This document shows, one piece after another, positions 1 through 64,000 of a stretch of 64,000 nt of DNA. Position 1 is the stretch's first letter. Each line of letters starts with the position of its first letter. This DNA is from Myxococcales bacterium SG8_38. Its GTDB lineage: Bacteria > Myxococcota_A > Polyangia > Polyangiales > Houyiibacteriaceae. The position numbers and the translations under genes were made by a program. The DNA lies in the NCBI GenBank assembly GCA_001303415.1, contig LJTN01000004.1, forward strand, positions 6,067 to 70,066. Reading direction: 5' to 3'. The notes under the pieces were generated by a model that did not search any database, had not been told where the DNA came from, and worked only from the letters and a program-made list of their open reading frames with translations.

Positions 1-1760
1 GGGTATCAGTTCTTGCACTGGCCCATCCATTGAGTGGTGGCACCAGCACTGGTTTCGTTCGGCTGGCGACGGGCATGAGCATTGCCTTGGCCGCGCTCGA
101 CATACTGCTCCTCTATCGCCTCGCGCGCATGGTGTGGCCGCGTCGACTCCTACCGGTCCTGTTCGCGTTGGGCCTCTGCGTTTTCGACAACAGCTACACG
201 GTCTGGGCGATGCAGGCCCTCGAGTCACATTTGCTGATCTTCACCATCCTCGCGTCGTGTTTGTTCCTGTGGGGGCCACCCAATCGCTGCAATGTGACGG
301 GAGCCGTGCTCAGCCTGGCGGCCACGATGATGACGAGGCCAGACGCCGCGCTCTTCGTGGCGGTCATGGGTGTTAGCGAAATGCTACAGGCATGGCGCTC
401 CTCCGAGCCGAACCGAGCGCTCGGCCGTGTCGTGGCGATCTTTGGCGCGGCCGCGCTGATCTTCGGCTTCTACTTTCTTTGGCGATACCAGTACTTTGGT
501 TATCTGCTCCCCAATACCTTCTACGTCAAAGCCTCCGGGCTGCGTGGCGAGGCGGTGGCGCGGGGGTGGCGATATCTTCACGGCTTCCTGTCCGATCGCG
601 CGTATGTGCCGCTTCTTGCGCTGGGCGCGGTCCTGGGTGTCCGGGATCGGATCATCAGGCCTCTTTTCACGTGGGCTTTCCTCTACTCGGCCTACGTCGT
701 CTACGTAGGAGGTGACTTCTACCCGGGTCATCGGTTCTTCGTCGTGCTGACACCATTTGCTGCCTTGCTGTGCGCGTACACGCTCGACCTGCTGGCGGCA
801 TGGGTTCGAGCGCGTTGCAGCGAGCGTCCTCGTGTGGCCTCGGGCGTCTGGGTGCTTGGAACGGCTCTCGTCGTCACGATCGGCATTCGCGGGTTGATGG
901 TAGGTCCGCTACAAACCGAAGTGATTCGCTGGGGCGGCGAGGTCGAGCGAGTTCGCGCCTTCATGCAATGGCTGGGGGAACACTCGCCCCCTGACGCTTC
1001 CATCGTGACCGGCGACATCGGCTCGAGCGGCTACTACGCGAACCTTCACGTCTATGACTTTTTTGGGATCATCGACCCGGTGACGGCGCACCAAAGGCCG
1101 ACACGACTAGGCCGGGGCAAAGCAGGTCACGAAAAGCACGCAGACCCAGACTACCTTCTCGCGAAGAAGCCGACCTATATCAAATGGGGCTACATGGATC
1201 ATGGTCTCTACGAACGCGGGTACTACTTCGACGCAGATCTGCCGCCGAGCCTCGACGTGGCTGGAATCTGGCGCAGGGATGAGCTTGTCGAGAAACGAAA
1301 TCTAGAGCTCTTGAGCAGCCTTCCCTTTCAAAAGGCGCCGTATCCGGGTTGGACCGAAGCCGGCGAGGCGTTCGAGAGCTGGCCAGTCCGATCGGCGCCG
1401 CCCCATCAAGGGCGACCGGTGGGCCAGGTGGGTTGGTTCGTATCGAGTTATCATCGGATCAAAGGCGATGCAGTCGTTGGAGAGCTTCGATCCGCGCCCA
1501 TGCTGCTCGAGGGCGACGTGCTGACCCTCCGCGTCGCAGGCGGCCGCATCCCAGAGGCGCTCAAGGTCGAGCTGCTGGTCGATGGGGAGGTCGTCGCCTC
1601 CGCCACGGGGCACGACAACGACATCTTTGCCCGCAAAGTTTGGGAAATCTCGGACTATCGGGGTCGGACCGGCACGCTTCGAATCGTCGACGAGGCGGTG
1701 GGTGGCTGGGGACACATCATGGTCGACGAGATCCAGCAGTGGGTAGAAGGAGCGCGCTAG
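1..1760 (+). CDS. polytopic membrane protein (GT-C/ArnT-like N-terminal region) with C-terminal soluble jelly-roll-like domain; possibly 5'-truncated at window edge
   Basis: The frame is open from base 3 to the stop at 1758-1760, and the first in-frame start is TTG at 30. The first ~300 aa are multi-TM hydrophobic. The C-terminal ~140 aa (GWFVSSYH...GHIMVDEIQQW) look like a lectin/GH32-C type beta-sandwich. Family call is by recalled similarity only. Confidence 0.5.
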   Translation, partial: VSVLALAHPLSGGTSTGFVRLATGMSIALAALDILLLYRLARMVWPRRLLPVLFALGLCVFDNSYTVWAMQALESHLLIFTILASCLFLWGPPNRCNVTGAVLSLAATMMTRPDAALFVAVMGVSEMLQAWRSSEPNRALGRVVAIFGAAALIFGFYFLWRYQYFGYLLPNTFYVKASGLRGEAVARGWRYLHGFLSDRAYVPLLALGAVLGVRDRIIRPLFTWAFLYSAYVVYVGGDFYPGHRFFVVLTPFAALLCAYTLDLLAAWVRARCSERPRVASGVWVLGTALVVTIGIRGLMVGPLQTEVIRWGGEVERVRAFMQWLGEHSPPDASIVTGDIGSSGYYANLHVYDFFGIIDPVTAHQRPTRLGRGKAGHEKHADPDYLLAKKPTYIKWGYMDHGLYERGYYFDADLPPSLDVAGIWRRDELVEKRNLELLSSLPFQKAPYPGWTEAGEAFESWPVRSAPPHQGRPVGQVGWFVSSYHRIKGDAVVGELRSAPMLLEGDVLTLRVAGGRIPEALKVELLVDGEVVASATGHDNDIFARKVWEISDYRGRTGTLRIVDEAVGGWGHIMVDEIQQWVEGAR

Positions 1761-1940
1761 GGCACTGACAGGTCGACGAAATGCCACGAGTGTGACGATC
1801 AGACGCAACCTTCCGCCCTGCCCTTCCTCGCCCAATCATTCCGGCATCTTGCGCGATTCTGCAACGAGTGAGCTCCACGAGGGCTAATCACCCTTCAGGA
1901 AGCATTTGCGTTCCGTCTATGCTCTGGGAGGAGTCAGGAC

Positions 1941-2774
1941 ATGAACCTAGACGCTGGAGCAAATCAATTCGGGGCTTGGTTGGCCAAGGTGAAGCAAGGC
2001 TTCGTCGACGCGCTTCCGAATCTCGCAACCGCTGCCGTCATCATTGCGCTCGGATGGGCGTTGGCTTGGGCGCTGCGGAAGATCATACGTCGTGTCTTAC
2101 GACGCCTCGGGACTCAGGCGCCCCCAGCCGATCTCGGCTGGGGCGAGGCCGCCGATTACCGAGGCGCGGGAGATGTGGCAGCAAACGCTGCGTATTGGCT
2201 CACTCTTCTGACGACGCTGATGATCGCCATCGATGCACTCGGCCTGCCGGTTTTCGGCAAATGGATCGGTGCGTTTGCGAGCTATCTCCCGCGGTTGGTC
2301 ATCGCCTTGGGTCTCCTGTTGGGCGGTATCGTGGCCGGCCGGATCGCGCGCAACGCCGTCACCAAGGCGGCGGCCCGCATGCCCGTCTCACAGGCCCGGA
2401 GCCTGGCGCGACTGACGCAGACGGCGATCGTGATTGTCACGATTCTCGTCGCCGCAGACGAGCTCGGCCTGGACGTGTCGTCGCTAACCGCGGTGTTCCT
2501 GATCGCGCTGGCTGCGATCCTAGGCGGGGGCGCCCTCGCGTTCGGTCTGGGAGCGCGCGAGGTGATGTCGGACATTCTCGCGATGCACTACGTGAACAAA
2601 TACTATCGGATAGGCCAGGTCGTTCGCATCGGTTCGGATCAAGGCCGCATCATCAGAACGTCGAGAACCGCGGTCTTCCTCGAGAGCCCCGAGGGCGAGC
2701 TTTCGATTCCCGGGCGGCAGTTCAACGAGCACCGCTGTGTACTCGTAAGTCGGGAGGAAGATCGTGGAGCTTGA
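1941..2774 (+). CDS. small MscS-like / conserved-TM-helix-repeat mechanosensitive channel family protein
   Basis: The ATG is preceded by GGGAGGAG. Several TM helices are present. The C-terminal YYRIGQVVRIGSDQGRIIRTSRTAVFLESPEGELSIPGRQF resembles the MscS beta-domain signature. Confidence 0.55.
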   Translation: MNLDAGANQFGAWLAKVKQGFVDALPNLATAAVIIALGWALAWALRKIIRRVLRRLGTQAPPADLGWGEAADYRGAGDVAANAAYWLTLLTTLMIAIDALGLPVFGKWIGAFASYLPRLVIALGLLLGGIVAGRIARNAVTKAAARMPVSQARSLARLTQTAIVIVTILVAADELGLDVSSLTAVFLIALAAILGGGALAFGLGAREVMSDILAMHYVNKYYRIGQVVRIGSDQGRIIRTSRTAVFLESPEGELSIPGRQFNEHRCVLVSREEDRGA

Positions 2775-3612
2775 AACCCGCCTGCTCGAAGCTTTCGTTA
2801 CTGTGCATCCTACTCCGGCGGCCCGTGCATTGGAATTGATGCCGACCTCTGACGCGGCCGAGGTCATGACCGAGCTTGCCACGGATGTGTTGGCAAGCGT
2901 GCTGCCATCAGTCGCGCCCGTGTCGGCCGCGAATACGCTTCAGCTGGTGCCCATCCACACGGCCGTCGATGTGCTCTCGGCGACGCGCAGGGATGTGGGT
3001 GCCGCCATCCTGCGGGCGATGGGACCGGCGCCGCGCTCGGCGATCATGGAATCGCTGAGCAATGAGGCGGGTCGGGCACTCAGGTCCCTGCTCCGATACG
3101 CCGAGGGTAGCGCGGGCGCGTTGTTGGACCCACAGGTGCTTCCCGTACCCGAGACGTCATCGGTCGCCGAGGCGCTAGAACGATTGCGAAAGGACCCGAG
3201 CCGCACGTCGTACTACGTCTATGTGGTCACGGACGATCAGAAGCTCGTGGGGGTGACGAATCTTCGCGAGTTGATGGCTGCCCGGCCCGAGCAGCATCTC
3301 CGGCTGGTGGCGGTGCGTCAAGTCGCGTCACTTCCGGCGGGAGCAAGCTCGAAGGCCATCGTCGCACATCCGGCTTGGGCCCGCTTCCATGCGCTGCCAG
3401 TCGTCGAAGCCGACGGACGTTTCTTGGGCGTCATTCGATACGAAGTGATGCGCCAGCTCGAACGCAGGCTCGTCGAAACACAGCTCGAGGATCACGGCGT
3501 CAGAACGGCTGCGGCGCTCGGCGAGCTCTACGGTCTCGGGCTGCGAGGGCTGGTCGGATGGGCCGCCTCCGCCTTGTTGGGACCGTCCGAAACCGAGGGA
3601 GACGGCAGATGA
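2764..3612 (+). CDS. stand-alone MgtE N-terminal domain + CBS-pair protein (no membrane domain)
   Basis: GTG start behind GGGAGGAAG, overlapping the upstream gene by 11 nt. MgtE-N-like helical repeats are followed by a CBS pair (YYVYVVTDDQKLVGVTNLREL ... LPVVEADGRFLGVIRYE). The stop overlaps the mgtE ATG (ATGA at 3609-3612). Confidence 0.7.
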   Translation: MELETRLLEAFVTVHPTPAARALELMPTSDAAEVMTELATDVLASVLPSVAPVSAANTLQLVPIHTAVDVLSATRRDVGAAILRAMGPAPRSAIMESLSNEAGRALRSLLRYAEGSAGALLDPQVLPVPETSSVAEALERLRKDPSRTSYYVYVVTDDQKLVGVTNLRELMAARPEQHLRLVAVRQVASLPAGASSKAIVAHPAWARFHALPVVEADGRFLGVIRYEVMRQLERRLVETQLEDHGVRTAAALGELYGLGLRGLVGWAASALLGPSETEGDGR

Positions 3613-4913
3613 TCAGTCCCGCCCGCGAATTGGTTCGGCGTTTTCTCTTTTCGCATCCCGCAGAGGCGGCGCGGCAAATGGATGACGCTGCACCAGAGGA
3701 GGTCGCTCGCGTGCTTCGCGGCCAACCAGCACGACCCGCGGGGATGGTTCTCGGATACATGCAACCGGATCGCGCTGCCGAAGTCCTCGAGGCAGCTGGA
3801 GCTGTGGGTATTCAGCACTTGCTCACGGCTCTCGATCCCGCGCGCGCCGCGAATCTCTTGGCTCGTTTGGACCAAGAGACGACACAGCAGTTGCTGGGTG
3901 CGCTGTCCAAGAGCCTGGCAGAGGAGATCGAGGGCCTCCTCGTGTTCCCGCCGGGGACCGCAGGAAACCTCATGGATGCGAGGGTCGCGTCGTTTCCAGG
4001 AGACACTCTCGTGAGCGAAGCGCTCGAGCGAATCCGCCAGTTGAGCGGCAGGCGGATTACCGATGTGGTCATCACGGACCGAGAAGGACAGTTCGAGGGG
4101 ATCGTGCGTTTGCAGGACCTCGTCGGCGCATCGCCCAACCAGCAGCTCGCCGAGCTCGAGAGCCCACGAGCGATTTCCGTGCATCCCATGACGCCACGTG
4201 AAGAGGTGGTGGACCTTCTCAACGAACACCGCCTGTCGAGCCTGCCGGTCGTCGATCTGCAGGGCCACGTGGTGGGCATCATCCGGCAAGCCGGTCTCGT
4301 CGAAGCCGTGCAGGAAGACGCCATCACGGATTTGCAGCAAATGGTGGGAGGCTCGAAGGAAGAACGCGCCCTTTCTCGGCCGTGGGTTGGCGTGCGAAGC
4401 CGGTTGCCATGGTTGAACATCAACCTGCTCACCGCGTTCCTCGCAGCATCCGTGGTTGGTTTGTTCGAAGGAACCATCGCGCGCTTCACGGCGGTGGCAG
4501 TGCTGCTCCCAGTCGTGGCTGGTCAGTCCGGAAACACCGGAGCGCAAGCTTTGGCCGTCACCATGCGTGGGTTGGCGCTGCGGGAGTTCCGGGTCTCACA
4601 GGCGATTCGAGTTCTGCTCAAGGAGCTCGTCATCGGGCTGGTGAACGGACTCGCGATCTCCGTCGTGACCTCCGTGGGCGTCTACTTGTGGAGCGGAAAT
4701 CTAGGGCTCGCCCTAGTGATGTTTCTGGCCATGCTGTTTTCGATGATCGCGGCTTCCGCCGCGGGCGCCATGATCCCGGTGGCGCTGGTCAAGTTGAACC
4801 GGGACCCCGCAACGGCTTCCTCCATCATTCTGACCACGGTCACCGACGTCGTCGGATTCTTCACCTTTCTCGGGCTCGCCACGTGGTTCGCCAGCATGCT
4901 GGCCGCGACATGA
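3609..4913 (+). CDS. mgtE: magnesium transporter MgtE
   Basis: Internal ATG of ORF 3375-4913, preceded by GAGGGAG. The protein has an MgtE-N domain, a CBS pair and a C-terminal 5-TM divalent cation transporter domain (PVVAGQSGNTGAQALAV, TTVTDVVGFF). Confidence 0.85.
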   Translation: MISPARELVRRFLFSHPAEAARQMDDAAPEEVARVLRGQPARPAGMVLGYMQPDRAAEVLEAAGAVGIQHLLTALDPARAANLLARLDQETTQQLLGALSKSLAEEIEGLLVFPPGTAGNLMDARVASFPGDTLVSEALERIRQLSGRRITDVVITDREGQFEGIVRLQDLVGASPNQQLAELESPRAISVHPMTPREEVVDLLNEHRLSSLPVVDLQGHVVGIIRQAGLVEAVQEDAITDLQQMVGGSKEERALSRPWVGVRSRLPWLNINLLTAFLAASVVGLFEGTIARFTAVAVLLPVVAGQSGNTGAQALAVTMRGLALREFRVSQAIRVLLKELVIGLVNGLAISVVTSVGVYLWSGNLGLALVMFLAMLFSMIAASAAGAMIPVALVKLNRDPATASSIILTTVTDVVGFFTFLGLATWFASMLAAT

Positions 4914-4958
4914 CGGCTATTGCGAATCCACACGATCCGGCACCGCCCGGAAGGCCGA

Positions 4959-6125
4959 TTAATCGGCCTGGCCCCCGCGGATGATGGTGGTGACGGCTTC
5001 GCCGAGGCGGCGCAATCCTTCAGTGAAAACCCGGGGCGGCGTGAGAAGGCTGACGACTACCCAAGCCTCGTCGGGAAAATCATAGAACCAGCCTGGCTGC
5101 ACGAGCACGCCGCGATCGAGGAACGCGAGAACCCATTGCTCTTCGGACAATAGCTTCGGCAACCGCAGGACCTGATACCAGCCGCCCTGCACGGGTAGCA
5201 CCGATATTTCAGGGACTTCCTGGTGAAGCGTGAGCGCACTGCGATGGTTCTGCTGCAATCGCTCGAATACTCGACGGCGCCGCTCTACTGCTGCGGATAG
5301 CAGCGACGGGAGCGCCCGTTGCGAGACTTCGTTTGCCGATAGGTAGGTGTCCGTGATCACATCGAGCTGCGAGAGTGTGCGTTCGATTTCCCTCTCGTCT
5401 CCGGAGGCGGCAATCCAGCTGAGCTTGAGCTGAGGAAGCGCGGCAGCTTTCGAAAGCCCGCCCAACGCCAATAGCAAGCCTGAGCGTGTCCTGGTGTGCT
5501 GCAGGGGCGATGGTTTGGCGCAGCGAAGATCGTAGGCCGCAAAGACCTCGTCCAAGACCACCGGTATTCCGTGGCTGACGAGAAAGTCGAGCTCATCGGT
5601 CGAGAGATAGGCGCCGGTCGGATTGTTGGGGCTCACACCGAGGACGAGCCTGGCCCGTGAATCGAGACGGTCGGCGAATGCCGCTCGATCGACGTGCCAC
5701 GCGCCATCGTAGCGCAAAGCGTAGGGAACGGCGACGGTGCCCTCCAGCCGAGCGAGCATGGAAAGCAGTGGATAGCTCGGCTCCGGGATCAAGACATGGT
5801 CGCCGGGATCGCAAAAGAGCTTGATGAGAAACGAGTACGCCTCGCTCGTCGTGGCCGTGAGCACCAAGTGCTCGGGGTTCCAATCGAGCTCGTCGCCGAG
5901 CGCGCGTCTGGCCGATACAAGCCCTCGGTGGTGAGGTCGGTACGTGGTGGGGTCGGCGGCGCACATCGTCTCGCGCACCGCTTCGTCGTCGAGCTCGAGA
6001 TGCACGCGCGTCGGATTCGAACCGGTCAAATCCAATGCGGGCGGCCTCGCCGACGCCGCTCGAGCGACCTCGTTCAGAGCCAGGTCGAAAGCCCCTCGCT
6101 TCGAAAACACCGGCCGATTATGCAA
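4959..6125 (-). CDS. class I/II PLP-dependent aminotransferase
   Basis: SPNNPTG motif and PLP-lysine context GGLSKAAALPQLKLSWI. The 388-aa length is typical. Confidence 0.8.
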   Translation of the reverse strand: MHNRPVFSKRGAFDLALNEVARAASARPPALDLTGSNPTRVHLELDDEAVRETMCAADPTTYRPHHRGLVSARRALGDELDWNPEHLVLTATTSEAYSFLIKLFCDPGDHVLIPEPSYPLLSMLARLEGTVAVPYALRYDGAWHVDRAAFADRLDSRARLVLGVSPNNPTGAYLSTDELDFLVSHGIPVVLDEVFAAYDLRCAKPSPLQHTRTRSGLLLALGGLSKAAALPQLKLSWIAASGDEREIERTLSQLDVITDTYLSANEVSQRALPSLLSAAVERRRRVFERLQQNHRSALTLHQEVPEISVLPVQGGWYQVLRLPKLLSEEQWVLAFLDRGVLVQPGWFYDFPDEAWVVVSLLTPPRVFTEGLRRLGEAVTTIIRGGQAD

Positions 6126-6163
6126 CAGGCGAACGTTCGAAACGAGCTCTCGCCGAGCCCGCT

Positions 6164-7009
6164 CTATGCGACGGCCACCGCGAGGGGCCGGGGCGGTATC
6201 CTTTGCGCGAGCTGGGCTCGGTTCTTCACGCCCAGCTTCTTCATGGCTGACCGCAAGAGGGCAGAAACACGCGCTTGGGAAAGTCCGAGACGGTACGCGA
6301 TGAGCTTGCTGGGCTCACCGTGCACGGCGTATTCGACGACCTGGCATTCTTGCTCCGTCAGCCCTCGTGGGTCCCGAACCTCGGGCGGATTCGGAAGAGC
6401 CAGCAAGAAGCGCCGTTCGTCCGCGTCGAACCAGTCGACCAGGCTCCAGCGTCCGCAGACCAATGCCCGCCAGGTTTCGAGCGCCTCGTCGGGTTCCTCA
6501 CGGCGCATGGTGCTCCGAGCGCGATCGATCCGCCTCGCCGCTCTGCGAAGGCAGTCTGCCGCGCTTTCTTCTCGACCGCGATCCACCGCAGCGATGATGC
6601 GAAACCGTTTGGGATCCACCACGGCCTCGGCTTCGTGGGGGAGTGTATTTGGTTGCCTCGATGGCCGCTCGCGGCTCGTTGCCAGCGCGCGGCGAAGACG
6701 ATAGGCCGCAGCGATGTGCGCGCCGAGCATCTGCCACTGCTCTCTCGATTTGGGCAGTAGTTGCGTCCTGGTGGAGAGCGGAGCGGTGATGCGCATGCCG
6801 ATGCCGTTCGGGTCGCTCGCGAGGATTCCGAGGAGATCTACGTAACGGAGCTTCTCGAGCGCGAGGTTCGACTCCATGGGGAAGACGCGCGCGCCCGCCC
6901 CTATCAGCCCATCCACCCATTCCGAATCGGGCTTTTGGAAGTCGTACACGGCTTCGATGAGATCGACAGCCAGCGCGCAATCGAGAAGCTCTGACGCAGG
7001 GGGAGCCAA
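6164..7009 (-). CDS. LuxR-family transcriptional regulator (C-terminal HTH), N-terminal domain unassigned
   Basis: C-terminal LTEQECQVVEYAVHGEPSKLIAYRLGLSQARVSALLRSAMKKLGV is a GerE/LuxR HTH. The ORF is open up to 7342, but that part overlaps the ndh 3' end. A TTG at 7009 is my guess for the start; the start is uncertain. Confidence 0.55.
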   Translation of the reverse strand: MAPPASELLDCALAVDLIEAVYDFQKPDSEWVDGLIGAGARVFPMESNLALEKLRYVDLLGILASDPNGIGMRITAPLSTRTQLLPKSREQWQMLGAHIAAAYRLRRALATSRERPSRQPNTLPHEAEAVVDPKRFRIIAAVDRGREESAADCLRRAARRIDRARSTMRREEPDEALETWRALVCGRWSLVDWFDADERRFLLALPNPPEVRDPRGLTEQECQVVEYAVHGEPSKLIAYRLGLSQARVSALLRSAMKKLGVKNRAQLAQRIPPRPLAVAVA

Positions 7010-7082
7010 AACATGCGGGAGTGTCGCAGCACGGCGCGGCTTTGGCCATGCGTATTTGGTCCGAGTTTGAGCCTGACGGGGC

Positions 7083-8495
7083 TCAGTCGTCCGAGCGGGA
7101 CCAGGCCCAGGCGCCCGACGGTCGAGCGGCGGGCACGCCCGCCGGTGCAGTGACCTTCTCGGCCGCCGTGGGGAGAGCAGATGCGCGGTGCTCGAGCACC
7201 GTAGGCCCCTGCTCCTTCGGATGGCTGAACAAGACACGCGATGCGCGCTTGTTGGTGATGTAGGCCCAGAGCCACTGAAACAAGACGGCAAAGCGGTTTC
7301 GAAAGCCGACCAGGAACGCGAGGTGGATGAGCAGCCATACAAGCCACGCGGGACGTCCGCTCATCTTGATGCCCCAAGACTCGACGATCGCACGGTTTCG
7401 ACCGATGGTCGCCATGAGCCCCTTGTCGAAGTACGCGAACGGCTTGGGCCCCTCTCCCCTCAGGCAGCGAAGAATGTTGCGCGCGACGAGATCGCCGCTT
7501 TGAAGTGCCACCTGAGCAACGGCGGGAAGCGGTTGCCCGTCCTTCTTGCGCGGATAGTGGATCAGGTCGCCGAGAACAGCGACCTCGTCACGGCCTGGCA
7601 CCGTGCAGTAAGGGGTGACCTTCACGCGGCCCATGGCATCGAGCTCGGCGTCGAGCTGCCCCGTGATCGAGCTCGCCCGAACCCCCGCGGCCCAAAGCAC
7701 CGTGTTCGCCTCGATGCGCTGCCCCTCATCGATCGTTACGCCCTCCCCGTCGATCTCGGTGACGAAGGCCGATGTTCGTACCTCGACGCCCAGTGATTCG
7801 AGGTCCCGCTGGGCGCGCGCGGAAAGGCTCGGATGGTAGTCGCGAAAGATGCGATCGGCGCCTTCGACGAGCACGACTCGTGCGCTAGAAGGATCGATCG
7901 TGCGAAAGTCCCCGCGCAACGCAGTTCGCGAGATCTCGGAAAGCTGACCGGCAAGCTCGACGCCGGTAGCGCCTCCGCCAACGACGACGAAGGTCAGAAA
8001 GGCTCGTTTCTGGTCCGGGTCGGTGACTCGTTCGGCTGCCTCGAAAGCGAGCAGCACTCGTTTGCGTATCTCGAGGGCTTCGTAGAGCGTCTTGAGCCCG
8101 GGGGCATGGCGCTCCCACTCGGGGTGGCCGAAGTAGTCGTGCTTGAGCCCCGTTGCGACGATCAAGAAGTCGTACTCGAGCCGCTCCTGGTGATCGAGCA
8201 CGACCACGCGCTCATCGACATCGACGTGCTGCGCTTCGGCGAGAAGCACGCGCACGTTGTCATGCGTCGACAGGAGGCTCCGAAGCGGTGCGGCGATGTC
8301 GGGGGCTGGCAAGAGCGCCGTGGCGACCTGATAGAGCAGCGGCTGAAACAGATGATGGTTCGATCGGTCGACGAGTGTGACGCGCACCGGCGCACCGCCA
8401 AGCGCGCGCGCAGCGGCCAACCCGCCAAAACCCCCACCGAGGATGACGACGTGAGGACGCTCTTCGTGTTGTCCCATGGCTGGTGCATCGTACAT
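7083..8495 (-). CDS. ndh: type II NADH dehydrogenase (NDH-2) / FAD-dependent pyridine nucleotide-disulfide oxidoreductase
   Basis: Two dinucleotide-binding motifs, VVILGGGFGGLAAA and VVVGGGATGVELAG. An alternative start is ATG 8477. Confidence 0.85.
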   Translation of the reverse strand: MYDAPAMGQHEERPHVVILGGGFGGLAAARALGGAPVRVTLVDRSNHHLFQPLLYQVATALLPAPDIAAPLRSLLSTHDNVRVLLAEAQHVDVDERVVVLDHQERLEYDFLIVATGLKHDYFGHPEWERHAPGLKTLYEALEIRKRVLLAFEAAERVTDPDQKRAFLTFVVVGGGATGVELAGQLSEISRTALRGDFRTIDPSSARVVLVEGADRIFRDYHPSLSARAQRDLESLGVEVRTSAFVTEIDGEGVTIDEGQRIEANTVLWAAGVRASSITGQLDAELDAMGRVKVTPYCTVPGRDEVAVLGDLIHYPRKKDGQPLPAVAQVALQSGDLVARNILRCLRGEGPKPFAYFDKGLMATIGRNRAIVESWGIKMSGRPAWLVWLLIHLAFLVGFRNRFAVLFQWLWAYITNKRASRVLFSHPKEQGPTVLEHRASALPTAAEKVTAPAGVPAARPSGAWAWSRSDD

Positions 8496-8593
8496 CCTCG
8501 GGAAGCTGGCAACCCCGTCCCTATCAGCCTATCGGCGACGATGCAGCGACGATTTGAGCGAGGCGCCGAAACCCGTGGTATTGGACAAGGGCC

Positions 8594-9196
8594 ATGGACG
8601 AGCGGATCGGTGACATCTTGGAATTCTGGTTCGGTGAGCTCGACGAGCTCGGGCGCGCCAGGCCCGAGCAGCGCAAACGCTGGTGGACGAAGTCCGAAGA
8701 CTTCGATGCCGTAATCAAGTCGCAGTTTCTCGGTGACTACGAGGCGATCGTCGCCAGGGATCGAGAGGCATGGCGAAACACTGCGCGCGGCGCCCTCGCG
8801 TATATCATCGCGCTGGACCAATTCTCACGAAACATGTTTCGCGGAGCTCCGAAGATGTTCGCCGCCGACGAGCTCGCCCGTGAAGCCTGCCGGGAGGGGC
8901 TCGAGCAGGGCTTCGACACGAAGCTGGCTTTCGATGAACGCGTGTTTTTCTATCTACCTCTGGAGCACAGCGAAGACCCGTCGGATCAGGCGCGCTGCCT
9001 CGACCTGTTCCAAAGGCTATTGGAGGGTGCGCCCGAAGCGTTGAAGGAAGACGCCGCGTACTACCTCGACTTCGCCAAGCGCCACCAAGCGATCATCGAA
9101 CGTTTTGGTCGCTACCCGCATCGCAATCAGATCCTCGGCCGGGCCTCGACACCAGAAGAGGTCGCATTTCTAGAACAACCGGGCTCGTCGTTCTAG
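8594..9196 (+). CDS. DUF924 family protein
   Basis: ILEFWFGE ... RWWTKSEDFD ... LAYIIALDQFSRNMFRG ... FFYLPLEHSED matches my recollection of the DUF924 signature. Confidence 0.7.
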   Translation: MDERIGDILEFWFGELDELGRARPEQRKRWWTKSEDFDAVIKSQFLGDYEAIVARDREAWRNTARGALAYIIALDQFSRNMFRGAPKMFAADELAREACREGLEQGFDTKLAFDERVFFYLPLEHSEDPSDQARCLDLFQRLLEGAPEALKEDAAYYLDFAKRHQAIIERFGRYPHRNQILGRASTPEEVAFLEQPGSSF

Positions 9197-9229
9197 AGCG
9201 AGGACGCCGAAGACCGCCGCAGCAATCTT

Positions 9230-10780
9230 TCAGAAACGCTCGGATCGGCGGCCGTCCTTGTGGACCACGGCGTAGAGATCCTTCCGGCGGTCAGGCCAGG
9301 TTCGGACGGTGCCGGTGCCTTCGGTGCGCCGAAGAAGCGCGAGATCGAGGTCATGAACGATCATGGTTTCCACGTTGACCGTGCCCTGAGACGCGATGCC
9401 ATCGCGGGCAAAGTGAATGTCCGACGGCGTGAGGATCGCGGCTTGTCCGTAGTGGATGTCGGCGCCCTCGACTTGCGGCAAGTTCCCGACTGCGCCCGCC
9501 ATCACCACGTACATGTGGTTCTCGATCGCGCGCGCCTGCGCGCAGGCTCTCACCCGTACGTGACCAGAGCGAATGTCCGTGTTGTAGGGAATGAACAACA
9601 CGTCCGCTCCTTTGGCCTTGATGATTCGCACCCACTCCGGAAACTCGACGTCGTAGCAGATCGCGATGGCGATCTTGCCTCGGTCGGTTTCGAACACGTG
9701 GATGTCGCGTCCGGCCGTAATCCCCCACCACCGAGCCTCGGAAGGTGTGATGTGCGTCTTGTACTGCTTGTCGATTCGACCGTCACGGTGGAACAGAAAG
9801 GCGATGTTGTGGAGCCGGTTCTTTTCGACGGCGAAATGCGTACCGGCAATGATGTTCACGTTGTATTGGATTGCCATGTCGGTGAAGAACGAGATGTACT
9901 GATCGGTGAATTTGTCGAGCGCGCGTGCCGATTGTGCCGGGCTAGGCCCCGCGACGAGGTTGAGCAGCTGCGTGGTGAGCAGCTCCGGAAACAGCAAAAA
10001 GTCCACGCTGTAGTCGGCCGCGGAGTCGATGAAAAACTCGCACTGAGTCGCAAACTCCTCGAAGCTCGTCACGGGACGCATTTGGTACTGAACTGCCGCG
10101 ACGCGCATGGACCCCGCTGTTCTGCGCCTCGGGTCGGGGGGAACGAACGCAGGGTTGCGCCACTCCATCAAAACGGCGTGTCCGCTGGATGCCTTGTCGC
10201 TCGGAAGGTAGTTCTCGATCACTTCCCGTGCGATGAAGCCATTGGCGATCTGCGCGAGAATGACTGGATCGCGGATCTCCTTGTGCAGCACCTTGGCGAG
10301 ATACTCCTGGGGAGACATCTCGCTTGCATATCGGCTGTATCGGGGCATTCGTCCTCCGAACACGATGCCCCGCAAGTTGAGTCGCTGAGCGAGCTCTTTT
10401 CGCTCGTCGTAGATGCGGCGCGCGAAGCGCTGCCCTCGGAAGTCTGGGTCCACCGCGATGTCGATTCCATAGAGCGTGTCACCATCCGGATCGTGGCTGC
10501 GGATCATGCCGCCCTCGCATATGTCGTGGTAGGTGTGGCTCGCCGGTAAATCTTCGAGGTTGATGATGAGCGAGCTCGACGTGGCCACGACGCGTCCGTC
10601 CACCTCGACGCAAATCTGTCCCTCCGGAAAGAAATCGAGCTGGCTCGAAAACTGCTCCTTGGTCCAAGACTCGAGCTGCGGATAAGCACCTCGGTGCACG
10701 CGCTGCACGTCGCGGTAATCAGACTTCCTGAGCTGTCGTACGACGACCCGCCGCTTTCCTGGTGGTTGACTGTTGGCCAT
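9230..10780 (-). CDS. bifunctional GNAT N-acetyltransferase / carbon-nitrogen hydrolase (nitrilase superfamily) fusion protein
   Basis: N-terminal GNAT core (IAVDPDFRGQRFARRIY). The C-terminal CN-hydrolase has Glu (LLFPELL), Lys and Cys (IAIAICYDVEFPEW) contexts. Confidence 0.8.
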   Translation of the reverse strand: MANSQPPGKRRVVVRQLRKSDYRDVQRVHRGAYPQLESWTKEQFSSQLDFFPEGQICVEVDGRVVATSSSLIINLEDLPASHTYHDICEGGMIRSHDPDGDTLYGIDIAVDPDFRGQRFARRIYDERKELAQRLNLRGIVFGGRMPRYSRYASEMSPQEYLAKVLHKEIRDPVILAQIANGFIAREVIENYLPSDKASSGHAVLMEWRNPAFVPPDPRRRTAGSMRVAAVQYQMRPVTSFEEFATQCEFFIDSAADYSVDFLLFPELLTTQLLNLVAGPSPAQSARALDKFTDQYISFFTDMAIQYNVNIIAGTHFAVEKNRLHNIAFLFHRDGRIDKQYKTHITPSEARWWGITAGRDIHVFETDRGKIAIAICYDVEFPEWVRIIKAKGADVLFIPYNTDIRSGHVRVRACAQARAIENHMYVVMAGAVGNLPQVEGADIHYGQAAILTPSDIHFARDGIASQGTVNVETMIVHDLDLALLRRTEGTGTVRTWPDRRKDLYAVVHKDGRRSERF

Positions 10781-10846
10781 GACCGACGCTTAGCAGGCGA
10801 CGGCCAAGGAGTCATGGCACAGCCGAGCCCCGAGCTTCCGCCGAGG

Positions 10847-11968
10847 TCAGCCTTGGCCCAAGACCTTTCGCCTGAACTGCCGGATCAGGGGAATCTCATC
10901 GAGCCATGCCGATGCGTCTGCTCGGTCGTCCTGATGCTCGCTTTGGGGGCCGGCGAAGCCCTCGGGAATCTGACTGAACTGCACAGGCCCATCAGCAGTT
11001 TCGTCGACGAAGTGATACTCGTACCCGGGCACGAAGAGATCTTCGTCGGCGACCACGTCGACCGTGCGAACCCCGTACGTCGAGAGCTCGGTGGTCAGAG
11101 CCTGAGGTGGAATGATCCAAGCATGCTTGGGGCCGGCCACGAACATGTACTGCACCTGCCGGTTGCGCGACAGAATGCGAAATCTTTGGAGCTCTCCATG
11201 GTAGAGCACGCTCTTCAGCTGGCTCACCTCGAGGACGCCCTTCGTGAAGTCGGGCTCGAATCCGGTGACGATCTGGAGCGACGTCGGATCGTTCTTTCGG
11301 GTGAACCGGGCAATGCGCCGACCGCCGTGAATGAGATTGCGTGGATTCCGAGCTGCCTTTCTGCGTGGCTCTGAGAAATCGCTGTAGGGCGCGATGCGGG
11401 TGCGCGGGGCATTACGTAGGACCAGAAACAAAGCCTGGTGATCGATGCGGGCTCGCCGTGTCCTCTCGTTGATCGTATCGAGCGCGCCTTGCACCTCGAA
11501 CGGCAAGTCGGTAGTCGATTCGACGCACTCGGTGTGCTCGAACCCGCCGCGGCGCACGGTCCTGACGTCTCCCTTTCCGATCCAGAAGTCGCCGTCGTCT
11601 GCGATCATGTGGGAAGCCGCGCGCCAAACGAGCGAGAGGTCTTTGTAGAAAATGCGTGGAAAGATTTCGAGCGGGCCGCTCGCTCGCGGCCGCTGCACGA
11701 CGTAGGCGACCAGAAACCGAATGGCAGGGTTCTTTCGAACATTCGTGAGATAGAAACGCGTATCGAACAGCGACACCTCATACTTGGGCAGGTATCCCGA
11801 GCACAGCAGCCTTTCGGGATCGTCCTTGGCCTCACCCGCCGGTCGAATCTTGGCGCCACCGTCGATGAGCTTCTGAAAGTCGCGCGCCACTTGCTTAGGG
11901 CTCGCGTCCGTGGGCTCGACGCTGGGTACGATGCGAGTCGGGATGGCTGCGCTCATGGTGGGCCCCAA
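10847..11968 (-). CDS. hypothetical protein, no family recognised
   Basis: 373-aa ORF with coding-like, G/C-dominated third positions. It is co-directional with, and 66 bp upstream of, the GNAT-nitrilase gene, and divergent from greB. No motif I can name. Confidence 0.6.
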   Translation of the reverse strand: MGPTMSAAIPTRIVPSVEPTDASPKQVARDFQKLIDGGAKIRPAGEAKDDPERLLCSGYLPKYEVSLFDTRFYLTNVRKNPAIRFLVAYVVQRPRASGPLEIFPRIFYKDLSLVWRAASHMIADDGDFWIGKGDVRTVRRGGFEHTECVESTTDLPFEVQGALDTINERTRRARIDHQALFLVLRNAPRTRIAPYSDFSEPRRKAARNPRNLIHGGRRIARFTRKNDPTSLQIVTGFEPDFTKGVLEVSQLKSVLYHGELQRFRILSRNRQVQYMFVAGPKHAWIIPPQALTTELSTYGVRTVDVVADEDLFVPGYEYHFVDETADGPVQFSQIPEGFAGPQSEHQDDRADASAWLDEIPLIRQFRRKVLGQG

Positions 11969-12044
11969 TCTTCACCGGCTCTCGATCGAACGCAACTTGG
12001 AAGTCTGTATGCGCTGGGCTTGCTGGGTGGTAGAAGAAGGGGCC

Positions 12045-12578
12045 ATGAGCAGGCGCCGAACACGACCCGATACCTCTGGAAAGCCTGGCTATGTCACGCC
12101 TGAAGGCTATCGCCGCTTCGAAGAGGAAGCGGACCGCCTGTGGAACGAGGATCGCCCGAAGATGGCCAAGGCGGTCCAAGTCGCGGCCGCCGAAGGCGAC
12201 CGATCCGAGAATGCCGAGTACCAGTACAGCAAACAGCGGCTCGCCGCGATCGACCGGCGGCTTCGATTTCTGGGACAGCGGCTCGATGTGCTGACCATCG
12301 TCGACCAAAAGCCGCCCGACGACGGACGGGTCTATTTCGGGAGCTGGGTCACGCTCGAAGACGAAGACGGCGCCGTGCAAGTCTATCGGATCGTCGGGCC
12401 GGACGAGATCGATGCCAAGAAGGGATGGATCAGCATGGATTCTCCAGTCGGAAGGTCGCTCTTGTCGCGGGAGGTCGGAGACGAGCTCACCATCCAGCGT
12501 CCGAGGGGCGAAGTGACGTACGAGATCGTCGAGGTGCGAAATACGCCCCCCGACGGATCCAGAGGGAAGGACGCATGA
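12045..12578 (+). CDS. greB: transcription elongation factor GreB (GreA/GreB family)
   Basis: Internal ATG 12045 behind GAAGAAGGGG. Gre coiled-coil with acidic tip (AAAEGDRSENAEYQYSKQRL) and a C-terminal globular domain (MDSPVGRSLL). Confidence 0.8.
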   Translation: MSRRRTRPDTSGKPGYVTPEGYRRFEEEADRLWNEDRPKMAKAVQVAAAEGDRSENAEYQYSKQRLAAIDRRLRFLGQRLDVLTIVDQKPPDDGRVYFGSWVTLEDEDGAVQVYRIVGPDEIDAKKGWISMDSPVGRSLLSREVGDELTIQRPRGEVTYEIVEVRNTPPDGSRGKDA

Positions 12579-12658
12579 GCGGCCAGCGAGAGGATGTTGG
12601 CGACCTTTTCACCGTCGTCGACACACTCAACGGCCTCTGACTGGGACACGCGTTGCGC

Positions 12659-13141
12659 TCAGGAGAAGGGGTTGGGCTGCCACATGCGGACGCCCAGTAG
12701 GAAGGGGATGATCCAGTATGGTCCGTTGAATGCCCAGAAGACGAGCGGGTTTCCTGGAGGAGGGCCGATCCAGTACTCGTAGATGAGGAACTCGGTACAG
12801 CCGTGCAACATGGCGCCGACGTAGACGAGCGCCATGGGCCGAATCCAGTTCTTCCCCTTGATGAACGCGTAGACCAGCAGAAGATAGAACGGCCCATATA
12901 CGAGACCCGAGATCCCCGTGTTGACCCGAACGAACTCGTGCTCAGCCATGAAGAAGTAGTCTTGGGCGACCTCCGCGTACCAGCGGTTGGCCCGAGACCA
13001 GAAGGCATCGCCCTCGAGCAGGCCGAGCGCGTGCCAGGAATCCGAAAAGAAGGAAGAGAACGCGAAAAACGAAAAGCTGACGACGAAGAAAATGTCCCGC
13101 TTTCGTTGGCTGAGCGGCAAACCGTCACTGGATCCAGCCAT
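12659..13141 (-). CDS. EXPERA-domain membrane protein resembling TMEM97 / sigma-2 receptor (EBP superfamily)
   Basis: ATG 13141 behind GGGAGGA. The 160-aa, 4-TM protein has WYAEVAQD, YAFIKGKNWIRPMALVY and GPYWIIPFLL. These line up with the TMEM97 motifs as I recall them: WYAKEFKD, YAFLKGSCKWIRTPAIIY and APYLLIPFIL. Confidence 0.55.
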   Translation of the reverse strand: MAGSSDGLPLSQRKRDIFFVVSFSFFAFSSFFSDSWHALGLLEGDAFWSRANRWYAEVAQDYFFMAEHEFVRVNTGISGLVYGPFYLLLVYAFIKGKNWIRPMALVYVGAMLHGCTEFLIYEYWIGPPPGNPLVFWAFNGPYWIIPFLLGVRMWQPNPFS

Positions 13142-13268
13142 CTGTCCTCCCGAAAAACGGCCCCACGTATAACACCTATTCGGGACGGCGAGCGATGCTA
13201 AATTCGCGTGCTCCTCTGGACGACGATCGCCTTTGGCTAAAGGCCTCCGGCTTTTCGTGGCACTCGGT

Positions 13269-14177
13269 CTAGGACTGGCTGCGGCGTCGCGCTCGACGTG
13301 AAACCGCGTCCAACACCCGCGCAAAGAGGGCTGCATCCCGTGATTCCGGTTCACGCTGATCCGTCTTCTTACCCGACTCGGGATACAGCCGATAAGCAGC
13401 GTTCAGGACTCGATCGACCGCCCTCGGCGCCATCCCATACGCGAGCTCGAATGCGTTGCCGACCGGCGTGGCGACGCGCTTCGGGCGATCGATGATGCCC
13501 TCGACGATCAGCTCTGTCGCTTCTTCGGGGGAACGCGCAGGGAAAGCGTCGTAGATGGTCGTCGACGCCATCATCGGCGTCTTGACCAGAGGCATGTAGA
13601 TGGTGGTCACTTTCACCCCATCCTCGAGGGTTTCCACCGCCAACACGCGGCTGAACGCATCGAGGGCCGCTTTGCTCGCAAGGTAGGCTCCGTAGCGCGG
13701 CACGTTCACTTGAGCTCCGATCGTCGACACGTTGAGAATGTGTCCGTCTTTCCTCTCACGCATGCCCGGCACGAAACCCAAGATGAGCCGCACCGCGCCG
13801 AGAAAGTTCAGCGCAATCGTTCGTTCGAAGTCCTGGATCCGATCGTAGGACTTGGCGACGCTTCGGCGAATCGAAATGCCGGCATTGTTTATCAGAATGT
13901 CCACGTGACCGTGCTCGCGGACTATGGCCGCGATGGCTCGCTGGGTATCTGGCCCGTCCGATAGGTCGCAGGGATGGACGAATGCGGTCCCGCCCCGACT
14001 TTCGATTGCCTGCTTGACCTGAGCGAGCTTCTCGGCCGACCGTGCGATTAGCAAGACGATGGCGCCCGCGTCGGCCAATCGATGCGCGAGGGCTTCCCCG
14101 ATTCCGCTCGACGCACCGGTGACCACGACCTTGCGGCCGCAAACCCGCGCGCGGAGCTCGTCGTTCGCGCTTCTCAC
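13269..14177 (-). CDS. SDR-family oxidoreductase (classical, COG0300-like)
   Basis: VVVTGASSGIGEA, NNAG and YLASKAA motifs. The GTG start at 14177 overlaps the stop of the upstream AGPS-like gene (GTGA). The upstream 155 codons of ORF 13269-14642 are an R/P-rich shadow. Confidence 0.8.
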   Translation of the reverse strand: MRSANDELRARVCGRKVVVTGASSGIGEALAHRLADAGAIVLLIARSAEKLAQVKQAIESRGGTAFVHPCDLSDGPDTQRAIAAIVREHGHVDILINNAGISIRRSVAKSYDRIQDFERTIALNFLGAVRLILGFVPGMRERKDGHILNVSTIGAQVNVPRYGAYLASKAALDAFSRVLAVETLEDGVKVTTIYMPLVKTPMMASTTIYDAFPARSPEEATELIVEGIIDRPKRVATPVGNAFELAYGMAPRAVDRVLNAAYRLYPESGKKTDQREPESRDAALFARVLDAVSRRARRRSQS

Positions 14178-15889
14178 GGGAACCGACGTTCCTCGTCGGG
14201 CAGATCGAGCGCCAGCGTGCCGCCGGGATTGAGCACGTTGTGTGGATCGAAGTGGCGCTTGAGCGCTCGAAACACCTCGAGCTCGTTGCTGCCGATCTGG
14301 CCCTCGAGCCACGGCGCCGTCATCTTTCCGATGCCGTGGTGGTGGCTCATCGTCGCGCCCGAAGACTGGATGGCATCGAGCATGCCTCGATGGAAGTCGA
14401 CGAACTCCTGGTGGCCCATCTTGGCAATGAAGATGAAGTAGAGATTGGCTCCCTGGGGATAGCAGTGAGACATGTGGGTCATGCAAATGGTCTTGGGCCG
14501 GCTCTTGACGTACGCCCGCACGTGCTCGTGCACCTTCGGGAGCTGCTCCCAGTTCGTGGCGCATTCGAGGGTATCGATCAGAATGCCGAAGTCCTGTACG
14601 TCCTCGCGCATGTAGGGATCGGTGAACCGGCCGTGCTCCCACTTCTTCGTGATCAAGCCGGTCGTGTACATCCCGCCATGGGCGCTACAAACCTGGCGAA
14701 TGCGCCGCTTGACCATGCTGGTGTAGGCGGCGTCACCGTCCGTGGTGCCCAGGAGCAGGCACCGTTCTCCCTTCTTGCATCCTCGCAGGCTGACCAGCGT
14801 ATCGATTGGAGTGCCTTCCACGCCGTAGAGCTTGAAGGCTATGTCGGTCTCTTCGGGATCGGACAGCCGGAAAACGGAAGGAAACCCGAACCCACCTTGC
14901 ATGATCTCGCGAACGGCAGCGACCGCACGGGGCCAGTCCGGAAAAATGAAGCTGAAGCGGCGCGTGTTTTGCGGATTGTGACGAAAGATCTTCAGCGTAA
15001 CCTCGATCAGGATTCCGTAGGCGCCTTCGCTGCCGATCATGATCTGGTCGAGGTTTGGCCCCGTCGCATAGGCAGGCACGTCGACCGTCTCGATGGTGCC
15101 GACCGGTGTGACGTACTTCTGGCTCAGCACCAGGTCTTCGGCCTTGCCGTAGTAGGTGGAGTTCTGGCCCGCACCGCGTGTGACGACCCAACCTCCGATG
15201 GACGAATATTCGAAAGACTGCGGGAACTGGCCGCAGGTGTACGCGTGGGGCGCCTTGAAACGCTGACGAGCATCGTTGAGCGCTTCCTCCAGGGCAGGCC
15301 CGAGAATCCCTGGCTCCACCGTCACGGTCTGATTCACCGGGTTGAGCGAGAGGATTCGGTTCATGTGCGTGCCCAGATGAATGGACACCCCTGCTCGGTA
15401 GCACTCAGTCCCACGGGTGACGCTCGAGCCAGCGCCGAACGTGTAGAGCGGGATTCTCTGCTCGTGGCAGTAGCCGACGATCTCTTCGACGTCTTGGCCG
15501 TGGCGAGGATGTAGAACGAGGTCGGGCAGATTCTCGACTTGGTGGTCTCGCAGGCGAAGCGCATCGAGCATCGTCTTGCCGTAGGAGACGCGCAGCCGGT
15601 CATACTCGTCGTCGCTCACGTTCTCTTCGCCTAGAAGGCCACGAAAGAAGGCGACCTGCTCCGGCCGAAGCGAGATAGGTGCATCCACCTTCACCTCTTC
15701 CAAGCCGAGCTTCTGTGGCGTTCGGAAGTACTCGTCGTCGAGGTCGAACGTCTCCTTCATGAGCGCGTATAGACGAGGATTCGGATGCTTGTAAGCCTCC
15801 GGGGCTCCCCATTTGAATGCCGATCGATACGAGCGCTCTGGGAGCGACCCCTCGAACCATTCTGGCGTGAAAGAATCCTTGCTCGTCAT
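14174..15889 (-). CDS. FAD-linked oxidase resembling alkyl-dihydroxyacetonephosphate synthase (AGPS)
   Basis: Internal ATG at 15889. Matching blocks are PDLVLHPRHGQDVEEIV, GGWVVTRGAGQNSTYYGKAEDLV, ATGPNLDQIMIGSEGAYGILIEVTLKI and the tri-His loop SHHHGIGK. These match my recollection of eukaryotic AGPS. Confidence 0.75.
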   Translation of the reverse strand: MTSKDSFTPEWFEGSLPERSYRSAFKWGAPEAYKHPNPRLYALMKETFDLDDEYFRTPQKLGLEEVKVDAPISLRPEQVAFFRGLLGEENVSDDEYDRLRVSYGKTMLDALRLRDHQVENLPDLVLHPRHGQDVEEIVGYCHEQRIPLYTFGAGSSVTRGTECYRAGVSIHLGTHMNRILSLNPVNQTVTVEPGILGPALEEALNDARQRFKAPHAYTCGQFPQSFEYSSIGGWVVTRGAGQNSTYYGKAEDLVLSQKYVTPVGTIETVDVPAYATGPNLDQIMIGSEGAYGILIEVTLKIFRHNPQNTRRFSFIFPDWPRAVAAVREIMQGGFGFPSVFRLSDPEETDIAFKLYGVEGTPIDTLVSLRGCKKGERCLLLGTTDGDAAYTSMVKRRIRQVCSAHGGMYTTGLITKKWEHGRFTDPYMREDVQDFGILIDTLECATNWEQLPKVHEHVRAYVKSRPKTICMTHMSHCYPQGANLYFIFIAKMGHQEFVDFHRGMLDAIQSSGATMSHHHGIGKMTAPWLEGQIGSNELEVFRALKRHFDPHNVLNPGGTLALDLPDEERRFP

Positions 15890-15959
15890 ATGGTTCTGGA
15901 AGATACCATGCACCGGGCATCTCACGCTGGGAGAAGAGGCTACCGATGAGGAATGGACG

Positions 15960-16742
15960 ATGACTGCGAGGGAAGTCGCCTTGATCACTGGCGCATCGAT
16001 GGGCATTGGCGCGGAGCTGGCAAGGCTCTTCGCCGCAGATGGTCGCGATCTCGTGCTGGTGGCCCGCACCGAGGACAAGCTCCGCAGCCTCGCTCAGGAG
16101 CTGGAGACCGCGCACGGCATCACCGCTCATGTCGTGCCTTGCGATCTTTCCAATCCCGCGGCCCCCGCGGAGCTGTTCGAGACGCTCGAAGGCAGGGGTC
16201 TTCAGGTCGACTACTTGGTCAACAACGCCGGCTTTGGAGCCACAGGCGCTTTCGCGGAGCTTTCTTTGCAGCTCCAGATGGACATGCTCCAAGTGAACAT
16301 CGACGCGCTGGTCGCCCTCACACATCTTGCGCTGCAGGGAATGCTCGCCCGCAACAAAGGCCGAATCCTGAACATCGCGTCCACTGCGGGATTCCAACCG
16401 GGCCCAGACATGGCCGTCTACTACGCGAGCAAGTCGTTCGTCATCATGTTCTCGGAAGGAATCGCCGAAGAGGTGAAAAGCCATGGGGTGACCGTCACTG
16501 CGCACTGCCCCGGGGCCACTGCAACGAACTTCGCGCAAACGGCAGGCAACGCACAGAGCTTTCTATTCAAGCTCGGTGCAGCGCCGCCGGACAAGGTCGC
16601 CCGGCACGCCTATCGATCGATGATGAAGGGCAAGGTCCTTGCCATCGAAGGCTTCATGAACCGCTTGGTGGCATTCAGCATCCGCTTCTCGCCCCGAGTA
16701 TTGGTCCGAAAAATCGCTCGTTGGCTCAACCAGACCGGGTAG
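15960..16742 (+). CDS. SDR-family oxidoreductase
   Basis: ATG 15960 behind GAGGAA. ALITGASMGIGAE, NNAG and YYASKSF motifs. It is divergent from the AGPS-like gene across a 70-bp spacer. Confidence 0.8.
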   Translation: MTAREVALITGASMGIGAELARLFAADGRDLVLVARTEDKLRSLAQELETAHGITAHVVPCDLSNPAAPAELFETLEGRGLQVDYLVNNAGFGATGAFAELSLQLQMDMLQVNIDALVALTHLALQGMLARNKGRILNIASTAGFQPGPDMAVYYASKSFVIMFSEGIAEEVKSHGVTVTAHCPGATATNFAQTAGNAQSFLFKLGAAPPDKVARHAYRSMMKGKVLAIEGFMNRLVAFSIRFSPRVLVRKIARWLNQTG

Positions 16743-16749
16743 ATCCGAG

Positions 16750-17958
16750 TCAGGCGTATTTCTTGAGCTCGAGCCTCGCGACCATGCCTCGATGAACCTC
16801 GTCGGGGCCATCGGCGATGCGGAGCGCTCGGGCCATGGCCAGCAACCGCGTGAGCTCGGGATCCGCCATGCCTTCGCCGCCGTGTATCTGGATCGCCGCA
16901 TCGACGACCGACTGCAACACGTTCGGGGCGATGACCTTGATCGCAGAGATGTCGACCAAGGCGCCAAACGTCCCGTAGGTATCGAGCGCCCAGGCGGCTT
17001 TGAGCGTGAGGAGTCGGGCCTGATCGATCGCCATGCGCGAGTTGGCGATGATGTCTCGGTTGCCGCCCAAGTTCGCGAGCGGCTTGCCAAAGGCGACCCG
17101 GTGGACCGCACGCTCACAAAGGCGCTGCAGGGCGCGCTCCGCCGCTCCGATGGCCCGCATGCAGTGGTGAATGCGTCCGGGACCCAGCCGGCCCTGCGCG
17201 ATCTCGAAGCCACGACCCGGCCCTGCGATGATGCTGCTCACCGGCAGGCGCACGTCTTCGAACGAGATCTCGGCATGACCGTGCGGCTCGTCCAAGTCTC
17301 CAAATACCGGCACCATGCGGAGGACGTTCACGCCTGGCGCATCGGACGGCACGAGCACCATGGAGTGCCGCTCGTGGCGTCCGCCATTGGGGTCGGTGAC
17401 TCCCATGAAAATGTAGAAGGCGCAGCGCGGGTCCCCTGCGCCGCTGGTCCACCACTTCTGACCGTTGAGCACTACCTCGTCGCCCACGACCTCACACGTC
17501 GCTTGCATGTTCGTAGCATCGCTCGAGGCCACCGCGGGCTCGGTCATCGCGAAACCGGATCGAATCTCTCCGGAAAGCAGCGGCTCGAGCCAACGCTTCT
17601 TTTGCTCGTCTGATCCGTACTTGACCAAGACCTCGGCGTTACCCGTATCGGGTGCGCTGCAGTTGAATACCTCCGGCGCCAAGAAGCTCCGGCCTGTAAT
17701 CTCGGCAATGGGCGCATAGTCGCGGTTGTCTAGGCCCGCGCCGTACTCCTCGTCGGGTAGGAAGAGATTCCAGAGCCCGAGCTCCTTGGCTTCGGCTTTG
17801 AGCTTCTCGATGATGGGAGGGATCTTCCACTGCCGCCAATCATCGGTGCCCACCCGCTCATCGAGGTACCTCTGCTCGTTGGGTAGAACCCGCTCCCGCA
17901 CGAAACGCTCGACCTGACGCATCAGGTTTTTCGCTCGCTCCGAATGCTCGAAATCCAT
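16750..17958 (-). CDS. acyl-CoA dehydrogenase
   Basis: ATG at 17958. Typical ACAD N, middle and C domains ([24 protein letters not shown]). Confidence 0.85.
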
Positions 17959-18046
17959 GGTTGTTCTAATACCGCATGCAAGCGAGGAATTCACGTGGGA
18001 AGTGGGCCCGTCTTGGTGCTAGGGTGCGCCCCCAGCGGAGCTCCAC

Positions 18047-19831
18047 ATGCCAGCACAGGGCAATCCTCTGATCGACGACGGGCTCGTCGACTTCCTCCTC
18101 TACGCGGTTCTCGACGCCGAGTCGCTCTGCCAGCTCGAAGCCTACCAGCAGCACTCGAAAGAGACCTTCGACCTGTACATCGACAGTGTCCGACGTTTCG
18201 CACGGCAGGATCTTTGGCCGACGTACAAGCCCATGGATGAGAACCCACCCGTGTTTCGGGATGGCCGGATCCATACGCACCCGGGGCTTCCCGCCCTCTT
18301 CGAGCAGATGGTCGACTTGGGTGTGCTGAGTGCAACTCGATCCGAATCGGTCGGCGGCCAACAGATGCCCATGCTGGTGCACACCTTGGCCAGCGCGTAT
18401 CTCATGGCGGCAAACCTCGGCGCTTACGGCTTCATCGGGCTCACGCACGGCGCAGCACATCTGATCGAAGCGTTTGGCGACGACGAGCTCAAGACGCAGT
18501 TCATGGAGCGGATGTACGCGGGCGAATGGACCGGCACGATGGCTCTGACCGAGCCTCACGCCGGAAGCAGCCTGGCCGACATCACGACGACCGCCACCCC
18601 CACGGACCACGACTACTACCTGATCAAGGGAAGCAAAATCTTCATCTCCGGTGCGGACCACGGCATCACGGACAACGTGATCAATCTGACCCTGGCTCGC
18701 ATCGAAGGCGCACCCGAAGGGACCAAGGGCATTTCTCTATTCGCGGTCCCCAAGCTTCGCGAGGAGGGCGGCCGGCTCGTTTCGAACGACGTCACGGTCG
18801 CAGGCCTCATCCACAAGATCGGGTGGAAAGGCCTCCCCAGCTTGGCGCTCGAGTTTGGCGACGAAGGCGATTGTCGGGGTTGGCTGGTCGGAGAGCCCAA
18901 CCAAGGGCTTCGATACATGTTTCAGATGATGAACCAAGCCCGCATCATGGTCGGCGTCAACGCCGCCGCTACCGCCTCCGCCGCCTACCACGAATCGCGA
19001 TTGTACGCGCTCGATCGCAAGCAAGGGCGCAAGCTGGGTACGCGTGACAGCGAGCCGGTGCCGATCATCGAGCACGCCGACGTCCGGCGCATGCTGCTGC
19101 GGCAAAAGGCGATCGTGGAAGGAAGCCTCGCCCTTCTGGCAACCGTTGCCAAGTACGCAGACGTCGCGGATCACGGAACGACCGAGCAAGAACGCGAAAG
19201 AGCGCAGCTGCTGCTCGACCTGTTGACTCCCGTCGCCAAGACGTTCCCTGCCGAGCGAGGGTTCGAAGCCAATGCGCTGGCGATTCAGATCCACGGCGGA
19301 TACGGCTACACCAGCGAGTATCTTCCGGAGGCGTTCATGCGCGATCAGAAGCTCAATAGCCTCCACGAGGGCACGAGCGGAATCCAAAGCATGGACCTGC
19401 TGGGCCGCAAGGTCATGTCCAAGGGCGGCGCGCCGCTGCGAGCTCTCGCCGAAGAATTGACCAGCGCCATCGGCCGCGCCAGGGAGTCGGGTTGCGACCG
19501 AGACTTGTGTGATGCGCTCGAGAGGGCCGTCGAAACGGTGGGCGCGACCACGATGCAGCTGGGCCAACGCGGAATGTCGGGTGACACCGATGGCATGCTA
19601 GGGCACAGCTGGGATTACCTCGACATGTTCGCAACGCTGGTAATCGGCTGGCAATGGCTCCTCATGGATGCGGCTGCTCACACATCCTCCATCTCCGAAA
19701 CGCGAAGGCGAGGAATCGAGGCAGCGGCCAGGTATTGGATCCAAACCGAGATACCCCGGATTTCGATCCTGGCGAACCTCTGCTTGTCGAACGAACGCTC
19801 GTACATCGATGCGGAGGCGGATTGGTTCTGA
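18047..19831 (+). CDS. long-form acyl-CoA dehydrogenase (about 590 aa, extended N- and C-terminal domains)
   Basis: GTMALTEPHAGSSLADI and QIHGGYGYTSEY motifs. The length and C-terminal extension are typical of the 600-aa ACAD subgroup. Confidence 0.8.
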   Translation: MPAQGNPLIDDGLVDFLLYAVLDAESLCQLEAYQQHSKETFDLYIDSVRRFARQDLWPTYKPMDENPPVFRDGRIHTHPGLPALFEQMVDLGVLSATRSESVGGQQMPMLVHTLASAYLMAANLGAYGFIGLTHGAAHLIEAFGDDELKTQFMERMYAGEWTGTMALTEPHAGSSLADITTTATPTDHDYYLIKGSKIFISGADHGITDNVINLTLARIEGAPEGTKGISLFAVPKLREEGGRLVSNDVTVAGLIHKIGWKGLPSLALEFGDEGDCRGWLVGEPNQGLRYMFQMMNQARIMVGVNAAATASAAYHESRLYALDRKQGRKLGTRDSEPVPIIEHADVRRMLLRQKAIVEGSLALLATVAKYADVADHGTTEQERERAQLLLDLLTPVAKTFPAERGFEANALAIQIHGGYGYTSEYLPEAFMRDQKLNSLHEGTSGIQSMDLLGRKVMSKGGAPLRALAEELTSAIGRARESGCDRDLCDALERAVETVGATTMQLGQRGMSGDTDGMLGHSWDYLDMFATLVIGWQWLLMDAAAHTSSISETRRRGIEAAARYWIQTEIPRISILANLCLSNERSYIDAEADWF

Positions 19832-19840
19832 GCCCCGCCG

Positions 19841-20311
19841 TCAATCGGTGTTCTTGGCGCGCTTTTGCGCGATTTTTTGCCGGCACACCCGGTTGATGAG
19901 GCGGAGCTCCTCGATCTTCTCGTCGATCTGACGTTTCTTCGCCTCGAGCTCCGCGATCATCTCCGCACTCTTGTGGACCGAGACCTCCAACTGCTTGATG
20001 CGGCCCTCTCCCTGGCGGCCGTAGAGGTCCAGATAGTCCTTGGTTTCCTCGAGGCTATAGCCGAGTGATTTCGCCCGCACGATGATGTGAAGCCGCGCGC
20101 GGTCGCGGCGCGAGTAGATGCGGGCGCCATTGAGCCGTCTGGGTGACAACAGACCCTTCGCCTCGTAGAAGCGGATCGCACGATGGGTGATGGCAAACTC
20201 CTCCGAAAGGTCGGAAATGGAGAAGAAGTCCGGGGCCTCCGCATGGCCGTGGGCGTCCACGAATGCTCTTGCGGCATCGGTGCGGGCGGTAGTTTTCGAC
20301 GCGACGGCCAT
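19841..20311 (-). CDS. MerR-family transcriptional regulator (LiuR-like)
   Basis: HTH FSISDLSEEFAITHRAIRFYEAKGLL plus a C-terminal coiled coil. It is divergent from the BKACE-scoAB operon. Confidence 0.8.
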   Translation of the reverse strand: MAVASKTTARTDAARAFVDAHGHAEAPDFFSISDLSEEFAITHRAIRFYEAKGLLSPRRLNGARIYSRRDRARLHIIVRAKSLGYSLEETKDYLDLYGRQGEGRIKQLEVSVHKSAEMIAELEAKKRQIDEKIEELRLINRVCRQKIAQKRAKNTD

Positions 20312-20373
20312 GGGCGTGGAGAATAGCGCCGACCAGTTGTCGTGACAACAGAAGATTTACTTGCATCGCATCT

Positions 20374-20393
20374 GGTTTACGTATACGTAAACC
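20374..20393. promoter_or_regulatory. perfect 20-bp palindrome GGTTTACGTATACGTAAACC, candidate MerR-type operator
   Basis: Read directly from the sequence. It lies in the AT-rich 126-bp spacer between the MerR gene (start 20311) and the BKACE gene (ATG 20438). Confidence 0.5.
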
Positions 20394-20437
20394 GTGCCGC
20401 GAGCTCGCGGGCTGAACCAACCATTCGAGAGAACGAC

Positions 20438-21295
20438 ATGGACAAGGCGATCATCACCTGCGCGCTGACCGGCGTGCTTACCAATCCGAAACAACACCCC
20501 GTCCCCGTGACGCCCGAGGAAATGGCTGCATCCGCACGCGATGCTTTCAACGCCGGGGCGTCGATCATGCACGTTCACTTCCGAAGGCAGGAGCCCGGGA
20601 TGGGGCACTTCCCAAGCTGGGATCCGGACCTTGCAGCCACGGCGACCGATGCGATTCGGGACGCCTGTCCGGGCGTGATCATCAATCAGAGCACCGGCGT
20701 GATGGACGATGACGTCTCCGGTCCGGTCGCGTGCCTACGTCGCATCAAGCCCGAGATCGCGGCATGCAACGCGGGCAGTCTCAACTACCTGAAGCTCAAG
20801 AAGGACAATACTTGGGCATGGCCTCCCCTCGTGTTCCTCAACAGCGTGGAGAAGATTCAGAAGATGCTCGACGCGATGGCCGAGACCAACACCATTCCGG
20901 AAATGGAGTGTTTCGACGTAGGCATCGTGCGCTCCGTAGGACTCTATCTGCGGGCCGGCATGGCCAAAGAGATGCATTACAACTTCGTGATGGGTGTCGC
21001 CTCCGGGATGCCATGCGATCCCGAGCTGCTCGAGCTTCTGATGAAGTACAAGAGTGGCGACGCACACTGGCAAGCCACTCTGATCGGCCGCGAAGAGATC
21101 TGGGAAACGCATCAACGTGCGGCGGAGCTCGGCGGAATGCTCAGAACCGGCGTCGAAGACACTTTTTATTTGCCGAACGGAGACAAGGCCTCGGGCAACG
21201 GCCCACTCATCGAGGCGCTCGCGCAGTGCGCACGCAACGCAGGCCGAGAGGTCGCCACGCCCGCTGAAGCGAGGAAAATGCTGGGCCTCGACTGA
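20438..21295 (+). CDS. beta-keto acid cleavage enzyme (BKACE / 3-keto-5-aminohexanoate cleavage, DUF849)
   Basis: MDKAIITCALTG ... PVTPEEMAASARDAFNAGASIMHVHFR ... IINQSTG matches the BKACE N-terminal signature. Confidence 0.75.
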   Translation: MDKAIITCALTGVLTNPKQHPVPVTPEEMAASARDAFNAGASIMHVHFRRQEPGMGHFPSWDPDLAATATDAIRDACPGVIINQSTGVMDDDVSGPVACLRRIKPEIAACNAGSLNYLKLKKDNTWAWPPLVFLNSVEKIQKMLDAMAETNTIPEMECFDVGIVRSVGLYLRAGMAKEMHYNFVMGVASGMPCDPELLELLMKYKSGDAHWQATLIGREEIWETHQRAAELGGMLRTGVEDTFYLPNGDKASGNGPLIEALAQCARNAGREVATPAEARKMLGLD

Positions 21296-21338
21296 AACCC
21301 CGGATTGTCAGACGCAGAGGCGGGAGCTAGAGACAACC

Positions 21339-22043
21339 ATGGTCAACAAGGTATATTCAGACGCTTCGGCAGCGCTCGACGGGCTCTTGCGCGATGGCAT
21401 GACGCTGATGTCCGGAGGGTTCGGGTTGTGTGGAATCCCGGAGGCCTTGATCGACGCTGTCGCGAAATCCGGCGTGAAGGATTTGACCGTAATTTCCAAC
21501 AACGCCGGCGTCGACGGGATCGGCCTCGGCGTGATGCTCGAAACACGTCAGATCCGCAAGATGGTTTCATCGTACGTCGGAGAGAACAAGCTGTTCGCGA
21601 AACAGTTTCTCGACGGCGATCTGACCGTGGAGTTCAATCCCCAAGGCACGCTCGCCGAACGCATTCGTGCAGGCGGCGCGGGCATCCCTGCATTCTTCAC
21701 CAAGACGGGCGTGGGAACCGTGGTGGCTGAAGGCAAAGAGGTTCGCGAGTTCGACGGGGAGCAGTACGTGATGGAGCGCGCGCTCCATGCCGACGTTGCG
21801 ATCGTTCATGCCTGGAAAGGCGACACGGAGGGCAATCTCATCTATCGCAAGACCGCGAGAAACTTCAATCCCATGATGGCCACGGCGGCGAAGACGACGG
21901 TCGCGGAGGTCGAGCATCTGGTCGAACCAGGCGAGCTCGAGCCCGATCACATCATGACGCCAGGAATCTACGTGGACCGGATCATTCACTGCCCCAACCC
22001 CTCGAAGCACATCGAGCAACGGACGACGCGTCCGCGCCCCTGA
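21339..22043 (+). CDS. scoA: 3-oxoacid CoA-transferase subunit A
   Basis: Internal ATG 21339. [19 protein letters not shown] and ISNNAG motifs. Confidence 0.85.
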
Positions 22044-22050
22044 GGAGGAG

Positions 22051-22697
<647 letters not shown>

Positions 22698-22701
<4 letters not shown>

Positions 22702-24005
22702 CCCATTACCAGCAACACCGCCCCGACGTAGAGGCCCATGCCGATCGCCAGGATCGCGGTATAGCCAGCGATCTGACGCGCCTTCAAGCCGGTGATCGCG
22801 AGAAGCGGCAGCGCCCAGAACGGCTGCAATAGGTTGGTCCACTGGTCACCATAGGCAAAGGCCATGATGGTAGGTCCCGGCGCGAGCTCGAGCTCGCTAG
22901 TTGTCGTCAAGAGTATCTCGCTCTGCAAAGCCCACTGCCCACCACCGGACGGGACGAAGAAGTTCACGAACCCGGCGCTCAAGAAAGTGAGCACCGGGAA
23001 AGTCGTGGGAGACGCGATCGCTGACATCAGTTGGGAAAGGCCCTCGATGATGCCGCTCGCCTGCATGACGCCGAGGATGCCGAAGTAGAGCGGGAACTGC
23101 ACGATGATCGCGCCGGCGCCGCGTGCCCCTTCGGATACGGAATCCAGAAAGCTTCGGATCGAGCCGTGCGCCGCAAGAGCCAGCGTCAAGAAGAACAGAT
23201 TCACGGAGTTGAGATCGAACTGAAGATCACCGCGCGCCCAGCTCACAGCGACCACCACGCCAGCCGACCCGCCGATCAAGAGGCCAAAGGGGGATCGCTT
23301 CGTAGGTTGCGCGGTCTCGCTCTCGCTGGGCAACGGCTCCGGAATGGCCGACTTCTTCGGTGCGAGGGCCACGCACAACAAGGGTAGCAACACGAAGAGC
23401 CCTCCGCTGACCACCAAATTGAGCGGCGAGAACAGGGTTTCGCTGACGGGGATCGCCTCCGTCGCACCCTGGGTGAAACTCGCCGATTCGGCAGCCTTCA
23501 GTGGTGCCGAGCCGCTCAGTCCTCCATGCCAAACGGCGAGCCCGGTGTATGCGGCGGCGCCCAATACGGGAATGTCCATGGGTCGGCCTTCTTCGGCGGC
23601 GCCATGCGCGATCTCCCGCACGACGAAGGCGGCTACCACCGCTCCGAGCCCCCACTGAATCAACCCCGTGACACAGGCAATGACTGCCACCAGGCCCGCA
23701 GCCGAGGAGGTGCGCTTTGGCAACCGCGCCACGGCGCGAACGGCCTTTTGGACCGGCGGGCTCGACGCCAACGCTTGTCCGGTCACGAGAATGAGGCACA
23801 TCTGCAGAGCGAATGCGAGCAACGGGGTGCTGGCAAAGCCGCCATACCATCCCTGCAAGACGGAGCTCGCGGATCCGGAAAGCGCAAAGCCAGCCGACAA
23901 CGTGATCAACGTCAAGGCGAGCGCCAATACGAACGGATCGGGTACCCAACGATAAGCCCACCGGCTGAATGCCTCTCCAAGCCGAGCCAACATGGCGCGG
24001 ACCAT
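22698..24005 (-). CDS. atoE: short-chain fatty acid transporter (AtoE family)
   Basis: 435-aa polytopic protein whose N-terminus [18 protein letters not shown] is typical of AtoE. It converges on scoB with overlapping stop codons. Confidence 0.75.
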
Positions 24006-24319
24006 ACCACCAAGTCCCCCGGCTTGGCTCGAACCGCGCGGAGCGTAGACGCATCACGCCAGAACGTCGCGGCTCGACGGGTCTCGTTCGAACATTCGCG
24101 TGGTGAATGGGCACTCCGATCGGATCTGCCTGCCAGTCTCGCGAGCCCATTCGACCATACCATCGAAGAACCGGCGTCCACGTAGATCGATTTCTTCTGC
24201 TTCCTCAGTCATGGCTTTTGAGGAAGTATAGAACTGTAACGCTTTGGCACCAGAGCTTGCTCGCGCTCTCCTTTGACTTGCCAGCGCTGCGTTCGGGGCG
24301 CAGCATCGGCTCGAGATCC

Positions 24320-25831
24320 ATGGATGTCACCGCTTCCCGGGCAGCGTTGCATCGCCAGCACGCGAACTTGGTCCCACCCGGCTCCTTCGAGCCTCGCAAC
24401 CACTTCTACTCTCGGGTGCTAAATGCTCAGATCCACCCGTTGGTGTCTTTCTTTCTGCGGATGTCCAACCGCCGGATCGTCAACCGATACTGTCACTTGA
24501 ATCCCCGCGTGGATCCGCAGGCCCTAGAAGACGTGCTCAGCTACTCGCCCAAGCATTTTCAGTGGGCCGGCGCCGATCTCTTCTGCACCACCACCGCCGC
24601 GGGGAATCGAAGGCTGGTCGTCATCGAGACGAATTCCTGCCCCTCGGGTAACAAGTCGATGCCCATCCCGTCGGACGACGACGAGCAGGCCGGCTATCGC
24701 AAGCTGATCGAAACGGCCTTTCTCCCCTTGATTTCGAAGCGAAAAGGGACTTCCGGCGACCTCGCGGTGCTGTTCGACAAAAACCACATGGAAGCCTCGG
24801 GCTACGCCGCGGTCATCGCCGACCTCACGGGAGAGGACGTCTTTCTCACGCCGTTTCCGGACGCAACCGAGGATCCTCCGGCGAGATTCACCGACGGCCT
24901 GCTCGAAGTCAGAGACGCACAGGGGCGGTGGCGGCCCATCCGCGCTGCGTTTCGCTACGTGACGCAGAAGCCCTGGAACCGAATTCCGATTCGAACACGC
25001 ACCCGCATCTTGAATCCGGTGCTGACCTGCCTTTCGGGCGGGCGCAACAAGCTCGTCGCGATGAAGGCATACGAGCTCTACAACGCCGAGCTCGAGGGCT
25101 CGGGGCTCCACATCCGGACTCCGCAAACGATCGGGGACGTGGCCAAGGAAGAGGTGCCGCTCTGGGTTCGCCGCTTCGGCGGCCACGCCGTCGTGAAGGT
25201 TCCCTACAGCAATGCAGGTCAGGGCGTGTTCACGATCGTGAACGAGCGCGAGCTACATCGGTTCATGGAGATCGACCACCCCTACGACCGCTTCGTGGTG
25301 CAAAGTCTGATCGGGAACTACGTATGGAGCTCGGTGGAGCGCGTAGGACGCTTCTATCACGTCGGCACGATTCCAGATCGGCACGGGCACATCTACGTCG
25401 CCGACCTCAGGGTGATGGTCTGTGGCGGGGCAACGGGCTTTCGACCTCTCGCGGTGTATGCGCGACGCTCCAGAAAGCCCCTGCCTGCCGTCCTGGAAGA
25501 GGGGGAATCGTCCTGGGAAGTCTTGGGAACCAATCTTTCGGAGCGACAGCCGGATGGCAGCTGGACCGCGTCGACTGACCGGTTGCTGTTGATGGATCGG
25601 CGTGACTTCAACACCATCGGGATCGGAACCGACGATCTCATCGAGGCCTACATCCAGTCGGTGCTGGCAGCCATCGCCATCGACAAGATGACCGCGATGC
25701 TCCTCACGCAAAAGGGCGGACTGCGCCGGGGGCTATTCCGATCCCTCGATGACGATGACGCGCTGTTCGACGAGATCCGCGAGGGCGCCAAAGGCGCAAA
25801 GACCATCGTGCCGGACCCTCCAAAGGATTGA
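24320..25831 (+). CDS. ATP-grasp-like amidoligase, apparently circularly permuted; function unknown
   Basis: A canonical E-x-N..PSG Mg/ATP motif ([12 protein letters not shown]) lies near the N-terminus. It sits upstream of the Lys/Gly-loop ([16 protein letters not shown]), the hinge (FVVQSLI) and the D-x-R strand (ADLRVMV). The start is uncertain (ATG 24320 chosen; the ORF is open from 24107). Confidence 0.55.
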
Positions 25832-25839
25832 CGCGGCGA

Positions 25840-26817
25840 TCAGGCTCGCTGCTCAAACGCCTCGATGACGGCGCCGCTAAAATCCCGACCGTAGAGACGC
25901 TCGCTAGGATGAAGCCCACCTGGACTGAACACGTTCAGCTCGAGTATCCGGCCGCCCACGAAATCCACACCCACGTGAAAGAGCCCCTCCCGTCGTAGGT
26001 GGGGTGCGATTTGCGCAACCGCCTCTTGCATGGCGTCGGTGACGCCGGACGGCTGGGCAGCTCCTCCCACGTGGAGATTGCTTCGAAAGTCTCCACCCCT
26101 CGGCACTCGGGCGATGACCGCCGGCTGGCCGTCGACCTCGAGGATCCGGCCGTTCACGACGGTCACGCGAACGTCTCCACGGTCGGCGCCGGGGACGAAC
26201 TCCTGCACCATCGCATAGCCGCGCCGCAGCACGACCTCGATGATCTGCTTCGTGTTGGCCTGCGGGCCGGCCGGCTCGAGGACGAAAACATCGCGACCTC
26301 GGGTCCCATCGAGGGGCTTGATGACGATCCGGTTCGACGCCTCGTCGAGAAATCGTTCGATGACCGCGACGTCGCGCGTGATCAGGGTGCGTGGCCTCAA
26401 GGAGGCAGGAGCCTCCAGAAGAGAGAGCTTCGTCTGCGCCCGGCAAAGACCTCGCGGGTGGTTGATGACGCGGACACCCTGCTCGTCCAGTCGCTCGAGT
26501 AGACGAAGGGCCGCCACGTGCTCGGCCCGGCGCGCCTCGTCCCTACCTGGGTTCGTCCGGATGATGCACAAGTCCTGCTCGCCGAGCGCCCGACTCGACG
26601 CTCGGCCTCTGAGGAGCTCCTCGACTACGGCTGCCGGCTCGGTCGCTTCGACACGGCAACCGAGCCCTCGAAGGGTTCCATCGTCGTTCACCGTGAAATC
26701 GCCAACGCCGCAGACCAGAACCTCGTGCCCTCGCCTCGCAGCGGCGCTGATCAAGAGCGTGGTGGTCTGCTCGACGGAGGGCTCCCGCCGATCGTTCACG
26801 ACGAAGCAGAACCGCAT
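25840..26817 (-). CDS. glutathione synthetase-like (GshB/RimK-type) ATP-grasp ligase
   Basis: IVIKPLDGTRGRDVF, GDVRVTVVNG, ARVPRGGDFRSNLHVGG and ILELNVFSPGG parallel E. coli GshB motifs. The ATG at 26817 overlaps the upstream stop (TGATG). Confidence 0.75.
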   Translation of the reverse strand: MRFCFVVNDRREPSVEQTTTLLISAAARRGHEVLVCGVGDFTVNDDGTLRGLGCRVEATEPAAVVEELLRGRASSRALGEQDLCIIRTNPGRDEARRAEHVAALRLLERLDEQGVRVINHPRGLCRAQTKLSLLEAPASLRPRTLITRDVAVIERFLDEASNRIVIKPLDGTRGRDVFVLEPAGPQANTKQIIEVVLRRGYAMVQEFVPGADRGDVRVTVVNGRILEVDGQPAVIARVPRGGDFRSNLHVGGAAQPSGVTDAMQEAVAQIAPHLRREGLFHVGVDFVGGRILELNVFSPGGLHPSERLYGRDFSGAVIEAFEQRA

Positions 26818-27863
26818 CAATGGCTCCCTTGCAAGACCGGCGGGGTCGCGGGGCGCCGTTGAAAGCCGTGGTCTGGCGAGGCGATCACGCCCAAGTGCAG
26901 GATTCGCGCACCGGTTTGGCCCACCGGATTGACGCTCTTGCCCACCACGATGCCGTCTTGTGGCGCGTGGTACTCGCGGATCACGTCCCCGAAGGCATTC
27001 CGAAGCACCGCGACGCGCTCACCGCGACTCACCAGCTCGGTGGGACGTGGAAGCACCTCCAAGAGCCCACCGCGATCGGTGTACATCCAGAACGAGCGCT
27101 CGCACAAGATGGGCTCGTTGCCTTCGGCCACGGGACGCTTTGGGAGCATGCCCGCCGCCGCGAGCACGGTCCGAAGGCCAATCCGCGACGATTTCACGAA
27201 GCTCGGCTGGAAACGCTGAGGGTCTCCCACCTCCAAGGTGATGGACGGAATCCCAAGATCCATCGCGGCGCCCCGCAGCGTGTAGTCCGACGGTGGATTG
27301 TGGACGATGATTTGCGGCCGTTGCAGGTAGGCCATGGTCGCCGTCGCGGGCTGCGTCATGTCGGCACGCACGTAAAGTGAGTTGACGCGGCCGAAGCTCG
27401 CCGTGTGCAAGTCGACCAAATAGTCGAAGCGTTTGACGATTCGGTCGAGGACTCGGTGTGCATACACCTCGGCGACGTCCCCATCCTCGCGCCCCGGGAA
27501 GATGTGATTCAGGTCACCGCCGTCGACGAACTCGCGTTGATGCCGATGAAGACCCGGCACGTTGACCACGACCACGGCCACGAGCGCACCCTGGAGCTGT
27601 CGCGGGTCGATGTGGTGCATCAGGTCGTGAATAACCCGGATTCCGTTGAGCTCGTTGCCGTGAACGGCAGCGGTCAGCCCGAAGACCGGACCATCGCGCT
27701 TGCCGCGCGCCACCAAGACCGGCAGCAGAATGTCTTGGGCCAGGCCATTGGCGACGAGATCGATGTAGAGGCGTGAAACCTCCCCCCGCGGAAAGTCCTC
27801 GATGACGAGCTCGCGATTCCGGAAGACCGGGCTTGTCGCGCCGTTGCGAAGGTCGCCTTTCAT
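26817..27863 (-). CDS. succinylglutamate desuccinylase/aspartoacylase (AstE/AspA, M14-like) family deacylase
   Basis: Zn-ligand contexts AAVHGNELNG and LVDLHTAS. ATG 27863 chosen as the start. Confidence 0.75.
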   Translation of the reverse strand: MKGDLRNGATSPVFRNRELVIEDFPRGEVSRLYIDLVANGLAQDILLPVLVARGKRDGPVFGLTAAVHGNELNGIRVIHDLMHHIDPRQLQGALVAVVVVNVPGLHRHQREFVDGGDLNHIFPGREDGDVAEVYAHRVLDRIVKRFDYLVDLHTASFGRVNSLYVRADMTQPATATMAYLQRPQIIVHNPPSDYTLRGAAMDLGIPSITLEVGDPQRFQPSFVKSSRIGLRTVLAAAGMLPKRPVAEGNEPILCERSFWMYTDRGGLLEVLPRPTELVSRGERVAVLRNAFGDVIREYHAPQDGIVVGKSVNPVGQTGARILHLGVIASPDHGFQRRPATPPVLQGSH

Positions 27864-27938
27864 CTGGGTCCGCGCAACTCTGACACCGCCCCGCAGCCCG
27901 CGCACGTGCCCTGGTCTCGGGCGCCGAAACGGCGCCAG

Positions 27939-27977
27939 TGCAAGCCTTGCACATGCAGTGAGGGCAAGTTTTGCACT
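27939..27977. promoter_or_regulatory. cluster of (T/G)GCA-N5-(T/G)GCA repeats incl. 15-bp palindrome GTGCAAGCCTTGCAC; candidate enhancer (UAS)
   Basis: Read directly: GTGCAAGCCTTGCAC at 27939-27953, TGCAgtgagGGCA at 27955-27967, and GGCAagtttTGCAC at 27964-27977. The core is the same as the sites at 32176-32228. Confidence 0.35.
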
Positions 27978-28026
27978 CGGCGGCCCCCCGAGCCTTGCTT
28001 TCTACGTTCTTGACTTCGATTCAATT

Positions 28027-28042
28027 TGGCACCGATTATGCA
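28027..28042 (+). promoter_or_regulatory. sigma-54-like -24/-12 element TGGCACcgattaTGCA
   Basis: GG-N10-GC spacing is correct. However, it overlaps ATG 28038 and also sits inside a sigma-70-like TTGACT-N17-GATTAT (28011-28039). Confidence 0.3.
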
Positions 28043-28682
28043 CGCGGGCGGCACCGTGATTCATCCATCCACAGAAGTGCGATACATCGATGAGGTCGTC
28101 GGTTTGGGAGTCTTCGCTACCGGCAGACTGGCCAAGGGAACCATCACCTACGTCTGGGATCCGCTCGAGATCGAGATCGCTCCCGAGGATCCGAGGCTCC
28201 AAGACCCCACTTTTGCGCCCATAATCGAGCGCTATTCCTACATCGACCCGAACGGCGTCCGCATCGTGAGCTGGGACCATGCCAAGTTCGTCAATCATTG
28301 CTGCCAAGCCAACACCATGAGCACCGGGTACGGCTTCGAGATCGCGATACGGGACATCGAAGCCGGAGAACAGATCACCGACGAGTACGGAATGTTCAAC
28401 CTCCCCGACGCCATGGAGCTTTGCTGCTCGAAAGGGCCCTGTCGCAAGAAGGTCGAGGCCGGTGACCTCGATCGCTACTACGCGCGATGGGACGCGCAGA
28501 TCAAGTCCGCGTTGAAGCTGGTTGAGCAGGTGGAGCAGCCCCTGTGGCCGCTGGTCGACGTGGGGACCGCGACGGCCGTCGAGCAGTTCGTGCGGTGGGG
28601 CAAAGGCTATCGCTCGGTCCGGGACCTGGAAGCGTTCAGCGGCGCTTGCGCCCAGGGGAACGGCGCCGCCTTATCGCAATGA
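28038..28682 (+). CDS. SET-domain protein (putative protein-lysine methyltransferase)
   Basis: GLGVFATGRLAKGTI, FVNHCCQANT and GEQITDEYG are SET signatures. The start is uncertain: both promoter readings predict a TSS downstream of ATG 28038, so GTG 28056 or GTG 28077 are alternatives. Confidence 0.75.
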   Translation: MHAGGTVIHPSTEVRYIDEVVGLGVFATGRLAKGTITYVWDPLEIEIAPEDPRLQDPTFAPIIERYSYIDPNGVRIVSWDHAKFVNHCCQANTMSTGYGFEIAIRDIEAGEQITDEYGMFNLPDAMELCCSKGPCRKKVEAGDLDRYYARWDAQIKSALKLVEQVEQPLWPLVDVGTATAVEQFVRWGKGYRSVRDLEAFSGACAQGNGAALSQ

Positions 28683-29463
28683 ACGTGAGGTCGTCGGGCT
28701 TGGAGGGCTCGCCGTCGGACGAGGCGGCCATTCGCTGCCGGCCCAAGGCAGCCAGCTCGGCGACGGCTCGGGGAAGCGGACCCTTCCGGACACGCTCGAC
28801 GATCTCGTCCAGGTGGAGATTGTCGCTCAGCCCATCGCTCGCCAGAACGACCGTGTCGCGAGGCGACAGCTCGAGAGCTGCACCAAGCTCGATACGCATT
28901 CCATGACCCCCGAGCAGATTGGATACGATGTGCAGGTCCTCGTGGTGCAATGCATCGCCCCGATCCAGTAGGCCGGCCTCGACCGCATACCCCACGGGCG
29001 AGTGTGGAATGGTGAGCCACTTGATCCGTCCGCGCTGACCCGTGACGAGCACCATGGAGTCCCCCGCGTGGTAGGCCCGCATGTGACTGCCCTGGATTTC
29101 GACCACCGCAAGCGTGGCGGCAGCGCCGGTGCCGAGCGCCGAGATGGCTCGATCGGCGGATTCGAAGCCGTTGATGATCGCCTCCCGAAGGTTTCCGAGA
29201 TCGCCTCCAAGCTTCGCCACCGAGTCGCAGACGGCCCGAACGGCGAGCGCTGCAGCCTCTGCGCCTCCCGGATGACCGCCGGCACCGTCGGAGACCACGG
29301 CGACAGCCGCCTCGTCGGCCAGCGATATCAGCGCTGCCGCATCCTCGTTTGGACCCTCGCGCCCCGGCTTGGGAATGCTGAGCACGACGGCTTCTCCAGC
29401 CCCGAGCTCGAACCGCTCGCCTTGGGTCATGTCCACATCCGTAAAGATGTGGGTCTCGCTCAC
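28636..29463 (-). CDS. PP2C-family Ser/Thr protein phosphatase
   Basis: NEDAA, VSDGAGGH and LASDGLSDN motifs. The GTG at 29463 sits behind GGGAGG and overlaps the kinase stop (GTGA). Confidence 0.8.
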   Translation of the reverse strand: MSETHIFTDVDMTQGERFELGAGEAVVLSIPKPGREGPNEDAAALISLADEAAVAVVSDGAGGHPGGAEAAALAVRAVCDSVAKLGGDLGNLREAIINGFESADRAISALGTGAAATLAVVEIQGSHMRAYHAGDSMVLVTGQRGRIKWLTIPHSPVGYAVEAGLLDRGDALHHEDLHIVSNLLGGHGMRIELGAALELSPRDTVVLASDGLSDNLHLDEIVERVRKGPLPRAVAELAALGRQRMAASSDGEPSKPDDLTFIAIRRRRSPGRKRR

Positions 29464-30320
29464 GGCGCCGACCTCCCGCCACGCGTCGAGCCCCGAAGGG
29501 CTCGCGGTTTGACGGCTTGGAAGGCCCGCTCCATCTGCACGCCGTCGCGATACCGCTTGCGCTCGCGTATCTCGATCGCCCGGCGGATGAAGCTGATGAA
29601 GTCCCGGCTGACCGTGCGGCGAAGGCGCTCCGCGCCCGGTAGCGGCCAGTCGAACGGCCACTCCGGAAGCTCCCCCGCGAACATGCGGTAAATCAACAAC
29701 CCCATCGAGAAGACGTCGGACCGAAAGGAGGGCTTCCCCATCGCCTGCTCAGGGGCCATGTAACCGACGGTTCCCTGTCCGGAGCCCATGATGGTTCGCG
29801 TTCGCAGCGCGACCTTCGCGATGCCGAAGTCGGCGAGCCGCACTACCCCGCCTGGAAACAAGATCACGTTGTCCGGCTTGATGTCACAGTGAATGATCCG
29901 CTCTTCGTGGGCGTACGCCAGTGCGGATAGCAACTGCTCCGTGTACGATAGCGCCGTTTTGGGCCCGAGCCGCCGGTGCAACCGGTCTGCGAGGGTTTGC
30001 CGTCCGAGCGGGGTCGCAATGACGAAGTATCCATCGATCATCATCGCGTTGCGTAGCGGCAGAATGTTTTCGTGCTCGAGGCGCGCGGTCAGACGAACCT
30101 CGCGCCGAATGAGGTTCAGCGACTCTTGGTCGAGCTGATCGAGGTCAGGAATCTTGAGTGCGACCGGCACGCCCTCGATCGTGTCGTAAGCCTCGTAGAC
30201 GGTGGCGAATGCCCCGACGCCGATTCGGCGGCGGACACGGTACTTGCCCAGCATCTGCCGCGCCTTGAGGGGCGGAGAGGCGGGTTTGCTTCCGGTCTTT
30301 CGAAGCCCGTCCCAGCGCAT
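29460..30320 (-). CDS. Hanks-type Ser/Thr protein kinase, catalytic domain only
   Basis: GVGAFATV, VALK, HCDIKPDN, DFG and APE motifs. ATG 30320 chosen (the ORF is open to 30512). No TM or sensor domain. Confidence 0.85.
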   Translation of the reverse strand: MRWDGLRKTGSKPASPPLKARQMLGKYRVRRRIGVGAFATVYEAYDTIEGVPVALKIPDLDQLDQESLNLIRREVRLTARLEHENILPLRNAMMIDGYFVIATPLGRQTLADRLHRRLGPKTALSYTEQLLSALAYAHEERIIHCDIKPDNVILFPGGVVRLADFGIAKVALRTRTIMGSGQGTVGYMAPEQAMGKPSFRSDVFSMGLLIYRMFAGELPEWPFDWPLPGAERLRRTVSRDFISFIRRAIEIRERKRYRDGVQMERAFQAVKPRALRGSTRGGRSAP

Positions 30321-30419
30321 GATGACCGGGCGCAAATCTGACACCTGCTCGGATTCTGCGCACGACCTTTGTGGCCGGCCGCCATGGACGGCCCCGAGAA
30401 CGCGAGCCATCCTTGCGCC

Positions 30420-31814
30420 ATGATGGCGCAGCAGACCGGCCGGGTCCTGGTCGTCGAAGGCGATGCGGAGGTTCAGTCCGAGCTCGAGGCTCAACTCACG
30501 GCGATCGGGCATATGGTGGACACGGCGCCCGACGGGGCCGAGGCGCTGGAGCTCGTGGAACGGTCGATGCCCGATGTGATCCTCGTGGAGCTCGAGCTCG
30601 AGGGCATGGATGGGTTCGAGTTCTTGCGGCAGGCCAGAGCCCTACTCCCTTCGGCTTCCTTCATCGCAATCGCAAGCTCCGGCTCGACCGACACGGCGGT
30701 CAAGGCGCTGGCCTCTGGGGCCGACCGGTGCCTGACCAGGCCGATTCGACCAGATGCGCTGGCCCTCGTCGTCGAGCGGTCGCTCGACAAGCCCATCCAC
30801 GCGAGGGATGCGATCAACGCCCGGGCGGAGGCTGCGGCGTCGTTTCCGACCACGCGACTCGATCACATCGTCGGGGCGCATCCCTCGATGCAGCGGCTAT
30901 TCAAACGAATGCTTCAGGCCGCCAAGAGCAGGTCGACGGTCCTGATCCAGGGAGAAACCGGGACAGGCAAAGAGCTGATTGCCAAGGCCGTGCACGAGCA
31001 CTCACTGCGCAGCGAGGGACCCCTGATCCGGCTGAACTGCGCAGCGCTCTCCGAAAGTGTCCTCGAATCCGAGCTCTTCGGGCACGAGAAGGGGGCGTTC
31101 ACGGGAGCCGTGACCCGGCGCAGCGGCCGATTCGAGCAGGCCGACGGTGGCACGCTGTTCCTCGACGAGCTGAGCGAAATGCCGCTTTCGGTGCAGGTCA
31201 AGCTGCTCCGCTTCCTTCAGGAGCGGGAGTTCGAGCGGGTTGGCGGCAACGAGACAGTCAAGGTCAACGTGCGGGTCGTCGCAGCGACGAACCGAGACTT
31301 GAGGACGCTGGTAGACGACGGGAGGTTCCGCGAAGATTTGTATTTCCGTCTGAAGGTCGTCGTCCTGGACGTGCCACCGCTTCGCGCGCGGCCGAGCGAC
31401 ATCCCCCTTCTGGCAGACTATTTCCTTCGCTTCTATTCGGAGGAGAACGGCAAGCATGTACGTGGCTTCACGGCGCGCGCTCGCGAGGCGCTGCTCGGCT
31501 ACCCGTGGCCCGGAAACGTCCGCGAGCTCCAACACGCCATCGAGCAGGCGGTGGTCCTCTGTGAAAAGGAGCTGATCGGTTCCGAAGACCTACCCATCCA
31601 GGCGCCTGATCCGGAGGTCGAGCCATTGAGCTTGCTCGTCCCGGGCGTGACCTTGGCCGAGGTAGAGCGGTATACGATCCTCAGAACCCTGGAGGCGGTG
31701 GGAGGGTCGCCAACGAAGGCGGCCGCGATTCTGGGAATCAGCAAGCGAACCATCCAATACCGGCTTCAGGAGTGGGGGGTGACCAAGCGAAACGCATGGC
31801 CCAACGAAAAGTGA
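30420..31814 (+). CDS. sigma-54-dependent transcriptional activator (NtrC family) with degenerate receiver domain
   Basis: REC-like N-terminus, then an AAA+ core with [14 protein letters not shown] and DGGTLFLDE, then a Fis-type [23 protein letters not shown]. The phospho-acceptor position is Glu57 (codon 30588-30590). Confidence 0.9.
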
Positions 31815-31826
31815 ATCGGGTGTGCG

Positions 31827-32069
31827 CTAGCGGCGGCGGCGCGTTGGCAAGACGTCATCGGGGCTCAATACGTCGAGAACTCCGTCGACGAGCAGAACGT
31901 GCTCTCGAAGGGCCCGACCGAGCTCGGCCGCGATAGGCGCAGCCTCGTCGAAACGCCCGGTCTCGATGCTTGCCTGCATGCTCTCAGTTCTCTCCAGCAG
32001 AAGGCGATTCTCGGTACGGATCTTCTGCACGACCTCAGGGGTGACCAAATCGAGCTGGGGACGCGTCAT
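31827..32069 (-). CDS. small helical hypothetical protein (80 aa)
   Basis: ATG 32069 lies 4 nt after GGAGAA (forward ttctcc, 32074-32079) and about 22 nt downstream of the predicted sigma-54 TSS. No family recognised. The longer 250-aa ORF version is rejected. Confidence 0.5.
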   Translation of the reverse strand: MTRPQLDLVTPEVVQKIRTENRLLLERTESMQASIETGRFDEAAPIAAELGRALREHVLLVDGVLDVLSPDDVLPTRRRR

Positions 32070-32100
32070 GGGGTTCTCCGCTTTGTCGAGCCCTAATGAG

Positions 32101-32116
32101 AGCAAGCGCCGTGCCG
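32101..32116 (-). promoter_or_regulatory. sigma-54 -24/-12 promoter CGGCACGgcgcTTGCT (minus strand)
   Basis: The reverse complement of 32101-32116 matches TGGCACG-N4-TTGCW except at the first base, with GG-N10-GC spacing. The SD and ATG of the 80-aa ORF follow. Confidence 0.6.
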
Positions 32117-32175
32117 TGCCAACTGAGCAATAACCGCCTGGAAAAGCTACCGAGAAAACTCGCCCGCGAGGGCTC

Positions 32176-32228
32176 GGTGCAAGTCCTGCATCCATCCCGC
32201 GGTACCCCGGTGCAGGTTCTGCACCGGG
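32176..32228. promoter_or_regulatory. two tandem GTGCA-N5-TGCA sites, candidate enhancer for the flanking divergent sigma-54 promoters
   Basis: Site 1 is GGTGCAAGTCCTGCATC (32176-32192). Site 2 is a perfect palindrome with 10-bp arms, CCCGGTGCAG-gtt-CTGCACCGGG (32206-32228). The centres are about 33 bp apart. Confidence 0.55.
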
Positions 32229-32298
32229 ACGCGGCTGGCATCCCGCCCGATCGCGAAATCGTCGTTGGCGGCGTGCCTTCAATCCGGCAGCCGACAGA

Positions 32299-32314
32299 TG
32301 GCACAGAACGTGCT
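32299..32314 (+). promoter_or_regulatory. sigma-54 -24/-12 promoter TGGCACagaacgTGCT
   Basis: GG-N10-GC spacing is exact. It lies 47 nt upstream of ATG 32361, and GAGGAA is at 32351-32356. Confidence 0.6.
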
Positions 32315-32360
32315 CAGACCTCTCGGTAGGGACTTTCCCAACAACAAAGCGAGGAACGTC

Positions 32361-32630
32361 ATGCCAATACGAGGTGACAGAACGAAGCGAGACCGTGATC
32401 GCCGCCACAGCGAGCTGGACTGGTTCGCGGAAGACCCGTGGTCCGACCCGGATCTCGCCTCGTTGGAGGACAGTCAAGACGACTGGGATCCCGAGTTGTG
32501 GGGAACGAGCGACGAGGCTTTGGACGACTGGGACGAAAGCGAAGAGGACGAAGAGTCGGACGAGGACGAGGACGAGCACGACGGATGGGGACCGGTTCGC
32601 CGACGCGGCAAACGAAAAAGCGACGATTGA
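32361..32630 (+). CDS. small hyper-acidic Trp-rich protein (89 aa), no family recognised
   Basis: ATG lies 4 nt after GAGGAA. The N-terminus is basic (RGDRTKRDRDRRH), the core is acidic with 6 Trp each flanked by D/E, and the C-terminus is basic (RRRGKRK). Confidence 0.6.
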   Translation: MPIRGDRTKRDRDRRHSELDWFAEDPWSDPDLASLEDSQDDWDPELWGTSDEALDDWDESEEDEESDEDEDEHDGWGPVRRRGKRKSDD

Positions 32631-32651
32631 TGGCCCTCCGAGCAGCCAACG

Positions 32652-33305
32652 CTAGCCCTGACCGACCAATCCCTGCACCTGTTTGAGCGCCTGCTCGTTC
32701 TCGACGAGCAGCAACAACAAATCTCCTTGCTGGACCCGAGTGTTGCCGCGCGCGAGCAGCACTTCCTCGCCCCGCACCACCGTGAGAATCAACGCCCCGT
32801 CCGGAAGGTTCAGCTCGCGTATCGAAACTGGATCGATTCCTTGCACTTCGAGCTCTTCGAAGCGCAAGCCTCCGCGAGTCACGAGGGAGAGATCGGGACG
32901 ACCGAATCCGTGCAACGCCGCTAGCATCTCGGCTGCAGCGGAGATGCTGGGTGTCACGATCCGCGCCACCCCGATCTCTTTGCAGGCAGCCCGCAAACCG
33001 AGATCCTTCAGCTTGACCATGACCGTGGGCACGTCGAAGCGTTTCGCGAGCATGGCGACGACCGTGTTGATTGCATCGGAGCTCGTGCTGGCGATCAGGG
33101 CATCTGCCTCTTCGATGAGCGCTTTTTGCAGGAGCTCTGGATTCGTCCCGTCGCCCTCCAAGACGAACGCGTCGAATTGCTCACTCAGATCCTCGCAACG
33201 CTCCGGATCACTATCGATCAGCACGATTTGATGTGCGCCACCCCGCGTCAGGTCTCTCGCAAGCTCGTAACCGATACTGCCGATGCCCACGATGATCACC
33301 CTCAT
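32652..33305 (-). CDS. trkA: Trk/Ktr potassium uptake system NAD-binding subunit
   Basis: MRVIIVGIGSIGYELA Rossmann motif plus a TrkA-C domain. The ATG overlaps the trkH stop (ATGA). Confidence 0.8.
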   Translation of the reverse strand: MRVIIVGIGSIGYELARDLTRGGAHQIVLIDSDPERCEDLSEQFDAFVLEGDGTNPELLQKALIEEADALIASTSSDAINTVVAMLAKRFDVPTVMVKLKDLGLRAACKEIGVARIVTPSISAAAEMLAALHGFGRPDLSLVTRGGLRFEELEVQGIDPVSIRELNLPDGALILTVVRGEEVLLARGNTRVQQGDLLLLLVENEQALKQVQGLVGQG

Positions 33306-34741
33306 CGCGACCTCCTGCGTAGCTTCCAGGTTGCTGGATAGAACACCACTAGCACGGGGATGACCTCGAGTCGCCCGGCCCACATCTGGAAGCTCAACAC
33401 GAGCTTGAGCCAAGCGGGCAGCGTGGCGTCCGTGATGCCACAGGAAAGTCCCACCGTTCCGACGGCCGAAGCGCTCTCGAACAACGCATCGCCCGGATTG
33501 AACCCAGCGAAGACGAGCGCAGCGCTGCCTGCGAGAAGCAGCGCGAGATAGGCCACGATGAAGCCGAGCAAGTGGCGCAGGGGCTCGGCCTCGATGGGCG
33601 TACCTGCGTACTTGAGCGCGATCCTGGCTTCTGCCGGCAACATCAGTCTGTGGATGGTCCATCTCATCAGGGTGAGCAGCACGAGAAATCGCATGATCTT
33701 CAGGCCGCCCGCGGTCGAGCCGGTCGAGCCGCCGATGATCATCCAGAGCGTCGTGAAGAATTTCCTCGTGGGCGACCATCCGGCTGGATCATCGAGCGAG
33801 AACCCAGTCGTGGTGATGGCACTCACGGTGTCGAAGGCCGCATGCCAACCCCTTCCCTCCAGAACAAAGAGCAGCGGCGCACCGGCCAGCACGACGATCG
33901 CGAGGGCCAAGATTTGGGGATCGCGCTCGGTCTCTTGATTCTGGCTCTTCCTGCGGCGCGCGATGCGCTGGTAGTTGGAGAAGCTCGTCGCGCCGAGAAG
34001 CATGCCCGCCATGGTGACGATGAGCACCAGTGGCTCGTTCACATAGAGACCGATGCTGGCTGCGTGAGGCGAGAACCCGCCGGTGGAGACCGTGGCCAGC
34101 CCGTGCAGCACGGCATCCTCTATCGGCACCCCCACCACGACGAGCGCCGAGCACACGGCGCCGGTCAGTAGTGCGTAGATCTTGAGGAGATCGCGAGCCG
34201 TCGAGCGCACGCTGCCCGCAATTCGCTCGTCTTCCGAGCCGGAGCCGTAGAGGCGAAAGCGAAAACCAGCGGGCCGAGTGGCGCTGAGCAGCGCCACCGT
34301 CAAGATGACGATGCCTGCGCCCCCGATCCACTGCATGTACGACCTAAGAAAGCGCAGCGTTCGCGGCATGTCTTCGATGGGCACCACGCTGAGCCCCGTG
34401 GTGGTGAAGCCAGACATGCTCTCGAAGAATCCGTCGATGAAAGGGGCGACGGGAAGGAAGGCAACTCCGCCGGCAATCGAGAAGATGGGATAGGCAAGCG
34501 CGGTCACCAAGAAGGCTTCGCGCGCGGCCAACTCCCTCGCGAGCAATGCGCGCCCCCAATGGCCGAGACCCAATGCGAGCACGCTCAGACCAGAAAGCAG
34601 TCCCGCGACCACGAACTCGCCGCTCACCCAACCGACAGCCGCGGGCGCCAACAACAGGCCCCCCATCATCCGGATCAAACCGGCGAGCTGCCCCAAGATG
34701 GCGGCGAGATCGAGGGGTGTGAGATAGTCTCGCAGCGACAT
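33302..34741 (-). CDS. trkH: TrkH/KtrB-family potassium transporter
   Basis: 479-aa polytopic protein with repeated pore-loop motifs (SGFTTTGLS, VSTGGFS, ITTTGFS, VGTVGLS). Confidence 0.85.
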   Translation of the reverse strand: MSLRDYLTPLDLAAILGQLAGLIRMMGGLLLAPAAVGWVSGEFVVAGLLSGLSVLALGLGHWGRALLARELAAREAFLVTALAYPIFSIAGGVAFLPVAPFIDGFFESMSGFTTTGLSVVPIEDMPRTLRFLRSYMQWIGGAGIVILTVALLSATRPAGFRFRLYGSGSEDERIAGSVRSTARDLLKIYALLTGAVCSALVVVGVPIEDAVLHGLATVSTGGFSPHAASIGLYVNEPLVLIVTMAGMLLGATSFSNYQRIARRRKSQNQETERDPQILALAIVVLAGAPLLFVLEGRGWHAAFDTVSAITTTGFSLDDPAGWSPTRKFFTTLWMIIGGSTGSTAGGLKIMRFLVLLTLMRWTIHRLMLPAEARIALKYAGTPIEAEPLRHLLGFIVAYLALLLAGSAALVFAGFNPGDALFESASAVGTVGLSCGITDATLPAWLKLVLSFQMWAGRLEVIPVLVVFYPATWKLRRRSR

Positions 34742-34800
34742 GGCCCGAGAGGGTACACTGAAGAAGCACTTTGACTTTCGCAATTTCGAAGACAACGCTC

Positions 34801-35268
34801 GTGGGCGTGAGCGAACTATCGGTCATCGGTTGGCGTGAGTGGGTGGCGTTGCCCGACCTCGGCATCTCGCGCATCAAAGCGAAGGTCGACACGGGCGCAC
34901 GTAGCTCGTCCCTTCACGCATACGACATCGAAGTGTTCTCGAGAGGCCCACGCGACTACGTTCGCTTCGTCGTTCACCCCGTGCAACGGGAGACGAAGAC
35001 GACGATCCACTGTATCGCGGAGCTCCACGAGCATCGCCACGTGAAAAGCTCGAGCGGGCACCGGGAGTACCGCCCGATCATCCGAACCTCACTCGAGCTG
35101 GGTGCCGAGCGATGGCCGATCGACCTGACCCTAACTACTCGCGATGCCATGGGATTCAGGATGCTCCTCGGGCGCGAGGCGATTCGAGGGCGGTTCGTGG
35201 TGGAGCCGGGACGCTCATACTTGTGCCGTGGCCTCGTTCCCAAACGCAGGAAGAGGCGCGAAGCATGA
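34801..35268 (+). CDS. RimB-like retropepsin-type / 'ATP-dependent zinc protease' (DUF785) protein
   Basis: [29 protein letters not shown] signature. The stop overlaps the rimK ATG (ATGA). The start is uncertain (GTG 34801 chosen; TTG 34771 is possible). Confidence 0.65.
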
Positions 35269-36167
35269 AGATCGGAATCCTTTCCAGGAATGCGCGGCTC
35301 TACTCGACCAAGAGGCTGAAAGAAGCCGCCGCGGAGCGAGGTCACACGGTGCGGGTCGTCGACTTCACGCGGTGCTACATGAACATCACATCGCATCGCC
35401 CTCAGGTGCTTCTGGCCGGAACGGCGCTGCAGTTTGATGCGATCATCCCGCGCATCGGTGCGTCCCATACATTCTACGGAACGGCGGTCGTGCGGCAGTT
35501 CGAGATGATGGGGACGTACTCTCTGAATACTTCGCAAGCGATTTCTCGCGCTCGCGACAAGCTGCGTGCGCTCCAGTTGCTGGCTCGGGAGGGGATTGGC
35601 TTGCCGGTGACCGGCTTCGCCCGCTCCACGAAGGACATTCAGGGCTTGATCAAGCTCGTCGGCGGCGCTCCGCTGATCATCAAGCTTCTGGAAGGAACGC
35701 AAGGCATCGGCGTGGTGCTCACAGAAACCGACAAGGCGGCGGAGTCGGTCATGGCGGCCTTCAGCCAGCTCGATGCCAACATTCTGGTTCAAGAGTTCAT
35801 CAAGGAAGCCGAGGGTGCCGACATTCGCGCCTTCGTCATCGGTGACAAAGTCGTGGCCTCTATGATGCGGCAGGGGCCGCGCGGAGAGTTCCGGTCGAAC
35901 CTGCATCGCGGAGGCAAGGCGACGCGGGTGAGACTCACGCCAGAAGAACGCAGCACCGCAGTGCGTTCCGCGAAGAAGCTCGGCCTGCGGGTCGCTGGCG
36001 TCGACATGCTGCGCTCCAATCATGGGCCGGTGGTCATGGAGGTGAACTCCTCGCCTGGGCTCGAGGGAATCGAAACCACCAGCGGCAAAGACGTCGCCGG
36101 AGCCATCATCGAGTACTTGGAGAAGAATGCGAAGCGGGGAAAGACCAAAGACCGGATCCAAGGCTGA
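35265..36167 (+). CDS. rimK: RimK-family alpha-L-glutamate ligase (ATP-grasp)
   Basis: MKIGILS..., [30 protein letters not shown] and [12 protein letters not shown] motifs. Confidence 0.85.
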
Positions 36168-37122
36168 GCCACGCGCTCCCTTCGAGATCAACGGCGTCGC
36201 GGCCCCTCCCGGTAAGCTGACCCAGGTCGAGCTGCGAGTGGCGCGATTGCCCACCGGAATGTGGCTTTCACTTCCCGTCGGTGTGTTGCACGGCCGCAAA
36301 GACGGCCCCGTGATTTGGGTCAGCGGAGCCGTTCATGGGGACGAGCTGATGGGCATACCCATCATCCGCCGCGTGCTGGCTCGGATCGATCCCCAGGATC
36401 TCTCCGGCACGGTCTTGGCCGTACCCGTGATCAACGTATTTGGCTTGATTCAAGAGTCGCGGTACCTGCCCGATCGTCGGGATCTCAATCGGAGCTTTCC
36501 CGGCTCGAAACGCGGCTCCACTGCATCGCAGTTGGCGCATCTATTCATGAAGGAAGTGGTGGCGCGCTCCGACGTGGGTCTCGACGTGCACACCGGATCG
36601 GACGGGCGGGTCAACTTGCCGCAAGTTCGGTGCGATTTGACCGAGCCGAGCACGCTTCGCTTGGCGCGCGAGTTTGGCGCTCCTGTGTTGTTGCACTCGC
36701 GTCTGCGTGATGGCTCCCTGCGTGCGGCGGCGGCGGAAAAGGGCAAAACCGTCCTCCTCTACGAAGGAGGCGAAGCGAATCGATTCGACGCGCGCGCGAT
36801 CGCGCTCGGGGTGGGCGGGGTGCTTCGCGTCATGAAGGCCCTCGGCATGATCGACTACGGCGTGGAATCGCCCGAGGAGCCGCCGCACGTGTACCGGGCG
36901 AGCTCCTGGATCCGCGCGCGGTGCACCGGATTTTGCGAAATGATGGTGAGCCTAGGTACCACCGTGGCTGAAGGGGAAACTGTCGCCGTCATTTTCGACG
37001 CATTAGGGCGCGATCGAACCCTGGTCAGGGCCAACAGCCCTGGAATCGTCATCGGGCACGCCACTTCGGCCCTCGTGCACCGCGGCGATGCCATCGCGCA
37101 CATCGCGGCTTCCACGGACTAG
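36127..37122 (+). CDS. succinylglutamate desuccinylase/aspartoacylase family deacylase (paralog of 26817-27863)
   Basis: [10 protein letters not shown] and GLDVHTGS Zn-site contexts. The start overlaps the rimK 3' end by 41 nt (uncertain). Confidence 0.75.
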
Positions 37123-37199
37123 GCCACGGCGGCCGTATGCCCTCTCATGCCGATCGTTACGAAACTGGCGCTCGTCGTCCTATACTCGCCTCGTAGTTC

Positions 37200-38318
37200 A
37201 TGAAAAAGGCTCGCCGCAAGAACCGTCGCTCCCGGCACTATCTGGATCTCGGAAACCGTTACCGGGTGGGGTCCCCGCCAGGCGTTTTGGAGCCTCATCC
37301 GGAGGCCGCTCCGACGGTCATTCGCAGAATGGTCTACGACGCGGAGGGCTTCAGTGAAGAGCGTTTCGAAAAGTCCATCCCCAAGAACAAGCTCAGCCGC
37401 GAAGCGAACCGGGTCCTTTGGCTCGATGTAGTCGGCCTCGGAAGCGCCGAAGCGCTCAAGCACATCGTCACGACGTTCAATCTCCACGCGCTCGCCGTCG
37501 AGGATGTCCTTCACCAGCGCCAGCGTCCCAAGGCCGAGGTATACGGAGACACGCTGTTCATCGTCGTCAGAATCCCGCACCTTAACGAAGGCTCCACGAC
37601 ATTCGAGCAGGTGAGCATGTTCCTCGGCCGGGATTTCGTCCTTACGTTCCAAGAAGAAGAGGGGGATTGCTTCGACTCGGTGCGGGAGCGCGTCCGCCGC
37701 AGGCAGGGTCGCGTTCGGCACGGAGGCGCCGACTACCTCGCATATGCGATTCTCGACTCCGCCATCGACCAGTACCTTCCGTTGGCCGATTCGATGGGCG
37801 ACCGCATCGACGAAATGGAGCGGGAGATTCTGTCGAAATCCGATTCGTCCGTGGTACAGCGCTTGCTTGATCTTCGCGGCGATCTCAATCATTTGCGGCG
37901 GAACCTGACGCCGGCCCGTGATGCGGTTGCTGCGATGGCGTCCATCGCGGGCACGTTGGTCTCCGATGAGACCAAGATCTACCTCCGAGATTGTCAGGAC
38001 CACATCGTACAGCTCAACGAGGTGACCGAGAGCTACGGCGACACGGTTTCGGCGCTGGTCTCCATACATCTGAGCTTGGCTAGCCAACGTTTGAACGAAG
38101 TGATGAAGGTGCTCACGGTCTTTGCGGCGCTCTTCATGCCTTTGAGCTTCATCGCAGGCGTGTACGGCATGAACTTCGACCCGGACGCGTCGCCCTACAA
38201 CATGCCCGAGCTCGGTTGGGCATACGGTTATCCGCTCGTACTCGTGGTCATGGCCGTTCTTGCAGGGAGCTTGGTCTTGTACTTCCGGCGTCGGGGTTGG
38301 CTCGGGGGCCCACCCTAG
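37200..38318 (+). CDS. corA: CorA-family magnesium/cobalt transporter
   Basis: YGMNF signature between two C-terminal TM helices. Confidence 0.85.
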   Translation: MKKARRKNRRSRHYLDLGNRYRVGSPPGVLEPHPEAAPTVIRRMVYDAEGFSEERFEKSIPKNKLSREANRVLWLDVVGLGSAEALKHIVTTFNLHALAVEDVLHQRQRPKAEVYGDTLFIVVRIPHLNEGSTTFEQVSMFLGRDFVLTFQEEEGDCFDSVRERVRRRQGRVRHGGADYLAYAILDSAIDQYLPLADSMGDRIDEMEREILSKSDSSVVQRLLDLRGDLNHLRRNLTPARDAVAAMASIAGTLVSDETKIYLRDCQDHIVQLNEVTESYGDTVSALVSIHLSLASQRLNEVMKVLTVFAALFMPLSFIAGVYGMNFDPDASPYNMPELGWAYGYPLVLVVMAVLAGSLVLYFRRRGWLGGPP

Positions 38319-38365
38319 GCGCATAAACGCTTGCGTCCTAAAGGGCTCTTCGGTACTCGTACGCC

Positions 38366-38773
38366 ATGAAAGCTAGAGGCGCGTGTGTGTGTGGTGCGGT
38401 CTCCTTTTCGATCGAGGGCCCTTTTCGGGGCTTTCAGTATTGCCATTGCAGCCGCTGCCGCATGAAGACCGGCTCGGCTCACGCGGCAAACATCTTCGTG
38501 CCAGTCGAGCAGTTCGCCTGGGAGCACGGCGAGGACAAGGTCAAGCAGTACGAGCTTCCGACTGCGAAGTACTGGCGCACCGCGTTCTGCACGGAATGCG
38601 GCTCGGCGATGCCTTGGCTCACGAAAAACGGGAAGGCCATGGTCGTCGGCGCCGGCACACTGGTCGATGACCCGGGCATCAGGCCGCATTTCAACGTCTT
38701 TTTCGGATCCCGCGCGCCCTGGTACGTGCATGCTGCCGACCTCGAAACGCACGAGACGATTCCTGGAGCGTAG
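38366..38773 (+). CDS. GFA-family (CENP-V/glutathione-dependent formaldehyde-activating) protein
   Basis: Cys ligand pattern CVCG...YCHCSRC...CTECGS. Confidence 0.75.
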   Translation: MKARGACVCGAVSFSIEGPFRGFQYCHCSRCRMKTGSAHAANIFVPVEQFAWEHGEDKVKQYELPTAKYWRTAFCTECGSAMPWLTKNGKAMVVGAGTLVDDPGIRPHFNVFFGSRAPWYVHAADLETHETIPGA

Positions 38774-38832
38774 GATACCCTCCGGCAGGGTACCGGGCGG
38801 AGAGAGGGACAACGCTTGCGAAACCACCGCAT

Positions 38833-39666
38833 GTGAAGAGCAATGGTCGGCCCGAGAGGTTTGCATGGGAAATGCCCCCAATTGACATCGTACGGGAGCG
38901 CATCGAAGCGCTGGCCCCATCGGCCTCCCTAGGACACCGGGGCACCGGGCCCACCCGCGAAGGCCATCCCTTTCCGGAGAATTCGATCTCATCGTTCCTG
39001 GCTGCCATCGAGCAGGGCGCCGACGGGATAGAGCTCGACGTGGAGATTACCCAGGATGGTGAGCTCATCGTCATGCACGACGACACACTCGATCGCACCA
39101 CCGATTGTACGGGTTGCGTGAGCGAGCTGACTTTCGACCAGATTCGCGCTTGCCGTTTGCTGGACGGAGACGGGAACCCTACGGAGGAGGGGCCGCCCAC
39201 CTTGATGGAGGTCTACGAAGCGATCGGTCTGAACACCCTCGTCAACATCGAGCTGAAGGTCTTCGAGCCTCCATGCTTGACGGCAACCACCGGTCCGGAC
39301 GCCCTGGTGGCGGCGGTGCTCGAAGAGATAGCGCGAATCGGCGCTGCCGACCGAACGATCTTCTCGTCATTCGATTTGCTCGCGGTCGAGCTGATCAAGA
39401 CGCAGAAGCCAGGTTACTACTGCGCGCTGATCGGAAACGAGACCGAAAACGGGCTTGTCGACGATGCAATGCGCTTCGGCCAAGACGCAATCCATCCATT
39501 CCTCAGCGTGTCTGCCGAAACGGTCCAGAGCGCCCTCGATCAGGGGCTCCAAGTCACCGTGTGGACGGTGAACACCGCCGCATCCATGCAAGCGGCCATC
39601 GACAAGGGCTCGACGGCGATCATCACCGATCAACCCGCGGTCCTCTCGCAGCTGCTCGGTCGCTAG
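38833..39666 (+). CDS. glycerophosphodiester phosphodiesterase
   Basis: GHRG..PENS and GIELDV..T.DG..VVMHD motifs. An alternative start is ATG 38872. Confidence 0.8.
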   Translation: MKSNGRPERFAWEMPPIDIVRERIEALAPSASLGHRGTGPTREGHPFPENSISSFLAAIEQGADGIELDVEITQDGELIVMHDDTLDRTTDCTGCVSELTFDQIRACRLLDGDGNPTEEGPPTLMEVYEAIGLNTLVNIELKVFEPPCLTATTGPDALVAAVLEEIARIGAADRTIFSSFDLLAVELIKTQKPGYYCALIGNETENGLVDDAMRFGQDAIHPFLSVSAETVQSALDQGLQVTVWTVNTAASMQAAIDKGSTAIITDQPAVLSQLLGR

Positions 39667-41087
39667 CGAGGAAGGATCGGCCAGGGCGCTGCTTCTTCGA
39701 GCTCCAGCGCGAGCTCCAGCAGCGTGCGCTCCTGGCCTAGACGGGATGCGAACTGCACGCCGATGGGGAGGCCTTCGCTGCTGGTCGCGAGCGGAAGCGA
39801 GATGGCCGGCCCGCCGGCCACGTTCTGGACGGGCGTGAACGGTATGAACCATTTCAAGCGTTCCAACGCGGTCTCGAAAGCGACCTCGGGTCCGAGGAAA
39901 CCGAGCGGCGGAGGCGGCATCGCCAGGGTCGGATTCATCAAGACGTCGTATCGCTCGAAGCCGCGATCATAGTGGTGCGCAAACCGGCGAAGCCGCCAAA
40001 CCGCCATGGGAACCTTCAGCGCGTTGTCTTTGCAATGACGGACGAGGCCTTCGGTGAATGGCTCGACCTTGCTTCGATCGAGCTCGGGGTGGATTAGCTG
40101 TTTGCCAAAGCGAGTGATGACGAACGCCATCGTCGACCACAACAAGAAGAAATCCTCGTGAAACCCTTCGTCGAACGGCGCCGGGACCTCTTCGACCGAA
40201 TGGCCCTGGCGTTCGCAGAGAGCGGCCGCAGCGTGAACCGCGCCTACACATTCGGGATGGGCTGGCGCGTGCGCACCGAGCTCCACGAAAAATCCAATCC
40301 GCAGGCGCCGGCCCGGACGCGTCACCAAACCGATCTGCGGAAGCTTCGGGTTGCGGCGATACTTTTCGGCCCCGTGCAAGAACGCCGCTGTATCGCGAAC
40401 CGTGCGGCTGACCATGCCCTGATGCAGGATCTTGACGGGCAAGAGCTCCGAGCCCTCGATTTCCGCGACACGGCCCCGCGAGGGCTTGAGCCCGACCAGG
40501 CCGCAGCAGGAGGCCGGGATTCGAATGGAGCCCCCGCCATCGTTCGCATGGGCTATCGGCACCACGCCCGCCGCCACCAACGCCGCCGAGCCGCCCGACG
40601 AGCCGCCCGGAGAAAACCCTGGTTTCCAGGGGTTGTGAGTCGGACCGCAAACCAGCGCTTCGGTGGTCCCCGTAAGTCCGAATTCGGGTGTGGTGGTCTT
40701 TCCCAGATTGATGAAGCCGAGGGACAAGAACTGTTCGACAAAGGGTGATGTCTTTTGAACGGGTGTGCGGGGCATCCCCCGCGACCCGAACAACAAGGGA
40801 GATCCGGCAACCTCGTCGGTGTCCTTGATGAACGAGGGCACGCCGCCAAAGACGCCGGGCGGAGGGGAGAGCGCCCGCTCCCGCGCGGAATCGAAGAGCG
40901 GCGTCGCGATCGCGTTGAGCAATGGATTTACACGCTCGGCTCTCGAAATCGCAGCCTCCACGGCGTCTCGGGCATGGATCTCCCCAGAGCGAATTCGCCT
41001 GGCAATCTCGACGGCATCCGCGGCGCCGATAACATCGTCACAAAACGCGCTCACCACGTTCGTGGGCGTCGCGGGGTGCGTCTGCAT
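39663..41087 (-). CDS. amidase-signature family amidase
   Basis: [14 protein letters not shown] signature. Its stop codon shares the palindromic CTAG (39663-39666) with the GDPD gene stop. Confidence 0.85.
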
Positions 41088-41184
41088 CGCAAATCCATAT
41101 CACATCTCGTCGGAATCACATCTCGTCCGATGGGGCTTTGCCCGCGGAGTATCATGGGCTACCAATCGGCACGGGAGCAGACAG

Positions 41185-42018
41185 ATGAAAGACTTCAAAG
41201 GGAAAGTAGCCGCTGTCACGGGTGCTGCGTCCGGCATCGGGCGCGAGCTTGCGATCGAGCTTGGGCGACAGGGCTGCCACCTGGCGCTGTCCGACGTCAA
41301 CGAACAGGGCCTCCGAGAGACCGTGGAACGGTCCCAGAGCTTCGAAGTGCAGGTGACCTCGCAGACGGTCGACGTGGCGGACCGCAACGCCGTGTACGCA
41401 TGGGCCGAGCGCGTCGCAGCCGATCACGGCAAGGTCAATTTGCTCTTCAACAACGCGGGGGTCGCGTTGAGCAGCACCGTCGAGAAGATGAGCTACGAAG
41501 ATTTCGAGTGGTTGATGAACATCAATTTCTGGGGAGTCGTCTATGGCACCAAGGCGTTCTTGCCTCACCTCCGGGCATCGGGTGACGGTCACATCGTGAA
41601 CATCTCGAGTGTCTTCGGGTTGGCCGGCATCCCCAGCCAGGCTGCTTACAACTCCGCCAAGTTTGCCGTCCGCGGCTTCACGGAAAGCCTTCGGCAAGAG
41701 CTCGACATCATGAGGTGCGGCGTGAGCGCAACCAGCGTTCATCCAGGGGGGATCAAGACCGCGATCGCACGGTCCGCTCGTGTGGACCCGAGCATCCGAG
41801 ATCTCGGCATCGACGAGGTGAAAGCAGGGGAGAAGTTCGAAAGAGCCTTCATCACCAGCCCGAACAAGGCTGCGTGCATCATCCTTGCCGCAGTGCGTGC
41901 AAACAAGCGCCGCGTGCTAGTCGGTCCTGATGCACGGGTGTTCGACTGGATGGTACGCTTGCTGCCTTCCAGTTACCAGGGCATCACCAGGGGCTACGCC
42001 AAGCTCACTGCGAAATAG
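41185..42018 (+). CDS. SDR-family oxidoreductase
   Basis: Internal ATG 41185 behind GGGAG. AAVTGAASGIGRE, NNAG and YNSAKFA motifs. Confidence 0.8.
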   Translation: MKDFKGKVAAVTGAASGIGRELAIELGRQGCHLALSDVNEQGLRETVERSQSFEVQVTSQTVDVADRNAVYAWAERVAADHGKVNLLFNNAGVALSSTVEKMSYEDFEWLMNINFWGVVYGTKAFLPHLRASGDGHIVNISSVFGLAGIPSQAAYNSAKFAVRGFTESLRQELDIMRCGVSATSVHPGGIKTAIARSARVDPSIRDLGIDEVKAGEKFERAFITSPNKAACIILAAVRANKRRVLVGPDARVFDWMVRLLPSSYQGITRGYAKLTAK

Positions 42019-42033
42019 CTGCTGCGGGATTCT

Positions 42034-42591
42034 GTGAAGCTCAAGTACATCCCGAACCTGATTTGCATCGTTCGCATCTTCCTGGTTGCGCCGATCATCT
42101 GGGCTTTGTTGGACGGGCGCTACGGCCTATCGCTCCTTCTGATCCTGAGCGCCGGTCTGTCCGATGCCTTAGACGGGTATCTGGCGCGGCGATTCGACTG
42201 GCGCACGCGACTCGGGGGCCTGCTCGACCCCGCCGCCGACAAGCTGCTCATGCTGAGCCTGTTTCTGACGCTCAGCTGGTTGGGATGGGTACCCGTATGG
42301 TTCACGGCCATCGTCATCGGCCGCGACGTGGTCATCGTCGTCGGCATCATCGCGTACCATTCCCTCGTCGGGCCTGTTCACGGCAGCCCCACCCTGGCAA
42401 GCAAGCTCAATACGGTGCTTCAAATCGCGTTCGCGTTGTTGGTCACCACGCACGCTTGGCGGGGTTGGCCGTCCGCGCCGTGGTTGAAGGGACTGGAGGC
42501 CGCGGTCCTAGTGACCATCGCCATCAGCGTCGTCCAATACGTATCGGCGGGGGTTGTGGCGCTCCGAGAGGTGAAGCGGTCCGAGGGTTAG
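42034..42591 (+). CDS. CDP-alcohol phosphatidyltransferase family protein
   Basis: Full D-G-x2-A-R-x8-G-x3-D-x3-D motif (DALDGYLARRFDWRTRLGGLLDPAADK). It starts 16 nt after the SDR stop. Confidence 0.8.
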   Translation: MKLKYIPNLICIVRIFLVAPIIWALLDGRYGLSLLLILSAGLSDALDGYLARRFDWRTRLGGLLDPAADKLLMLSLFLTLSWLGWVPVWFTAIVIGRDVVIVVGIIAYHSLVGPVHGSPTLASKLNTVLQIAFALLVTTHAWRGWPSAPWLKGLEAAVLVTIAISVVQYVSAGVVALREVKRSEG

Positions 42592-42601
42592 CCCCGGCCG
42601 T

Positions 42602-43360
42602 TCAGCAGCGCTCCGGTGCTTCGAATCGGCCTCTCATGTTGCCCATCCACATGCTCATGAGCGCTGGTTTGGGAAGGCCGAGCGAGCGGAGCTCGTCGGC
42701 GATTGGATGCGCGCCCAGCTCGATCTGCACACCACCGAGGTGCACTCCCATGCCGTCGGCGCTCGAAGCGAAGCGGGTCTCGTGTAGGGCTCCATCGATG
42801 TAGCTGTATGTTCGCAGCGTCTGCTCCGGAAGATCGCGGTGTCCCCCGAGAGGCAGGGTTAGCTTCAATACGGTGTGACCGTCCTTGTTCCAAATACAGC
42901 GGGCCCTATCGCCAGTCGTGTCGAAATCGATGTCGTCGACGGTCTTTGGAAAGCCCCAAATGGCCCGTCCCGCTTCGCAGGTGAACGACTGGTCGACCGG
43001 CAGATGAAGGATGTGCGTCGGAAGAGCGCCGCGCATCATATCGATCGCAGTGCCCACGTAGGGCACGATCCTGCGCTTACCCCGTTTGCGCACGAAGAGC
43101 GCAACGGATACCTCGTTGTAGTCGCCGAGGTCGTTGTCCCGGTAGTCGATGCACGCGATGCTGAGGAGCCCCCGGCGCGGTAGGATCTCCGCGATCTGCA
43201 GCTCCGGTCCGGGCAGCAGGGCCTGGGCCGCCCCGGAGCTGACCACCCAGGTCGCCGTGGCCACGCACGCATCGCGAACGACGCAAGGCATGGTCACCGT
43301 TTGCCCTCGGATCACGTACTGTTTCGGATTCGAATCTTGCTCACGCGCCGCCGGCTTCAT
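42602..43360 (-). CDS. acetoacetate decarboxylase (ADC)-family protein
   Basis: 252-aa protein whose overall pattern recalls ADC-like beta-cone proteins. Recalled similarity only. Confidence 0.55.
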   Translation of the reverse strand: MKPAAREQDSNPKQYVIRGQTVTMPCVVRDACVATATWVVSSGAAQALLPGPELQIAEILPRRGLLSIACIDYRDNDLGDYNEVSVALFVRKRGKRRIVPYVGTAIDMMRGALPTHILHLPVDQSFTCEAGRAIWGFPKTVDDIDFDTTGDRARCIWNKDGHTVLKLTLPLGGHRDLPEQTLRTYSYIDGALHETRFASSADGMGVHLGGVQIELGAHPIADELRSLGLPKPALMSMWMGNMRGRFEAPERC

Positions 43361-43390
43361 CGCAACGGAGTATTGAGGAGATGAACGGGC

Positions 43391-43433
43391 TTGACACGGG
43401 GTGGTTATTTCGTATTTAGACGAAGTACGAAAT
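43391..43433 (+). promoter_or_regulatory. ars promoter/operator: TTGACA -35, TATTTA -10-like, and inverted repeat ATTTCGTA-N11-TACGAAAT
   Basis: Read directly: TTGACA at 43391-43396, and IR arms at 43407-43414 and 43426-43433. The right arm overlaps the arsR ATG at 43432. Confidence 0.45.
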
Positions 43434-43803
43434 GAGCTCGAAGCCCTGGATGACCGCTTCCGACTGCCCTCCCGATCGCATGACCGTCACGCAAGCGCTG
43501 ACGCAGCACGATGCAGCGGCCGATCTGGCGAGGCTTGCAAAAGCCTTGGGTCATCCCGCCCGGGTTCACATCGTCCGAACGCTGCTTGCCAAGGACACGT
43601 GCGTGGCGGGCGAGCTCTCCGATGAGCTACCGCTCGCGGCGTCGACGGTGTCTCAGCACCTCAAGATCCTCAAAGAAGCGGGGATCATCAAGGGCGAGGT
43701 GGATGGGCCCCGTCGCTGCTACTGCGTGGATCGATCCGCGCTCGGGTACCTGGCGGATCTCGTCGAAGCGCTCCACCCCGCAACGGAACGACAATCAAAA
43801 TGA
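43432..43803 (+). CDS. arsR: ArsR/SmtB-family metalloregulator
   Basis: [18 protein letters not shown]......[16 protein letters not shown] winged HTH. The stop overlaps the acr3 ATG (ATGA). Confidence 0.8.
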
Positions 43804-44867
43804 CGAGCCCGAACCGTCGCCTTTCCTTCTTCGATCGATATCTGACGCTGTGGATCTTCGTCGCTATGGGGCTTGGAATTGCCCTCGGGTATCGAGTGCC
43901 TAGCTTTGCAAGAGCGCTGGACGCCATGAGCATCGGCACCACGTCCATCCCCATCGCCGTCGGCCTCATCCTGATGATGTACCCTCCCCTCGCCAAGGTC
44001 CGGTACGAAGAGATGGGGCGCGTCTTTCGAAACAAGAAGGTGCTGACCCTATCTTTGGTGCAGAACTGGATCATCGGCCCCATGCTCATGTTCGTTCTCG
44101 CGGTGGTGTTTCTGCCGGACAAACCCGAGTACATGGTCGGCCTGATCATCATCGGCCTCGCACGCTGCATTGCGATGGTGATCGTATGGAACGACCTCGC
44201 GCACGGCGACCGTGAATTCGCGGCCGGACTGGTCGCCTTCAACTCCATCTTTCAGATTCTGTTTTTCTCGTTCTATGCCTGGTTCTTCGTGACGTGGTTG
44301 CCGGCAATGCTCGGTCTCGAAGGCATGGCCGTCGACATCACCATCGCCGAAATCGCCAAGAGCGTGGCCATCTACCTCGGGATTCCCTTCGCTGCCGGCT
44401 TCCTCACTCGAATGAGCATGATCAGAGCCAGGGGACGTGAGTGGTACGAGCGCTCGTTCGCACCACGCATCGGTCCAATCACCCTCGTTGCCTTGCTATT
44501 CACCATCGTCGTGATGTTCTCGCTCAAGGGCGACAGCATCGTGGCGCTTCCATTGGACGTGATTCGAGTGGCCGTGCCGCTGTTGATCTATTTCGTGGCC
44601 ATGTTCTTCATCTCGTTCTGGCTGTCCAAGGTTGCCGGCGCGAGCTATCCCGTGGCCACGACCCTTTCCTTCACCGCAGCATCGAACAACTTCGAGCTGG
44701 CGATCGCGGTGGCCGTTGCGACCTTTGGAATCCATCACGGTGCTGCGTTTGCAGCCGTGATCGGTCCTTTGGTCGAGGTTCCGGTCATGATTGGGCTGGT
44801 CAACGTCGCTCTGTGGCTCCGTGGGCGGCACTTCCCCGAGCCCGCCGTGCTAGAAGCCTCTGGATGA
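43800..44867 (+). CDS. acr3: ACR3-family arsenite efflux transporter
   Basis: [11 protein letters not shown] and [13 protein letters not shown] signatures. The protein is 355 aa and polytopic. Confidence 0.85.
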
Positions 44868-45739
44868 GCGACACAGAGAGCACAGTGGCCGTCGTCACCG
44901 GCGCAAGCCGCGGCGTCGGAAAGGGCATTGCGATCGCGCTCGGCGCGTCGGGTGCAACGGTCTACGTGACGGGCCGGAGCACCCGAGATGGCGCGAGCCA
45001 TCCTCTCGGCGGAACCGTGCAAGAGACCGCGCGGGCCGTGACCGAAGCAGGAGGAAGGGGGATTCCCGTATCTTGCGACCATGCCGATGACGACCAGACG
45101 CGGCAGCTGTTCGAGCGGGTCAGCGAGGGGGAGGGCCGACTCGATATCTTGGTCAACAACGCAACCGCGATCCCGCGCGACCTTGCCAAGCCAGGCCCGT
45201 TTTGGGAAAAATCTCTCGATTTGGTGCGCATGCTCGACGTCGGGCAGCGCTCGCACTACGTCGCAACGTACTTTGCCGCTCCGTTGCTCGTACGCTCGGG
45301 CGGGGCTCTGGTGGTGTTCACTTCGAGCTTTGGCGCGCGTTGCTACATGCATGGTCCTGCATACGGCGCTGGGAAGGCGGGTGTCGACAAGATGGCGATG
45401 GACATGGCCGTCGATTTCCGAGATCACGATGTCGCATCGATGAGCCTCTGGCTCGGCTTCGTGCGTACCGAGCGAAACGAGCCGCTCTTTCATCATCCCG
45501 ATGCGATGAAGGGGTCCTACGGGAAGTTTCTCGCCAACGCCGAGAGCCCAGAGCTCGTGGGCCGCGTGATTCACGCATTGCACCGCGATCCTCGGCGGAT
45601 GATGCGCTCGGGCCGCGTGCTCATCGTGTCGGAGCTCGCGCAAGAGCTGGGGATCCGCGAATCAAACGGTCGGCAACCCGAATCCAATCGGCAAGCGCTA
45701 GGTGCGCCTCCAGAGCCGAGCCCGGTGGTGGTGCGCTAG
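44864..45739 (+). CDS. SDR-family oxidoreductase translationally coupled to acr3
   Basis: ATG 44864 overlaps the acr3 TGA (ATGA). [16 protein letters not shown] and YGAGKAG motifs. Confidence 0.75.
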
Positions 45740-45797
45740 ACCGAGTGCTTCGGCGTCCTGAGGCTTCGAGGGCGGATCGGTTCGGAGTGTACTCGGT

Positions 45798-46412
45798 CTA
45801 GACGACTTTCGAAAACAAGCAGAGCATTTCGGTCGCTATCTGGAGGCATCGCGCATCGTAGACGGCTGCCTCCTCGGAGGTCCCATCGGCCGTCTTCGGA
45901 TCGTCGTACCGTAGCGGCACGCGAAACTCGGCTCCGAAGACCACGGGACACGCTTCATCCGCGTCCGAGCAAGTCATGATCGCGGCAAAGCCCTGGGCTG
46001 GGTTGACTGGATCGTCGTAGGTCTTCGAGAAGCACTCGACAACGGGCCCGCCCTGGTCGAACGTGGCACGATAGCGAGGATTGTCGCCCTCCGAGCCCTC
46101 GATCGCGAAGCCCGCCCTCTGCATGGCGGCGACTGCTCGCGGATCGAAGGCGGTCACGGCGGTCCCGCCCGAGTAGGTCCGCACCTGGTCGATGCCATGA
46201 TGAGCTGCTGCGGCAGCAGCCCAGAGCTGTGCCATTTGGCTCCGCCGCGAGTTGTGGGTGCAGATGAACGTGAGCGCAGCCACCGCCCCGGGCTCGCGGC
46301 GCTTGCTCGAGACGAACCGTGCGACCTCGTCGAGCAGGCTACGCCGCTCGTCGGCGATCTCACCAATGTGCAAAGCGGCTCGGTCGATGTAGTCTCCCAG
46401 GGAAGGATGCAT
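45798..46412 (-). CDS. arsC: LMW-PTPase-type arsenate reductase with about 45-aa N-terminal extension
   Basis: CX5R(S) loop FICTHNSRRSQMA and downstream Cys residues (TCSDADEACP). ATG 46412 chosen. Confidence 0.8.
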   Translation of the reverse strand: MHPSLGDYIDRAALHIGEIADERRSLLDEVARFVSSKRREPGAVAALTFICTHNSRRSQMAQLWAAAAAAHHGIDQVRTYSGGTAVTAFDPRAVAAMQRAGFAIEGSEGDNPRYRATFDQGGPVVECFSKTYDDPVNPAQGFAAIMTCSDADEACPVVFGAEFRVPLRYDDPKTADGTSEEAAVYDARCLQIATEMLCLFSKVV

Positions 46413-46683
46413 CGGTAACTCTTGTAGCGCTGCGCGAGCTAGGAAGCGAGGCCCATTGAAATGCAACGGGCTATACGAGGCCGGTGAGGATCAGCGAGGT
46501 TTCTTGACCATGAATCTCGTCGGGATGTTCGACCTACGCGTGTTGCCGTGAGCGGCTGAACGCGAATATCGTCCGGTTCTGCAACCCCCAGTAGGTCCGA
46601 CGGTCGCCTTCGCGCACATCATGCACGGAATTCACTGGTAGATCTGGCTCCTTGCGCCCATGTGGTATGATGGATTGGAGCGA

Positions 46684-47067
46684 ATGAGGCGGCACACGAT
46701 AGGTCTGTTGGCTCTGATGTTTCTCGTCACCTCTATGGTGACGGGGATGGTCTTCCACCTTTGTGCAACGGAAGGCCTGGTGCGGACGACCTGCTGCTGC
46801 CACGAGGCCAGCGACCGGCCCCCGGTCGAGCTGAAGCGAGTCGACGATTGTTGCAGCGGGGTGATCGCCAACGCCGGCCATCCGTTGGCGGCGGTGGGAA
46901 AAGACAAGCCCACCACGGACGCTCCGATGCCGATGCTCGCAGCGCTCGTGGTCTCGGAGTGCTTCACTGCCAGGCCCGCAGAGAAAGCTCGCATGCCCCT
47001 GGCGCGCGGCTCTCCGAATCGCCACGACCCTCCGCTCTTCGTCTGGAACTGCTCCTACCTGAATTGA
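46684..47067 (+). CDS. small Cys-rich membrane-anchored hypothetical protein upstream of RND efflux operon
   Basis: ATG 46684 follows GGAG. One N-terminal TM helix is followed by HLC, CCCHE and DCCSG clusters. No family recognised. Confidence 0.5.
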   Translation: MRRHTIGLLALMFLVTSMVTGMVFHLCATEGLVRTTCCCHEASDRPPVELKRVDDCCSGVIANAGHPLAAVGKDKPTTDAPMPMLAALVVSECFTARPAEKARMPLARGSPNRHDPPLFVWNCSYLN

Positions 47068-47165
47068 GCTCCTCGCGCGGGCTTCGTTGAACGGCGTGCT
47101 TCGCCGTTCGAGGGAGATCTGCGTCTTCGTGGATCTTGGTCGCGTAGCAACGGGAGTGAGGAGCA

Positions 47166-48545
47166 ATGAATCGATTGACGATGATGATGGCAGCGGTGCC
47201 GTGGATGATGCTCGGAGCACAGTGGAGCGGATGCGCACATGGGCAGCATGACCGCTACGAAGAGCTGCAAAGCGCCCTACGAGAGGAGGAGCAGAGCAGT
47301 ACAACGCAGACCGAGGAGCCGGTCGTCTTTTCAGGCAATGGCCCGCTAGAGCGAGAGTCGCTCGTGCGCGCAGTGCTTGCGCGAAATCCCAACTTGGAAG
47401 CGGCACGACAGGCCTGGCGTGCGGCACTGGCCCAACATCCCCAAGCGCGGTCTCTCGAAGACACGCGGGCCAGCTATACCCTCGCCCCGCTGAGCGTTCG
47501 CTCGGATGAGGTGAGATTTGGTCAGGTCGTTCGGCTCGAGCAGCGTTTTCCGACGCCGGGCAAGCTCCGTTTTGCCGGCCAGGTGGCGCTAGCGGAGGCC
47601 GAGGCGGAGCAAGCCAACTACGAGGCCGTCCGGCTGACGCTCGCGTTGATGGCGTCCTCTCTTTTCGATGAGTACTACCGAGTGACGCGGTTGCTCGCGC
47701 TCAACGAGGAGCACCGCCAGCTGATCGAGGACATCCGTGCGAGCGCGATGGTGCAGTACGAAGCGGGTCGGGTGTCTCAGCAGGATCCTCTGCAGGCAGA
47801 GGTGGAGCTGGCTCACATCATTCATCAGCGCGTCGTCCTTCAGTCGCAACGAGACGTGGTCGTCGCTCAGATCAACGGTCTACTGCATCAGCGGCCCGAC
47901 CTACCGCTACCAGCGCCGCCACCTCGGACGCAGCCTCCGCCTATGGACATCGAAGCAAGCGAGAGCTTGCAGCGAGAGGCCATCGAAAGCCGTCCGGAGC
48001 TTCGCGCCGCCCAGTCCGAGCAGCGCGCAGCGGACTCCACCGTCAGCCTCGCCAAGCGGAGCTACTCGCCCGAAATCGGTCTCATGGGTGAGTACAACTC
48101 GATGTGGGCCGAGACCGAGCATCAGTGGATGACCGGCGTTTCGCTCAACCTGCCCCTTCAGATCAGAGCCCGAAAGGGAGCCGTGAATGAGGCTGAGGCC
48201 CGTGCCCAGCAGGCCGCGGCCGAGCTCTCCGCAGTGAGAGACGACGTTCGGGTCGAAGTGGACCAGGCACGCCGGCGGATGCTGGAAGCGCGGCACGTTG
48301 TTCGGCTTTACCAAGAGCGGCTCATTCCGGCAGCGCGAGCGCAAATCGATGCGGCCGAGTTCGGCTACGAAACCGGACGAAACAGCTTTCAAGCGCTAAT
48401 CGATGCCGAGCGCTCGCTCCGAACGCTGGAGATTCAATACGAAGACGCATTGGCAGACCTCGGACAAAGAGCTGCCGAGCTCGACCGAGCGCGCGGGATT
48501 CTGACCGGAGTTTCCGCCGAAGGAGGATACGATGAACACCCCTGA
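47166..48545 (+). CDS. TolC/NodT-family outer membrane efflux lipoprotein (CusC/CzcC-like)
   Basis: Signal peptide plus lipobox (WSGC) and two OEP repeats. It overlaps the adaptor gene by 14 nt. Confidence 0.8.
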   Translation: MNRLTMMMAAVPWMMLGAQWSGCAHGQHDRYEELQSALREEEQSSTTQTEEPVVFSGNGPLERESLVRAVLARNPNLEAARQAWRAALAQHPQARSLEDTRASYTLAPLSVRSDEVRFGQVVRLEQRFPTPGKLRFAGQVALAEAEAEQANYEAVRLTLALMASSLFDEYYRVTRLLALNEEHRQLIEDIRASAMVQYEAGRVSQQDPLQAEVELAHIIHQRVVLQSQRDVVVAQINGLLHQRPDLPLPAPPPRTQPPPMDIEASESLQREAIESRPELRAAQSEQRAADSTVSLAKRSYSPEIGLMGEYNSMWAETEHQWMTGVSLNLPLQIRARKGAVNEAEARAQQAAAELSAVRDDVRVEVDQARRRMLEARHVVRLYQERLIPAARAQIDAAEFGYETGRNSFQALIDAERSLRTLEIQYEDALADLGQRAAELDRARGILTGVSAEGGYDEHP

Positions 48546-49800
48546 TGGGCGCAAGATGCGCCGCTATTGGCTTCCGATTGGTGCTCTTCTGCTCGCCGCC
48601 GCCGCCGTCGGAGCGTGGATGCTCCTTCAGTACGGTGAACGCAAGACGCCGACCGAAGAGCCTGCAGGCGAGCACGCGCACGAAGCAGGAGTGGCGTACT
48701 ACACCTGCCCGATGCATCCCTCGGTCCAGCAACCTTCACCTGGCAAGTGTCCGATCTGCGGCATGGAGCTCACGCCGGTAACGAACGAAGATCTGGATAC
48801 AGGAACGGTCGTCGTCGACGAGGTGCGCCGACAACAGATCGGAGTAACCACGGCCGAGGTGAGACGCCGCGAGCTGTCCCGGCACATTCGCGCCGTTGGG
48901 CAGGTGAAAGTCGATGAGACGCTTCTCACCGACGTGAATCTTCGGATGAGTGGCTGGGTTCAGGAGCTCTACGTCGACGAGACGGGTCAGCCCGTAAAGA
49001 AGGGCCAAACGTTGTTTACGTTGTACAGCCCGGAGCTCTACGCGGCCGAGCGTGAGTACCTCACTGCACTCAGGCGAACGCGTGAGGAGAGCGCCGACGC
49101 ACTGATCGAGCTGGCTCGCGCCTCCGAGCAGCGTCTGCGTCTTCTCGGAATGAGCCCATCGCAGATTCGGCAGTTGCAGCGGCGCGGTGAGGCCTGGGAG
49201 TACGTCCCCGTGCTCTCTCCCGCCACCGGCTACGTGATCGAAAAAGACATCGTCGAAGGGGGTCGCGTGGAAGCTGGTACCCGAGTCTATCGTATCGCGA
49301 ATCTGAAGCGGATCTGGATCGACGCCGATGTCTTCGAGTCGGACCTTCCGCAGATCGAGCGGAACCAACCGGTGCGCGTGGAGCTTCCCTACGTCCCGGG
49401 GCGAACCTTCGAAGGCCGAGTCGACTACATCTATCCGACGATTGCGGGGCAGACCCGCACGGGCCGCATCCGAGTCGCGTTGAAGAACCCCGATCTACTG
49501 CTCAAGCCTGACATGTACGCCAACGTCGAGATCGAGGTCGATCTCGGTGAGAGGCTCGCGGTCGAGGATTCGGCCGTGATCTACACGGGGCCCCGTCGTC
49601 TCGTGTTCGTCGATCTCGGAGATGGGCGGCTCAGGCCGCAGGAAGTCGAGATCGGGGTTCATGCGGATGGCTTCGTCGAGGTGAAAGAGGGTCTACAGCC
49701 GGGCGACATGGTCGTGACGTCCGGCAATTTCCTGATCGCCGCCGAAAGCCGGATTCGCTCTGCGACCAAGTATTGGGGAGGCTCTCATGACTCCCACTGA
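48532..49800 (+). CDS. RND efflux periplasmic adaptor (CusB-like) with N-terminal heavy-metal-binding domain
   Basis: YYTCPMHPSVQQPSPGKCPICGMEL metal-binding motif, followed by HlyD-like barrel-sandwich domains. Confidence 0.85.
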   Translation: MNTPDGRKMRRYWLPIGALLLAAAAVGAWMLLQYGERKTPTEEPAGEHAHEAGVAYYTCPMHPSVQQPSPGKCPICGMELTPVTNEDLDTGTVVVDEVRRQQIGVTTAEVRRRELSRHIRAVGQVKVDETLLTDVNLRMSGWVQELYVDETGQPVKKGQTLFTLYSPELYAAEREYLTALRRTREESADALIELARASEQRLRLLGMSPSQIRQLQRRGEAWEYVPVLSPATGYVIEKDIVEGGRVEAGTRVYRIANLKRIWIDADVFESDLPQIERNQPVRVELPYVPGRTFEGRVDYIYPTIAGQTRTGRIRVALKNPDLLLKPDMYANVEIEVDLGERLAVEDSAVIYTGPRRLVFVDLGDGRLRPQEVEIGVHADGFVEVKEGLQPGDMVVTSGNFLIAAESRIRSATKYWGGSHDSH

Positions 49801-52800
49801 GGGGGGCGGCTCCGAGACCACGTTCATTGCGCGGGTAATCGAGGGAAGCGCGCGCCGGCCCTTCATGACCCTCGTCTTTGCGCTCACCGCTGCAGTGTGG
49901 GGCTATTATTCGCTTCGAAACGCGCCACTCGACGCCATCCCAGATCTTTCGGACACCCAGGTCATCGTGTTCACCGAATGGCAGGGCAGAAGCCCTGACC
50001 TGGTCGAAGATCAGATCACCTACCCGATCTCCACGTTCCTCTTGGCGGCGCCTCGGGTCAAGTACGTTCGCGGTCAGTCGTTCTTCGGCCTGTCGTTCGT
50101 GTCGGTCATCTTCGAAGACGGCACCGACATGTACTGGGCGCGAAGCCGTGTGCTCGAGTATCTCAACTCGGCGCTGCCCGAGCTTCCGCCAGGGGCTCGC
50201 CCGACCCTGGGTCCGGATGCCACGGGGGTAGGATGGGTGTTTCAATATGCGCTTGTCGACGAGACCGGGAAGCACGATCTGCAGGAGCTTCGTTCCTTCC
50301 AGGATTGGAACCTTCGCTATGCGCTCGAGAGCGTGCCGGGGGTGGCCGAAGTGGCGTCGGTGGGCGGCTTCGTAAAGGAGTATCAGGTTCAGATCGACCC
50401 TGTCCGGCTACGCGGATACGGCATCGGCATCGGCGAGGTGGTCCGCGCCGTCCGTGAATCGAACGAGGACGCTGGGGGTCGCACCATCGAGATTGCGGGC
50501 CACGAGCAGATCATACGCGGCCGCGGCTACATCAAAAGCTTGGACGACCTTCGCAAGATTCCGCTCAAGCTCGGCGAAGGCGGAACGCCGGTGCTCGTGC
50601 AAGACGTCGCGGTCGTCAGCGCCGGCCCTGCCATGCGCCGGGGAATCGCCGAGCTCGACGGACGAGGAGAGGTGGTTGGCGGCATCGTCATCATGCGGTA
50701 CGGCGAGAACGCGCTGTCCGTGATCGATGCGGTCAAGCAAAAGATCGAAGACTTGAAGAGCAGCCTTCCCGACGGTGTCGAGCTGGTCATCACGTACGAC
50801 CGGTCCGATCTCATCAAACGGGCGATCGATACGCTTCGTCACACGCTGATCGAAGAGATGCTCGTGGTGAGCATCATCATCTTCTTGTTCCTGATGCACG
50901 CGAGGAGCGCGCTCGTTCCGATCATCACGCTTCCTCTGGCTGTCATCCTCTCGTTCATCCCGATGTTCTACCAGGATCTCACTGCGAACATCATGTCACT
51001 CGGAGGGATCGCCGTTGCGATCGGCGCCATGGTCGATGCCTCCGTCATCGTGATCGAGAACATCCACAAGAAGCTCGAACATTGGGATTCGGAGGGGCGC
51101 CCTGGGTCGCGGCTCGAAACCATCGTGGCGGCCATGCAGGAGGTGGGACCTTCGATCTTCTTTTCCCTGCTGGTCATCACGGTATCGTTCCTGCCCGTGT
51201 TCACCTTGGAGAGCGCCGAGGGCCGGCTTTTCAAGCCGCTTGCATTCACCAAGACATACTCGATGGGCTTCGCTGCCATCCTTTCGGTGACGTTGATACC
51301 GGCTTTGGCCGTGCTGATGATTCGCGGAAGGATCCGACGTGAAGAGGACAACCCCGTCAACCGCTGGCTGGTGGCAAGCTACGTGCCCGTCGTTCGGTTC
51401 GTGGTTGCACACCGATGGGCCGTCATCGCGGTCGCCATCGTAGCGATGGCGGCGACGATTCCGGTCTTCTTGCGGCTCGAGAGCGAGTTCATGCCGCCCT
51501 TGAACGAGGGCACCATCTTGTACATGCCGACCGCCCCGCCCGGCATGTCGGTGACCGAAGCGGCCAACGTCCTTCAGGCCATGGATCGGGAGCTGAAGGC
51601 GTTTCCCGAGGTGGTCTCCGTCTTCGGCAAGGCCGGAAGAGCACGGACGGCCACCGATCCCGCACCCATCGGCATGTTGGAGACGACGATCGTGCTCAAA
51701 CCCCGGTCCGAGTGGAGAGCCGGGTTGACCTGGCAGGACCTGATCGAGGAGATGGACAAGAAACTCCGCTACCCTGGCATGCCCAACATCTTCTGGATGC
51801 CGGTTCAGACGCGCACCGAGATGCTCGCGACCGGCATCCGAAGCCCTCTCGGCATTCAGGTTTTCGGGGACGATCTCGAAACGATCGAGCGCACGGCCCT
51901 CCAGATTGAAGCAGCCGTTTCGAAGATCCCGGGGACGCGCAGCGCCTTTGCGGAGCGCTCCACCGGCGGGTTCTACGTGGACTTCGACATCGACCGAGAC
52001 GAGGCAGCCCGCCACGGAGTGCGCGTTGCGGACGTCAACGAGGTGATCATGACCGCAGTGGGCGGCATGACCGTCTCCGAGACAGTAGAAGGGCGAGAGC
52101 GCTATCCAATCAGTGTCCGTTATGCACGCGAGTATCGGGACGATCCTTCACTGCTCGACGACATCCTGATCACCACGGACACCGGAGCCCAGGTCCCAAT
52201 CAGCCAGGTGGCTGACATCGAGTTCGTGACCGGCCCGCCCATGGTCCGGAGCGAGGACGGCAAGCTGGTGGGCTTCGTATTCGTCGACACGGACCGTGCC
52301 ATTGCGGAATACGTGCGAGACGCCAAACGCGTGGTCGCCACCGAAGTGGATCTTCCCGCTGGCGTGTGGCTCGCATGGGCCGGTCAGTTCAAATATCTGG
52401 AGCGAGCCAAAGAAAGGCTCAAGTTGGTCGTTCCCATCACTTTGCTCCTGGTGATGATGCTCTTGTACTGGAACACGAAATCGTGGATCGAAACGGCCAT
52501 CGTCATGCTGGCCGTGCCGTTTTCCCTCATCGGTGCGATCTGGCTTCTGTTCCTTCTCGACTACAACATGAGCGTTGCGGTCTGGGTGGGACTGATCGCA
52601 CTGGCGGGCCTGGACGCGGAGACCGGCGTCGTGATGTTGCTATACCTGACGCTTGCCCACCGAAAGTCAGAAGAGCAAGGCGACCTTCGGGGTCCCGAAG
52701 ACCTCACCGAAGCCATCGTGGATGGCGCCGCGCGACGGATTCGGCCCAAGCTCATGACGGTGATGACCACGACGATTGCGCTCTTGCCGATCCTGTGGAG

Positions 52801-52948
52801 CGCCGGCACGGGAGCTGACGTCATGAAACGCATTGCCGCCCCGATGGTGGGCGGCCTGGCGACGTCTTTCTTGCTGGAGCTCACCGTGTATCCGGCACTT
52901 TTCTTCGTGTGGAAGGGCCGATCCCTCCCCGCACGGCCATCGAGCTAG
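49787..52948 (+). CDS. CusA/CzcA-family heavy-metal efflux RND transporter
   Basis: 1053-aa, 12-TM RND protein. The N-terminal IEGSARRPFMTLVFALTAAVWGYYS is typical of the HME-RND family. Confidence 0.9.
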   Translation: MTPTEGGGSETTFIARVIEGSARRPFMTLVFALTAAVWGYYSLRNAPLDAIPDLSDTQVIVFTEWQGRSPDLVEDQITYPISTFLLAAPRVKYVRGQSFFGLSFVSVIFEDGTDMYWARSRVLEYLNSALPELPPGARPTLGPDATGVGWVFQYALVDETGKHDLQELRSFQDWNLRYALESVPGVAEVASVGGFVKEYQVQIDPVRLRGYGIGIGEVVRAVRESNEDAGGRTIEIAGHEQIIRGRGYIKSLDDLRKIPLKLGEGGTPVLVQDVAVVSAGPAMRRGIAELDGRGEVVGGIVIMRYGENALSVIDAVKQKIEDLKSSLPDGVELVITYDRSDLIKRAIDTLRHTLIEEMLVVSIIIFLFLMHARSALVPIITLPLAVILSFIPMFYQDLTANIMSLGGIAVAIGAMVDASVIVIENIHKKLEHWDSEGRPGSRLETIVAAMQEVGPSIFFSLLVITVSFLPVFTLESAEGRLFKPLAFTKTYSMGFAAILSVTLIPALAVLMIRGRIRREEDNPVNRWLVASYVPVVRFVVAHRWAVIAVAIVAMAATIPVFLRLESEFMPPLNEGTILYMPTAPPGMSVTEAANVLQAMDRELKAFPEVVSVFGKAGRARTATDPAPIGMLETTIVLKPRSEWRAGLTWQDLIEEMDKKLRYPGMPNIFWMPVQTRTEMLATGIRSPLGIQVFGDDLETIERTALQIEAAVSKIPGTRSAFAERSTGGFYVDFDIDRDEAARHGVRVADVNEVIMTAVGGMTVSETVEGRERYPISVRYAREYRDDPSLLDDILITTDTGAQVPISQVADIEFVTGPPMVRSEDGKLVGFVFVDTDRAIAEYVRDAKRVVATEVDLPAGVWLAWAGQFKYLERAKERLKLVVPITLLLVMMLLYWNTKSWIETAIVMLAVPFSLIGAIWLLFLLDYNMSVAVWVGLIALAGLDAETGVVMLLYLTLAHRKSEEQGDLRGPEDLTEAIVDGAARRIRPKLMTVMTTTIALLPILWSAGTGADVMKRIAAPMVGGLATSFLLELTVYPALFFVWKGRSLPARPSS

Positions 52949-52967
52949 AGTACAAGGGAGACGACAG

Positions 52968-53504
52968 ATGACGCATCGAAACCGAATCGTATGCCTCGCG
53001 TGGACGACCATCGTCTTGGCAAGCGCGCTGCTGAGCTGCTCGAAGAGCGAGCAGAAGGCTTCCAAAGGGCAGCCCCCGATTCCCTCCGCGACCCACGCAA
53101 GCATCGACGAAACCCTTTCCGCCTACGAGAAAATCAGCAAGGCGTTGACCGAGGACGATGCAAACGTGAGGGCGGATGCGCTCGATCTCGCTCGAGCGGC
53201 GAAGGCCGCCTCGGCGACCGCTCCCGCGTCGCTTCTCCGGCCGCTCGAGGAGCTTTCGGCTGCTGCACAGCGCATGGGAACGCTCGAAGCCGACGGTTTG
53301 GGCGAAGCCCGCGCGGCATTCGGCGATGTCAGTCGGGCCATGATCTCGCTGCTCTCTGCCGCCCCCAGCCTCCAAGAGGACCTGCACGTGTACGAGTGTC
53401 CGATGGCGAAAGGCTACAAGAAATGGGTGCAGCGCGAGGAAGGGATTTCGAACCCCTACATGGGGCGCGAGATGCCGAAGTGTGGCACCGAGGCCCATTT
53501 CTGA
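52968..53504 (+). CDS. DUF3347-like metal-binding lipoprotein
   Basis: ATG follows AAGGGAG. Lipobox LLSC. The C-terminal HVYECPMAKGYKKWVQ...NPYMGREMPKCG is as I recall for DUF3347. Confidence 0.7.
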   Translation: MTHRNRIVCLAWTTIVLASALLSCSKSEQKASKGQPPIPSATHASIDETLSAYEKISKALTEDDANVRADALDLARAAKAASATAPASLLRPLEELSAAAQRMGTLEADGLGEARAAFGDVSRAMISLLSAAPSLQEDLHVYECPMAKGYKKWVQREEGISNPYMGREMPKCGTEAHF

Positions 53505-53517
53505 GAAACGAGACGGC

Positions 53518-53865
53518 TCAGCTCAACAAGAGGACGTAGAGAATCGCGCCTCCGACGACGAGCAGAGCACCGACCGCAACCACGATCGGCCCGCGTCGGG
53601 CCACCGGAAATTTCCCCTGCTCGAGATTCTTGGCGACCCGCAAATAGCGACTCACCGCGTAGAGCAGGGACAGACCGCCGAAGCTGATGAAACCCACCCC
53701 GGCAACCACAGCAATCGTCTCATCTCCGCCTGCCCCGAGCCTCTCCAGAAGAACGCCGAGACCCGCCAGGCCGAGGGACGTCCGAACCCAAGCCAAGAAG
53801 GTTCGCTCGTTGGCTAGATGGTCACGCGCCGTGCTCTCGCGATTCTCTATGACGCCTCCAGCCAT
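53518..53865 (-). CDS. DUF202 (YidH-like) membrane protein
   Basis: DHLANERTFLAWVRTSL signature plus 3 TM helices. Internal ATG 53865. Confidence 0.6.
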   Translation of the reverse strand: MAGGVIENRESTARDHLANERTFLAWVRTSLGLAGLGVLLERLGAGGDETIAVVAGVGFISFGGLSLLYAVSRYLRVAKNLEQGKFPVARRGPIVVAVGALLVVGGAILYVLLLS

Positions 53866-53931
53866 CGATCGAGCTGATAGCACACCTCGCGCTTGGACGG
53901 GCACCCGAGTATCCTCGACGTGGAGGACCAC

Positions 53932-55278
53932 ATGACCTTGGAACGAATGAGCCCGGTTGACACGGCCTGGCTCCACATGGATCAGCCGGGCAACCCGGCG
54001 GACATCGTGACGCTTCTGACTCTCGACGAGCGGCTCCCCTACGCCGCGCTCAAGAGCACGATCGAACGAAGGCTCCTGAAGTACGAACGCTTCAGGCAGC
54101 GCGTCGCGGATTTCGACGGCCATCCGAGCTGGGAGGACGATGATGCGTTCCACATCGAACGTCACGTGACGCTTCAAGTCGTCGATTCTCCGCTGACCGC
54201 GGAGTCGTTGAGGACGCTCGTGGCGGACCTTGGCAATCAACCGTTGCCCATGGATCGTCCTCTTTGGGCCATCCACCTCATCCACGGCCCAGATGCCGGC
54301 TCGGCGATCATCTCCCGGCTGCACCACTGCATCGCGGACGGTTTCGCCCTAGCCCACGCCATGATCAACCTCGCCGACCGGGCGGATGGCACACCTATGT
54401 CCGAAACCATGACCCCTGCAGACCCGGACGAGCATGAGCCTTTGCTGAACGTCCTGGTGCATGAGGCCAACCAGATCGTTCGTCATCCCGGTCATGCCAT
54501 CGACCTCGCAAAGCAAGGAGCGGCTTTGGCGCTCAGCCTGGGCCACCTGCTATTCGTGCCTTTCGACCCGCATACTTTCTTGAAGAACAAGCTCTCCGGC
54601 CGTCGCCGCATGGCATGGTCCTCAAGCCTCGACCTCGATGCGATCAAGGCGATCGGGCGCTCGCGCGGCGCGACGGTCAACGACGTGCTGCTCAGCGCGA
54701 TGACCAGTGCGCTTCGACGCTTTTTGGCAGAAGCGCGCGAGCCGGTCGACGAGCTCACGATCCGCGCGATCATACCCGTGAATCTCCGGCCCATTCGCTG
54801 GATCGAAGAGATGGACGACTCGATGGGCAACCGCTTCGGGCTGGTGTTTCTCGACCTCCCCGTCAACGAGAGCACCACCGAGTCGAGATTCCGGGCGCTC
54901 AAGAAGCGCATGGACGCGCTGAAGGGAACCCCAGAAGCCTTCGTCTCCTTTGGCATCCTCAACGCGCTTGGGCACACATCAGCGACCATCGAGCACATCG
55001 TCAACGAAGTATTCGGACGCAAGGCCAGCCTTGTCGTCACCAACGTGCCAGGACCCCGCGAGCCTCTCTATATCGATGGGAAGCGTTTGCGGGACGTGAT
55101 GTTCTGGGTGCCTCATCCCGCGCGCCTCGGCCTGGGTCTGAGTATCTTGAGCTACGCCGGAAAGGTGATTGTCGGGGTCCGACTGGACGAGGCGGTGAGT
55201 AAGAACCCCGGTCGCCTCGTCGAGCTATTCGAGCAGGAAGCAGCGGAAATGCTCGAAAAGGCCGATCCTTCATATTGA
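53932..55278 (+). CDS. wax ester synthase / diacylglycerol acyltransferase (WS/DGAT)
   Basis: ATG follows GGAGGA. Catalytic HHxxxDG motif (LHHCIADG) and N-terminal MSPVDTAWLHMD. Confidence 0.8.
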   Translation: MTLERMSPVDTAWLHMDQPGNPADIVTLLTLDERLPYAALKSTIERRLLKYERFRQRVADFDGHPSWEDDDAFHIERHVTLQVVDSPLTAESLRTLVADLGNQPLPMDRPLWAIHLIHGPDAGSAIISRLHHCIADGFALAHAMINLADRADGTPMSETMTPADPDEHEPLLNVLVHEANQIVRHPGHAIDLAKQGAALALSLGHLLFVPFDPHTFLKNKLSGRRRMAWSSSLDLDAIKAIGRSRGATVNDVLLSAMTSALRRFLAEAREPVDELTIRAIIPVNLRPIRWIEEMDDSMGNRFGLVFLDLPVNESTTESRFRALKKRMDALKGTPEAFVSFGILNALGHTSATIEHIVNEVFGRKASLVVTNVPGPREPLYIDGKRLRDVMFWVPHPARLGLGLSILSYAGKVIVGVRLDEAVSKNPGRLVELFEQEAAEMLEKADPSY

Positions 55279-55331
55279 CGGGGACGTGGTTCCCTGTGAA
55301 TCTCGGCTGCCACGACGGAAAGGTGTTGAGA

Positions 55332-56333
55332 ATGTATCGTCGTTTTGTACCAATTTCGCTACTCCTGGCCGCAGCCATCGCGCTCCCGGGCACCACCACG
55401 ACCACCAAAGCCGAAGAGGCGTATACGCTCCGGATAGCCTCCCTGGCCCCGGCGGGTTCGTCGTGGATGAAAGTCCTCAACGCGTGGAACACCACGCTGC
55501 AGGAAAAGACCAACGGGAAGCTCAAGCTGCGCTTCTATCCCGGCGGCTCGCAAGGCGACGAACGGGACTTCGTCCGCAAGATGCGGGTGGGGCAGCTCGA
55601 CGGAGGCGTGGTCACCATGACCGGCATGAGCATGCTCGTCCCGGCGATGAACGTTCTCGTGTTGCCAGGCTTCCTCGACACCTATGAAGAGCTCGACCGC
55701 GTGAGAGAAAGGATGGCCGACAAGTTCGAAGGGATGTTCGAGCAGGAAGGCTTCAAGCTCGTGGGCTGGGGTGATGCAGGCAAGACGCGGCTCTTCTCCG
55801 TGCAGCCGATCAAGTCGCCGTCGGACATCAAGTCGATGCGCCCATGGGTGTGGAAGGACGATCCGATCTTCATCGAATTCTATCACGTCATCGGCGCGAG
55901 CGCGGTCAGGCTGGGCGTGCCGGAAGTCTATCCAGCGCTCCAAACGCGAATGGTAGACGTCATCTCCTCATCGGCGCTCACCGCGGTCGCGTTGCAGTGG
56001 TACACGCGAGTTGGCTACATGACTGCCCACAACTCGGCCATCATCGCGGGTGGCACGATGATGCGCAAAGACAAGTTCGACGAGCTCCCCCCGGAGCTGC
56101 AAGAAGCTTTTCAAAGCACGGCGGATCGCGCGCACGAGCTGCTCAACAAGACGATCCGACAGGACGATCAGAAAGCATACGAGGTGGTCGTGAAGAAGGG
56201 CATCGTCCCAGTGGAAGCCGGCGATGCAAAGCCCGAATGGGATGCCGCAGACAAGAAGGTGCGCGACAACCTGACCGGCCGAATGTTTTCGAAGAGCTTG
56301 GTAGAAGCGGTGGCCGAGGCGGCCAAACCGTAG
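55332..56333 (+). CDS. TRAP-transporter DctP-family periplasmic solute-binding protein (orphan)
   Basis: Signal peptide and DctP-like fold pattern. No DctQ or DctM genes are adjacent. Confidence 0.7.
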   Translation: MYRRFVPISLLLAAAIALPGTTTTTKAEEAYTLRIASLAPAGSSWMKVLNAWNTTLQEKTNGKLKLRFYPGGSQGDERDFVRKMRVGQLDGGVVTMTGMSMLVPAMNVLVLPGFLDTYEELDRVRERMADKFEGMFEQEGFKLVGWGDAGKTRLFSVQPIKSPSDIKSMRPWVWKDDPIFIEFYHVIGASAVRLGVPEVYPALQTRMVDVISSSALTAVALQWYTRVGYMTAHNSAIIAGGTMMRKDKFDELPPELQEAFQSTADRAHELLNKTIRQDDQKAYEVVVKKGIVPVEAGDAKPEWDAADKKVRDNLTGRMFSKSLVEAVAEAAKP

Positions 56334-56379
56334 CGATCCCCGCCCAGGCCCCGCCGGGGGCGCGGGTCGAGCAGCCTTC

Positions 56380-57462
56380 ATGAAAGACGCCGAGCACGTC
56401 GAAGTCGAGACGAACGGTATTCGCATGCACGCAGTCCTTCGAGGCGAAGGGCCCCCCGTGCTTCTCTGCCACGGGTTCCCCGGGCTTTGGTCCTCTTGGC
56501 GCCATCAGCTGCCGGTCATCGCCGCCGCGGGGTTCCGTGCCATCGCCGTCGACATGCGGGGCTATGGCCGAACCGATCGGCCTTTGGAAGCGAGCGCGTA
56601 CGGGAACCAGACGATCGTCGCGGACTTGGTTGGGCTTCTCGACGCCCTGGGCGAGGAACAAGCGGTGGTCGTCGGACACGATTTCGGGGCGCAAGCTGCC
56701 TGGGCCGCCGCCCTGCACGCGCCCAGCCGTGTTCGCGGCGTCGTATCGATTGCCGTTCCTTATGGGGTCGGCTTTGCACGGGACGATGAAACGACCCCAT
56801 CAACGAGGACGAAGCCCGACGCCGCACGAGCGCGCGGCAGGAGACCGAGCGACACGTATGCGACCATTGCGAAGCGTCACTTTCTCCACCTGCATTACTT
56901 CCAACAGGTGGGCCTTGCGGAAGCGGAGCTTGGGGCCAATCCCCGGCTGTTTCTAAAGCGCATCTACTGGGCGCTGAGCGCCCGCGGAAGCTTGCTCGAC
57001 TTCAAGCGCTTTCCTTCGGAAGGCACCGGCTACCTCGACGTCTTGGCCGATCCGAAGGAGCCCATGCCTTGGCCTTGGCTCAGCAACGAAGACCTCGACT
57101 ACCTGGTTGCCGAGTACCTACGGACCGGGCCCGACACTGCATTCATCGGCGGCCTCAATGCCTATCGCGCAATGGATCTGAACTGGGAACGCGATGCGGA
57201 ATACGGCCGGGCGACGATCCATTGTCCCGCCCTCTTCCTATGCGGTGAGAAAGATCCCGTTCTCGAGATCATCACCGCCAAGTCTTTGGCCACCATGCCG
57301 GCGCGGGTGCCGAACCTTCGGGGCATCGAGATCATCGAAGGGGCGGGCCATTTCGCGCAACAGGAACGGCCCACCGCCGTGAACCGAGCTCTGATCGCCT
57401 TCCTCAATCAGACCGTGGCGCCGGTGTCAGGCTCGGAACCCGGCGGCGAGGTTGCTGGATAG
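56380..57462 (+). CDS. alpha/beta-hydrolase, epoxide hydrolase-like
   Basis: HGFPGLWSSWRHQ oxyanion region and Asp-nucleophile elbow VVGHDFGA. Confidence 0.8.
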   Translation: MKDAEHVEVETNGIRMHAVLRGEGPPVLLCHGFPGLWSSWRHQLPVIAAAGFRAIAVDMRGYGRTDRPLEASAYGNQTIVADLVGLLDALGEEQAVVVGHDFGAQAAWAAALHAPSRVRGVVSIAVPYGVGFARDDETTPSTRTKPDAARARGRRPSDTYATIAKRHFLHLHYFQQVGLAEAELGANPRLFLKRIYWALSARGSLLDFKRFPSEGTGYLDVLADPKEPMPWPWLSNEDLDYLVAEYLRTGPDTAFIGGLNAYRAMDLNWERDAEYGRATIHCPALFLCGEKDPVLEIITAKSLATMPARVPNLRGIEIIEGAGHFAQQERPTAVNRALIAFLNQTVAPVSGSEPGGEVAG

Positions 57463-59046
57463 CTTGTAGACGAGGCCGTAGATGGAGAGTTGAGGATTCG
57501 CCCCGATGCTGGTGGGGAACAACGAGCCGTCCATGACGTAGAGGTTGTCCCAATGACGGAACTTGCCGTCGCAATCCGTCACGCTTCGGGCTTCGTCATC
57601 TCCCATCGGACATCCGCCCATGACGTGGGCGCTGCCTACCGTGACCTTGTGCGGAACGATCTCGAGGGCCGCCATCGCTTCTTTGGCTTCTTTCCACGAA
57701 GTGTAGTGCCTTGCTTGCTTGTGCGCGGGACGCACGGACTTGGCTCCGGTGACGAACTGCATTTCGACCATGACCTTCCAGGCGCGTTTCACACCTTCGA
57801 GCAGGTAGTCATCGAGCGGGTAATCGAGCAGCGGCCTGCCCCGATCGTCGATCTCCACCGTCCCACCCTGACTCTGCTCGTGAAAGCCATCTCGCAGAAG
57901 CGCGATCATGCACTGGGTCTTGTTTAGCTGGTCCATGCTTCGGGTGAGCTCCTCGCCCGCTGCGCTGTAGAAGCCGGCGGCGAAAGCTGGCTGAAGTGGC
58001 GGCACCTCCAACTTGAAGTTGATCGGCCCAGTGTGAACGCCCTGCCATTGGAAATGATCGGAGTAGATCGACTGGGGGGCGCCATAGAAAGGATCGATCG
58101 CTTCGTCGTAGATCGCCATCGTCAGCGTCGTCGGATGCAGGAACGTCCTCTTGCCGATCCGCCCGTGGGGATCGGGAGCACCGGAACGAAGCAAAATGGC
58201 GGGCGTGTTGATCGCGCCTCCCGCCAATACGGTTTTCGTAGCGCGAATCGTGATCCGTTGACCTGTCGTGCTCCTCACGTTTGGAGTGAGGGCTTCGGCT
58301 TCCACTCCGACGACCGCGTCCCCCTCGCGCAGAATGCGGACGACGCGGGCGTGGTGCACCAGCTTGGCTTTGTTGTTCAACGCGGCGGGAATGGTCGTCG
58401 TGAGCATGGATTGCTTTGCATCGACGGGGCACCCGAGCCCGCAGTAGCCGAGATTCAAGCAGCCACGGACGTTGCGGTGAATCTTTGCCCATGAGTATCC
58501 GAGCTTCTCGGCAGCGCGCTGCAACATGGCGTTGTTCGGGTTGGGCGCTTCCGGCCATTCGTGGATGTTCAGCCGATTCTCCATGTGCTCGAAGAACGGC
58601 TCCATCTCTTCGACCGAGCATCCACTGACGCCCATGTGCTCTGCCCAGAACTTCAAGGTTTCCGGGGGCGTCCGAAAGCTCGTCGTCCAGTTGACGGTGG
58701 TCGAGCCTCCCACGGAGCGGCCCTGGAGGATCACCATGCCGCCATCCTTGGTCCCGCGGCCCGTCCCCTCTTGATAGAGGTCACGGTACGCCGCTCGCTC
58801 TTGCATGTCGAACTTGGACGATGTCTTGAGAGGCCCGGCTTCGAGGAGCACCACGCTGAGGCCCGTTGCGCTCAGGGTCTCTGCGGCAGTGCCACCGCCG
58901 GCGCCCGTTCCTACGATGACGACGTCGGCCTCGAGCTCGAGCGGTGAGCTGAGCGCGCTCGCATCGGTGATGCTCCAGCCGCGGGCAGCGGCGTCGTTGT
59001 ATGGATCGGTGCTACTGCCCAGCGTGATGGTCGAAAGGTCCGTCAC
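57427..59046 (-). CDS. GMC-family FAD oxidoreductase
   Basis: VVIVGTGAGGGTAAE Rossmann motif and the GMC C-terminal HVMGGCPMG...GANPQLSIYG. GTG 59046 sits behind GGAGGAG and overlaps the upstream stop (GTGA). Confidence 0.85.
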   Translation of the reverse strand: MTDLSTITLGSSTDPYNDAAARGWSITDASALSSPLELEADVVIVGTGAGGGTAAETLSATGLSVVLLEAGPLKTSSKFDMQERAAYRDLYQEGTGRGTKDGGMVILQGRSVGGSTTVNWTTSFRTPPETLKFWAEHMGVSGCSVEEMEPFFEHMENRLNIHEWPEAPNPNNAMLQRAAEKLGYSWAKIHRNVRGCLNLGYCGLGCPVDAKQSMLTTTIPAALNNKAKLVHHARVVRILREGDAVVGVEAEALTPNVRSTTGQRITIRATKTVLAGGAINTPAILLRSGAPDPHGRIGKRTFLHPTTLTMAIYDEAIDPFYGAPQSIYSDHFQWQGVHTGPINFKLEVPPLQPAFAAGFYSAAGEELTRSMDQLNKTQCMIALLRDGFHEQSQGGTVEIDDRGRPLLDYPLDDYLLEGVKRAWKVMVEMQFVTGAKSVRPAHKQARHYTSWKEAKEAMAALEIVPHKVTVGSAHVMGGCPMGDDEARSVTDCDGKFRHWDNLYVMDGSLFPTSIGANPQLSIYGLVYKLSSNLAAGFRA

Positions 59047-59609
59047 GGCGCCACTCCTCCGATTGGCCCTGCGGAAGGCCTGGTGTCCGCTACCTTCTTT
59101 GGCGGGCCCGGATACCCGGCCGTCGCAGCGTTCTCCGGAATGAGATACCAAGCGCTCACGATGAGCCGAATCATGGCGGCATAGATGGCGTTGAGCAGCC
59201 CGATTCTGCTGTCGCGCAGCCGGCCGAGCGCGCTCTCGGCATCCTCTAGCGAGGCTTTCGACCAGGAAGCCCACTGCCCAGTCGTCAGCGCCCGAGTTGG
59301 GCCGAAGCTCAACACGTCAAACGCCTGCTGAACACCCTCGATGACCAGATCCGACAGGTCATCCATGAGCGTGTCGAACGATTCCAGGGTTTGGTCGATG
59401 GCGGCCGAGTCGTCTGGCGTGATCTTACCCTTCATCACCGCCGGGATGAGGGCCCGCAGCAGCTCGACGTCCTCGGGCCGCAGGACTTTCATGCCGGTCG
59501 CAGGGGCGCCAGAGGTGCAGCCAGAAAGCGTCGCGCCGGTGCTCATCGCGGAAAGCGCTGCGGCCCCGGCAGCAGACAACTTGAGAAAACTACGTCGGTC
59601 GTTTCGCAT
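59043..59609 (-). CDS. Tat-signal small subunit (gluconate 2-dehydrogenase subunit-3-like)
   Basis: Twin-arginine motif MRNDRRSFLKLSAAGAAAL and size of 188 aa. It is translationally coupled to the GMC gene. Confidence 0.6.
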   Translation of the reverse strand: MRNDRRSFLKLSAAGAAALSAMSTGATLSGCTSGAPATGMKVLRPEDVELLRALIPAVMKGKITPDDSAAIDQTLESFDTLMDDLSDLVIEGVQQAFDVLSFGPTRALTTGQWASWSKASLEDAESALGRLRDSRIGLLNAIYAAMIRLIVSAWYLIPENAATAGYPGPPKKVADTRPSAGPIGGVAP

Positions 59610-59662
59610 CAGGCTTTGAGGATCTCCAAAAAAGCAGAAAGCGTCCAGCACAAACAGGCGAG

Positions 59663-60394
59663 TCAGCCGTGAGGGCTTCGAATGAAATACTCGCTCATCG
59701 TTACGCTGGTGATCTTCCAGATGGGAAGGAAGGCAGCGACGCTTTGCGCCATGACGGCCATGTTCTTGATGAGCTCTAGCCGGTTGCGCGCGCCATAGAA
59801 AACGAAAGGGTCCGTGACGTGCGTCGCCGACGGCCAGGATTCTTCTACGATTCCTTCGTATGGGACGGCCCCGGGCGTCAACACCTCTTCCACCACGTTG
59901 CGAACGTAGCGGCTTCTCGGTTGCATGGCCTCGGACATCGGGCCCTGTCGATTGAACCAATGCTTCATCCAGCGATCCTTGGGGATACGCCTGGGACGCT
60001 CTAGAGGAGTCACGGAGACGATAACGGGCGAACGCTCGCCGTCGGGCCAGTCTCGATGCTTCCCGTGACGATTCCCGCCGTAGTCAGTGTAGAGATGCTC
60101 GGTCACCCGGTAGCCGGCAATGTCGAAATCCGCATCGAGCAACACCGACTCAAGCACGCCTCGACGTCCGAGATCTTCGACCCACATACTCACCTCGGCA
60201 ACGAATGGATCGGTGAGCCTCGTCGTTGGTGTCGGCGAAGGGACATCGGCATGATCGTCGTCGATGTTGATCGTCAGGTATGTCGCGCCTGCCTCGAGCA
60301 GCCGAGGGGCACACTTCTCGAGCAGGTTGATGCGTCGCTCCTCGCGTTCCATCGGACGCCGCGGCCAGAGCAGATAGATCAGCTTGATCATCAT
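59663..60394 (-). CDS. hypothetical protein (possible EthD-like alpha/beta-barrel N-terminus)
   Basis: The N-terminal MIKLIYLLWPR pattern recalls EthD-type domains. The ATG overlaps the 3beta-HSD stop (ATGA). Confidence 0.5.
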   Translation of the reverse strand: MMIKLIYLLWPRRPMEREERRINLLEKCAPRLLEAGATYLTINIDDDHADVPSPTPTTRLTDPFVAEVSMWVEDLGRRGVLESVLLDADFDIAGYRVTEHLYTDYGGNRHGKHRDWPDGERSPVIVSVTPLERPRRIPKDRWMKHWFNRQGPMSEAMQPRSRYVRNVVEEVLTPGAVPYEGIVEESWPSATHVTDPFVFYGARNRLELIKNMAVMAQSVAAFLPIWKITSVTMSEYFIRSPHG

Positions 60395-61452
60395 GCGGAC
60401 CTCAGGCGGTCGTGCGTGGCCCGGAATTCGTCCATGAGCTCGGGCAGACCTCGGGCGGCGCTCGTTCGCGGAGCATAACCGAGGTGTGCGCGGGCCTTGT
60501 CGATCCTGAACGACGCGTCCTGCGTGACGGCCAGGACGCCGCGGCGAGTGAGCATCGGATCTGGACCTCCGAGGTAGTGGATGAGCTCGCCGACGTACGC
60601 AATCGCATAGGCCAGGGGACGCGGAATGTGCATCTTGGGCCAGGAATATCCGAGACCCTCGACGATCGGGCGGTACCAGGTGACGGGGTTGGTCGGCTCG
60701 TCGTCGCTCACGAAGTACGCTTGGCCACCCACGCGCTCGGGCTCGTCGGTCAGCTTCTGGGCCACCAGAAAATGGGCATCCACCACCGAGTCGACGTGCA
60801 CGTTGTCGGTGACCGAACGCCCGTCGCCGATCATGGCTTTGAACTGTCCGGCGGCGAGGTGCTCGATGAAATCCTGTACGACGATGGCGCCTTCTCCCGG
60901 TCCCCAGACGCCGCCGGGCCGGATGGCCGCGGTCCGAAGGCCATTGGGGTCGTCCGCTTCCAATACGAGCTTTTCGGCCAAGCTCTTGGTCTGCGAATAG
61001 AGATCGGGAAGGCCGTTGGCGCCGACGTAAGGAGCCGTTTCATCGCCTCCTCGGATCGGCCCGTCGACGGCGACCGTAATCGAGCTGGTAAAAATCAGCT
61101 TCTTGACCCCTGCTTCGCGGCACGCGCGAATCACGCACTCGGTCCCCAAGACGTTGACGCCGTATACCTGTCGGCGAACGCTGGGGCGGGCGAGGGTCAG
61201 GGTGTTGATGATGGCGGCCGTGTGAAACACGGTATCCACGCCTTTGCAGGCGGGTCCCACGTCGCTCATCCGGCGAATGTCACCCACGATGCTGCTCACC
61301 CGCGGGTCGCCCTCGAAAGGCGCCAAATCGAGCGCCCGCACCTGGCAGCCCAGATCCAACAACCGGCGCACCAAGTGTCTTCCAACGTAGCCGTTTCCAC
61401 CGGTCACCAAGCATACGGGACCGACGCCATTGGGATCGACAGCTAGCTCCAT
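60391..61452 (-). CDS. 3-beta-hydroxysteroid dehydrogenase/isomerase-family NAD(P)-dependent oxidoreductase
   Basis: VTGGNGYVGRHL and YSQTKSLAEK (YxxxK) motifs. The start is ATG 61452 or ATG 61479. Confidence 0.8.
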   Translation of the reverse strand: MELAVDPNGVGPVCLVTGGNGYVGRHLVRRLLDLGCQVRALDLAPFEGDPRVSSIVGDIRRMSDVGPACKGVDTVFHTAAIINTLTLARPSVRRQVYGVNVLGTECVIRACREAGVKKLIFTSSITVAVDGPIRGGDETAPYVGANGLPDLYSQTKSLAEKLVLEADDPNGLRTAAIRPGGVWGPGEGAIVVQDFIEHLAAGQFKAMIGDGRSVTDNVHVDSVVDAHFLVAQKLTDEPERVGGQAYFVSDDEPTNPVTWYRPIVEGLGYSWPKMHIPRPLAYAIAYVGELIHYLGGPDPMLTRRGVLAVTQDASFRIDKARAHLGYAPRTSAARGLPELMDEFRATHDRLRSA

Positions 61453-61498
61453 CAGTCGCTGCGGAGATTGACCCGCCATGCTAGCTTGCGCAATCCAG

Positions 61499-63142
61499 AT
61501 GTTCACCCTGACGCCACTCGTAATCGAAGACGTGGAAGGCGCTGAGTGGGACGGCCATACGGACCTCGTGGTAGTGGGGCTCGGCGCCGCCGGCATCACC
61601 GCGGCGATTGAAGCGCGAGAGCGGGGAGCGGACGTCGTCGTGCTGGAGCGCTTCGAAGGTGGAGGTGCAACCGCGATTAGCGGAGGCGTCTTCTACGCTG
61701 GCGGCGGCACGCACATACAACGAGAGGCAGGCGTCGAGGACACGGTGGAAAACATGTACCGCTACCTGTCCCTGGAGGTGCAAGACGCGGTTTCAGATCG
61801 CACGCTGCGCGACTTCTGCGAGACGAGCCCAGAAAACGTGCGGTGGCTGACCGACCGTGGCGTCCCGTTCTTTGGTACCTTGTGCCCCGTCAAGACCTCG
61901 TATCCGACGAACGAGTACCACCTCTACTACTCGGGAAACGAGACCTTTCCTCCGTACCGCGACCATGCGGTTCCAGCGCCACGCGGTCATCGAACCGACG
62001 GAGGCGCCTTTCCGGGAGCCAACATCGTGGAGCCGCTTCGCGCCTGGGCCCACGCAAAAGGAGTTCATTTCGAGCTGCAAGCCCCCGTCAGCCGTCTCAT
62101 CGTCGACCGAACGGGTGGTGTCGTCGGTGCGGAGTACCGAGCCATCTCCGGTGGCGTTTGGCGGGAGATGCATCGCTGGCTGCATCGCTTGGAGACGTCC
62201 ATCGCGAAGATGGCGCCGGTGATTGCGTCTCGGCTGCGGCGGCGCTGCGATGAGATCGAAGAGAAGCATTCGGTGCCCAAGCGCATTCACTGTCGCCGGG
62301 GAGTGGTGCTCTGTGCGGGTGGCTTCGTGTTCAATCGGGAGATGGTGGCGCAGCACGTGCCGGAGTTCATCCCCGGGCTTGCCCTCGGGACGGCAGGAGA
62401 TGACGGGCTTGGAATTCGGCTGGGACAGAGCGTGGGGGGTAAAGTCGATCAGATGCACCGGGCTTCGGCTTGGCGCTTCTTGTATCCACCCAACGCCTTT
62501 GCAGAAGGCATGCTGATCAACGGAAAGGGTAAACGCTTTGCCAACGAGCTCTGGTACGGCGCGAAGATCGGCGAGGCCATGGTCGAGCACAACCAGGGTA
62601 TCGCAACGCTGATCATCGACGAGCATCTTCGGAAGCTAGCGCTCGATCAATCGAAGCCGGGCCGGCTTCAGTGGTTTCAACGAGGCGTTGCGCTCATGAA
62701 CCTCTACTTCAACTGCAAGAAAGCCAAGGACGTCGCCTCGCTCGCCAAAATGCTCCACGTGCCCCACGACCAGCTACGAAGGACGCTCGAAGAGTACAAC
62801 GCGGCGGCAGAAGGACGGACCACCGACCCTTTCGGCAAGGACCGCGGGAGCATGCACCCGATGCGGGAGGGCCCCTTTTACGCCATCGATTGCTCTCTCG
62901 GATCGAAGCGCCACCTATGCGCCGTCATGACACTCGGAGGGCTCGCGGTAAACGAAGAGACCGGTCAGGTGCTGAGCGAGCAAGGCGGTGTGGTGCCGGG
63001 ACTGTATGCGGCGGGAAGAAACGCAGTAGGCGTCTGCTCCCGCCAATACGTCAGCGGTTTGTCGATTGCGGACTGCGTCTACTCGGCATTGCGGGCGGCC
63101 CGCCACGCCACTCCAAACGCACAGATCCTCAACAGCCGGTGA
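61499..63142 (+). CDS. FAD-binding dehydrogenase of the fumarate reductase / 3-ketosteroid dehydrogenase (KstD-like) family
   Basis: DLVVVGLGAAGITAAIEA..GADVVVLER..GGGATAISGG matches the KstD/FrdA N-terminal pattern. The start is ATG 61478 or ATG 61499. Confidence 0.7.
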   Translation: MFTLTPLVIEDVEGAEWDGHTDLVVVGLGAAGITAAIEARERGADVVVLERFEGGGATAISGGVFYAGGGTHIQREAGVEDTVENMYRYLSLEVQDAVSDRTLRDFCETSPENVRWLTDRGVPFFGTLCPVKTSYPTNEYHLYYSGNETFPPYRDHAVPAPRGHRTDGGAFPGANIVEPLRAWAHAKGVHFELQAPVSRLIVDRTGGVVGAEYRAISGGVWREMHRWLHRLETSIAKMAPVIASRLRRRCDEIEEKHSVPKRIHCRRGVVLCAGGFVFNREMVAQHVPEFIPGLALGTAGDDGLGIRLGQSVGGKVDQMHRASAWRFLYPPNAFAEGMLINGKGKRFANELWYGAKIGEAMVEHNQGIATLIIDEHLRKLALDQSKPGRLQWFQRGVALMNLYFNCKKAKDVASLAKMLHVPHDQLRRTLEEYNAAAEGRTTDPFGKDRGSMHPMREGPFYAIDCSLGSKRHLCAVMTLGGLAVNEETGQVLSEQGGVVPGLYAAGRNAVGVCSRQYVSGLSIADCVYSALRAARHATPNAQILNSR

Positions 63143-64000
63143 CCTGGAGAATGCCGGAGTCGGTATCGTAGGTGGCTTCGAAGGTACCGGTCGATTCGTC
63201 GTAGGACCAGTCGTCCTCCGAGAGCGGGACGCCGTCGAGAGACGCACCGCATACGTCGAAGGGCTGATTCAGAGCACGCATCGAGGCTTCGAGGTGAATG
63301 GTGCGTTGCCTTGCGTTGTGCAAGGTTAGGCTCCAGGCGCCCTCGCCTTCCACGCTGCTCCACTGCCCGTCCGCATAGAGCTTGCCTGATGTCTCCCCGC
63401 GCGGGAACGCCAACACGTGAAGGCGATCGTCGCGATCGGAGGCATGTACGATCGTGGGGTCATCGCCGTACTCGGCCAGGGTGAACACGTCGGGCCAGAG
63501 CATCGGAATCACGGCGCCCGCCTCGATGAACATGGGAATCTCCGGGAGGGGCGCCGAGACCGTGAGCGGCGCGCCGCCCTCATGGAGCGTCGGTGCGGCC
63601 ATGCTGAAGGTGCCACCCTCCTCTCCGTAGACCACCGAACGCCACCACTCGACCCAGGTGCCTTCGGGCAAGTAGAGCTCCCGCTCCACCGCGCCCTCCA
63701 CGTATACGGGGGCAACCAGAATGCTCGGACCGAACATGTATTGATCGTCGCGGGCAGTGGCTTGCGCATCGCTCGGGTGCGCCAGCACGTGATGCTGCAT
63801 GATCGGCCTTCCTGTCGCGTAGTAGTCCTCGGCGGCCGCCTGAACGTACGGGTAGAGCTGCGTATGGAGCTTCGAGTACAAGCGCCAAACGGGTCGATGC
63901 GCCTCGTCCCACGGTTGAGGGCGATCGTATTCGGGCAGCTGCACCCCGTTCTTCTGACTTCGCATCACCACGGAAAGGCCGCCATAGGCGATCCAGCGGT
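63129..64000 (-). CDS. glycoside hydrolase family 31 protein, C-terminal part (5' end beyond window)
   Basis: MFGPSILVAPVY...ELYLPEGTWVEWW is typical of the GH31 distal region. The frame stays open to base 64000. Confidence 0.7.
   Translation of the reverse strand, partial: RWIAYGGLSVVMRSQKNGVQLPEYDRPQPWDEAHRPVWRLYSKLHTQLYPYVQAAAEDYYATGRPIMQHHVLAHPSDAQATARDDQYMFGPSILVAPVYVEGAVERELYLPEGTWVEWWRSVVYGEEGGTFSMAAPTLHEGGAPLTVSAPLPEIPMFIEAGAVIPMLWPDVFTLAEYGDDPTIVHASDRDDRLHVLAFPRGETSGKLYADGQWSSVEGEGAWSLTLHNARQRTIHLEASMRALNQPFDVCGASLDGVPLSEDDWSYDESTGTFEATYDTDSGILQVTGC

Follow-up and report, generated by a model that had tools for sequence, protein, structure and literature searches.

Described ether-lipid systems and the locus

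Bacterial alkyl ether lipids serve as environmental biomarkers and are drawn upon in arguments on the origin of eukaryotic plasmalogen synthesis. For aerobic bacteria, only two routes have genetic support, those of ElbD and MXAN_1676, both from Myxococcus. The M. xanthus operon MXAN_1676-MXAN_1675-MXAN_1674 encodes, in that order, an alkyl-DHAP synthase (AGPS), a FAR-acyltransferase fusion, and an NAD-epimerase-family protein, with MXAN_1676 making a minor contribution to alkyl ether lipids (PMC9131029, PMC13012113).

The locus studied here lies in a 64,000-nucleotide stretch of DNA (the window) from an uncultured soil myxobacterium. An earlier note on this DNA had described a 571-aa FAD-linked oxidase with AGPS blocks (here P0001), a short-chain dehydrogenase/reductase (SDR) whose GTG start overlaps the stop of the oxidase gene (P0002), and a second SDR transcribed divergently 70 bp away (P0003). 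All of these features were found where the note had placed them (Table 1). As in the M. xanthus operon, an AGPS homolog is followed by a gene with a putative fatty acyl-CoA reductase function. However, the reductase of M. xanthus has a NAD_binding_4 FAR domain, whereas that of the window is a nonhomologous, Acr1-type classical SDR; the acyltransferase fused to the M. xanthus reductase has no fused or adjacent counterpart in the window; and MXAN_1676 belongs to an AGPS subfamily other than that of P0001. In the genome, neither CarF (PF10520) nor a single frame combining FAR and acyltransferase domains, as in ElbD, was detected. The window locus points to a possible third arrangement, in which a different, uncharacterised AGPS subfamily would be combined with an Acr1-type reductase.

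Three further systems bear on the comparison. The eukaryotic AGPS/ADPS enzymes (EC 2.5.1.26; PDB entries 2uuu and 4bby) have the two-domain PCMH/VAO fold and N-terminal extension of P0001, which aligns with them over its full length (residues 29 to 556) and keeps the equivalents of Arg419, Tyr578, and His615-617, but is only ~25 to 31% identical to them, falls into a separate, strongly supported bacterial clade, and lacks a peroxisomal context. Acr1, Rv1543 (FCR2), Rv3391 (FCR1), and Maqu_2507 resemble P0002 in length, motifs, and C-terminal extension; these enzymes serve wax-ester synthesis without a link to an AGPS-like gene, whereas P0002 is linked to one. Finally, the broad AGPS subfamily of P0001, widespread in anaerobes, may also include Escherichia coli YgcU. 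The loci of YgcU and of the anaerobes (FadR/GlpA-like/DUF1667/FGGY/AGPS-like operons) provide a kinase, a G3P-dehydrogenase-like enzyme, and, in E. coli, ETF-like partners, whereas the window has none of these and an acyl-CoA-reductase-like SDR instead.

Table 1. Features of the locus, in window coordinates
Feature	Position	Strand	Basis
P0002, Acr1-family SDR, 302 aa, candidate fatty acyl-CoA reductase	13269..14177	-	adh_short domain
P0001, AGPS-family flavoenzyme, 571 aa	14174..15889	-	FAD_binding_4 and FAD-oxidase_C (Pfam)
GTGA, TGA stop of the P0001 gene over GTG start of the P0002 gene	14174..14177	-	sequence read
SHHHGIGK codons, His-His-His loop, residues 515-522	14324..14347	-	aligns with guinea pig His615-617
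GANLYFIF codons, residues 480-487; Tyr484 equivalent to guinea pig Tyr578	14429..14452	-	alignment
VFRLSD codons, residues 339-344; Arg341 equivalent to guinea pig Arg419	14858..14875	-	alignment
Divergent intergenic region, 70 bp between the two ATGs	15890..15959	.	sequence read
P0003, second classical SDR, 260 aa, candidate aldehyde or alkyl-DHAP reductase	15960..16742	+	adh_short domain
Acyl-CoA dehydrogenase gene, one of the divergent pair 16750..19831	16750-17994	-	Pfam Acyl-CoA_dh
Acyl-CoA dehydrogenase gene, one of the divergent pair 16750..19831	18047-19831	+	Pfam Acyl-CoA_dh

P0001 as a member of the AGPS family

Sequence, fold, and phylogeny all place P0001 in the AGPS family. Its two Pfam domains (residues 122 to 269 and 306 to 556) are preceded by an AGPS-type N-terminal extension, with residues 29 to 120 aligning with residues 41 to 141 of Dictyostelium ADPS. 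That enzyme (2uuu) is also the best PDB sequence match (E = 2.7e-67 over query residues 29 to 556), and guinea pig AGPS (4bby) matches at E = 1.2e-48 and 169 bits, whereas glycolate oxidase (GlcD) and D-lactate dehydrogenase (D-LDH) match the FAD domain only (E = 1e-24). The best 37 Foldseek PDB matches of the AF2 model (pLDDT, 86) are all AGPS, with TM scores of 0.75 to 0.82. Whether the enzyme would group with AGPS or with glycolate and D-lactate oxidases had been raised in the earlier note as a point that could refute its reading, and match scores (231 bits versus at most 88), fold, and trees agree in favor of AGPS. With a score of 143 bits against TIGR00387, for which the NCBIfam cut-off is 568, an identity as GlcD or D-LDH was rejected.

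The residues that we take to be catalytic in guinea pig AGPS, Arg419, Tyr578, and His615-617, correspond to R341, Y484, H516, H517, and H518 of P0001, which are invariant in 27 diverse family members. The Arg, the Tyr, and the His-His-His loop were reportedly shown to be catalytic by Razeto in 2007 and Nenci in 2012. Mutants named in PDB titles (Tyr578Phe in 4bca and Arg419His in 4bc7) indicate that two of these residues have been studied in AGPS. The other blocks recognized earlier are likewise present, GGWVVTRGAG at residues 232 to 241 and YGKAEDLV (read as YG..EDLV) at residues 247 to 254.

In quick trees (FastTree and IQ-TREE), a branch uniting the AGPS family, eukaryotic AGPS included, to the exclusion of GlcD/YdiJ-like oxidases had a support of 100. 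Within it, P0001 belongs to a separate 23-row clade (support, 95 to 97), whereas the eukaryotic (dictyostelid) representative, P0368, falls into an 8-row clade (support, 100) together with an acyltransferase-AGPS fusion; the backbone between the two clades lacked resolution. Orthology of P0001 to the eukaryotic, canonical AGPS clade was rejected on the basis of these separate placements. Of the proposed "eukaryote-style" ether-lipid core, the AGPS family assignment stands, but "eukaryote-style" goes too far, P0001 being a member of a bacterial subfamily apart from dictyostelid AGPS.

The nearest relatives of P0001 (52 to 61% identical) are encoded in FadR/GlpA-like/DUF1667/FGGY-kinase operons of anaerobes that lack a reductase, and P0001 is nested (SH-aLRT, 100) among such kinase/GlpA-like operon proteins of Spirochaetota, Chloroflexota, Bacillota, and Desulfobacterota. 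E. coli K-12 YgcU (b4463) shares 27% identity with P0001, and its neighbors in the ygc cluster are ETF-like genes and genes for an SDR and an FGGY kinase. It groups within the 23-row clade of P0001 (support, 97), although its branch, with a length of 1.85, is so long that the placement is unsure. Since the HHH and Tyr motifs are present in YgcU as well, and since E. coli is, to our knowledge, not a producer of ether lipids, the catalytic signature is no proof of AGPS chemistry. For P0001, in a separate bacterial subfamily and a broad clade shared with the uncharacterised YgcU, we therefore only infer this chemistry. Across the family, fusions of AGPS-like domains with PlsC acyltransferase and also with GlpD tie it to acyl-DHAP and DHAP metabolism.

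P0002 and its pairing with P0001

P0002 carries the motifs of a classical SDR: TGASSGIG at residue 20, Arg46 after strand 2, NNAG at 97, and YLASK at 165, with a glycine motif of the NADP(H) type and the Ser-Tyr-Lys catalytic motif. Its GTG start is credible because the N terminus encoded from it is kept in the orthologs. While its PDB matches are generic SDRs, its best NCBIfam match is the C-terminal half of PRK07201 (positions 359 to 638; 369 bits), and its second-nearest Atlas cluster is named "putative fatty acyl-CoA reductase." With the single Acinetobacter baumannii homolog (296 aa, versus 302 aa for P0002), it shares 50.6% identity end to end, over 271 aa. Its identity is 57 to 59% to the SDR part of a FAR-SDR fusion (658 aa) encoded in a genome of the same genus (G047) and 44% to the 659-aa NAD_binding_4-adh_short fusion of its own genome. 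The A. baumannii protein is the only strong match in its genome, and a gene for a PLP enzyme lies next to it, as is also the case for acr1 in A. baylyi; from this uniqueness and synteny, it is probably the Acr1 ortholog, although its record is annotated as an SDR only. Acyl-CoA reductase activity has been reported for the Acr1-like Rv1543 and for Rv3391, and characterised members are 41 to 50% similar to Acinetobacter Acr1 (PMC3522743), a yardstick that the 50.6% of P0002 reaches. The similarity of P0002 to Acr1/FCR types is full length and includes the family-specific C-terminal extension. As judged from these comparisons, among proteins with a known or assigned function, those nearest to P0002 are fatty acyl-CoA reductases of the Acr1/FCR type. 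P0002 would therefore act before AGPS, as a supplier of fatty alcohol, and not after it; the suggestion that the coupled SDR is the alkyl-DHAP reductase following AGPS found no support. This reassignment matters for annotation because P0002 should not spread as the missing bacterial alkyl-DHAP reductase.

The arrangement of the two genes is not due to chance: in all 30 of the related Polyangiales loci whose downstream flank is long enough, a same-strand P0002 ortholog follows the AGPS-like gene. Only L002 and L003, the two closest relatives, share the exact overlap of 4 nt; in the other loci, the genes are ~30 nt to 1.9 kb apart, at times with other genes inserted between them. Within the genus, a 77% ortholog of P0002 occurs only where the window-type flavoenzyme does (present in G047 and G130, absent from G017 and G035), and most genomes of the genus have a second, more canonical AGPS-family gene besides the window-type one. 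In the other lineages examined, outside this one of the Polyangiales, no pairing with a P0002-type SDR was found; of 23 Actinomycetota genomes that carry an AGPS-like gene, just 4 also have an Acr1-like one, in no case adjacent. In related loci, genes for a PlsC-type acyltransferase and a DAGK-type lipid kinase are convergent with the cluster.

A proposed lipid module and its alternatives

Since the relatives of P0002 are of the Acr1/Maqu_2507/Rv3391 types, the likeliest reading of the locus is fatty-alcohol supply combined with ether-bond formation, that is, a two-gene lipid module of an Acr1/FCR-type reductase (P0002) and an AGPS-type ether-bond enzyme (P0001), to which we assign a probability of about 0.45. 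It is supported by the family assignment of P0001 and P0002, by the conservation of catalytic residues, and by a linkage kept within one lineage. What we infer, as follows, are the two activities, their substrates, and the flux direction. P0002 would reduce acyl-CoA to fatty aldehyde at the expense of NADPH; further reduction to the fatty alcohol might fall to P0002 itself, to the divergent SDR P0003, or to a housekeeping reductase. In the cotranslated P0001, the alcohol would then displace the acyl group of acyl-DHAP via an adduct at flavin N5, and the product would be alkyl-DHAP, the first lipid precursor with an ether link. Together, the two enzymes would thereby provide the FAR and AGPS steps of an aerobic ether-lipid route, comparable to those of MXAN_1676-MXAN_1675. 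A FAR-like gene adjoining one for a PlsC-type acyltransferase elsewhere in the genome (contig C74) counts in favor of the module. It counts against it that Acr1 itself yields the aldehyde only, that this FAR has no detectable FAR-acyltransferase fused relatives, that neither a DHAP-specific acyltransferase nor an alkyl-DHAP reductase was identified in the genome, and that the P0001 subfamily is without a characterised member. An ether-lipid role for the locus is plausible, as is a view of P0001 and P0002 as a lineage-restricted ether-lipid gene pair.

Three other readings were weighed. Were P0001 an alkyl-DHAP synthase and P0002 the next enzyme, an NADPH-dependent acyl/alkyl-DHAP reductase yielding 1-alkyl-glycerol-3-phosphate, the translational coupling and synteny of the two genes would make sense, and the classical NADP(H)-type features of P0002 (Arg46, TGASSGIG, NNAG, and YxxxK) would fit, known eukaryotic acyl/alkyl-DHAP reductases being classical SDRs too. 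Additionally, in one actinobacterial locus (L055), the gene after the AGPS-like one encodes a NAD(P)H ketoreductase of an unrelated type (PanE/ApbA), and many AGPS-like genes have as a fusion partner or neighbor a GlpD-type dehydrogenase, which acts on the same C2 position. However, the specific relatives of P0002, at 44 to 59% identity over the full length, are acyl-CoA reductases, and its PDB matches favor no particular SDR, which makes this order of steps decidedly improbable. We consider it unlikely, to a lesser degree, that P0001 makes no ether bonds at all. It would then be a flavin enzyme like YgcU and the glp-operon members, with a phosphorylated substrate that is glycerol-like or derived from lipids, and its recruitment beside beta-oxidation genes and an acyl-CoA/aldehyde reductase would serve a different lipid conversion. 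Its nesting among kinase/GlpA-like operon proteins, the clade shared with YgcU and its ETF-like, FGGY kinase, and SDR neighbors, the second AGPS gene (which suggests that the two are not redundant), and the presence of two acyl-CoA dehydrogenase genes as the most conserved neighbors would all agree with this. On the other hand, none of the three catalytic elements of AGPS varies, redox enzymes of this fold such as GlcD and D-LDH score far lower, YgcU sits uncertainly on its very long branch, and the window locus has no Fe-S or ETF partner near the P0001 gene, its partners being lipid enzymes.

A catabolic or remodelling module, in which P0001 would run the exchange backwards on alkyl-DHAP derived from ether lipids that the cell scavenges, with the freed fatty alcohol passed on to beta-oxidation by the acyl-CoA dehydrogenases and the SDRs, is in our view very improbable. 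The host belongs to a predatory group, acyl-CoA dehydrogenase neighbors are conserved at the window locus, and in relatives, where a FadR-type regulator is in control, the gene lies with those for an FGGY kinase and a G3P-dehydrogenase-like enzyme, as would fit a path from alkylglycerol via alkyl-G3P to alkyl-DHAP; but Acr1-type enzymes are reductive and NADPH dependent, and the reverse reaction is without evidence in any AGPS. We also know of no FGGY kinase that uses lipid substrates. Returning to ether-bond formation by the pair, a bolder version can be imagined, in which the whole P0001 subfamily (the anaerobe glp-operon proteins and perhaps YgcU) would carry out true ether-bond chemistry on DHAP-level glycerolipids, the Polyangiales pair would be a minimal module independent of ElbD and CarF, and the anaerobe kinase/dehydrogenase operons would be an unrecognised route of alkylglycerol salvage or exchange; we regard this as improbable.

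As for the surrounding genes, a sigma-70-like consensus was not found in the 70-bp divergent region. P0003 is generic, with only generic NCBIfam and Atlas matches and 37% identity to P0002; most relatives have an upstream ortholog, but in L007, L015, L017, L024, L029, L030, L032, and L041 the gene is missing or survives only as remnants. The divergent acyl-CoA dehydrogenase pair beyond it, an uncertain member of the cluster, is conserved: of the Polyangiales loci that include upstream flank, nearly all have its orthologs (79 to 95% identical) beside the cluster.

Gene arrangement and AGPS-family identity of the flavoenzyme

The three genes lie in a MAG of an uncultured Polyangiales myxobacterium (3.6 Mb, 92% complete), and their layout, including the stop/start overlap, the 70-bp divergence, and the sequence blocks quoted for the flavoenzyme P0001 (SHHHGIGK at residues 515 to 522, GGWVVTRGAG at 232 to 241, and YGKAEDLV at 247 to 254), proved to be just as an earlier note had described it. 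A scan of positions 12400 to 17000 yielded neither a sigma-70-like promoter nor a convincing terminator. An EXPERA-domain gene begins 129 nt downstream of the gene for the coupled SDR, P0002, and has its own ribosome-binding site (GGGAGG). We rejected it as a member of the module, since among related loci homologs were found only in L002, L004, and L027, and the arrangement differs in L002, the sole one mapped.

Features of the locus and of related loci and proteins (unprefixed positions refer to the window)
Feature	Location or protein	Strand	Description
AGPS-family flavoenzyme P0001	14174-15889	-	571 aa; FAD_binding_4 and FAD-oxidase_C domains
Classical SDR P0002	13269-14177	-	302 aa; GTG start
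Stop/start overlap GTGA	14174-14177	-	P0001 TGA with P0002 GTG
Second SDR P0003	15960-16742	+	260 aa; divergent, 70 bp from P0001 gene
EXPERA-domain membrane protein	12659-13140	-	160 aa; PF05241, EBP/TMEM97-like
Divergent-SDR C-terminal remnant	L024:4272-4568		99 aa aligned
Divergent-SDR C-terminal remnant	L041:4561-4731		57 aa aligned
Conserved anaerobe operon	L033-L052, e.g., L036:962-7713		contains AGPS-like flavoenzyme
Two-domain reductase	L073:3911-5890		source genome, contig C80; 659 aa; NAD_binding_4 and Acr1-like SDR (Maqu_2507/Rv3391 architecture)
Three-gene operon	L072:6499-9393		source genome, contig C74; alpha/beta hydrolase, 387-aa FAR-like thioester reductase, 281-aa PlsC-type acyltransferase
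AGPS-like fusions with GlpD	P0269, P0272, P0301, P0372		about 1100 aa
AGPS-like fusion with PlsC-type acyltransferase	P0330		801 aa
AGPS-like fusions with NUDIX hydrolase	P0250, P0261		693-792 aa

P0001 is an AGPS-family protein. In a sequence search of the PDB, it matched Dictyostelium ADPS (E 2.7e-67, residues 29 to 556) and guinea pig AGPS (1.2e-48), with glycolate oxidase and D-lactate dehydrogenase reaching only ~1e-24, in the FAD domain only. Guinea pig residues Arg419, Tyr578, and His615 to His617 correspond, counted along the pairwise alignment, to R341, Y484, and H516 to H518 of P0001, all invariant across 27 aligned family members with identities down to 30%. The first 37 PDB matches to its AlphaFold model (pLDDT 86) were all AGPS structures (TM 0.75 to 0.82), D-LDH following at 0.69. 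Since AGPS was thus the best match in both sequence and fold, P0001 does not fall with the glycolate and D-lactate oxidases; family scores and trees agreed, and a GlcD/D-LDH identity was ruled out, in line with the earlier assignment.

A search of 1.84 billion representatives (cutoff, E 1e-30) returned 827 proteins, from which full-length representatives, together with locus-derived proteins and GlcD/YdiJ-like outgroups, were used as input for FastTree and IQ-TREE. In both trees, which were quick, were built without bootstraps, and contain many rows of skewed composition, the AGPS family was recovered at 100. P0001 falls within a 13-row clade (100) nested in a 23-row clade (95 to 97), and the dictyostelid AGPS P0368 (1092 bits to 2uuu), our eukaryotic representative, belongs to a different, 8-row clade (100) along with a PlsC-acyltransferase::AGPS fusion. 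P0001 is therefore not a eukaryotic-type AGPS, and the label "eukaryote-style" goes too far. The backbone of the tree was without resolution, in agreement with the published statement that AGPS holds too little phylogenetic signal. Homologs in Myxococcota, Acidobacteriota, and others have been published, and bacterial homologs are already annotated as such by JGI; our literature search found no description of the function of the P0001 subfamily, of its coupling to an Acr1-type reductase, or of the kinase/GlpA operons.

The coupled SDR and conservation of the pair

The top family models for P0002 were the C-terminal half of PRK07201 (369 bits), a model of proteins of about 657 aa, and PRK05866, with other SDR models far below. 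The SDR domain of the 659-aa fusion in the source genome (NAD_binding_4, then adh_short) shares 44% identity with P0002 over 266 residues, a match that includes an extension past the SDR core, and a second such fusion, from a same-genus genome, is 57 to 59% identical. A tblastn search of PLSDB, which includes some whole A. baumannii chromosomes, gave one match per A. baumannii genome (50.6% identity over residues 8 to 274), to a gene of 296 codons adjoining a PLP-enzyme gene; acr1 of A. baylyi (ACIAD3383) adjoins ACIAD3382 in the same layout. In a language-model atlas, the second neighbor of P0002 was a 295-aa cluster named "putative fatty acyl-CoA reductase." These matches to the fusion domain, to A. 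baumannii, and in the atlas are the grounds on which P0002 is classed, by sequence, as an Acr1-family protein. No gaps interrupt the family-specific motifs in its alignment with Acr1-type relatives. Two M. tuberculosis members, Rv3391 (650 aa; 40% identical to Maqu_2507 across its length, 41% identical to Acinetobacter ACR1) and Rv1543 (48% identical to ACR1), both convert fatty acyl-CoA reductively into aldehyde and alcohol (PMC3522743). The divergent SDR P0003 is 37% identical to P0002, lacks its family motifs, and gave generic matches only.

The pair is conserved: in all 30 Polyangiales loci with a flavoenzyme 80 to 94% identical and enough downstream flank, a P0002 ortholog (71 to 89% identical) follows the flavoenzyme gene in the same orientation. 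The two genes are 0 nt apart in the nearest relatives and up to 1.9 kb apart elsewhere, where a GNAT gene, a carbonic anhydrase gene, or both intervene. The neighbors that vary least are two acyl-CoA dehydrogenase genes; a GST-like gene is often found upstream of the flavoenzyme gene, and a PlsC-type acyltransferase, a DAGK-type lipid kinase, or both are convergent with the cluster in 8/18 mapped relatives. The P0003 ortholog has been lost or has decayed in eight relatives, and C-terminal remnants at two loci point to decay of this gene alongside a retained flavoenzyme-SDR pair.

Among same-genus genomes, G047 and G130 carry both the window-type flavoenzyme and an SDR ortholog (77%), G017 and G035 carry a flavoenzyme variant (48%) and no SDR ortholog, and G085 has the SDR (61%) without the window-type flavoenzyme. 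Following the variant in G035 (L074:5914-9383), a VTT/DedA-domain membrane protein and a DUF6279 protein replace the SDR. Anaerobe AGPS-like loci held no Acr1-like SDR, and Desulfobotulus and Treponema sp. TIM-1 had no Acr1-like gene at E 1e-35. Among 23 Actinomycetota with an AGPS-like gene, four have an Acr1-like gene, adjacent in none; G171, G201, and G241, three unpublished genomes included in a first tally (26/101), were left out of this adjacency count, and no conclusion depends on them. With no such adjacency found outside the Polyangiales lineage in the loci and genomes examined, the pair is restricted to one lineage.

Subfamily relatives and readings of the pair

The nearest non-Polyangiales relatives of P0001 (52 to 61% identical) occur in Spirochaetota, Anaerolineae, Bacilli, Desulfobotulus, and a single Myxococcota genome. 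Their operons encode a regulator of the FadR type, a FAD/2Fe-2S dehydrogenase resembling GlpA, a pyridine-nucleotide-disulfide oxidoreductase, DUF1667, and an FGGY kinase that is a homolog of E. coli YgcE (E 3e-50), and no SDR was found in them. More distant family members also adjoin genes for FadR, GlpA, and a DAGK-type lipid kinase. Among the best 150 of the 827 representatives, fusions to GlpD, PlsC acyltransferase, and NUDIX hydrolase were present and an AGPS-like::SDR fusion was not. An apparent 856-aa fusion at L055, from a Solirubrobacteraceae MAG, was rejected as two neighboring genes in different frames: there (L055:6001-8408), an AGPS-like gene (28% identity) precedes one for a PanE/ApbA-type NAD(P)H ketoreductase, possibly a nonorthologous reductase partner.

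We consider the best-supported reading, at a probability of roughly 45%, to be that the Acr1-type acyl-CoA reductase would supply fatty aldehyde or alcohol to the AGPS-family enzyme, which would form alkyl-DHAP; the function is a predicted one. M. xanthus MXAN_1676-MXAN_1675 offers an analogy that would extend to function and gene order (AGPS, then FAR domain), but the reductase in the window is non-homologous and its AGPS is from a different subfamily. The earlier note had instead cast the coupled SDR as the alkyl-DHAP reductase, which now seems distinctly improbable: its specific relatives are Acr1-type reductases, and nothing in its sequence appears to tie it specifically to acyl/alkyl-DHAP reductases.

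Unlikely, yet deserving more weight, is that the subfamily of P0001 performs non-AGPS chemistry, a view we retain because the subfamily includes glp-operon relatives and YgcU and because most same-genus genomes also have another AGPS-family gene of more canonical type. E. coli K-12 YgcU, 27% identical to P0001, joins its 23-row clade at 97, but on a very long branch, and is flanked by genes for the SDR YgcW, ETF-like proteins, and the FGGY kinase YgcE. Both the HHH and the Tyr motif are present in YgcU. The catalytic signature thus also occurs in proteins of organisms for which ether-lipid synthesis is not known, which is the chief reason for caution about the chemistry of P0001. Our literature search found no published function for AGPS-like genes of bacterial glp operons, nor for Rv3107c/Rv2251. 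A catabolic or exchange role of the module is the least probable of these readings.

Other possible ether-lipid genes in the genome and genus

Besides the gene pair itself, two further loci of the source genome are of interest. The two-domain reductase on contig C80, which adjoins an acyl-CoA dehydrogenase gene and a 3-beta-HSD-family gene, suggests that the organism makes fatty alcohols. The operon on contig C74 might provide the acyl-DHAP/fatty alcohol arm of an ether-lipid route. Orthologs of its reductase and acyltransferase occur in 5/5 same-genus genomes (adjacent in 4/5) whatever the AGPS type, so the pair does not discriminate; as no fused relatives were found, we rejected the idea that it represents the myxobacterial FAR-acyltransferase fusion in split form, and on both counts a DHAP acyltransferase assignment would not be justified. 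The source genome has no single frame combining FAR and acyltransferase domains as in ElbD, and no MXAN_1676 ortholog or FAR-acyltransferase neighbor was seen among the sampled Myxococcota loci. CarF gave no match in the source genome, and the same control search matched in no genome. Near the second AGPS-family gene of the genus (L081, contig C7 of G047; L082, contig C3 of G085) lie one or two SDR genes, one of them divergent, and these SDRs are further alkyl-DHAP reductase candidates.

Follow-up and report, generated by a model that had tools for sequence, protein, structure and literature searches.

A putative sigma-54 regulon of uncultured Polyangiales centred on an activator with an aspartate-less receiver and a shared bidirectional enhancer

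We analysed a 64,000-nucleotide stretch of the genome of Myxococcales bacterium SG8_38 (GCA_001303415.1, LJTN01000004.1:6067-70066), referred to below as the window, in which a sigma-54 activator gene lies close to several enhancer-like palindromes and -24/-12 promoters. The sequence elements that an earlier note had described here were all found where it had placed them; a small helical ORF that it reported, here called E, is indeed present, with its start at 32069 rather than 32070. The features are the following.

27938..27952, no strand: enhancer palindrome GTGCAAGCCTTGCAC upstream of SET (site 1), an exact TGCA-N5-TGCA match, 14.8 bits by position weight matrix (PWM)
27962..27976, no strand: degenerate enhancer site GGGCAAGTTTTGCAC (site 2), 24 bp from site 1, PWM 15.3 bits
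28027..28042, plus strand: predicted sigma-54 -24/-12 promoter of SET, TGGCACCGATTATGCA, by pattern match and conservation
28056..28682, plus strand: SET-domain methyltransferase gene; the ORF opens at 28026 and the likely GTG start, at 28056, is downstream of the promoter
28636..29463, minus strand: PP2C phosphatase gene with a GTG start (Pfam PP2C_2, 56.8 bits)
29460..30320, minus strand: Hanks-type Ser/Thr kinase of 286 aa, kinase domain only (Pfam Pkinase, 136.7 bits)
30337..30364, minus strand: promoter-like motif CGTGCG-N14-GTGTCAGA upstream of the kinase, not of sigma-54 type
30420..31814, plus strand: NtrC/AtoC-class sigma-54 activator with an aspartate-less receiver, 464 aa (Pfam, NCBIfam, PDB, alignment)
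31827..32069, minus strand: gene E, an 80-aa two-helix hairpin protein, convergent with the activator across a 12-bp gap
32101..32116, minus strand: predicted sigma-54 promoter of E, CGGCACGGCGCTTGCT, kept as GGCA[CT]-N5-TTGC[TA] in 21 of 21 loci
32177..32191, no strand: E-proximal enhancer palindrome GTGCAAGTCCTGCAT, an exact match with PWM 22.0 bits, kept in relatives
32210..32224, no strand: F-proximal enhancer palindrome GTGCAGGTTCTGCAC, an exact match with PWM 25.5 bits
32299..32314, plus strand: predicted sigma-54 promoter of F, TGGCACAGAACGTGCT, by pattern match, kept in 21 of 21 loci
32361..32630, plus strand: gene F, 89 aa, supported by an alignment of 16 orthologues

The region between E and F holds a bidirectional enhancer of two GTGCAG-N3-CTGCAC palindromes, 33 bp apart from centre to centre in the window, and scans as well as comparison with relatives confirmed the divergent -24/-12 promoters that the earlier note had seen around it. 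When the 64 kb were scanned with TGGCAC-N5-TTGCW, allowing at most one mismatch, we found four matches against 1.48 expected, three of them at 28027 (+), 32101 (-) and 32299 (+). TGCA-N5-TGCA also occurred four times, against 0.78 expected and with a count of four reached in 0 of 100 shuffles, and three of these matches were the sites at 27939, 32178 and 32211; a PWM derived from relatives matched only 27936, 27960, 32175 and 32208 across the whole window. The paired palindromes lie 80–140 bp upstream of three GG-N10-GC promoters. For the comparison with relatives we used 21 unique loci, from 18 species-level Polyangiales MAGs and metagenome contigs, and found elements of the locus conserved far above chance expectation: both divergent promoters were kept in all 21 loci, and the palindromes were spaced by 32–34 bp in 20 of the 21 (those with both sites scoring at least 13 bits). 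The unit that is invariant throughout consists of the activator, the convergent gene E and the bidirectional enhancer with its two divergent promoters, and locus maps showed the genes on either flank of this core to have been reshuffled repeatedly. The heritable core of the locus is thus the activator, E and the enhancer, and the remaining outputs differ between genomes. This divides the earlier proposal of a dedicated, self-contained module of six genes: an activator-centred sigma-54 regulon is borne out by the conserved loci and the linkage of activator, E and enhancer is invariable, but only 7 of the 18 genomes have the kinase-PP2C pair next to the activator, patchily distributed on the activator tree, and only three of the 18 have SET.

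Upstream of SET the same type of palindrome recurs, as had been noted previously. L013 and L014 retain site 1, L006 has it with one base changed, and L009 has a homologous counterpart; site 2, which reads AGTGCAAAACTTGCCC on the opposite strand, occurs in L006, L013, L014, L019 and L009. The promoter itself is kept as GGCA[CT]-N5-NTGCA in L006, L013 and L014, such that promoter and palindromes are retained in all four SET-carrying genomes (these three and the window), and L009 has a near-identical promoter ahead of an RRM gene. In the window the SET promoter is overlapped by a weak sigma-70-like match, which is without conservation in L013 and L014. The gene product has a SET domain (PF00856, 38.1 bits against a cut-off of 22.4, over the full profile, 1–105), the motifs NHCCQAN and GEQITDEY read from the translation agree with the NHxCxPN and ELxxDY-type motifs of SET domains, the start region GTG-ATT-CAT-CC is kept in relatives, and the gene converges on PP2C with a 47-bp overlap of the 3' ends. 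In other relatives a third enhancer and promoter, each time with a palindrome upstream, precede OmpA-like/MscS-like/MgtE genes (L022, L023 and L027), and a third promoter was found in L025 and L028 too.

The two small ORFs proved to be real genes, for which we identified homologs but, as the earlier note had anticipated, no family. Gene F was detected by tblastn in 11 of the 18 genomes, to which a motif search added L029 and the metagenome locus L009, and its 14 database clusters all fall within the same clade. Its N-terminus is basic, its middle acidic and rich in Trp (39% Asp+Glu) and its C-terminus DGWGPVRRR; it also carries an ELDWFAEDPW motif, and it has no family match in Pfam, NCBIfam or PDB. 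What accompanies F varies. L010, L017 and L026 have MscS-like/MgtE/RimK genes 3' of F in the same orientation, and L029 has them after the F-side promoter; in L013 and L014 the genes downstream of F are RimB-RimK-AstE-CorA, and in L022, L025 and L028 the F-side promoter stands directly ahead of rimK. The outputs named in the earlier note (E, F and SET) are therefore joined in relatives by MgtE-type transporter and RimK operons preceded by the same type of enhancer.

Gene E adjoins the activator in every locus with enough sequence. It has 93 homologs of about 80 aa, whose alignment contains 18 invariant columns, and an AF2 model (pLDDT 83.6) places helices at residues 11–37 and 40–67. E matched no Pfam or NCBIfam family, a PDB profile search returned only a designed helical barrel (E = 4.5e-4), and Foldseek gave generic hairpins (best E = 0.25), with no fold relative of known function; across these four resources there was no sequence or fold homology to PspA-like, FleN-like or HrpV-like anti-activators. 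Among four remote E homologs examined (28–45% identity), three have a -24/-12-like motif in the available upstream sequence and in the fourth, L113, such a motif directly abuts the called start; two of the four additionally have palindromes, and one has a divergent poly-acidic lipoprotein as its partner.

The activator has the Pfam domain order REC, Sigma54_activat, AAA_lid and HTH_8 (PF00072, 68 bits against a cut-off of 30.2; PF00158, 241 bits; HTH_8, 39 bits), matches PDB entries 4l4u, 1ny5 and 3dzd over its full length, and is 75–96% identical in every E-carrying locus. Its best NCBIfam matches, AtoC (451 bits) and ZraR (403 bits), are all under the equivalog cut-offs. The GAFTGA AAA+ core is intact, as previously reported, with Walker A (GETGTGKE, 178), GAFTGA (225), Walker B (LFLDE, 246), R-finger (REDLYFR, 304) and sensor II (GNVREL, 365) all present, and the combination of AAA+ domain, Fis-type HTH and sites near -24/-12 promoters marks the protein as a putative bacterial enhancer-binding protein. 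Alignment of the receiver to NtrC and CheY placed Glu at the NtrC D54 position in the window, with the acidic pair DD replaced by E-G/S and the conserved Lys by Arg, such that the Asp, acidic pair and Lys of canonical response regulators are all lacking. Over 22 sequences (the window and 21 orthologs) the acceptor column reads 12 Glu, 5 Ala, 3 Gly and 2 Asp; the claim that this receiver cannot be phosphorylated on Asp thus holds for the window and 19 of the 21 orthologous activators. As a PF00072 match without a phosphorylatable Asp it fits the aspartate-less class as defined in PMC4395418, and such receivers commonly carry Glu, Gly or Ala in place of the acceptor (PMC4395418, PMC12632262). 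No HisKA/HATPase gene was found among the window neighbors, and none recurs in the locus maps of relatives; in L001 only, an unrelated hybrid kinase is located 2 kb away. As the receiver is a pseudo-receiver, the activity of the activator would not be set by Asp phosphorylation, and control most likely comes from a ligand or partner protein that acts on the receiver or on the AAA+ domain.

Several observations bear on a different source of control, in which the kinase and PP2C reversibly phosphorylate the activator on Ser/Thr, in its aspartate-less receiver or another part, as a dedicated input. Both enzymes have intact catalytic motifs (VALK, HCDIKPDN, DFG and YMAPE in the kinase) and form a single operon, and the translational coupling first described for a sensor-less kinase agrees with a 4-nt GTGA overlap of stop and start that is kept in L006; PP2C is always 3' of the kinase in orthologous loci, and the pair is kept in 21 metagenome loci. 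Kinase and activator are divergent neighbors across a junction of 99–103 bp that can be aligned in 10 loci, which belong to five lineages of the activator tree, and because of this we consider their adjacency ancestral and repeatedly kept; L016 and L026 lack the AstE cluster but still have the pair beside the activator. A receiver without Asp chemistry and with no linked histidine kinase would suit such an input, and there are precedents for Ser/Thr phosphorylation of atypical receivers, RitR/StkP being one. Another is GlnR, cited as such in PMC12632262. Against this, besides the patchy adjacency, the activator is upstream in only 2 of the 21 orthologous metagenome pairs, approximately 16 of which are flanked by DctP and a short-chain fatty acid transporter and have no activator in the vicinity, and 0 of 59 wider-family kinase homologs adjoin an activator. 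Pfam found no FHA domain in the activator, and among the activators compared the acceptor residue varies without regard to whether the kinase is adjacent, receivers being alike with and without the kinase beside them. In addition, the 99-bp spacer contains no enhancer and no -24/-12 promoter, and the distinct motif upstream of the kinase recurs at 27879-27906 ahead of an AstE-like gene, is kept in ~12 loci, and is common to the kinase operon and the neighboring AstE/ATP-grasp (AstE1) operon. Ser/Thr phosphorylation as the input of the module, which the earlier note had favored, is consequently an unproven hypothesis that we regard as unlikely; the pair is probably an ancestral neighbor with its own non-sigma-54 promoter motif and not integral to the module.

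Less likely again is a constitutively active protein in which Glu mimics the aspartyl phosphate and control is exerted through the amount of activator or sigma-54, with no post-translational input. The window and 11 of 21 orthologs do have Glu where NtrC has D54, and the D54E change activates NtrC (Klose 1993, cited in PMC4395418), but a survey of aspartate-less receivers found Asp-to-Glu alone to be often insufficient (PMC4395418), and since the Ala/Gly orthologs (8 of 21) retain the same enhancer, promoters and E, Glu at this position is not required. The full-length receiver is moreover strictly retained at the overall identities given above, which is an argument for a continuing regulatory role. 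That a different transcription factor uses the palindromes as its operators, with fortuitous -24/-12 matches and small ORFs that are sigma-70 genes, is very improbable: the weak sigma-70-like match at SET would fit, but the GG/GC dinucleotides and their spacing are kept on both sides in 21 of 21 loci where the surroundings have diverged, the sole invariant neighbor is a sigma-54 activator, and the pairing of promoter and palindrome recurs at the third loci and at remote E homologs.

The activator resembles several known systems in part. It has the REC-AAA+-HTH architecture, GAFTGA motif and upstream palindromic sites of the group I proteins NtrC1/NtrC4 (Aquifex), AtoC and ZraR, but it falls below their equivalog cut-offs, has no linked cognate histidine kinase, and its receiver is without the phospho-acceptor Asp, second acidic residue and Lys. 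The NtrC site, TGCACC-N5-GGTGCA, differs in half-site arrangement from the GTGCA-N5-TGCAC found here. FHA-domain enhancer-binding proteins of Myxococcus xanthus are reported to take Ser/Thr kinase input; these belong to the same phylum and act with sigma-54, whereas the window activator has a receiver fold and no FHA domain. The M. xanthus FHA proteins are the subject of Jelsbak et al. 2005, which is cited in PMC12288465. PspF/PspA likewise combine an activator with an adjacent sigma-54-driven gene for a helical protein and negative feedback, which we infer for E, but PspF has no receiver, the E gene is convergent rather than divergent, and E has no PspA/ESCRT-III match. In FleQ/FleN of Pseudomonas, a sigma-54 activator with an unphosphorylated receiver-like domain (FleQ is listed among pseudo-receivers in PMC12632262) has a partner under its own control that feeds back on it, as proposed for E; E is, however, an 80-aa hairpin and not a MinD/ParA-type ATPase, and the regulon here is without flagellar or exopolysaccharide genes. 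RitR, ChxR and GlnR share the receiver fold without Asp, and some are Ser/Thr-modified (PMC4395418, PMC12632262), but theirs are OmpR or NarL-type outputs at sigma-70 promoters, unlike the AAA+ sigma-54 remodeler of the window.

Phylogenetic footprinting strongly supports a dedicated, activator-centred sigma-54 regulon, and we conclude that the locus is probably a real, undescribed, lineage-specific regulon of uncultured Polyangiales (Myxococcota), in which the activator appears to turn on SET and two small orphan genes from common DNA sites. It would bind the paired GTGCA-N5-TGCAC palindromes via its Fis-type HTH and, from sites about 80–140 bp upstream, remodel the sigma-54 holoenzyme at three promoters of the locus, the two divergent promoters with their common enhancer serving E and F and the third, with its own palindrome pair, serving SET. 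No RpoN box was found anywhere within the 64-kb window; in M. xanthus, sigma-54 is both general and essential (PMC12316311). The best candidate for a feedback modulator of the activator is E, after the manner of PspA/PspF or FleN/FleQ, a role suggested by the logic of linkage and autoregulation, since E is invariably linked and would be self-induced. The F-side output would differ between genomes, being F alone, F followed by MscS-like, MgtE_N/CBS, MgtE, RimB, RimK and AstE, or rimK directly; the window itself has no MgtE operon beside the core, and trkHA sits between F and rimBK. Because the neighboring genes in relatives are of the MgtE-type/RimK kind, a Mg2+ theme emerges, and judging from the identity of these genes the physiological role of the regulon is probably in cation (Mg2+) and ribosome or ionic-stress homeostasis.

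The gene content of the region was read from the ORF list and Pfam, in a window with a G+C content of ~62%:

28026-28682, + strand, ORF of the SET-domain gene (ORF list, Pfam)
28636-29463, - strand, PP2C gene (ORF list, Pfam)
29460-30320, - strand, Hanks kinase of 286 aa with no further domain (ORF list, Pfam)
30420-31814, + strand, activator of 464 aa with REC, Sigma54_activat, AAA_lid and HTH_8 domains, divergent from the kinase (Pfam)
31827-32069, - strand, E, an 80-aa ORF, convergent with the activator and 12 bp away from it (ORF list)
32361-32630, + strand, F, an 89-aa acidic ORF (ORF list)

An earlier note had described a sensor-less Hanks kinase translationally coupled to a PP2C phosphatase, a divergent NtrC-type activator with an intact GAFTGA AAA+ core, a SET gene whose 3' end overlaps the PP2C gene, and two small ORFs of no recognisable family, and each of these is present: the kinase gene encodes the kinase domain only and its stop codon overlaps the PP2C start as GTGA, the 3' ends of SET and PP2C overlap by 47 bp, and a motif reading of the activator found Walker A, GAFTGA, Walker B, R-finger and sensor II all intact. 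E and F matched no Pfam or NCBIfam family; the start of E is at 32069, one base off the coordinate implied by the earlier note. No other GAFTGA protein is encoded in the window, which holds no RpoN box, and an exact-sequence look-up of this activator returned no record.

Two divergent -24/-12 promoters around GTGCA-N5-TGCA palindromes had been proposed 3' of the activator, and their motifs exceed chance. With <=1 mismatch, TGGCAC-N5-TTGCW has four matches in 64 kb vs 1.48 expected, three of them being the proposed promoters of E, F and SET, all intergenic and correctly oriented; the fourth, at 37852, lies within the CorA coding sequence and was put down to chance. TGCA-N5-TGCA has four matches vs 0.78 expected (0 of 100 shuffles reach four), and three of these are the proposed palindromes, while a match at 10695 fell under the threshold of our PWM. 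This PWM, trained on relatives, matched the whole window only at 27936, 27960, 32175 and 32208. Relative to the transcription starts predicted for E and F, the two palindrome centres of the E/F region are at ~-93 and ~-126 (E) and at ~-108 and ~-141 (F), a predicted layout typical of a bidirectional enhancer that serves an enhancer-binding protein.

We collected 29 loci of relatives through E, with 18 species-level genomes and 21 unique arrangements, and both divergent promoters were kept in all 21. The F-side promoter, TGGCAC(G/A)rAAC(G/C)TGCT, and the E-side promoter, GGCAC-N5-TTGCT, stand upstream of E in every locus, and the palindrome pair (consensus CAGTGCAGAAnCTGCACTG) has a centre-to-centre distance of 32-34 bp, three helical turns, in 20/21 arrangements; in L017 a single palindrome scored above threshold. 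By tblastn with the window proteins, the activator (75-96% identity) was convergent with and directly after E in every locus with enough sequence, F was found in 11/18 genomes, the kinase and PP2C in 7/18, and SET in 3/18. These counts do not sustain the self-contained six-gene module that the earlier note had proposed; in the gene maps both flanks vary by rearrangement, and the block made up of the F-side promoter, the enhancer, E and the activator stays constant. Two loci (L008 1388-6531 and L009 4891-6362) have relaxase (MOB), NikA-like and transposase genes directly upstream of the F/E region, which shows that mobile DNA has inserted beside this conserved core.

A third promoter class is that of SET, where the same palindrome type had been said to recur; L006, L013 and L014 have conserved this promoter along with its pair of palindromes, 24 bp apart. 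A near-identical promoter (GGCACCGATTGTGCA) and homologous palindrome pair drive an RRM-domain gene in place of SET in L009, and L019 keeps the palindromes but has a decayed promoter and no SET. In three further loci (L022, L023 and L027) an extra palindrome and -24/-12 promoter, divergent from the activator, face an OmpA-like lipoprotein gene followed by an operon of MscS-like (PF05552), MgtE_N-CBS and MgtE genes; a matching promoter with the same downstream genes occurs in L025 and, beyond the cluster of the AstE-like gene AstE1, in L028. At SET in the window, the predicted sigma-54 start at ~28052 would leave the GTG at 28056 almost leaderless, and a 9-of-12 sigma-70-like match, TTGACT-18-GATTAT (28010-28039, + strand), overlaps the sigma-54 promoter; its TTGACT hexamer is kept in L006 and not in L013 or L014.

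Each of the two small ORFs is a genuine orphan gene restricted to the clade. Database searching gave 93 homologues of E (63-100% identity), nearly all of ~80 aa and, where named, all from Polyangiales or Myxococcales MAGs; 18 columns are invariant in an alignment of 27 homologues, and the AlphaFold (AF2) model is a confident two-helix hairpin (pLDDT 83.6). A profile search of E against the PDB matched only a designed helical barrel, and the Foldseek hits of the model were generic hairpins whose E-values all exceeded 0.25. Among 1.84 billion representative proteins, a profile search returned only 25 members, all small, and no informative fusions. F has a fixed design in 16 loci, a basic N-terminus (MPMRxDRxKR) and an ELDWFAEDPW motif followed by a variable acidic Trp-rich middle and a DGWGPVRRR C-terminus; it forms only 14 clusters, all within the same clade and none with any annotation. 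Four remote E homologues (28-45% identity) lie on short contigs, with a -24/-12-like motif upstream of three of the four (in the fourth, L113, the motif directly abuts the called start) and GCA-N5-TGCAC palindromes at two. Divergent from the L113 homologue is a lipoprotein (3-233, - strand) ending in a poly-Asp/Glu tail, ADDEEDDEEDEDDEDD. Since remote homologues come with this type of enhancer and promoter and, in one case, with an acidic protein, the pairing is older than the clade. The L113 intergenic region carries a GTGCA-type palindrome and a -24/-12 promoter, a second pairing of an E-like gene with an acidic protein.

Variation around E was also seen within the collected loci. In L003 (7282-8001), L020, L021 and L024 an ORF of ~239 aa without family match precedes E and is translationally coupled to it, and in L005, L013, L014, L017 and L019 a short ORF starting MS..K.TSL separates the sigma-54 promoter from E; the window has neither. 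The stop codons of E and the activator, 12 bp apart in the window (31814-31827), are separated by 4-88 bp in relatives.

The earlier note had read the receiver domain of the activator as one that cannot be phosphorylated on Asp, and alignment to NtrC and CheY reference sequences agrees. The acceptor column holds Glu in the window, and across 21 activators (the window and 20 loci) it is Glu in 11, Ala in 5, Gly in 3 and Asp in 2, i.e., non-Asp in 19/21; the acidic pair reads E-G/S, and Arg nearly always replaces the conserved Lys. The receiver falls within the aspartate-less definition of PMC4395418, which counts Glu, Gly and Ala as some of the most frequent acceptor substitutions and notes that NtrC D54E is activating, although Glu by itself often does not suffice; pseudo-receiver activators have precedents, among them FleQ (PMC12632262). 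As most of the activators are without the acceptor Asp and no linked histidine kinase was found, Asp phosphorylation is not the family-wide input. A correspondence between acceptor residue and kinase adjacency was considered and rejected, as the residue does not track adjacency.

That the Ser/Thr kinase and PP2C instead provide the input of the regulon, as had been proposed, appears unlikely from the relatives. A metagenome kinase scan identified 21 orthologous kinase-PP2C pairs (75-85% identity), with the activator upstream in two only and ~16 of the 21 located between DctP and a short-chain fatty acid transporter; 59 more distant kinase homologues (50-61% identity) were never beside an activator, and adjacency is absent in 11/18 genomes. 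On the other side, the activator-kinase spacer (99-103 bp) is alignable in 10 loci, and loci with an adjacent kinase turn up in five lineages scattered across the activator tree, so the adjacency is ancestral and was retained several times, twice without the AstE cluster. This spacer, however, contains no palindrome and no -24/-12 element, and the kinase gene is preceded instead by a bipartite motif not of sigma-54 type, CGTGCG-N14-GTGTCAGA, which has only two copies in the window:

30337-30364, - strand, CGTGCG-N14-GTGTCAGA, 17-20 nt upstream of the kinase start codon
27879-27906, - strand, CGTGCG-N14-GTGTCAGA, 17-20 nt upstream of the start codon of the AstE-like gene (AstE1/ATP-grasp operon)

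Across the 64 kb, GTGTCAGAKT matches just these two sites (0.17 matches expected), and the bipartite motif is conserved at both genes in ~12 related loci; a 17-nt spacer gave no match, the correct spacer being 14 nt. No sigma-54 promoter facing AstE1 was found by sequence reading or PWM scan. The shared motif suggests that the kinase-PP2C and AstE1/ATP-grasp operons may be co-regulated by a factor other than sigma-54. In addition, Pfam found no FHA domain in the activator; in M. xanthus, signals of Ser/Thr kinases reportedly reach activators by way of FHA domains. The distant kinase homologues examined (L060, L079, L093 and L107) carry C-terminal repeated CPWCG-type zinc-ribbon motifs before the PP2C gene, an extension lost in the orthologue group of the window kinase.

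The genes downstream of F recur in kind. F heads a same-strand run of MscS-like, MgtE_N, MgtE, (RimB), RimK and AstE2 genes in L010, L017 and L026, and an MscS-like/MgtE/RimK-type set follows the F-side promoter in L029; in L013 and L014, F is followed by RimB (gap ~85 bp), RimK, AstE2 and CorA, and in L022, L025 and L028, which are without F, the F-side promoter faces rimK directly. In the window and L006 an opposite-strand trkH-trkA pair is inserted between F and rimB, and F is therefore monocistronic there. Frequent next neighbours are CorA, CDF transporter and MscS genes; the window RimK scores above the NCBIfam cut-off for an S6-glutamate ligase, and no M-box or other Rfam family was found in the window or in eight loci. 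The recurring neighbour content is thus Mg2+/cation transport and the RimK system, and from the identity of these neighbours we infer that the regulon may have a cation/ribosome or ionic-stress role. Two paralogous pairs of ATP-grasp ligase and AstE/AspA-family deacylase flank the regulon in the window, at 24320-27863 (a GSH-synthetase-like ligase, AstE1 and a conserved 503-aa protein without family match) and 34771-37122 (RimB-like, RimK and AstE2, then CorA), and many relatives keep both clusters close to the activator.

We propose that the activator would bind the palindromes and drive E, F and SET in the window, and in relatives also the MgtE, RimK, OmpA-like and RRM genes; a partner or ligand probably sets its activity by acting on the pseudo-receiver or the AAA+ domain. 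E, invariably linked and predicted to be self-induced, would be the best candidate for a feedback modulator, likened in working mode to PspA/PspF and FleN/FleQ, to which it is not homologous. As E and the activator are convergent and no terminator-like hairpin lies between them in the window, read-through from the E promoter would give antisense RNA to the activator 3' end, a second possible feedback route. Improbable, in our view, is a hybrid circuit in which the stand-alone kinase and the PP2C set the activity of the activator by Ser/Thr phosphorylation of its aspartate-less receiver, with self-induced E as a new type of modulator. Its outputs would be Mg2+ transporters, a protein methyltransferase, the system that glutamylates ribosomal protein S6 and an acidic protein that buffers cations. 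If true, the whole would be a pathway of Mg2+/ribosome homeostasis new to Myxococcota.

An enhancer-binding protein with a local regulon is of an already known kind, as are aspartate-less receivers. The literature search found no described activator with Ser/Thr kinase, RimK or Mg2+ matching this system, and this activator, its site consensus, the E and F partners and the link to MgtE/RimK are undescribed in the literature searched. The comparison also carries a caution, as the kinase, PP2C and SET look like a module in one genome and are only loosely attached once relatives are compared. Sigma-54 activators are unusually numerous in Myxococcota (PMC12316311), and very few of them have a defined enhancer, regulon or signal. 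Here comparative genomics alone defines a full cis-regulatory architecture (site consensus, fixed 33-bp spacing, bidirectional enhancer and three promoter classes) and, for an uncultured lineage, a minimal heritable core that consists of the activator, E and the enhancer. One activator with an aspartate-less receiver thereby becomes directly testable in a heterologous host, two orphan protein families gain a clear regulatory handle, and an unexpected link of sigma-54 to MgtE-type Mg2+ transport and RimK is suggested.

Follow-up and report, generated by a model that had tools for sequence, protein, structure and literature searches.

The response regulators WalR, CovR and VraR are controlled by Hanks-type Ser/Thr kinases, and the known regulators under this type of control are, to our knowledge, OmpR- or NarL-type DNA binders and not sigma-54 activators. 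RitR is a further example, being cited as such in Maule et al. 2015 (PMC4395418). Pseudo-receivers are common, and the mechanisms that switch them on and off are largely obscure (PMC12632262, a 2025 J Bacteriol perspective). The same perspective names FleQ among the pseudo-receiver proteins and gives D to E, T to A and K to R as typical replacements, while Glu is the commonest substitute for the acceptor Asp, accounting for 26% of aspartate-less receivers (PMC4395418).

The window (the whole stretch of DNA that was analysed, 64,000 nucleotides) carries a sigma-54 activator gene with a degenerate receiver, and divergent from it a kinase-phosphatase pair. L005 and L006 are the closest equivalents of the window, and L007, L171 and L172 are related loci. 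The features of this part of the locus are the following:

30420-31814, plus strand: sigma-54 enhancer-binding protein of the NtrC family, 464 aa (Pfam, invariant motifs, AlphaFold2, Foldseek)
30420-30800, plus strand: pseudo-receiver domain, residues 1-122 of the activator (pairwise and profile alignment, AlphaFold2)
29460-30320, minus strand: Hanks-type Ser/Thr kinase, 286 aa, kinase domain only (Pfam; HCDIKPDN, DFG and APE present)
28636-29463, minus strand: PP2C phosphatase, 275 aa (Pfam; 275-aa gene calls in L005 and L007)

The activator ORF spans 30369-31814 on the plus strand and probably starts at ATG 30420; the codon at 30588-30590 is GAG and encodes Glu57, so that the ORF and codon check returned the same gene, residue and codon positions as the preliminary description. 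The protein is composed of the pseudo-receiver (residues 1-122), a linker helix (about 123-140) modelled with low confidence by AlphaFold2, an AAA+ domain (150-393) and a Fis-type HTH_8 domain (411-452, E = 5e-10). According to Pfam, Response_reg (PF00072) matched residues 9-117 with 68 bits against a gathering cut-off of 30.2, and Sigma54_activat (PF00158) matched residues 150-316 with E = 5e-72, accompanied by AAA_lid_14. Walker A, Walker B and GAFTGA are present in the AAA+ domain, TLFLDE is invariant across 65 family members, and neither the AAA+ motifs nor the HTH vary across the family, in agreement with the earlier view that both parts are intact. Judged by these domains and motifs, the protein is an NtrC-family sigma-54 activator, and its membership of this family predicts ATP-dependent open-complex formation with sigma-54 RNA polymerase. 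It scored below every NCBIfam equivalog cut-off, the best being AtoC with 451 bits against 714. In annotation terms it is an ordinary orphan sigma-54 activator, one of many encoded by this myxobacterium; in our account, it belongs to a subfamily present in uncultured Polyangiales from sediments.

Foldseek placed NtrC1 (1ny5), NtrX, NtrC4, LuxO, ZraR and FleQ (8p53) at the top of the structural matches, and the AAA+ domain itself matched those of NtrC1 and ZraR. The activator is closest in structure to NtrC1 and NtrC4 of Aquifex (1ny5, 4l4u, 3dzd), and enteric NtrC (1dc7) was matched by sequence; GAFTGA, the Walker motifs and HTH_8 are common to all of them. Unlike these proteins, the activator has its acceptor Asp, acidic pair, Thr, Lys and switch Tyr replaced, and no cognate histidine kinase gene lies beside it in the loci with gene calls. 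With FleQ of Pseudomonas aeruginosa and FlrA it shares the three-domain layout with a non-phosphorylated receiver-like N-terminus, but it matches PF00072, with no FleQ domain (PF06490) reported by Pfam, and overall identity to FleQ is only about 36%. Moreover, no fleN-like or flagellar genes were present among the gene calls of the related loci. Like the pseudo-receivers or ALRs described in PMC4395418 and PMC12632262, the N-terminal domain retains the PF00072 match, the (βα)5 fold and the α4-β5-α5 face and carries the commonest replacement at each of three positions (acceptor Asp to Glu, Thr to Ala, Lys to Arg), whereas its fusion to a sigma-54 AAA+ activator and an acceptor position free to vary (E/G/A/D) within one orthologous family set it apart. 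The adjacency of a receiver-family activator to a kinase and PP2C pair recalls the regulators controlled by Hanks-type kinases, although this linkage is found in only about half of the lineages. A literature search for an NtrC-like pseudo-receiver in myxobacteria gave nothing specific; PexR was considered as a precedent and rejected, as it has a GAF domain and no receiver.

The loss of the receiver landmarks was evident in every comparison. In a phmmer search against PDB chains, the acceptor segment of the activator paired with that of PleD (PDIILLDVMMPGMDGF), and VVEGD, IAIASS and LTRP paired with VVDD, VLITAL and LTKP, respectively. The reference profile consisted of 48 canonical paralogue receivers with the signature DD(E)..D..T..K, and the activator receiver aligned to it with zero gaps and the top posterior in every column. 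The replacements assigned by this profile were D to E13, D to G14, D to E57, T to A85, Y to C104 (the switch Tyr) and K to R107, with S86 at the T+1 position. The AlphaFold2 model of the receiver (pLDDT about 90) displayed the CheY-like (βα)5 fold with five strands and five helices, in which E57 ends β3 (53-57), A85 ends β4 (80-85) and R107 directly follows β5 (103-106). The alignment by eye in the preliminary description, which had put Glu at the phospho-acceptor site and had read the acidic pair as E-G, the Thr position as Ala and the Lys as Arg, thus holds under both the profile alignment, which has Glu57 and no Asp in the acceptor column, and the structure prediction, which has Glu57 at the end of β3. 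A small correction concerns D15, which directly follows E13-G14, is kept in 64 of 72 orthologues and matches the third acidic position in the DDD/DDE motif of NtrC-type receivers. The receiver is therefore detected by its profile and lacks the catalytic residues, a degenerate state that is also held by its relatives and is common to the whole diversified group of Polyangiales activators. As far as sequence can tell, it is a genuine pseudo-receiver, predicted to be incapable of His-Asp phosphotransfer chemistry. Degeneration of this kind is common and already described, and the activator adds another member.

Among 72 non-redundant orthologues from uncultured Polyangiales, position 57 was occupied by E in 41 sequences, G in 12, D in 9 and A in 8, making it the 23rd most variable of 114 receiver positions. 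These changes occurred between proteins with 75-96% identity (Gly at 88-89%, Ala at 75%), and the close orthologues L012, L171, L020 and L021 carry Gly or Ala with the rest of the protein kept. The other landmarks also vary: the metal-binding Asp is Gly or Ser, Thr85 is Ala or Gly, Lys107 is Arg, and the switch Tyr is mostly Cys or Leu. Mean entropy was 0.69 bits in the α4-β5-α5 face and 1.17 bits in the other receiver positions, compared to 0.39 bits in the AAA+ domain and 0.32 bits in the HTH, the least variable portion of the protein. A canonical sister clade retains DD..D..T..K, and the two types coexist in two genomes (L019 with L046, and L020 with L037).

The putative targets of the activator were located on both sides of the gene and comprise the following features:

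31827-32069, minus strand: 80-aa gene convergent with the activator, no family match (conserved gene neighbourhood)
32101-32116, minus strand: sigma-54-type promoter CGGCACGGCGCTTGCT (GG-N10-GC), found in all 21 orthologous loci
32177-32224, no strand assigned: palindrome pair GTGCAAGTCCTGCAT (32177-32191) and GTGCAGGTTCTGCAC (32210-32224), putative enhancer (UAS) (motif counts, conservation)
32299-32314, plus strand: sigma-54-type promoter TGGCACAGAACGTGCT, found in all 21 orthologous loci
32361-32630, plus strand: small gene, 89 aa, with a very acidic C-terminus and no family match (GAGGAA ribosome-binding site)
27938-27976, no strand assigned: second palindrome pair GTGCAAGCCTTGCAC (27938-27952) and GGGCAAGTTTTGCAC (27962-27976), between the AstE-like and SET genes
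28027-28042, plus strand: sigma-54-type promoter TGGCACCGATTATGCA, conserved in L005, L007, L011, L016, L171, L008 and L015
28056-28682, plus strand: SET-domain protein gene (Pfam PF00856)

The 80-aa gene adjoins every orthologue of at least 71% identity, and its promoter lies about 30 nt upstream of it, while the promoter of the acidic small gene lies about 45 nt upstream. Between these two divergent promoters, the palindrome centres are 33 bp apart. The motif GTGCA-N5-TGCAC had six matches against 1.8 expected, and six were reached in 0 of 100 shuffles. What is new here is that each of the 21 orthologous loci has a pair of palindromes spaced by 32-34 bp and, around it, two divergent sigma-54 promoters 165-205 bp apart, and that a similar module lies upstream of the SET gene, where the promoter is situated just 5' of the conserved GTG start at 28056. 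As is typical of the NtrC family, sigma-54 promoters and paired palindromes thus occur near the gene; the promoters, three in number, are of the GG-N10-GC type, and orthologous loci keep both elements. The tandem palindromic upstream sites presumably resemble NtrC-type enhancers. Given this strict co-conservation and co-location, the paired palindromes and sigma-54 promoters are likely the targets of the activator, although a different activator could use the palindromes. In the loci without the kinase, the SET gene immediately precedes the activator and shares its strand; genes encoding Mg2+/K+ transporters were also frequent neighbours of the activator. NCBIfam gave no match for the SET protein or either small protein, and neither the small proteins nor a 503-aa neighbour could be assigned to a Pfam family.

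The account that we favour, with a probability of roughly 60% for the whole, is that the N-terminal domain has kept the receiver fold and lost its phosphotransfer chemistry, with the former active-site positions, Glu57 among them as a tolerated residue, left to drift and the α4-β5-α5 face, the AAA+ motor and the HTH held under strong constraint. Rather than accept a phosphoryl group, the pseudo-receiver would now have a structural or regulatory role, by dimerising or by contacting the AAA+ ring; its coupling to the AAA+ domain could be positive or negative. From the paired GTGCA-N5-TGCAC palindromes flanking its own gene, the activator would switch on the sigma-54 promoters of the 80-aa, acidic small and SET-domain genes. 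Its input would not come from a histidine kinase; control could lie with the linked kinase and PP2C, acting on Ser or Thr, with a partner protein, or simply with how much activator is present. With predicted DNA sites and sigma-54 target promoters adjoining the gene, the family offers a compact, testable pseudo-receiver system. Its natural variation in the residue that took the acceptor's place (E, G, A or D) allows one to ask directly whether Glu matters, and a comparison of lineages that have the kinase and phosphatase next door with those that do not, whether Ser/Thr phosphorylation has replaced Asp phosphorylation.

The preliminary description had suggested that Glu57 might leave the protein constitutively primed, since a Glu at this position is reported to mimic aspartyl-phosphate in enteric NtrC. 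The precedent is real (D54E, Klose et al. 1993, listed as ref. 31 in PMC4395418), and an activator that mimics its own aspartyl-phosphate, is constitutively active and is controlled by abundance alone would agree with Glu being the majority state at position 57, with its presence in 9 of the 10 lineages that have no linked kinase but 4 of the 9 that do (p = 0.057), and with the further acidic residues at positions 59 and 61. However, close orthologues with Gly or Ala at 57 argue against it, and a phosphomimetic Glu is thought to engage the conserved Thr and Lys (PMC12632262), which are here replaced together with the switch Tyr. In addition, Glu by itself is often not enough in true receivers, its change had no effect in ChxR (PMC4395418), and its role as a mimic has been disproved for some pseudo-receivers (PMC12632262). 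Constitutive activity through Glu57 is thus quite improbable, and a required phosphomimic is unlikely, since position 57 varies while the α4-β5-α5 face is conserved; we infer that Glu57 is tolerated and not an essential mimic of aspartyl-phosphate. It may still contribute in the kinase-less lineages, considering that Glu is the majority state overall and nearly fixed there. A further alternative would have an unlinked histidine kinase phosphorylate another acidic residue (D15, D52, D64 or Glu57 itself), for which the conservation of D15 and the Asp at position 57 in 9 of the 72 orthologues could be cited. Yet even the Asp57 orthologues are without the metal-binding Asp, Thr and Lys, and the gene calls of L005/L006, L007, L171 and L172 contain no histidine kinase gene up to about 6-7 kb from the activator; Pfam likewise detected no HisKA or HATPase_c domain in the eight window ORFs scanned, at about 24.1-32.6 kb. 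The one such kinase among the gene calls, a hybrid kinase in L174, ends about 2.1 kb upstream of the activator with three genes between them and is thus not adjacent; we consider phosphorylation by an unlinked histidine kinase extremely improbable. A Mg2+-sensing role of the pseudo-receiver, suggested by the neighbouring transporter genes, was also considered and judged unlikely, given that Gly or Ser stands in for the main metal-binding Asp and that position 57 tolerates Gly or Ala.

As to the input, the kinase and PP2C had been named as the obvious candidate. The pair may be translationally coupled, as suggested by the 4-nt overlap of the PP2C GTG start with the kinase stop codon, and the kinase start (ATG at 30320) is kept in orthologous loci. 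If they reversibly phosphorylate a Ser or Thr of the pseudo-receiver and so switch the activator, the best candidate site would be Ser86, which immediately follows the old Thr position and lies in the β4-α4 loop. The adjacency was borne out in 9 of 19 lineages, which are dispersed over the activator tree and include L020, L021 and L172 at its base, with kinase identity tracking activator identity, and again in the 54%-identical activator clade L079/L090, where a kinase (54%) and a PP2C (48%) lie directly upstream on the same strand in a second gene order. Ser86 was present in 6 of 9 linked and 0 of 10 unlinked lineages (Fisher p = 0.003, ignoring the kinship of lineages), Glu or Asp prevailed at this position in the unlinked ones (6 of 10), and L079/L090, alone among the other degenerate clades, carry Ser and Thr there; Ser/Thr at 86 is thus confined to kinase-linked loci, in a small sample of phylogenetically non-independent lineages. 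Control of atypical receivers by Ser/Thr kinases has also been treated before (PMC4395418). On the other hand, the degenerate receiver is equally present in loci without the kinase, and Ser86 is missing in the linked lineages L016 (E), L021 (A) and L172 (A). Adjacency itself is weak evidence, because the same cassette, its kinase 83% identical, is also found away from any activator, flanked by dctP and an SCFA transporter, and the kinase family, which comprises over 120 clusters with at least 79% identity, outnumbers the activator orthologues, which points to other or additional substrates. Myxobacteria encode hundreds of Hanks-type kinases, so that a chance neighbour of this kind would be no rarity. 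The activator lacks an FHA domain, and a literature search for control of a sigma-54 activator by such a kinase gave nothing specific. A metagenome scan added only seven orthologous loci, none newly kinase-linked. The linked kinase is therefore the leading candidate input, weakly supported, and phosphoryl switching by the pair is possible but doubtful. Should Ser/Thr86 be phosphorylated, the phosphate would sit roughly at the former aspartyl-phosphate site; the broader idea that the phosphoryl input has moved and not been lost, with Glu/Asp86 and Glu57 as evolutionary phosphomimics in the unlinked lineages, would mean that, within a sigma-54 activator, nature had turned a His-Asp switch into a Ser/Thr one, and we regard it as unlikely. 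Feedback-loop models such as PspA-PspF and HrpV-HrpS raise instead the prospect that the 80-aa or the acidic protein, as a product of the activator's own regulon, restrains or releases the activator, with the pseudo-receiver as docking surface. The constancy of the 80-aa gene beside the orthologues, the conserved promoters on both small genes adjoining the activator gene and the conserved α4-β5-α5 surface would fit this, but the basis is gene neighbourhood, and the small proteins match no family and could be mere effectors, which leaves it a slim chance.

Two further promoter candidates were rejected. The sequence TGGCGCAAGGATGGCT (30405-30420), in the kinase-activator intergenic region, was considered as a sigma-54 promoter of the kinase operon, but it is not conserved in spacing or sequence in other kinase-linked loci, and it is the reverse complement of CCATCCTT, a motif also found in kinase-less loci. 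The 14-nt GGTGTCAGAkTTGC, situated upstream of both the kinase (30345-30332) and the AstE-like gene (27887-27874), is doubtful as a sigma-54 promoter, its GG being GA in L012, L016 and L171, and was retained only as a shared regulatory motif. In metatranscriptomes, the locus itself left a trace in one run only, where a 251-nt contig from a relative covers positions 32353-32606, in the acidic small gene; the other matches corresponded to conserved AAA+ motifs of other activators.

The activator is encoded within an open reading frame spanning 30369-31814 (+), with the ATG at 30420 as the most likely start, yielding a protein of 464 aa. Pfam assigned the following domains to it:

Residues 9-117, Response_reg (68 bits; cut-off 30.2)
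Residues 150-316, Sigma54_activat
AAA_lid_14
Residues 411-452, HTH_8

The landmark residues of the receiver were placed in four independent ways (phmmer, tblastn, profile, and AlphaFold2), all of which were concordant. In the phmmer comparison with PDB chains, the 16-residue acceptor segment was paired with PDIILLDVMMPGMDGF of PleD and the LTRP motif with LTKP, and the identical register was obtained when tblastn compared the query with dozens of canonical paralogues, whose signature is DD(E)..D..T..K. A profile derived from 48 of these paralogue receivers aligned the query with zero gaps and top posterior probability throughout, revealing the replacements D to E13, D to G14, D to E57, T to A85, switch Y to C104, and K to R107. 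The AlphaFold2 model (receiver pLDDT of ~90) places E57 (codon GAG, 30588-30590) at the end of beta3, A85 at the end of beta4, and R107 directly after beta5. The preliminary description, which had read a Glu at the phospho-acceptor position, an E-G acidic pair, Ala for Thr, and Arg for Lys by eye, is borne out by these alignments, and two of the checks suggested there, a profile alignment and a structure prediction, put Glu57 where a genuine acceptor Asp would stand. Its reading of the AAA+ and HTH parts as intact also holds, the AAA+ motifs and the HTH showing no variation across the activator family.

All sequence-level features place the protein in the NtrC family, and its Foldseek matches comprised NtrC1, NtrX, NtrC4, LuxO, ZraR, and FleQ; no NCBIfam equivalog cut-off was reached. 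FleQ is the nearest functional analogue among activators, although in the present protein the N-terminus matches PF00072 instead of the FleQ domain, and the genomic surroundings are different. Since the acceptor Asp, acidic pair, Thr, and Lys are absent and no histidine kinase gene adjoins the activator in the gene calls of the related loci L005/L006, L007, L171, and L172 or in the Pfam analysis of eight window ORFs, the receiver is not a canonical one. It qualifies as a pseudo-receiver, or aspartate-less receiver. Its replacements give it the standard look of a pseudo-receiver according to the literature, where Glu is the most frequent substitute for the acceptor Asp (26% of aspartate-less receivers; PMC4395418) and D to E, T to A, and K to R are the commonest changes (PMC12632262).

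Orthologues of the activator were numerous (58-96% identity), all from uncultured Polyangiales or Sandaracinaceae-like genomes and from sediment and soil metagenomes. Among 72 non-redundant orthologue receivers, position 57 was E in 41, G in 12, D in 9, A in 8, and N and T in one each, ranking 23rd in variability among 114 receiver positions. Position 14 varied among S, G, N, and P, position 85 was A or G, and position 107 was usually R, with H, Q, M, L, and G as alternatives. Mean entropy was 0.69 bits in alpha4-beta5-alpha5 against 1.17 in the remaining receiver, 0.39 in AAA+, and 0.32 in the HTH. The former catalytic positions drift, whereas alpha4-beta5-alpha5, AAA+, and HTH are strongly constrained: the receiver fold has been retained, the catalytic set has been lost, and the acceptor position is unconstrained. 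A sister group sharing 52-60% identity retains the full DD..D..T..K set, and canonical and degenerate types occur side by side in two genomes (L019 with L046, L020 with L037). Neighbour-joining placed the canonical proteins in a single clade and the query family in another, diversified group made up entirely of proteins with degenerate receivers of various kinds, so pseudo-receiver activators are numerous in these bacteria. At least eight further Polyangiales sigma-54 activator subfamilies with differently degenerate receivers (L022/L023, L028-L032/L045, L052, L065, L071-L074, L079/L090, and L085-L087) grouped together in that tree, apart from the canonical clade, including examples with an acceptor Gly and Trp or Phe replacing Lys.

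Conserved modules of sigma-54-type promoters and GTGCA-N5-TGCAC palindromes adjoin the activator gene:

27938-27952 and 27962-27976, second palindrome pair, upstream of the SET-gene promoter
28027-28042, third conserved sigma-54-type promoter, directly before the conserved SET start GTG 28056
28056-28682, plus, bacterial SET-domain gene (lysine methyltransferase-like)
32069..31827, minus, conserved 80-aa gene
32116..32101, minus, sigma-54-type promoter CGGCACGGCGCTTGCT, preceding the 80-aa gene
32177-32191 and 32210-32224, palindrome pair between the two promoters (centres 32-34 bp apart)
32299-32314, plus, sigma-54-type promoter TGGCACAGAACGTGCT, preceding the small acidic gene
32361-32630, plus, small acidic gene

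The architecture directly 3' of the activator was shared by all 21 orthologous loci examined, L002 being partial, with no more than the minus-strand promoter and the two palindromes above threshold and no detectable acidic-gene homologue. The palindrome was enriched in the window (6 matches versus 1.8 expected; 0 of 100 shuffles reached 6). Its strict co-conservation with the activator and the very conserved HTH suggest that the activator binds these sites, and it would then switch on the three neighbouring promoters. In loci lacking the kinase, the SET gene immediately precedes the activator in the same orientation, making autoregulation possible there. In related contigs the SET start is probably annotated too far upstream, the conserved start being GTG/ATG-ATTCATCC. 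The acidic gene product has a poly-acidic C-terminus, and a 251-nt sediment metatranscriptome contig (run X13, ~86-90% identical) covers a relative's copy (32353-32606), beginning near the start codon, which is weak evidence of expression in situ.

The pseudo-receiver would serve as a dimerisation or regulatory module responding to an input other than His-Asp phosphotransfer. Because the predicted linker helix (123-140) is of low confidence in the AlphaFold2 model, positive and negative coupling to the AAA+ ring are indistinguishable. Control simply through expression level is a candidate, and control by a regulon-encoded partner protein seems rather improbable. The preliminary description had suggested that the protein may be constitutively primed by Glu57, and this residue is nearly fixed in lineages without an adjacent kinase (9/10, versus 4/9 with one; p = 0.057, not phylogeny-corrected), pointing to a possible contribution in some lineages. 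Constitutive activity of this kind is nevertheless quite unlikely, as Gly stands at position 57 in orthologues sharing 88-89% identity with the query and Ala in a 75%-identical one, and the Thr and Lys that a phosphomimetic Glu is thought to engage (PMC12632262) are also replaced (A85, R107). Since close orthologues can carry Gly or Ala, Glu57 does not appear to be an obligatory aspartyl-phosphate mimic.

The same description had named the divergently encoded kinase and phosphatase as the candidate input:

Ser/Thr kinase, start ATG 30320 (conserved), divergent operon, 286 aa, kinase domain only
PP2C, same divergent operon, 275 aa, GTG start overlapping the kinase stop codon

In 19 lineages of known context, the pair adjoined the activator in nine (the window, L011, L012, L171, L013, with the kinase ~750 bp away, L016, L020, L021, and L172) and was absent in ten. 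Linked loci are dispersed across the activator tree, basal branches included, and kinase identity follows activator identity, so the linkage is old; moreover, in L079 and L090, whose activator clade is 54% identical, a kinase (54%) and PP2C (48%) occur in another, co-directional gene order. Against this, the kinase family (>120 clusters at >=79% identity) exceeds that of the activator, a cassette copy 83% identical is flanked by dctP and an SCFA-transporter gene and has no activator in its vicinity, and receiver degeneration is the same with or without an adjacent kinase. Control by Ser/Thr phosphorylation is a tentative, somewhat unlikely alternative. Ser86 was found in 6/9 linked and 0/10 unlinked lineages (p = 0.003, uncorrected), the latter having mostly Glu or Asp; L079 and L090 have Ser and Thr there, as does no other degenerate clade. 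We treat this suggestive pattern as a hypothesis rather than a result, and a relocation of the phospho-switch from Asp57 to Ser86 is unlikely. Only two features might merit specialist attention, namely this pattern and the conserved regulon architecture.

The exact 14-nt motif GGTGTCAGA(G/T)TTGC has only two copies in the 64-kb window (27874-27887 and 30332-30345, both minus), 10-11 nt upstream of the start codons of the AstE-like gene (ATG 27863) and the kinase, with CGTGCGC 16 nt further upstream of each. This suggests co-regulation of the kinase-PP2C and AstE/GshB-like operons, possibly as leaderless transcripts; because its GG is lost in L012, L016, and L171, the promoter type is unclear. 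A conserved TGGACG-N17-CCATCCTT located 5-6 nt before the activator start codon (window ~30375-30420; L014, L015, L017-L019, L174), in kinase-linked and kinase-less loci alike, probably represents the sigma-70-type promoter of the activator gene itself, whose mRNA would then have little or no leader.

Cation-homeostasis genes recur beside the module (window, L001, L008, L172, L173, L174), namely TrkAH, CorA, MgtE, CNNM/CorC, cation-efflux proteins, a Castor/RCK channel, and mechanosensitive channels, which may hint at a regulon responsive to ionic or osmotic conditions; in the window, TrkA/TrkH are at 32652-34795 and CorA at ~37200-38300 (coordinates inferred from L005). On either side of the module, at 25840-27863 (-) and 35262-37122 (+), an ATP-grasp ligase (GshB/RimK-like) is paired with an AstE/aspartoacylase-like hydrolase, the second pair being preceded by a RimB-like gene (34771-35268). 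With its poly-acidic C-terminus, the small protein from 32361-32630 may be a candidate RimK-type substrate. A 503-aa ORF at 24320-25831 (+), with no Pfam match, shows conserved synteny in L005, L007, and L172. Finally, L010 carries a mobile-element insertion close to the module, with genes for a relaxase, a NikA-like protein, and an integrase (6028-8660) located 4-7 kb downstream of an 85%-identical activator.

Follow-up and report, generated by a model that had tools for sequence, protein, structure and literature searches.

Within a 290-bp intergenic region, two small genes face away from each other, and the locus raises the question of whether both are transcribed from sigma-54 promoters under one enhancer and, if so, which protein binds it. 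The region lies in a stretch of 64,000 nucleotides, referred to here as the window, of contig LJTN01000004.1 of Myxococcales bacterium SG8_38, an uncultured, Sandaracinaceae-like myxobacterium of the Polyangiales. It contains two outward-facing sigma-54-type promoters flanking two palindromic sites. A preliminary description of this DNA had read the arrangement as a divergent sigma-54 promoter pair, and that reading is supported, as far as sequence comparison goes, by a conserved footprint, a geometry that is kept among relatives, selection on both open reading frames (ORFs) and an activator with a GAFTGA motif encoded next to them. On this basis it is highly probable that the region carries divergent sigma-54 promoters with an enhancer of two palindromes between them.

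The preliminary description had placed a -24/-12 element on each strand, and re-reading of the sequence from 31900 to 32500 reproduced the letters and coordinates of both, together with their exact GG-N10-GC spacing and outward orientation. The minus-arm promoter, CGGCACGGCGCTTGCT, is read from 32116 to 32101 on the minus strand, while the plus-arm promoter, TGGCACAGAACGTGCT, occupies 32299–32314 on the plus strand. With the transcription start site (TSS) taken as 12 nt after the C of the -12 element, the predicted TSSs lie near 32090 and 32325, respectively. Compared with TGGCAC-N5-TTGCW (11 specified positions), each promoter has one mismatch, the minus promoter having C instead of T as its first base and the plus promoter having GTGCT, not TTGCT, in its -12 region. 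The pattern GGCAC-N5-KTGCT was found exactly twice in the 64 kb, both times at these promoters, against an expectation of 0.34 in the shuffle control, where two matches were reached in one of 100 shuffles. The predicted leaders of ~21 and ~36 nt are each followed by a Shine-Dalgarno (SD) sequence and an ATG at the places first proposed for them, namely GGAGAA (32079 to 32074) and ATG 32069 on the minus arm, and GAGGAA (32351–32356) and ATG 32361 on the plus arm. A scan of 31600–32800 detected no sigma-70-like promoter or terminator-like site, and the sole Rfam match in 27500–33000 was at chance level and within the activator gene. No match to the integration host factor (IHF) site WATCAANNNNTTR was present between the two promoters at two mismatches or fewer.

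The two palindromes between the promoters share the consensus GTGCA-N5-TGCAC and are 15 bp each. UAS1 is the imperfect palindrome GTGCAAGTCCTGCAT at 32177–32191, contained in the sequence GGTGCAAGTCCTGCATC that had been pointed out at 32176–32192. UAS2 is the perfect 10+3+10 palindrome CCCGGTGCAG-gtt-CTGCACCGGG at 32206–32228, also as originally described, with the core GTGCAGGTTCTGCAC at 32210–32224. From centre to centre (32184 to 32217) they are separated by 33 bp, in agreement with the early estimate of about three helical turns, and both sites fall within a 28-nt direct repeat with a 33-bp periodicity. Measured from the predicted TSSs, the centre of UAS1 is at -94 on the minus arm and -141 on the plus arm, and that of UAS2 at -108 on the plus arm and -127 on the minus arm; the nearer site of each arm is therefore at the 90–110 bp that had been suggested. 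Two or more dyad-symmetric sites situated ~80–150 bp upstream with helical phasing are the layout of a bacterial enhancer. The pattern GTGCA-N5-TGCA gave seven strand-matches at four sites in the window against 0.39 expected, a number reached by none of 100 shuffles, and the shuffle counts for this pattern and for GGCAC-N5-KTGCT make a chance origin unlikely. No additional GTGCA-N5-TGCAC site was found between the promoters at one mismatch or fewer. A fourth palindrome, GTGCACGCGCTGCAC at 10694, was considered as an enhancer and rejected as a chance occurrence, being located within ORFs with a weak promoter-like motif, on the wrong side, as the sole one nearby.

Conservation was assessed in an alignment of 12 sequences, consisting of the window and 11 orthologous loci (L001–L011) with activators of 75–96% identity. 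In each of the 11 orthologous loci, TGCA-N5-TGCA sites lie between two sigma-54-type motifs that point outward. The invariant columns are AGCAA (-12) and G(T)GCC (-24) in the minus promoter, TGGCAC and TGCT in the plus promoter and, elsewhere in the intergenic region, the halves of UAS1 and UAS2; the SD GAGG and the start ATGCC of the plus gene are also invariant among the 12. Majority fractions are 0.87–1.00 in the motif blocks, 0.47–0.50 in the three spacers and 0.57 in the plus-gene leader, and for the minus promoter the AGCAA and GTGCC blocks are conserved at 1.00 and 0.97 compared with 0.47 in the flanking spacer. A separate feature of the alignment is a nearly invariant A at ~32258, which is not accounted for by any named element.

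The geometry was measured in 19 distinct loci, obtained after a collection-wide pattern scan. In 18 of these, UAS1 and UAS2 are 33 or 34 bp apart, and UAS1 is 93–99 bp from the predicted minus TSS throughout the 19. UAS2 is 106–110 bp from the predicted plus TSS in 16, with exceptions of 96, 99, and 74 bp, of which those at 96 and 74 bp fall 11 and 33 bp short, or approximately one and three helical turns. Geometry that is kept despite drift of the spacers is the pattern expected from face-of-helix constraints on a looping activator. The minus arm of L010 looks decayed from its sequence, with GGCGC at -24, no canonical start codon and loss of the usual stop, and both palindromes are kept there nonetheless. 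That they are retained hints at a role of both sites in the plus arm, and L010 may in this way weakly favor sharing of the enhancer.

It had been proposed that the motif be scanned for genome-wide to see whether it is restricted to a few loci. This was carried out with a composite pattern (palindrome, gap of 12–22 nt, second site, gap of 50–80 nt, GGCAY-N6-TGC), which matched 105 stretches in 185,579 genomes. Approximately 20 of the 105 are of the same locus type, with genes for the activator, the 80-aa protein, and the 89-aa protein; they include the known loci L001, L002, L004, L006–L008, and L010, the others being further metagenome-assembled genomes (MAGs) with activators 77–90% identical. 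On contigs of relatives of 0.4–1.95 Mb, such as CAVOVB010000001.1 (1.95 Mb), CAWFPD010000004.1 (0.9 Mb), and CAVWBW010000013.1 (0.78 Mb), the composite pattern occurs at this locus type only. About a dozen other matches adjoin unrelated enhancer-binding proteins in other phyla, suggesting that similar TGCA-type enhancers are used elsewhere too. The full palindrome GTGCA-N5-TGCAC was found seven times in 774 kb of paralogous Polyangiales loci (0.58 per 64 kb), and four of the seven constitute two tandem pairs adjoining distant members of the activator subfamily, in L062 and L065.

The minus-arm gene (31827–32069, minus strand) encodes an 80-aa protein predicted to form a helical hairpin, and the plus-arm gene (32361–32630, plus strand) encodes an 89-aa acidic, Trp-rich protein that is probably disordered. 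The 80-aa protein is conserved in 11 aligned loci with dN/dS values of 0.05–0.23, and the values for the acidic protein are 0.17–0.37. Ratios this low (0.05–0.37) indicate that both small ORFs are real genes under purifying selection. A profile search of 5.8 billion proteins returned 136 clusters for the 80-aa protein and 102 for the 89-aa protein; every cluster is hypothetical and without Pfam assignment, all of those with a named source are from Polyangiales/Myxococcales MAGs, and several clusters of the two proteins have adjacent locus tags. Neither protein gave a match in Pfam, NCBIfam, or PADLOC. Both are thus lineage-restricted and uncharacterised.

The AlphaFold2 model of the 80-aa protein (pLDDT 85) consists of two long antiparallel helices. 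Foldseek found nothing in the PDB for this model at E ≤ 0.001, and its top matches (AvrRps4, a ClpC coiled coil, and designed bundles) were set aside as uninformative, the model being a generic helical hairpin. The 89-aa protein contains the motifs LDWFAEDPW and DGWGPVRRR, and its family has an invariant M-P start, DWF-EDPW and W-G-P-x-R motifs, an acidic middle and basic Lys/Arg-rich ends. Genes for TrkA and TrkH are located downstream of the plus gene and are convergent on it.

Gene content around the two arms varies among relatives. In L003, L084, L109, and L187 a gene of 239–250 aa separates the 80-aa gene from the minus promoter; its product has a PcrA/UvrD-type Tudor domain (Pfam) in L003 and L084, and the copies in L109 and L187 are tblastn homologues. 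In L081–L083 the acidic gene follows the SET-domain gene on the same strand and keeps a sigma-54 promoter of its own, a gene order which suggests a link of the acidic protein with SET and of the 80-aa protein with the activator. No palindrome was detected near this acidic gene at one mismatch or fewer, the nearest pair being ~800 bp upstream; a local shared enhancer is therefore not obligatory.

A third unit, centred on the SET-domain gene, is situated in the window 4 kb upstream of the divergent promoter pair. Its putative enhancer (27938–27976) is a pair of palindromes 24 bp apart, GTGCAAGCCTTGCAC (27938–27952) and GGGCAAGTTTTGCAC (27962–27976), and 50 bp downstream of it is a third predicted sigma-54 promoter, TGGCACCGATTATGCA (28027–28042, plus strand). 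The SET-domain gene itself (28056–28682, plus strand; Pfam SET) has a GTG start placed by homology to L008. This start, at 28056, is only 14 nt after the last base of the promoter, which leaves almost no leader both in the window and in L001. An alignment of nine loci shows enhancer and promoter conserved in a footprint like that of the divergent pair. The genes of third-type units are those for an RRM protein, SET, and then the activator in L008, an RRM protein and then the activator in L004, and SET and then the activator in L005. As the unit reads into the activator gene in these three loci, positive autoregulation is plausible there. In the clade of the window, SET and the activator gene are separated by genes for a PP2C phosphatase and a Ser/Thr kinase on the opposite strand.

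The activator gene (30417–31814, plus strand) encodes an NtrC-family enhancer-binding protein with a pseudo-receiver, an AAA+ sigma-54 interaction domain and an HTH_8 domain. Its stop is at 31814 and that of the minus-arm ORF at 31827, and the 12-bp gap between the stops had been given correctly from the outset. The Pfam domains of the protein are Response_reg, Sigma54_activat (E = 5.5e-72), AAA_lid_14, and HTH_8 (E = 5.6e-10), and GAFTGA is present in its sequence. Its closest relatives in data with one genome per species are from uncultured Polyangiales/Sandaracinaceae-like MAGs, with identities of 96% for L001 and 75–88% for L002–L011, and paralogues are at or below ~60%. None of the NCBIfam equivalog cut-offs was reached by the activator, AtoC and ZraR scoring best; a possible resemblance of AtoC sites to the GTGCA-N5-TGCAC palindrome was considered and given no weight. 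Myxococcus xanthus PexR was considered as a relative and rejected because of its GAF domain and its motif, CACCG-n6-CGGTG, which differs from the present one.

The receiver of the activator departs from that of conventional two-component response regulators. Compared with NtrC and PleD, the acidic pair Asp-Asp is replaced by Glu-Gly, the acceptor Asp by Glu, the Thr by Ala, and the Lys by Arg. Among 12 orthologues the acceptor position is occupied by E (9), G (2), or A (1) and by Asp in none, and the Thr and the Lys are likewise replaced in all 12, while the acceptor Asp is retained at 52 of 65 paralogue loci, almost always as part of the complete DD-D-T-K set. With a receiver lacking Asp, Thr, and Lys, the protein is unlikely to be controlled by a histidine kinase, and its activity probably depends on some other input. 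The alternatives would be a partner protein, Ser/Thr phosphorylation, or plain expression level.

The activator gene adjoins the enhancer in every window-like locus, and in L062 and L065 a relative of 55–57% identity, also Asp-less, has beside it a GTGCAGAAGTTGCAC pair in tandem together with a sigma-54 promoter, and the genes that follow are different ones. The adjacent activator is thus the likely cognate binder of the palindromes, judging by gene neighborhood and motif. Myxobacteria carry many enhancer-binding proteins, however, and adjacency alone is no proof of a cognate activator. That the palindromes are bound by another regulator, either a different enhancer-binding protein or a repressor, with the adjacent activator as a bystander, would agree with the many paralogues in these bacteria, two loci having been found on single contigs, and with L081–L083, where SET and the acidic gene both retain sigma-54 promoters and the fetched flanks contain no activator gene. 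We regard it as rather improbable, given that no window-like locus has the enhancer without the activator gene beside it, that the SET-type unit of L004, L005, and L008 continues into the activator gene, and that the distant Asp-less relative has the same motif pair beside it before unrelated genes. Far less credible is the proposal that the motifs are due to chance or belong to another promoter class, the conserved blocks being, for example, sigma-70 operators or RNA elements. GC-rich DNA does give sigma-54-like hexamers fairly often, with 76 loose matches in the 774 kb of paralogue loci, but the conserved columns in 12 loci are precisely the GG/GC blocks at the correct 10-nt spacing, and the scans for sigma-70-like promoters, terminator-like sites and Rfam families as well as the shuffle controls all speak against it.

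A different possibility accepts both promoters as real and denies that the enhancer is shared, with UAS1 acting on the minus arm only and UAS2 on the plus arm only, in two abutting units. The position of each palindrome, ~94–108 bp from its nearer promoter, would suit such an arrangement, as would the weaker UAS1 of several loci, with two mismatches in L008 and L009, and the weaker UAS2 of L011, which shows that the sites can drift independently. The active form of enhancer-binding proteins is a hexamer, however, assembled from dimers bound at adjacent sites, and the 33–34 bp spacing that is fixed in all but one of the measured loci is what is expected if both sites nucleate one oligomer. The SET unit, with its single promoter, also uses two sites, and L010 keeps both even though its minus arm looks decayed. 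Separate enhancers are on balance considered unlikely.

Under the preferred reading, in which the two palindromes form a common enhancer for both arms, dimers of the adjacent NtrC-family activator would bind both sites via their HTH_8 domains and assemble into an active AAA+ ring. Looping of the DNA would bring this ring to the sigma-54 holoenzyme in the closed complex at either promoter, where remodelling would follow, and the 80-aa and 89-aa genes would be activated jointly. The SET unit 4 kb upstream is probably driven by this activator as well, and in some relatives the SET-type unit may transcribe the activator gene too, resulting in positive autoregulation. A more speculative extension, to which we attach a low probability, is a self-contained sigma-54 circuit in which one of its own small products, and not phosphorylation, governs the Asp-less activator, and whose outputs might together make up a module of myxobacteria, so far undescribed, that targets RNA polymerase, RNA, or the nucleoid. 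The best candidate partner in such a circuit could be the 80-aa helical hairpin, in a FliX- or PspA-like role; its gene is always tail-to-tail with the activator gene. The outputs could then comprise the SET-domain methyltransferase, the RRM protein, the PcrA/UvrD-type Tudor protein, and the Trp-rich acidic disordered protein with Lys/Arg-rich tails.

Divergent sigma-54 promoters in one intergenic region are known from zraP/zraSR of Salmonella and Escherichia coli, where they are controlled by ZraR (PMC4987338). The zra region resembles the present locus in its divergent sigma-54 promoters and in the small protein encoded on one of its arms, and of the named relatives of the activator ZraR is one of those that score best; the activator obtained 403 bits against a cut-off of 760 for the ZraR equivalog. 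The two differ in that one arm of the zra region encodes a kinase and ZraR itself, and ZraR is phosphorylatable, whereas at the present locus the minus arm and the activator gene converge, the unit includes no kinase gene and the receiver is Asp-less. Neither arm encodes the activator as in the zraP/zraSR type; autoregulation is plausible only via the separate SET-type unit, in L004, L005, and L008.

In Caulobacter crescentus, flaN and flbG are divergent units with sigma-54 promoters and ftr enhancers, going by the title of Mullin and Newton (1993) as cited in PMC3096577. The receiver of FlbD lacks key phosphorylation residues, and the protein is active unphosphorylated and is controlled by the small partner FliX (PMC3096577). 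The activator described here also has a receiver without the key phosphorylation residues, and control by a FliX-like partner is hypothesised by this analogy. Unlike at the present locus, the biology of flaN/flbG is that of the flagellum and the recognition sequence is another one; no FliX homologue was found here, and the activator scored 353 against a cut-off of 750 for the FlbD equivalog. The orp1 and orp2 operons of Desulfovibrio vulgaris are divergent sigma-54 operons co-activated by OrpR (DVU2106) on palindromic sites, and IHF sites between the activator sites and the promoters are required there (PMC3897727). The present locus, in contrast, has no detectable IHF site between its promoters, and both the activator family and the target genes are different.

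A further parallel concerns the spacing of the sites. At glnAp2 of enteric bacteria, NtrC occupies two dyad-symmetric sites about three helical turns apart, with centres near -140 and -108. Those of the plus arm are at -141 and -108 from its predicted TSS. Unlike the present locus, glnAp2 is a single promoter, the half-site spacing of NtrC differs from that of GTGCA-N5-TGCAC, and the phosphorylated Asp54 of NtrC corresponds to Glu in the activator.

The architecture is thus already known from zraP/zraSR, flaN/flbG, and orp1/orp2, and as divergent sigma-54 promoters around a common enhancer have been described before, no principle changes. To our knowledge, few myxobacterial enhancer-binding proteins have known sites or targets, which makes the assignment of a motif to an activator useful. 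The analysis provides a comparatively validated cis-regulatory map for uncultured Polyangiales, consisting of the GTGCA-N5-TGCAC motif and three predicted sigma-54 promoters, along with a small putative regulon of uncharacterised lineage-specific proteins beside an activator that is not phosphorylatable in the usual way. Its value lies in a reporter-ready assignment of activator, motif, and regulon and in an odd set of targets. Set beside the known cases, the locus is a fresh example which differs from them in activator subfamily, recognition sequence, IHF, position of the activator gene, and target genes.

The activator, an NtrC-family enhancer-binding protein, has a receiver domain (window 30417–30830) in which the phospho-acceptor Asp is replaced by Glu, the conserved Thr by Ala and the conserved Lys by Arg. 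The phospho-acceptor Asp is missing from the receiver in all 12 orthologues; the canonical receiver residues are kept by most of the activator paralogues. Genes for a PP2C phosphatase and a Ser/Thr protein kinase lie on the minus strand at window 28636–30512, between the SET-domain gene and the activator and on the opposite strand to them, and this pair could serve as an input to the Asp-less activator. Neither gene occurs at the corresponding place in the orthologous loci L004, L005 and L008.

A third predicted sigma-54 unit (window 27938–28682) precedes the SET gene, having palindromes of the type found at the divergent promoter pair, with the sites 24 bp apart. With the GTG start only 14 nt past the promoter in the window, the SET transcript would have almost no leader, here as in the orthologous locus L001. 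The first gene of the predicted third unit in L004 (2350–2616) and L008 (4993–5259) encodes an 89-aa RRM (RNA recognition motif) protein, a gene which is absent from the window. In these two relatives the predicted unit then reads through into the activator gene, and autoregulation of the activator via this unit is therefore possible.

A comparable arrangement was found with distant Asp-less relatives of the activator (55–57% identical) in L065 (7598–9352) and L062 (7570–7608). Downstream of the activator come two GTGCAGAAGTTGCAC sites at a spacing of 24 bp, then a predicted sigma-54 promoter, CTGGCACGTAACCTGCT, and after this promoter the genes for a lysine-2,3-aminomutase-like radical SAM protein and an S58 peptidase.

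In the minus arm of the divergent pair, L003 (7673–8422, minus strand), L084 (2979–3695, minus strand), L109 and L187 have an inserted gene of 239–250 aa that separates the minus promoter from the 80-aa gene, the L109 and L187 copies being recognised by tblastn only. A PcrA/UvrD-type Tudor domain is present in the L003 and L084 products. The stop of the inserted gene overlaps the start of the next gene in L003. In L010 (7321–7653) the minus arm looks decayed: its -24 element is GGCGC, no ATG, GTG or TTG occurs ahead of the conserved region and the ORF overlaps the activator gene by 68 nt. The locus still has both palindromes.

In more distant genomes (L081, 3154–4339; L082, 3104–4264; L083, 83–420) the acidic gene of the plus arm lies immediately downstream of the SET gene and in the same orientation. 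It has its own predicted sigma-54 promoter there, TGGCATGRAARGTGCT, with no palindrome near it, and the activator gene was not found within the fetched flanks. Short direct repeats in the window copy (32466–32589; GACGACTGGGA twice and GACGAGGA-type runs) code for reiterated D-D-W-D/E stretches, and the acidic middle of the protein varies in length among orthologues (78–97 aa). Ion-transport genes recurrently flank the acidic gene in differing contexts, namely TrkA/TrkH (window 32652–34795), CorA and an MscS-type channel (L084 4266–6644) and a Na+/H+ exchanger (L083 804–2033), which may be coincidence.

Elsewhere in the window, a perfect palindrome, GTGCACGCGCTGCAC (10694–10708), lies inside ORFs and is probably due to chance, the sole promoter-like motif nearby being weak and upstream of it (10641). 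A sigma-54-like TGGTACAGCGCTTGCT with one mismatch (37852–37867) lies within long ORFs on both strands, with no palindrome near it. Two nearly invariant columns, G 32249 and A 32258, occur in GAAA context within the otherwise unconserved spacer between UAS2, the palindrome nearer the plus promoter, and that promoter; no IHF consensus was found at these columns (32249–32258).

The composite enhancer and promoter pattern also matches several Thiobacillus, Rhodanobacter, Acinetobacter and Spirochaetales genomes, as well as sites adjoining unrelated enhancer-binding proteins (35–47% identity). Enhancers of the TGCA-N5-TGCA type may thus be used by other activator clades.
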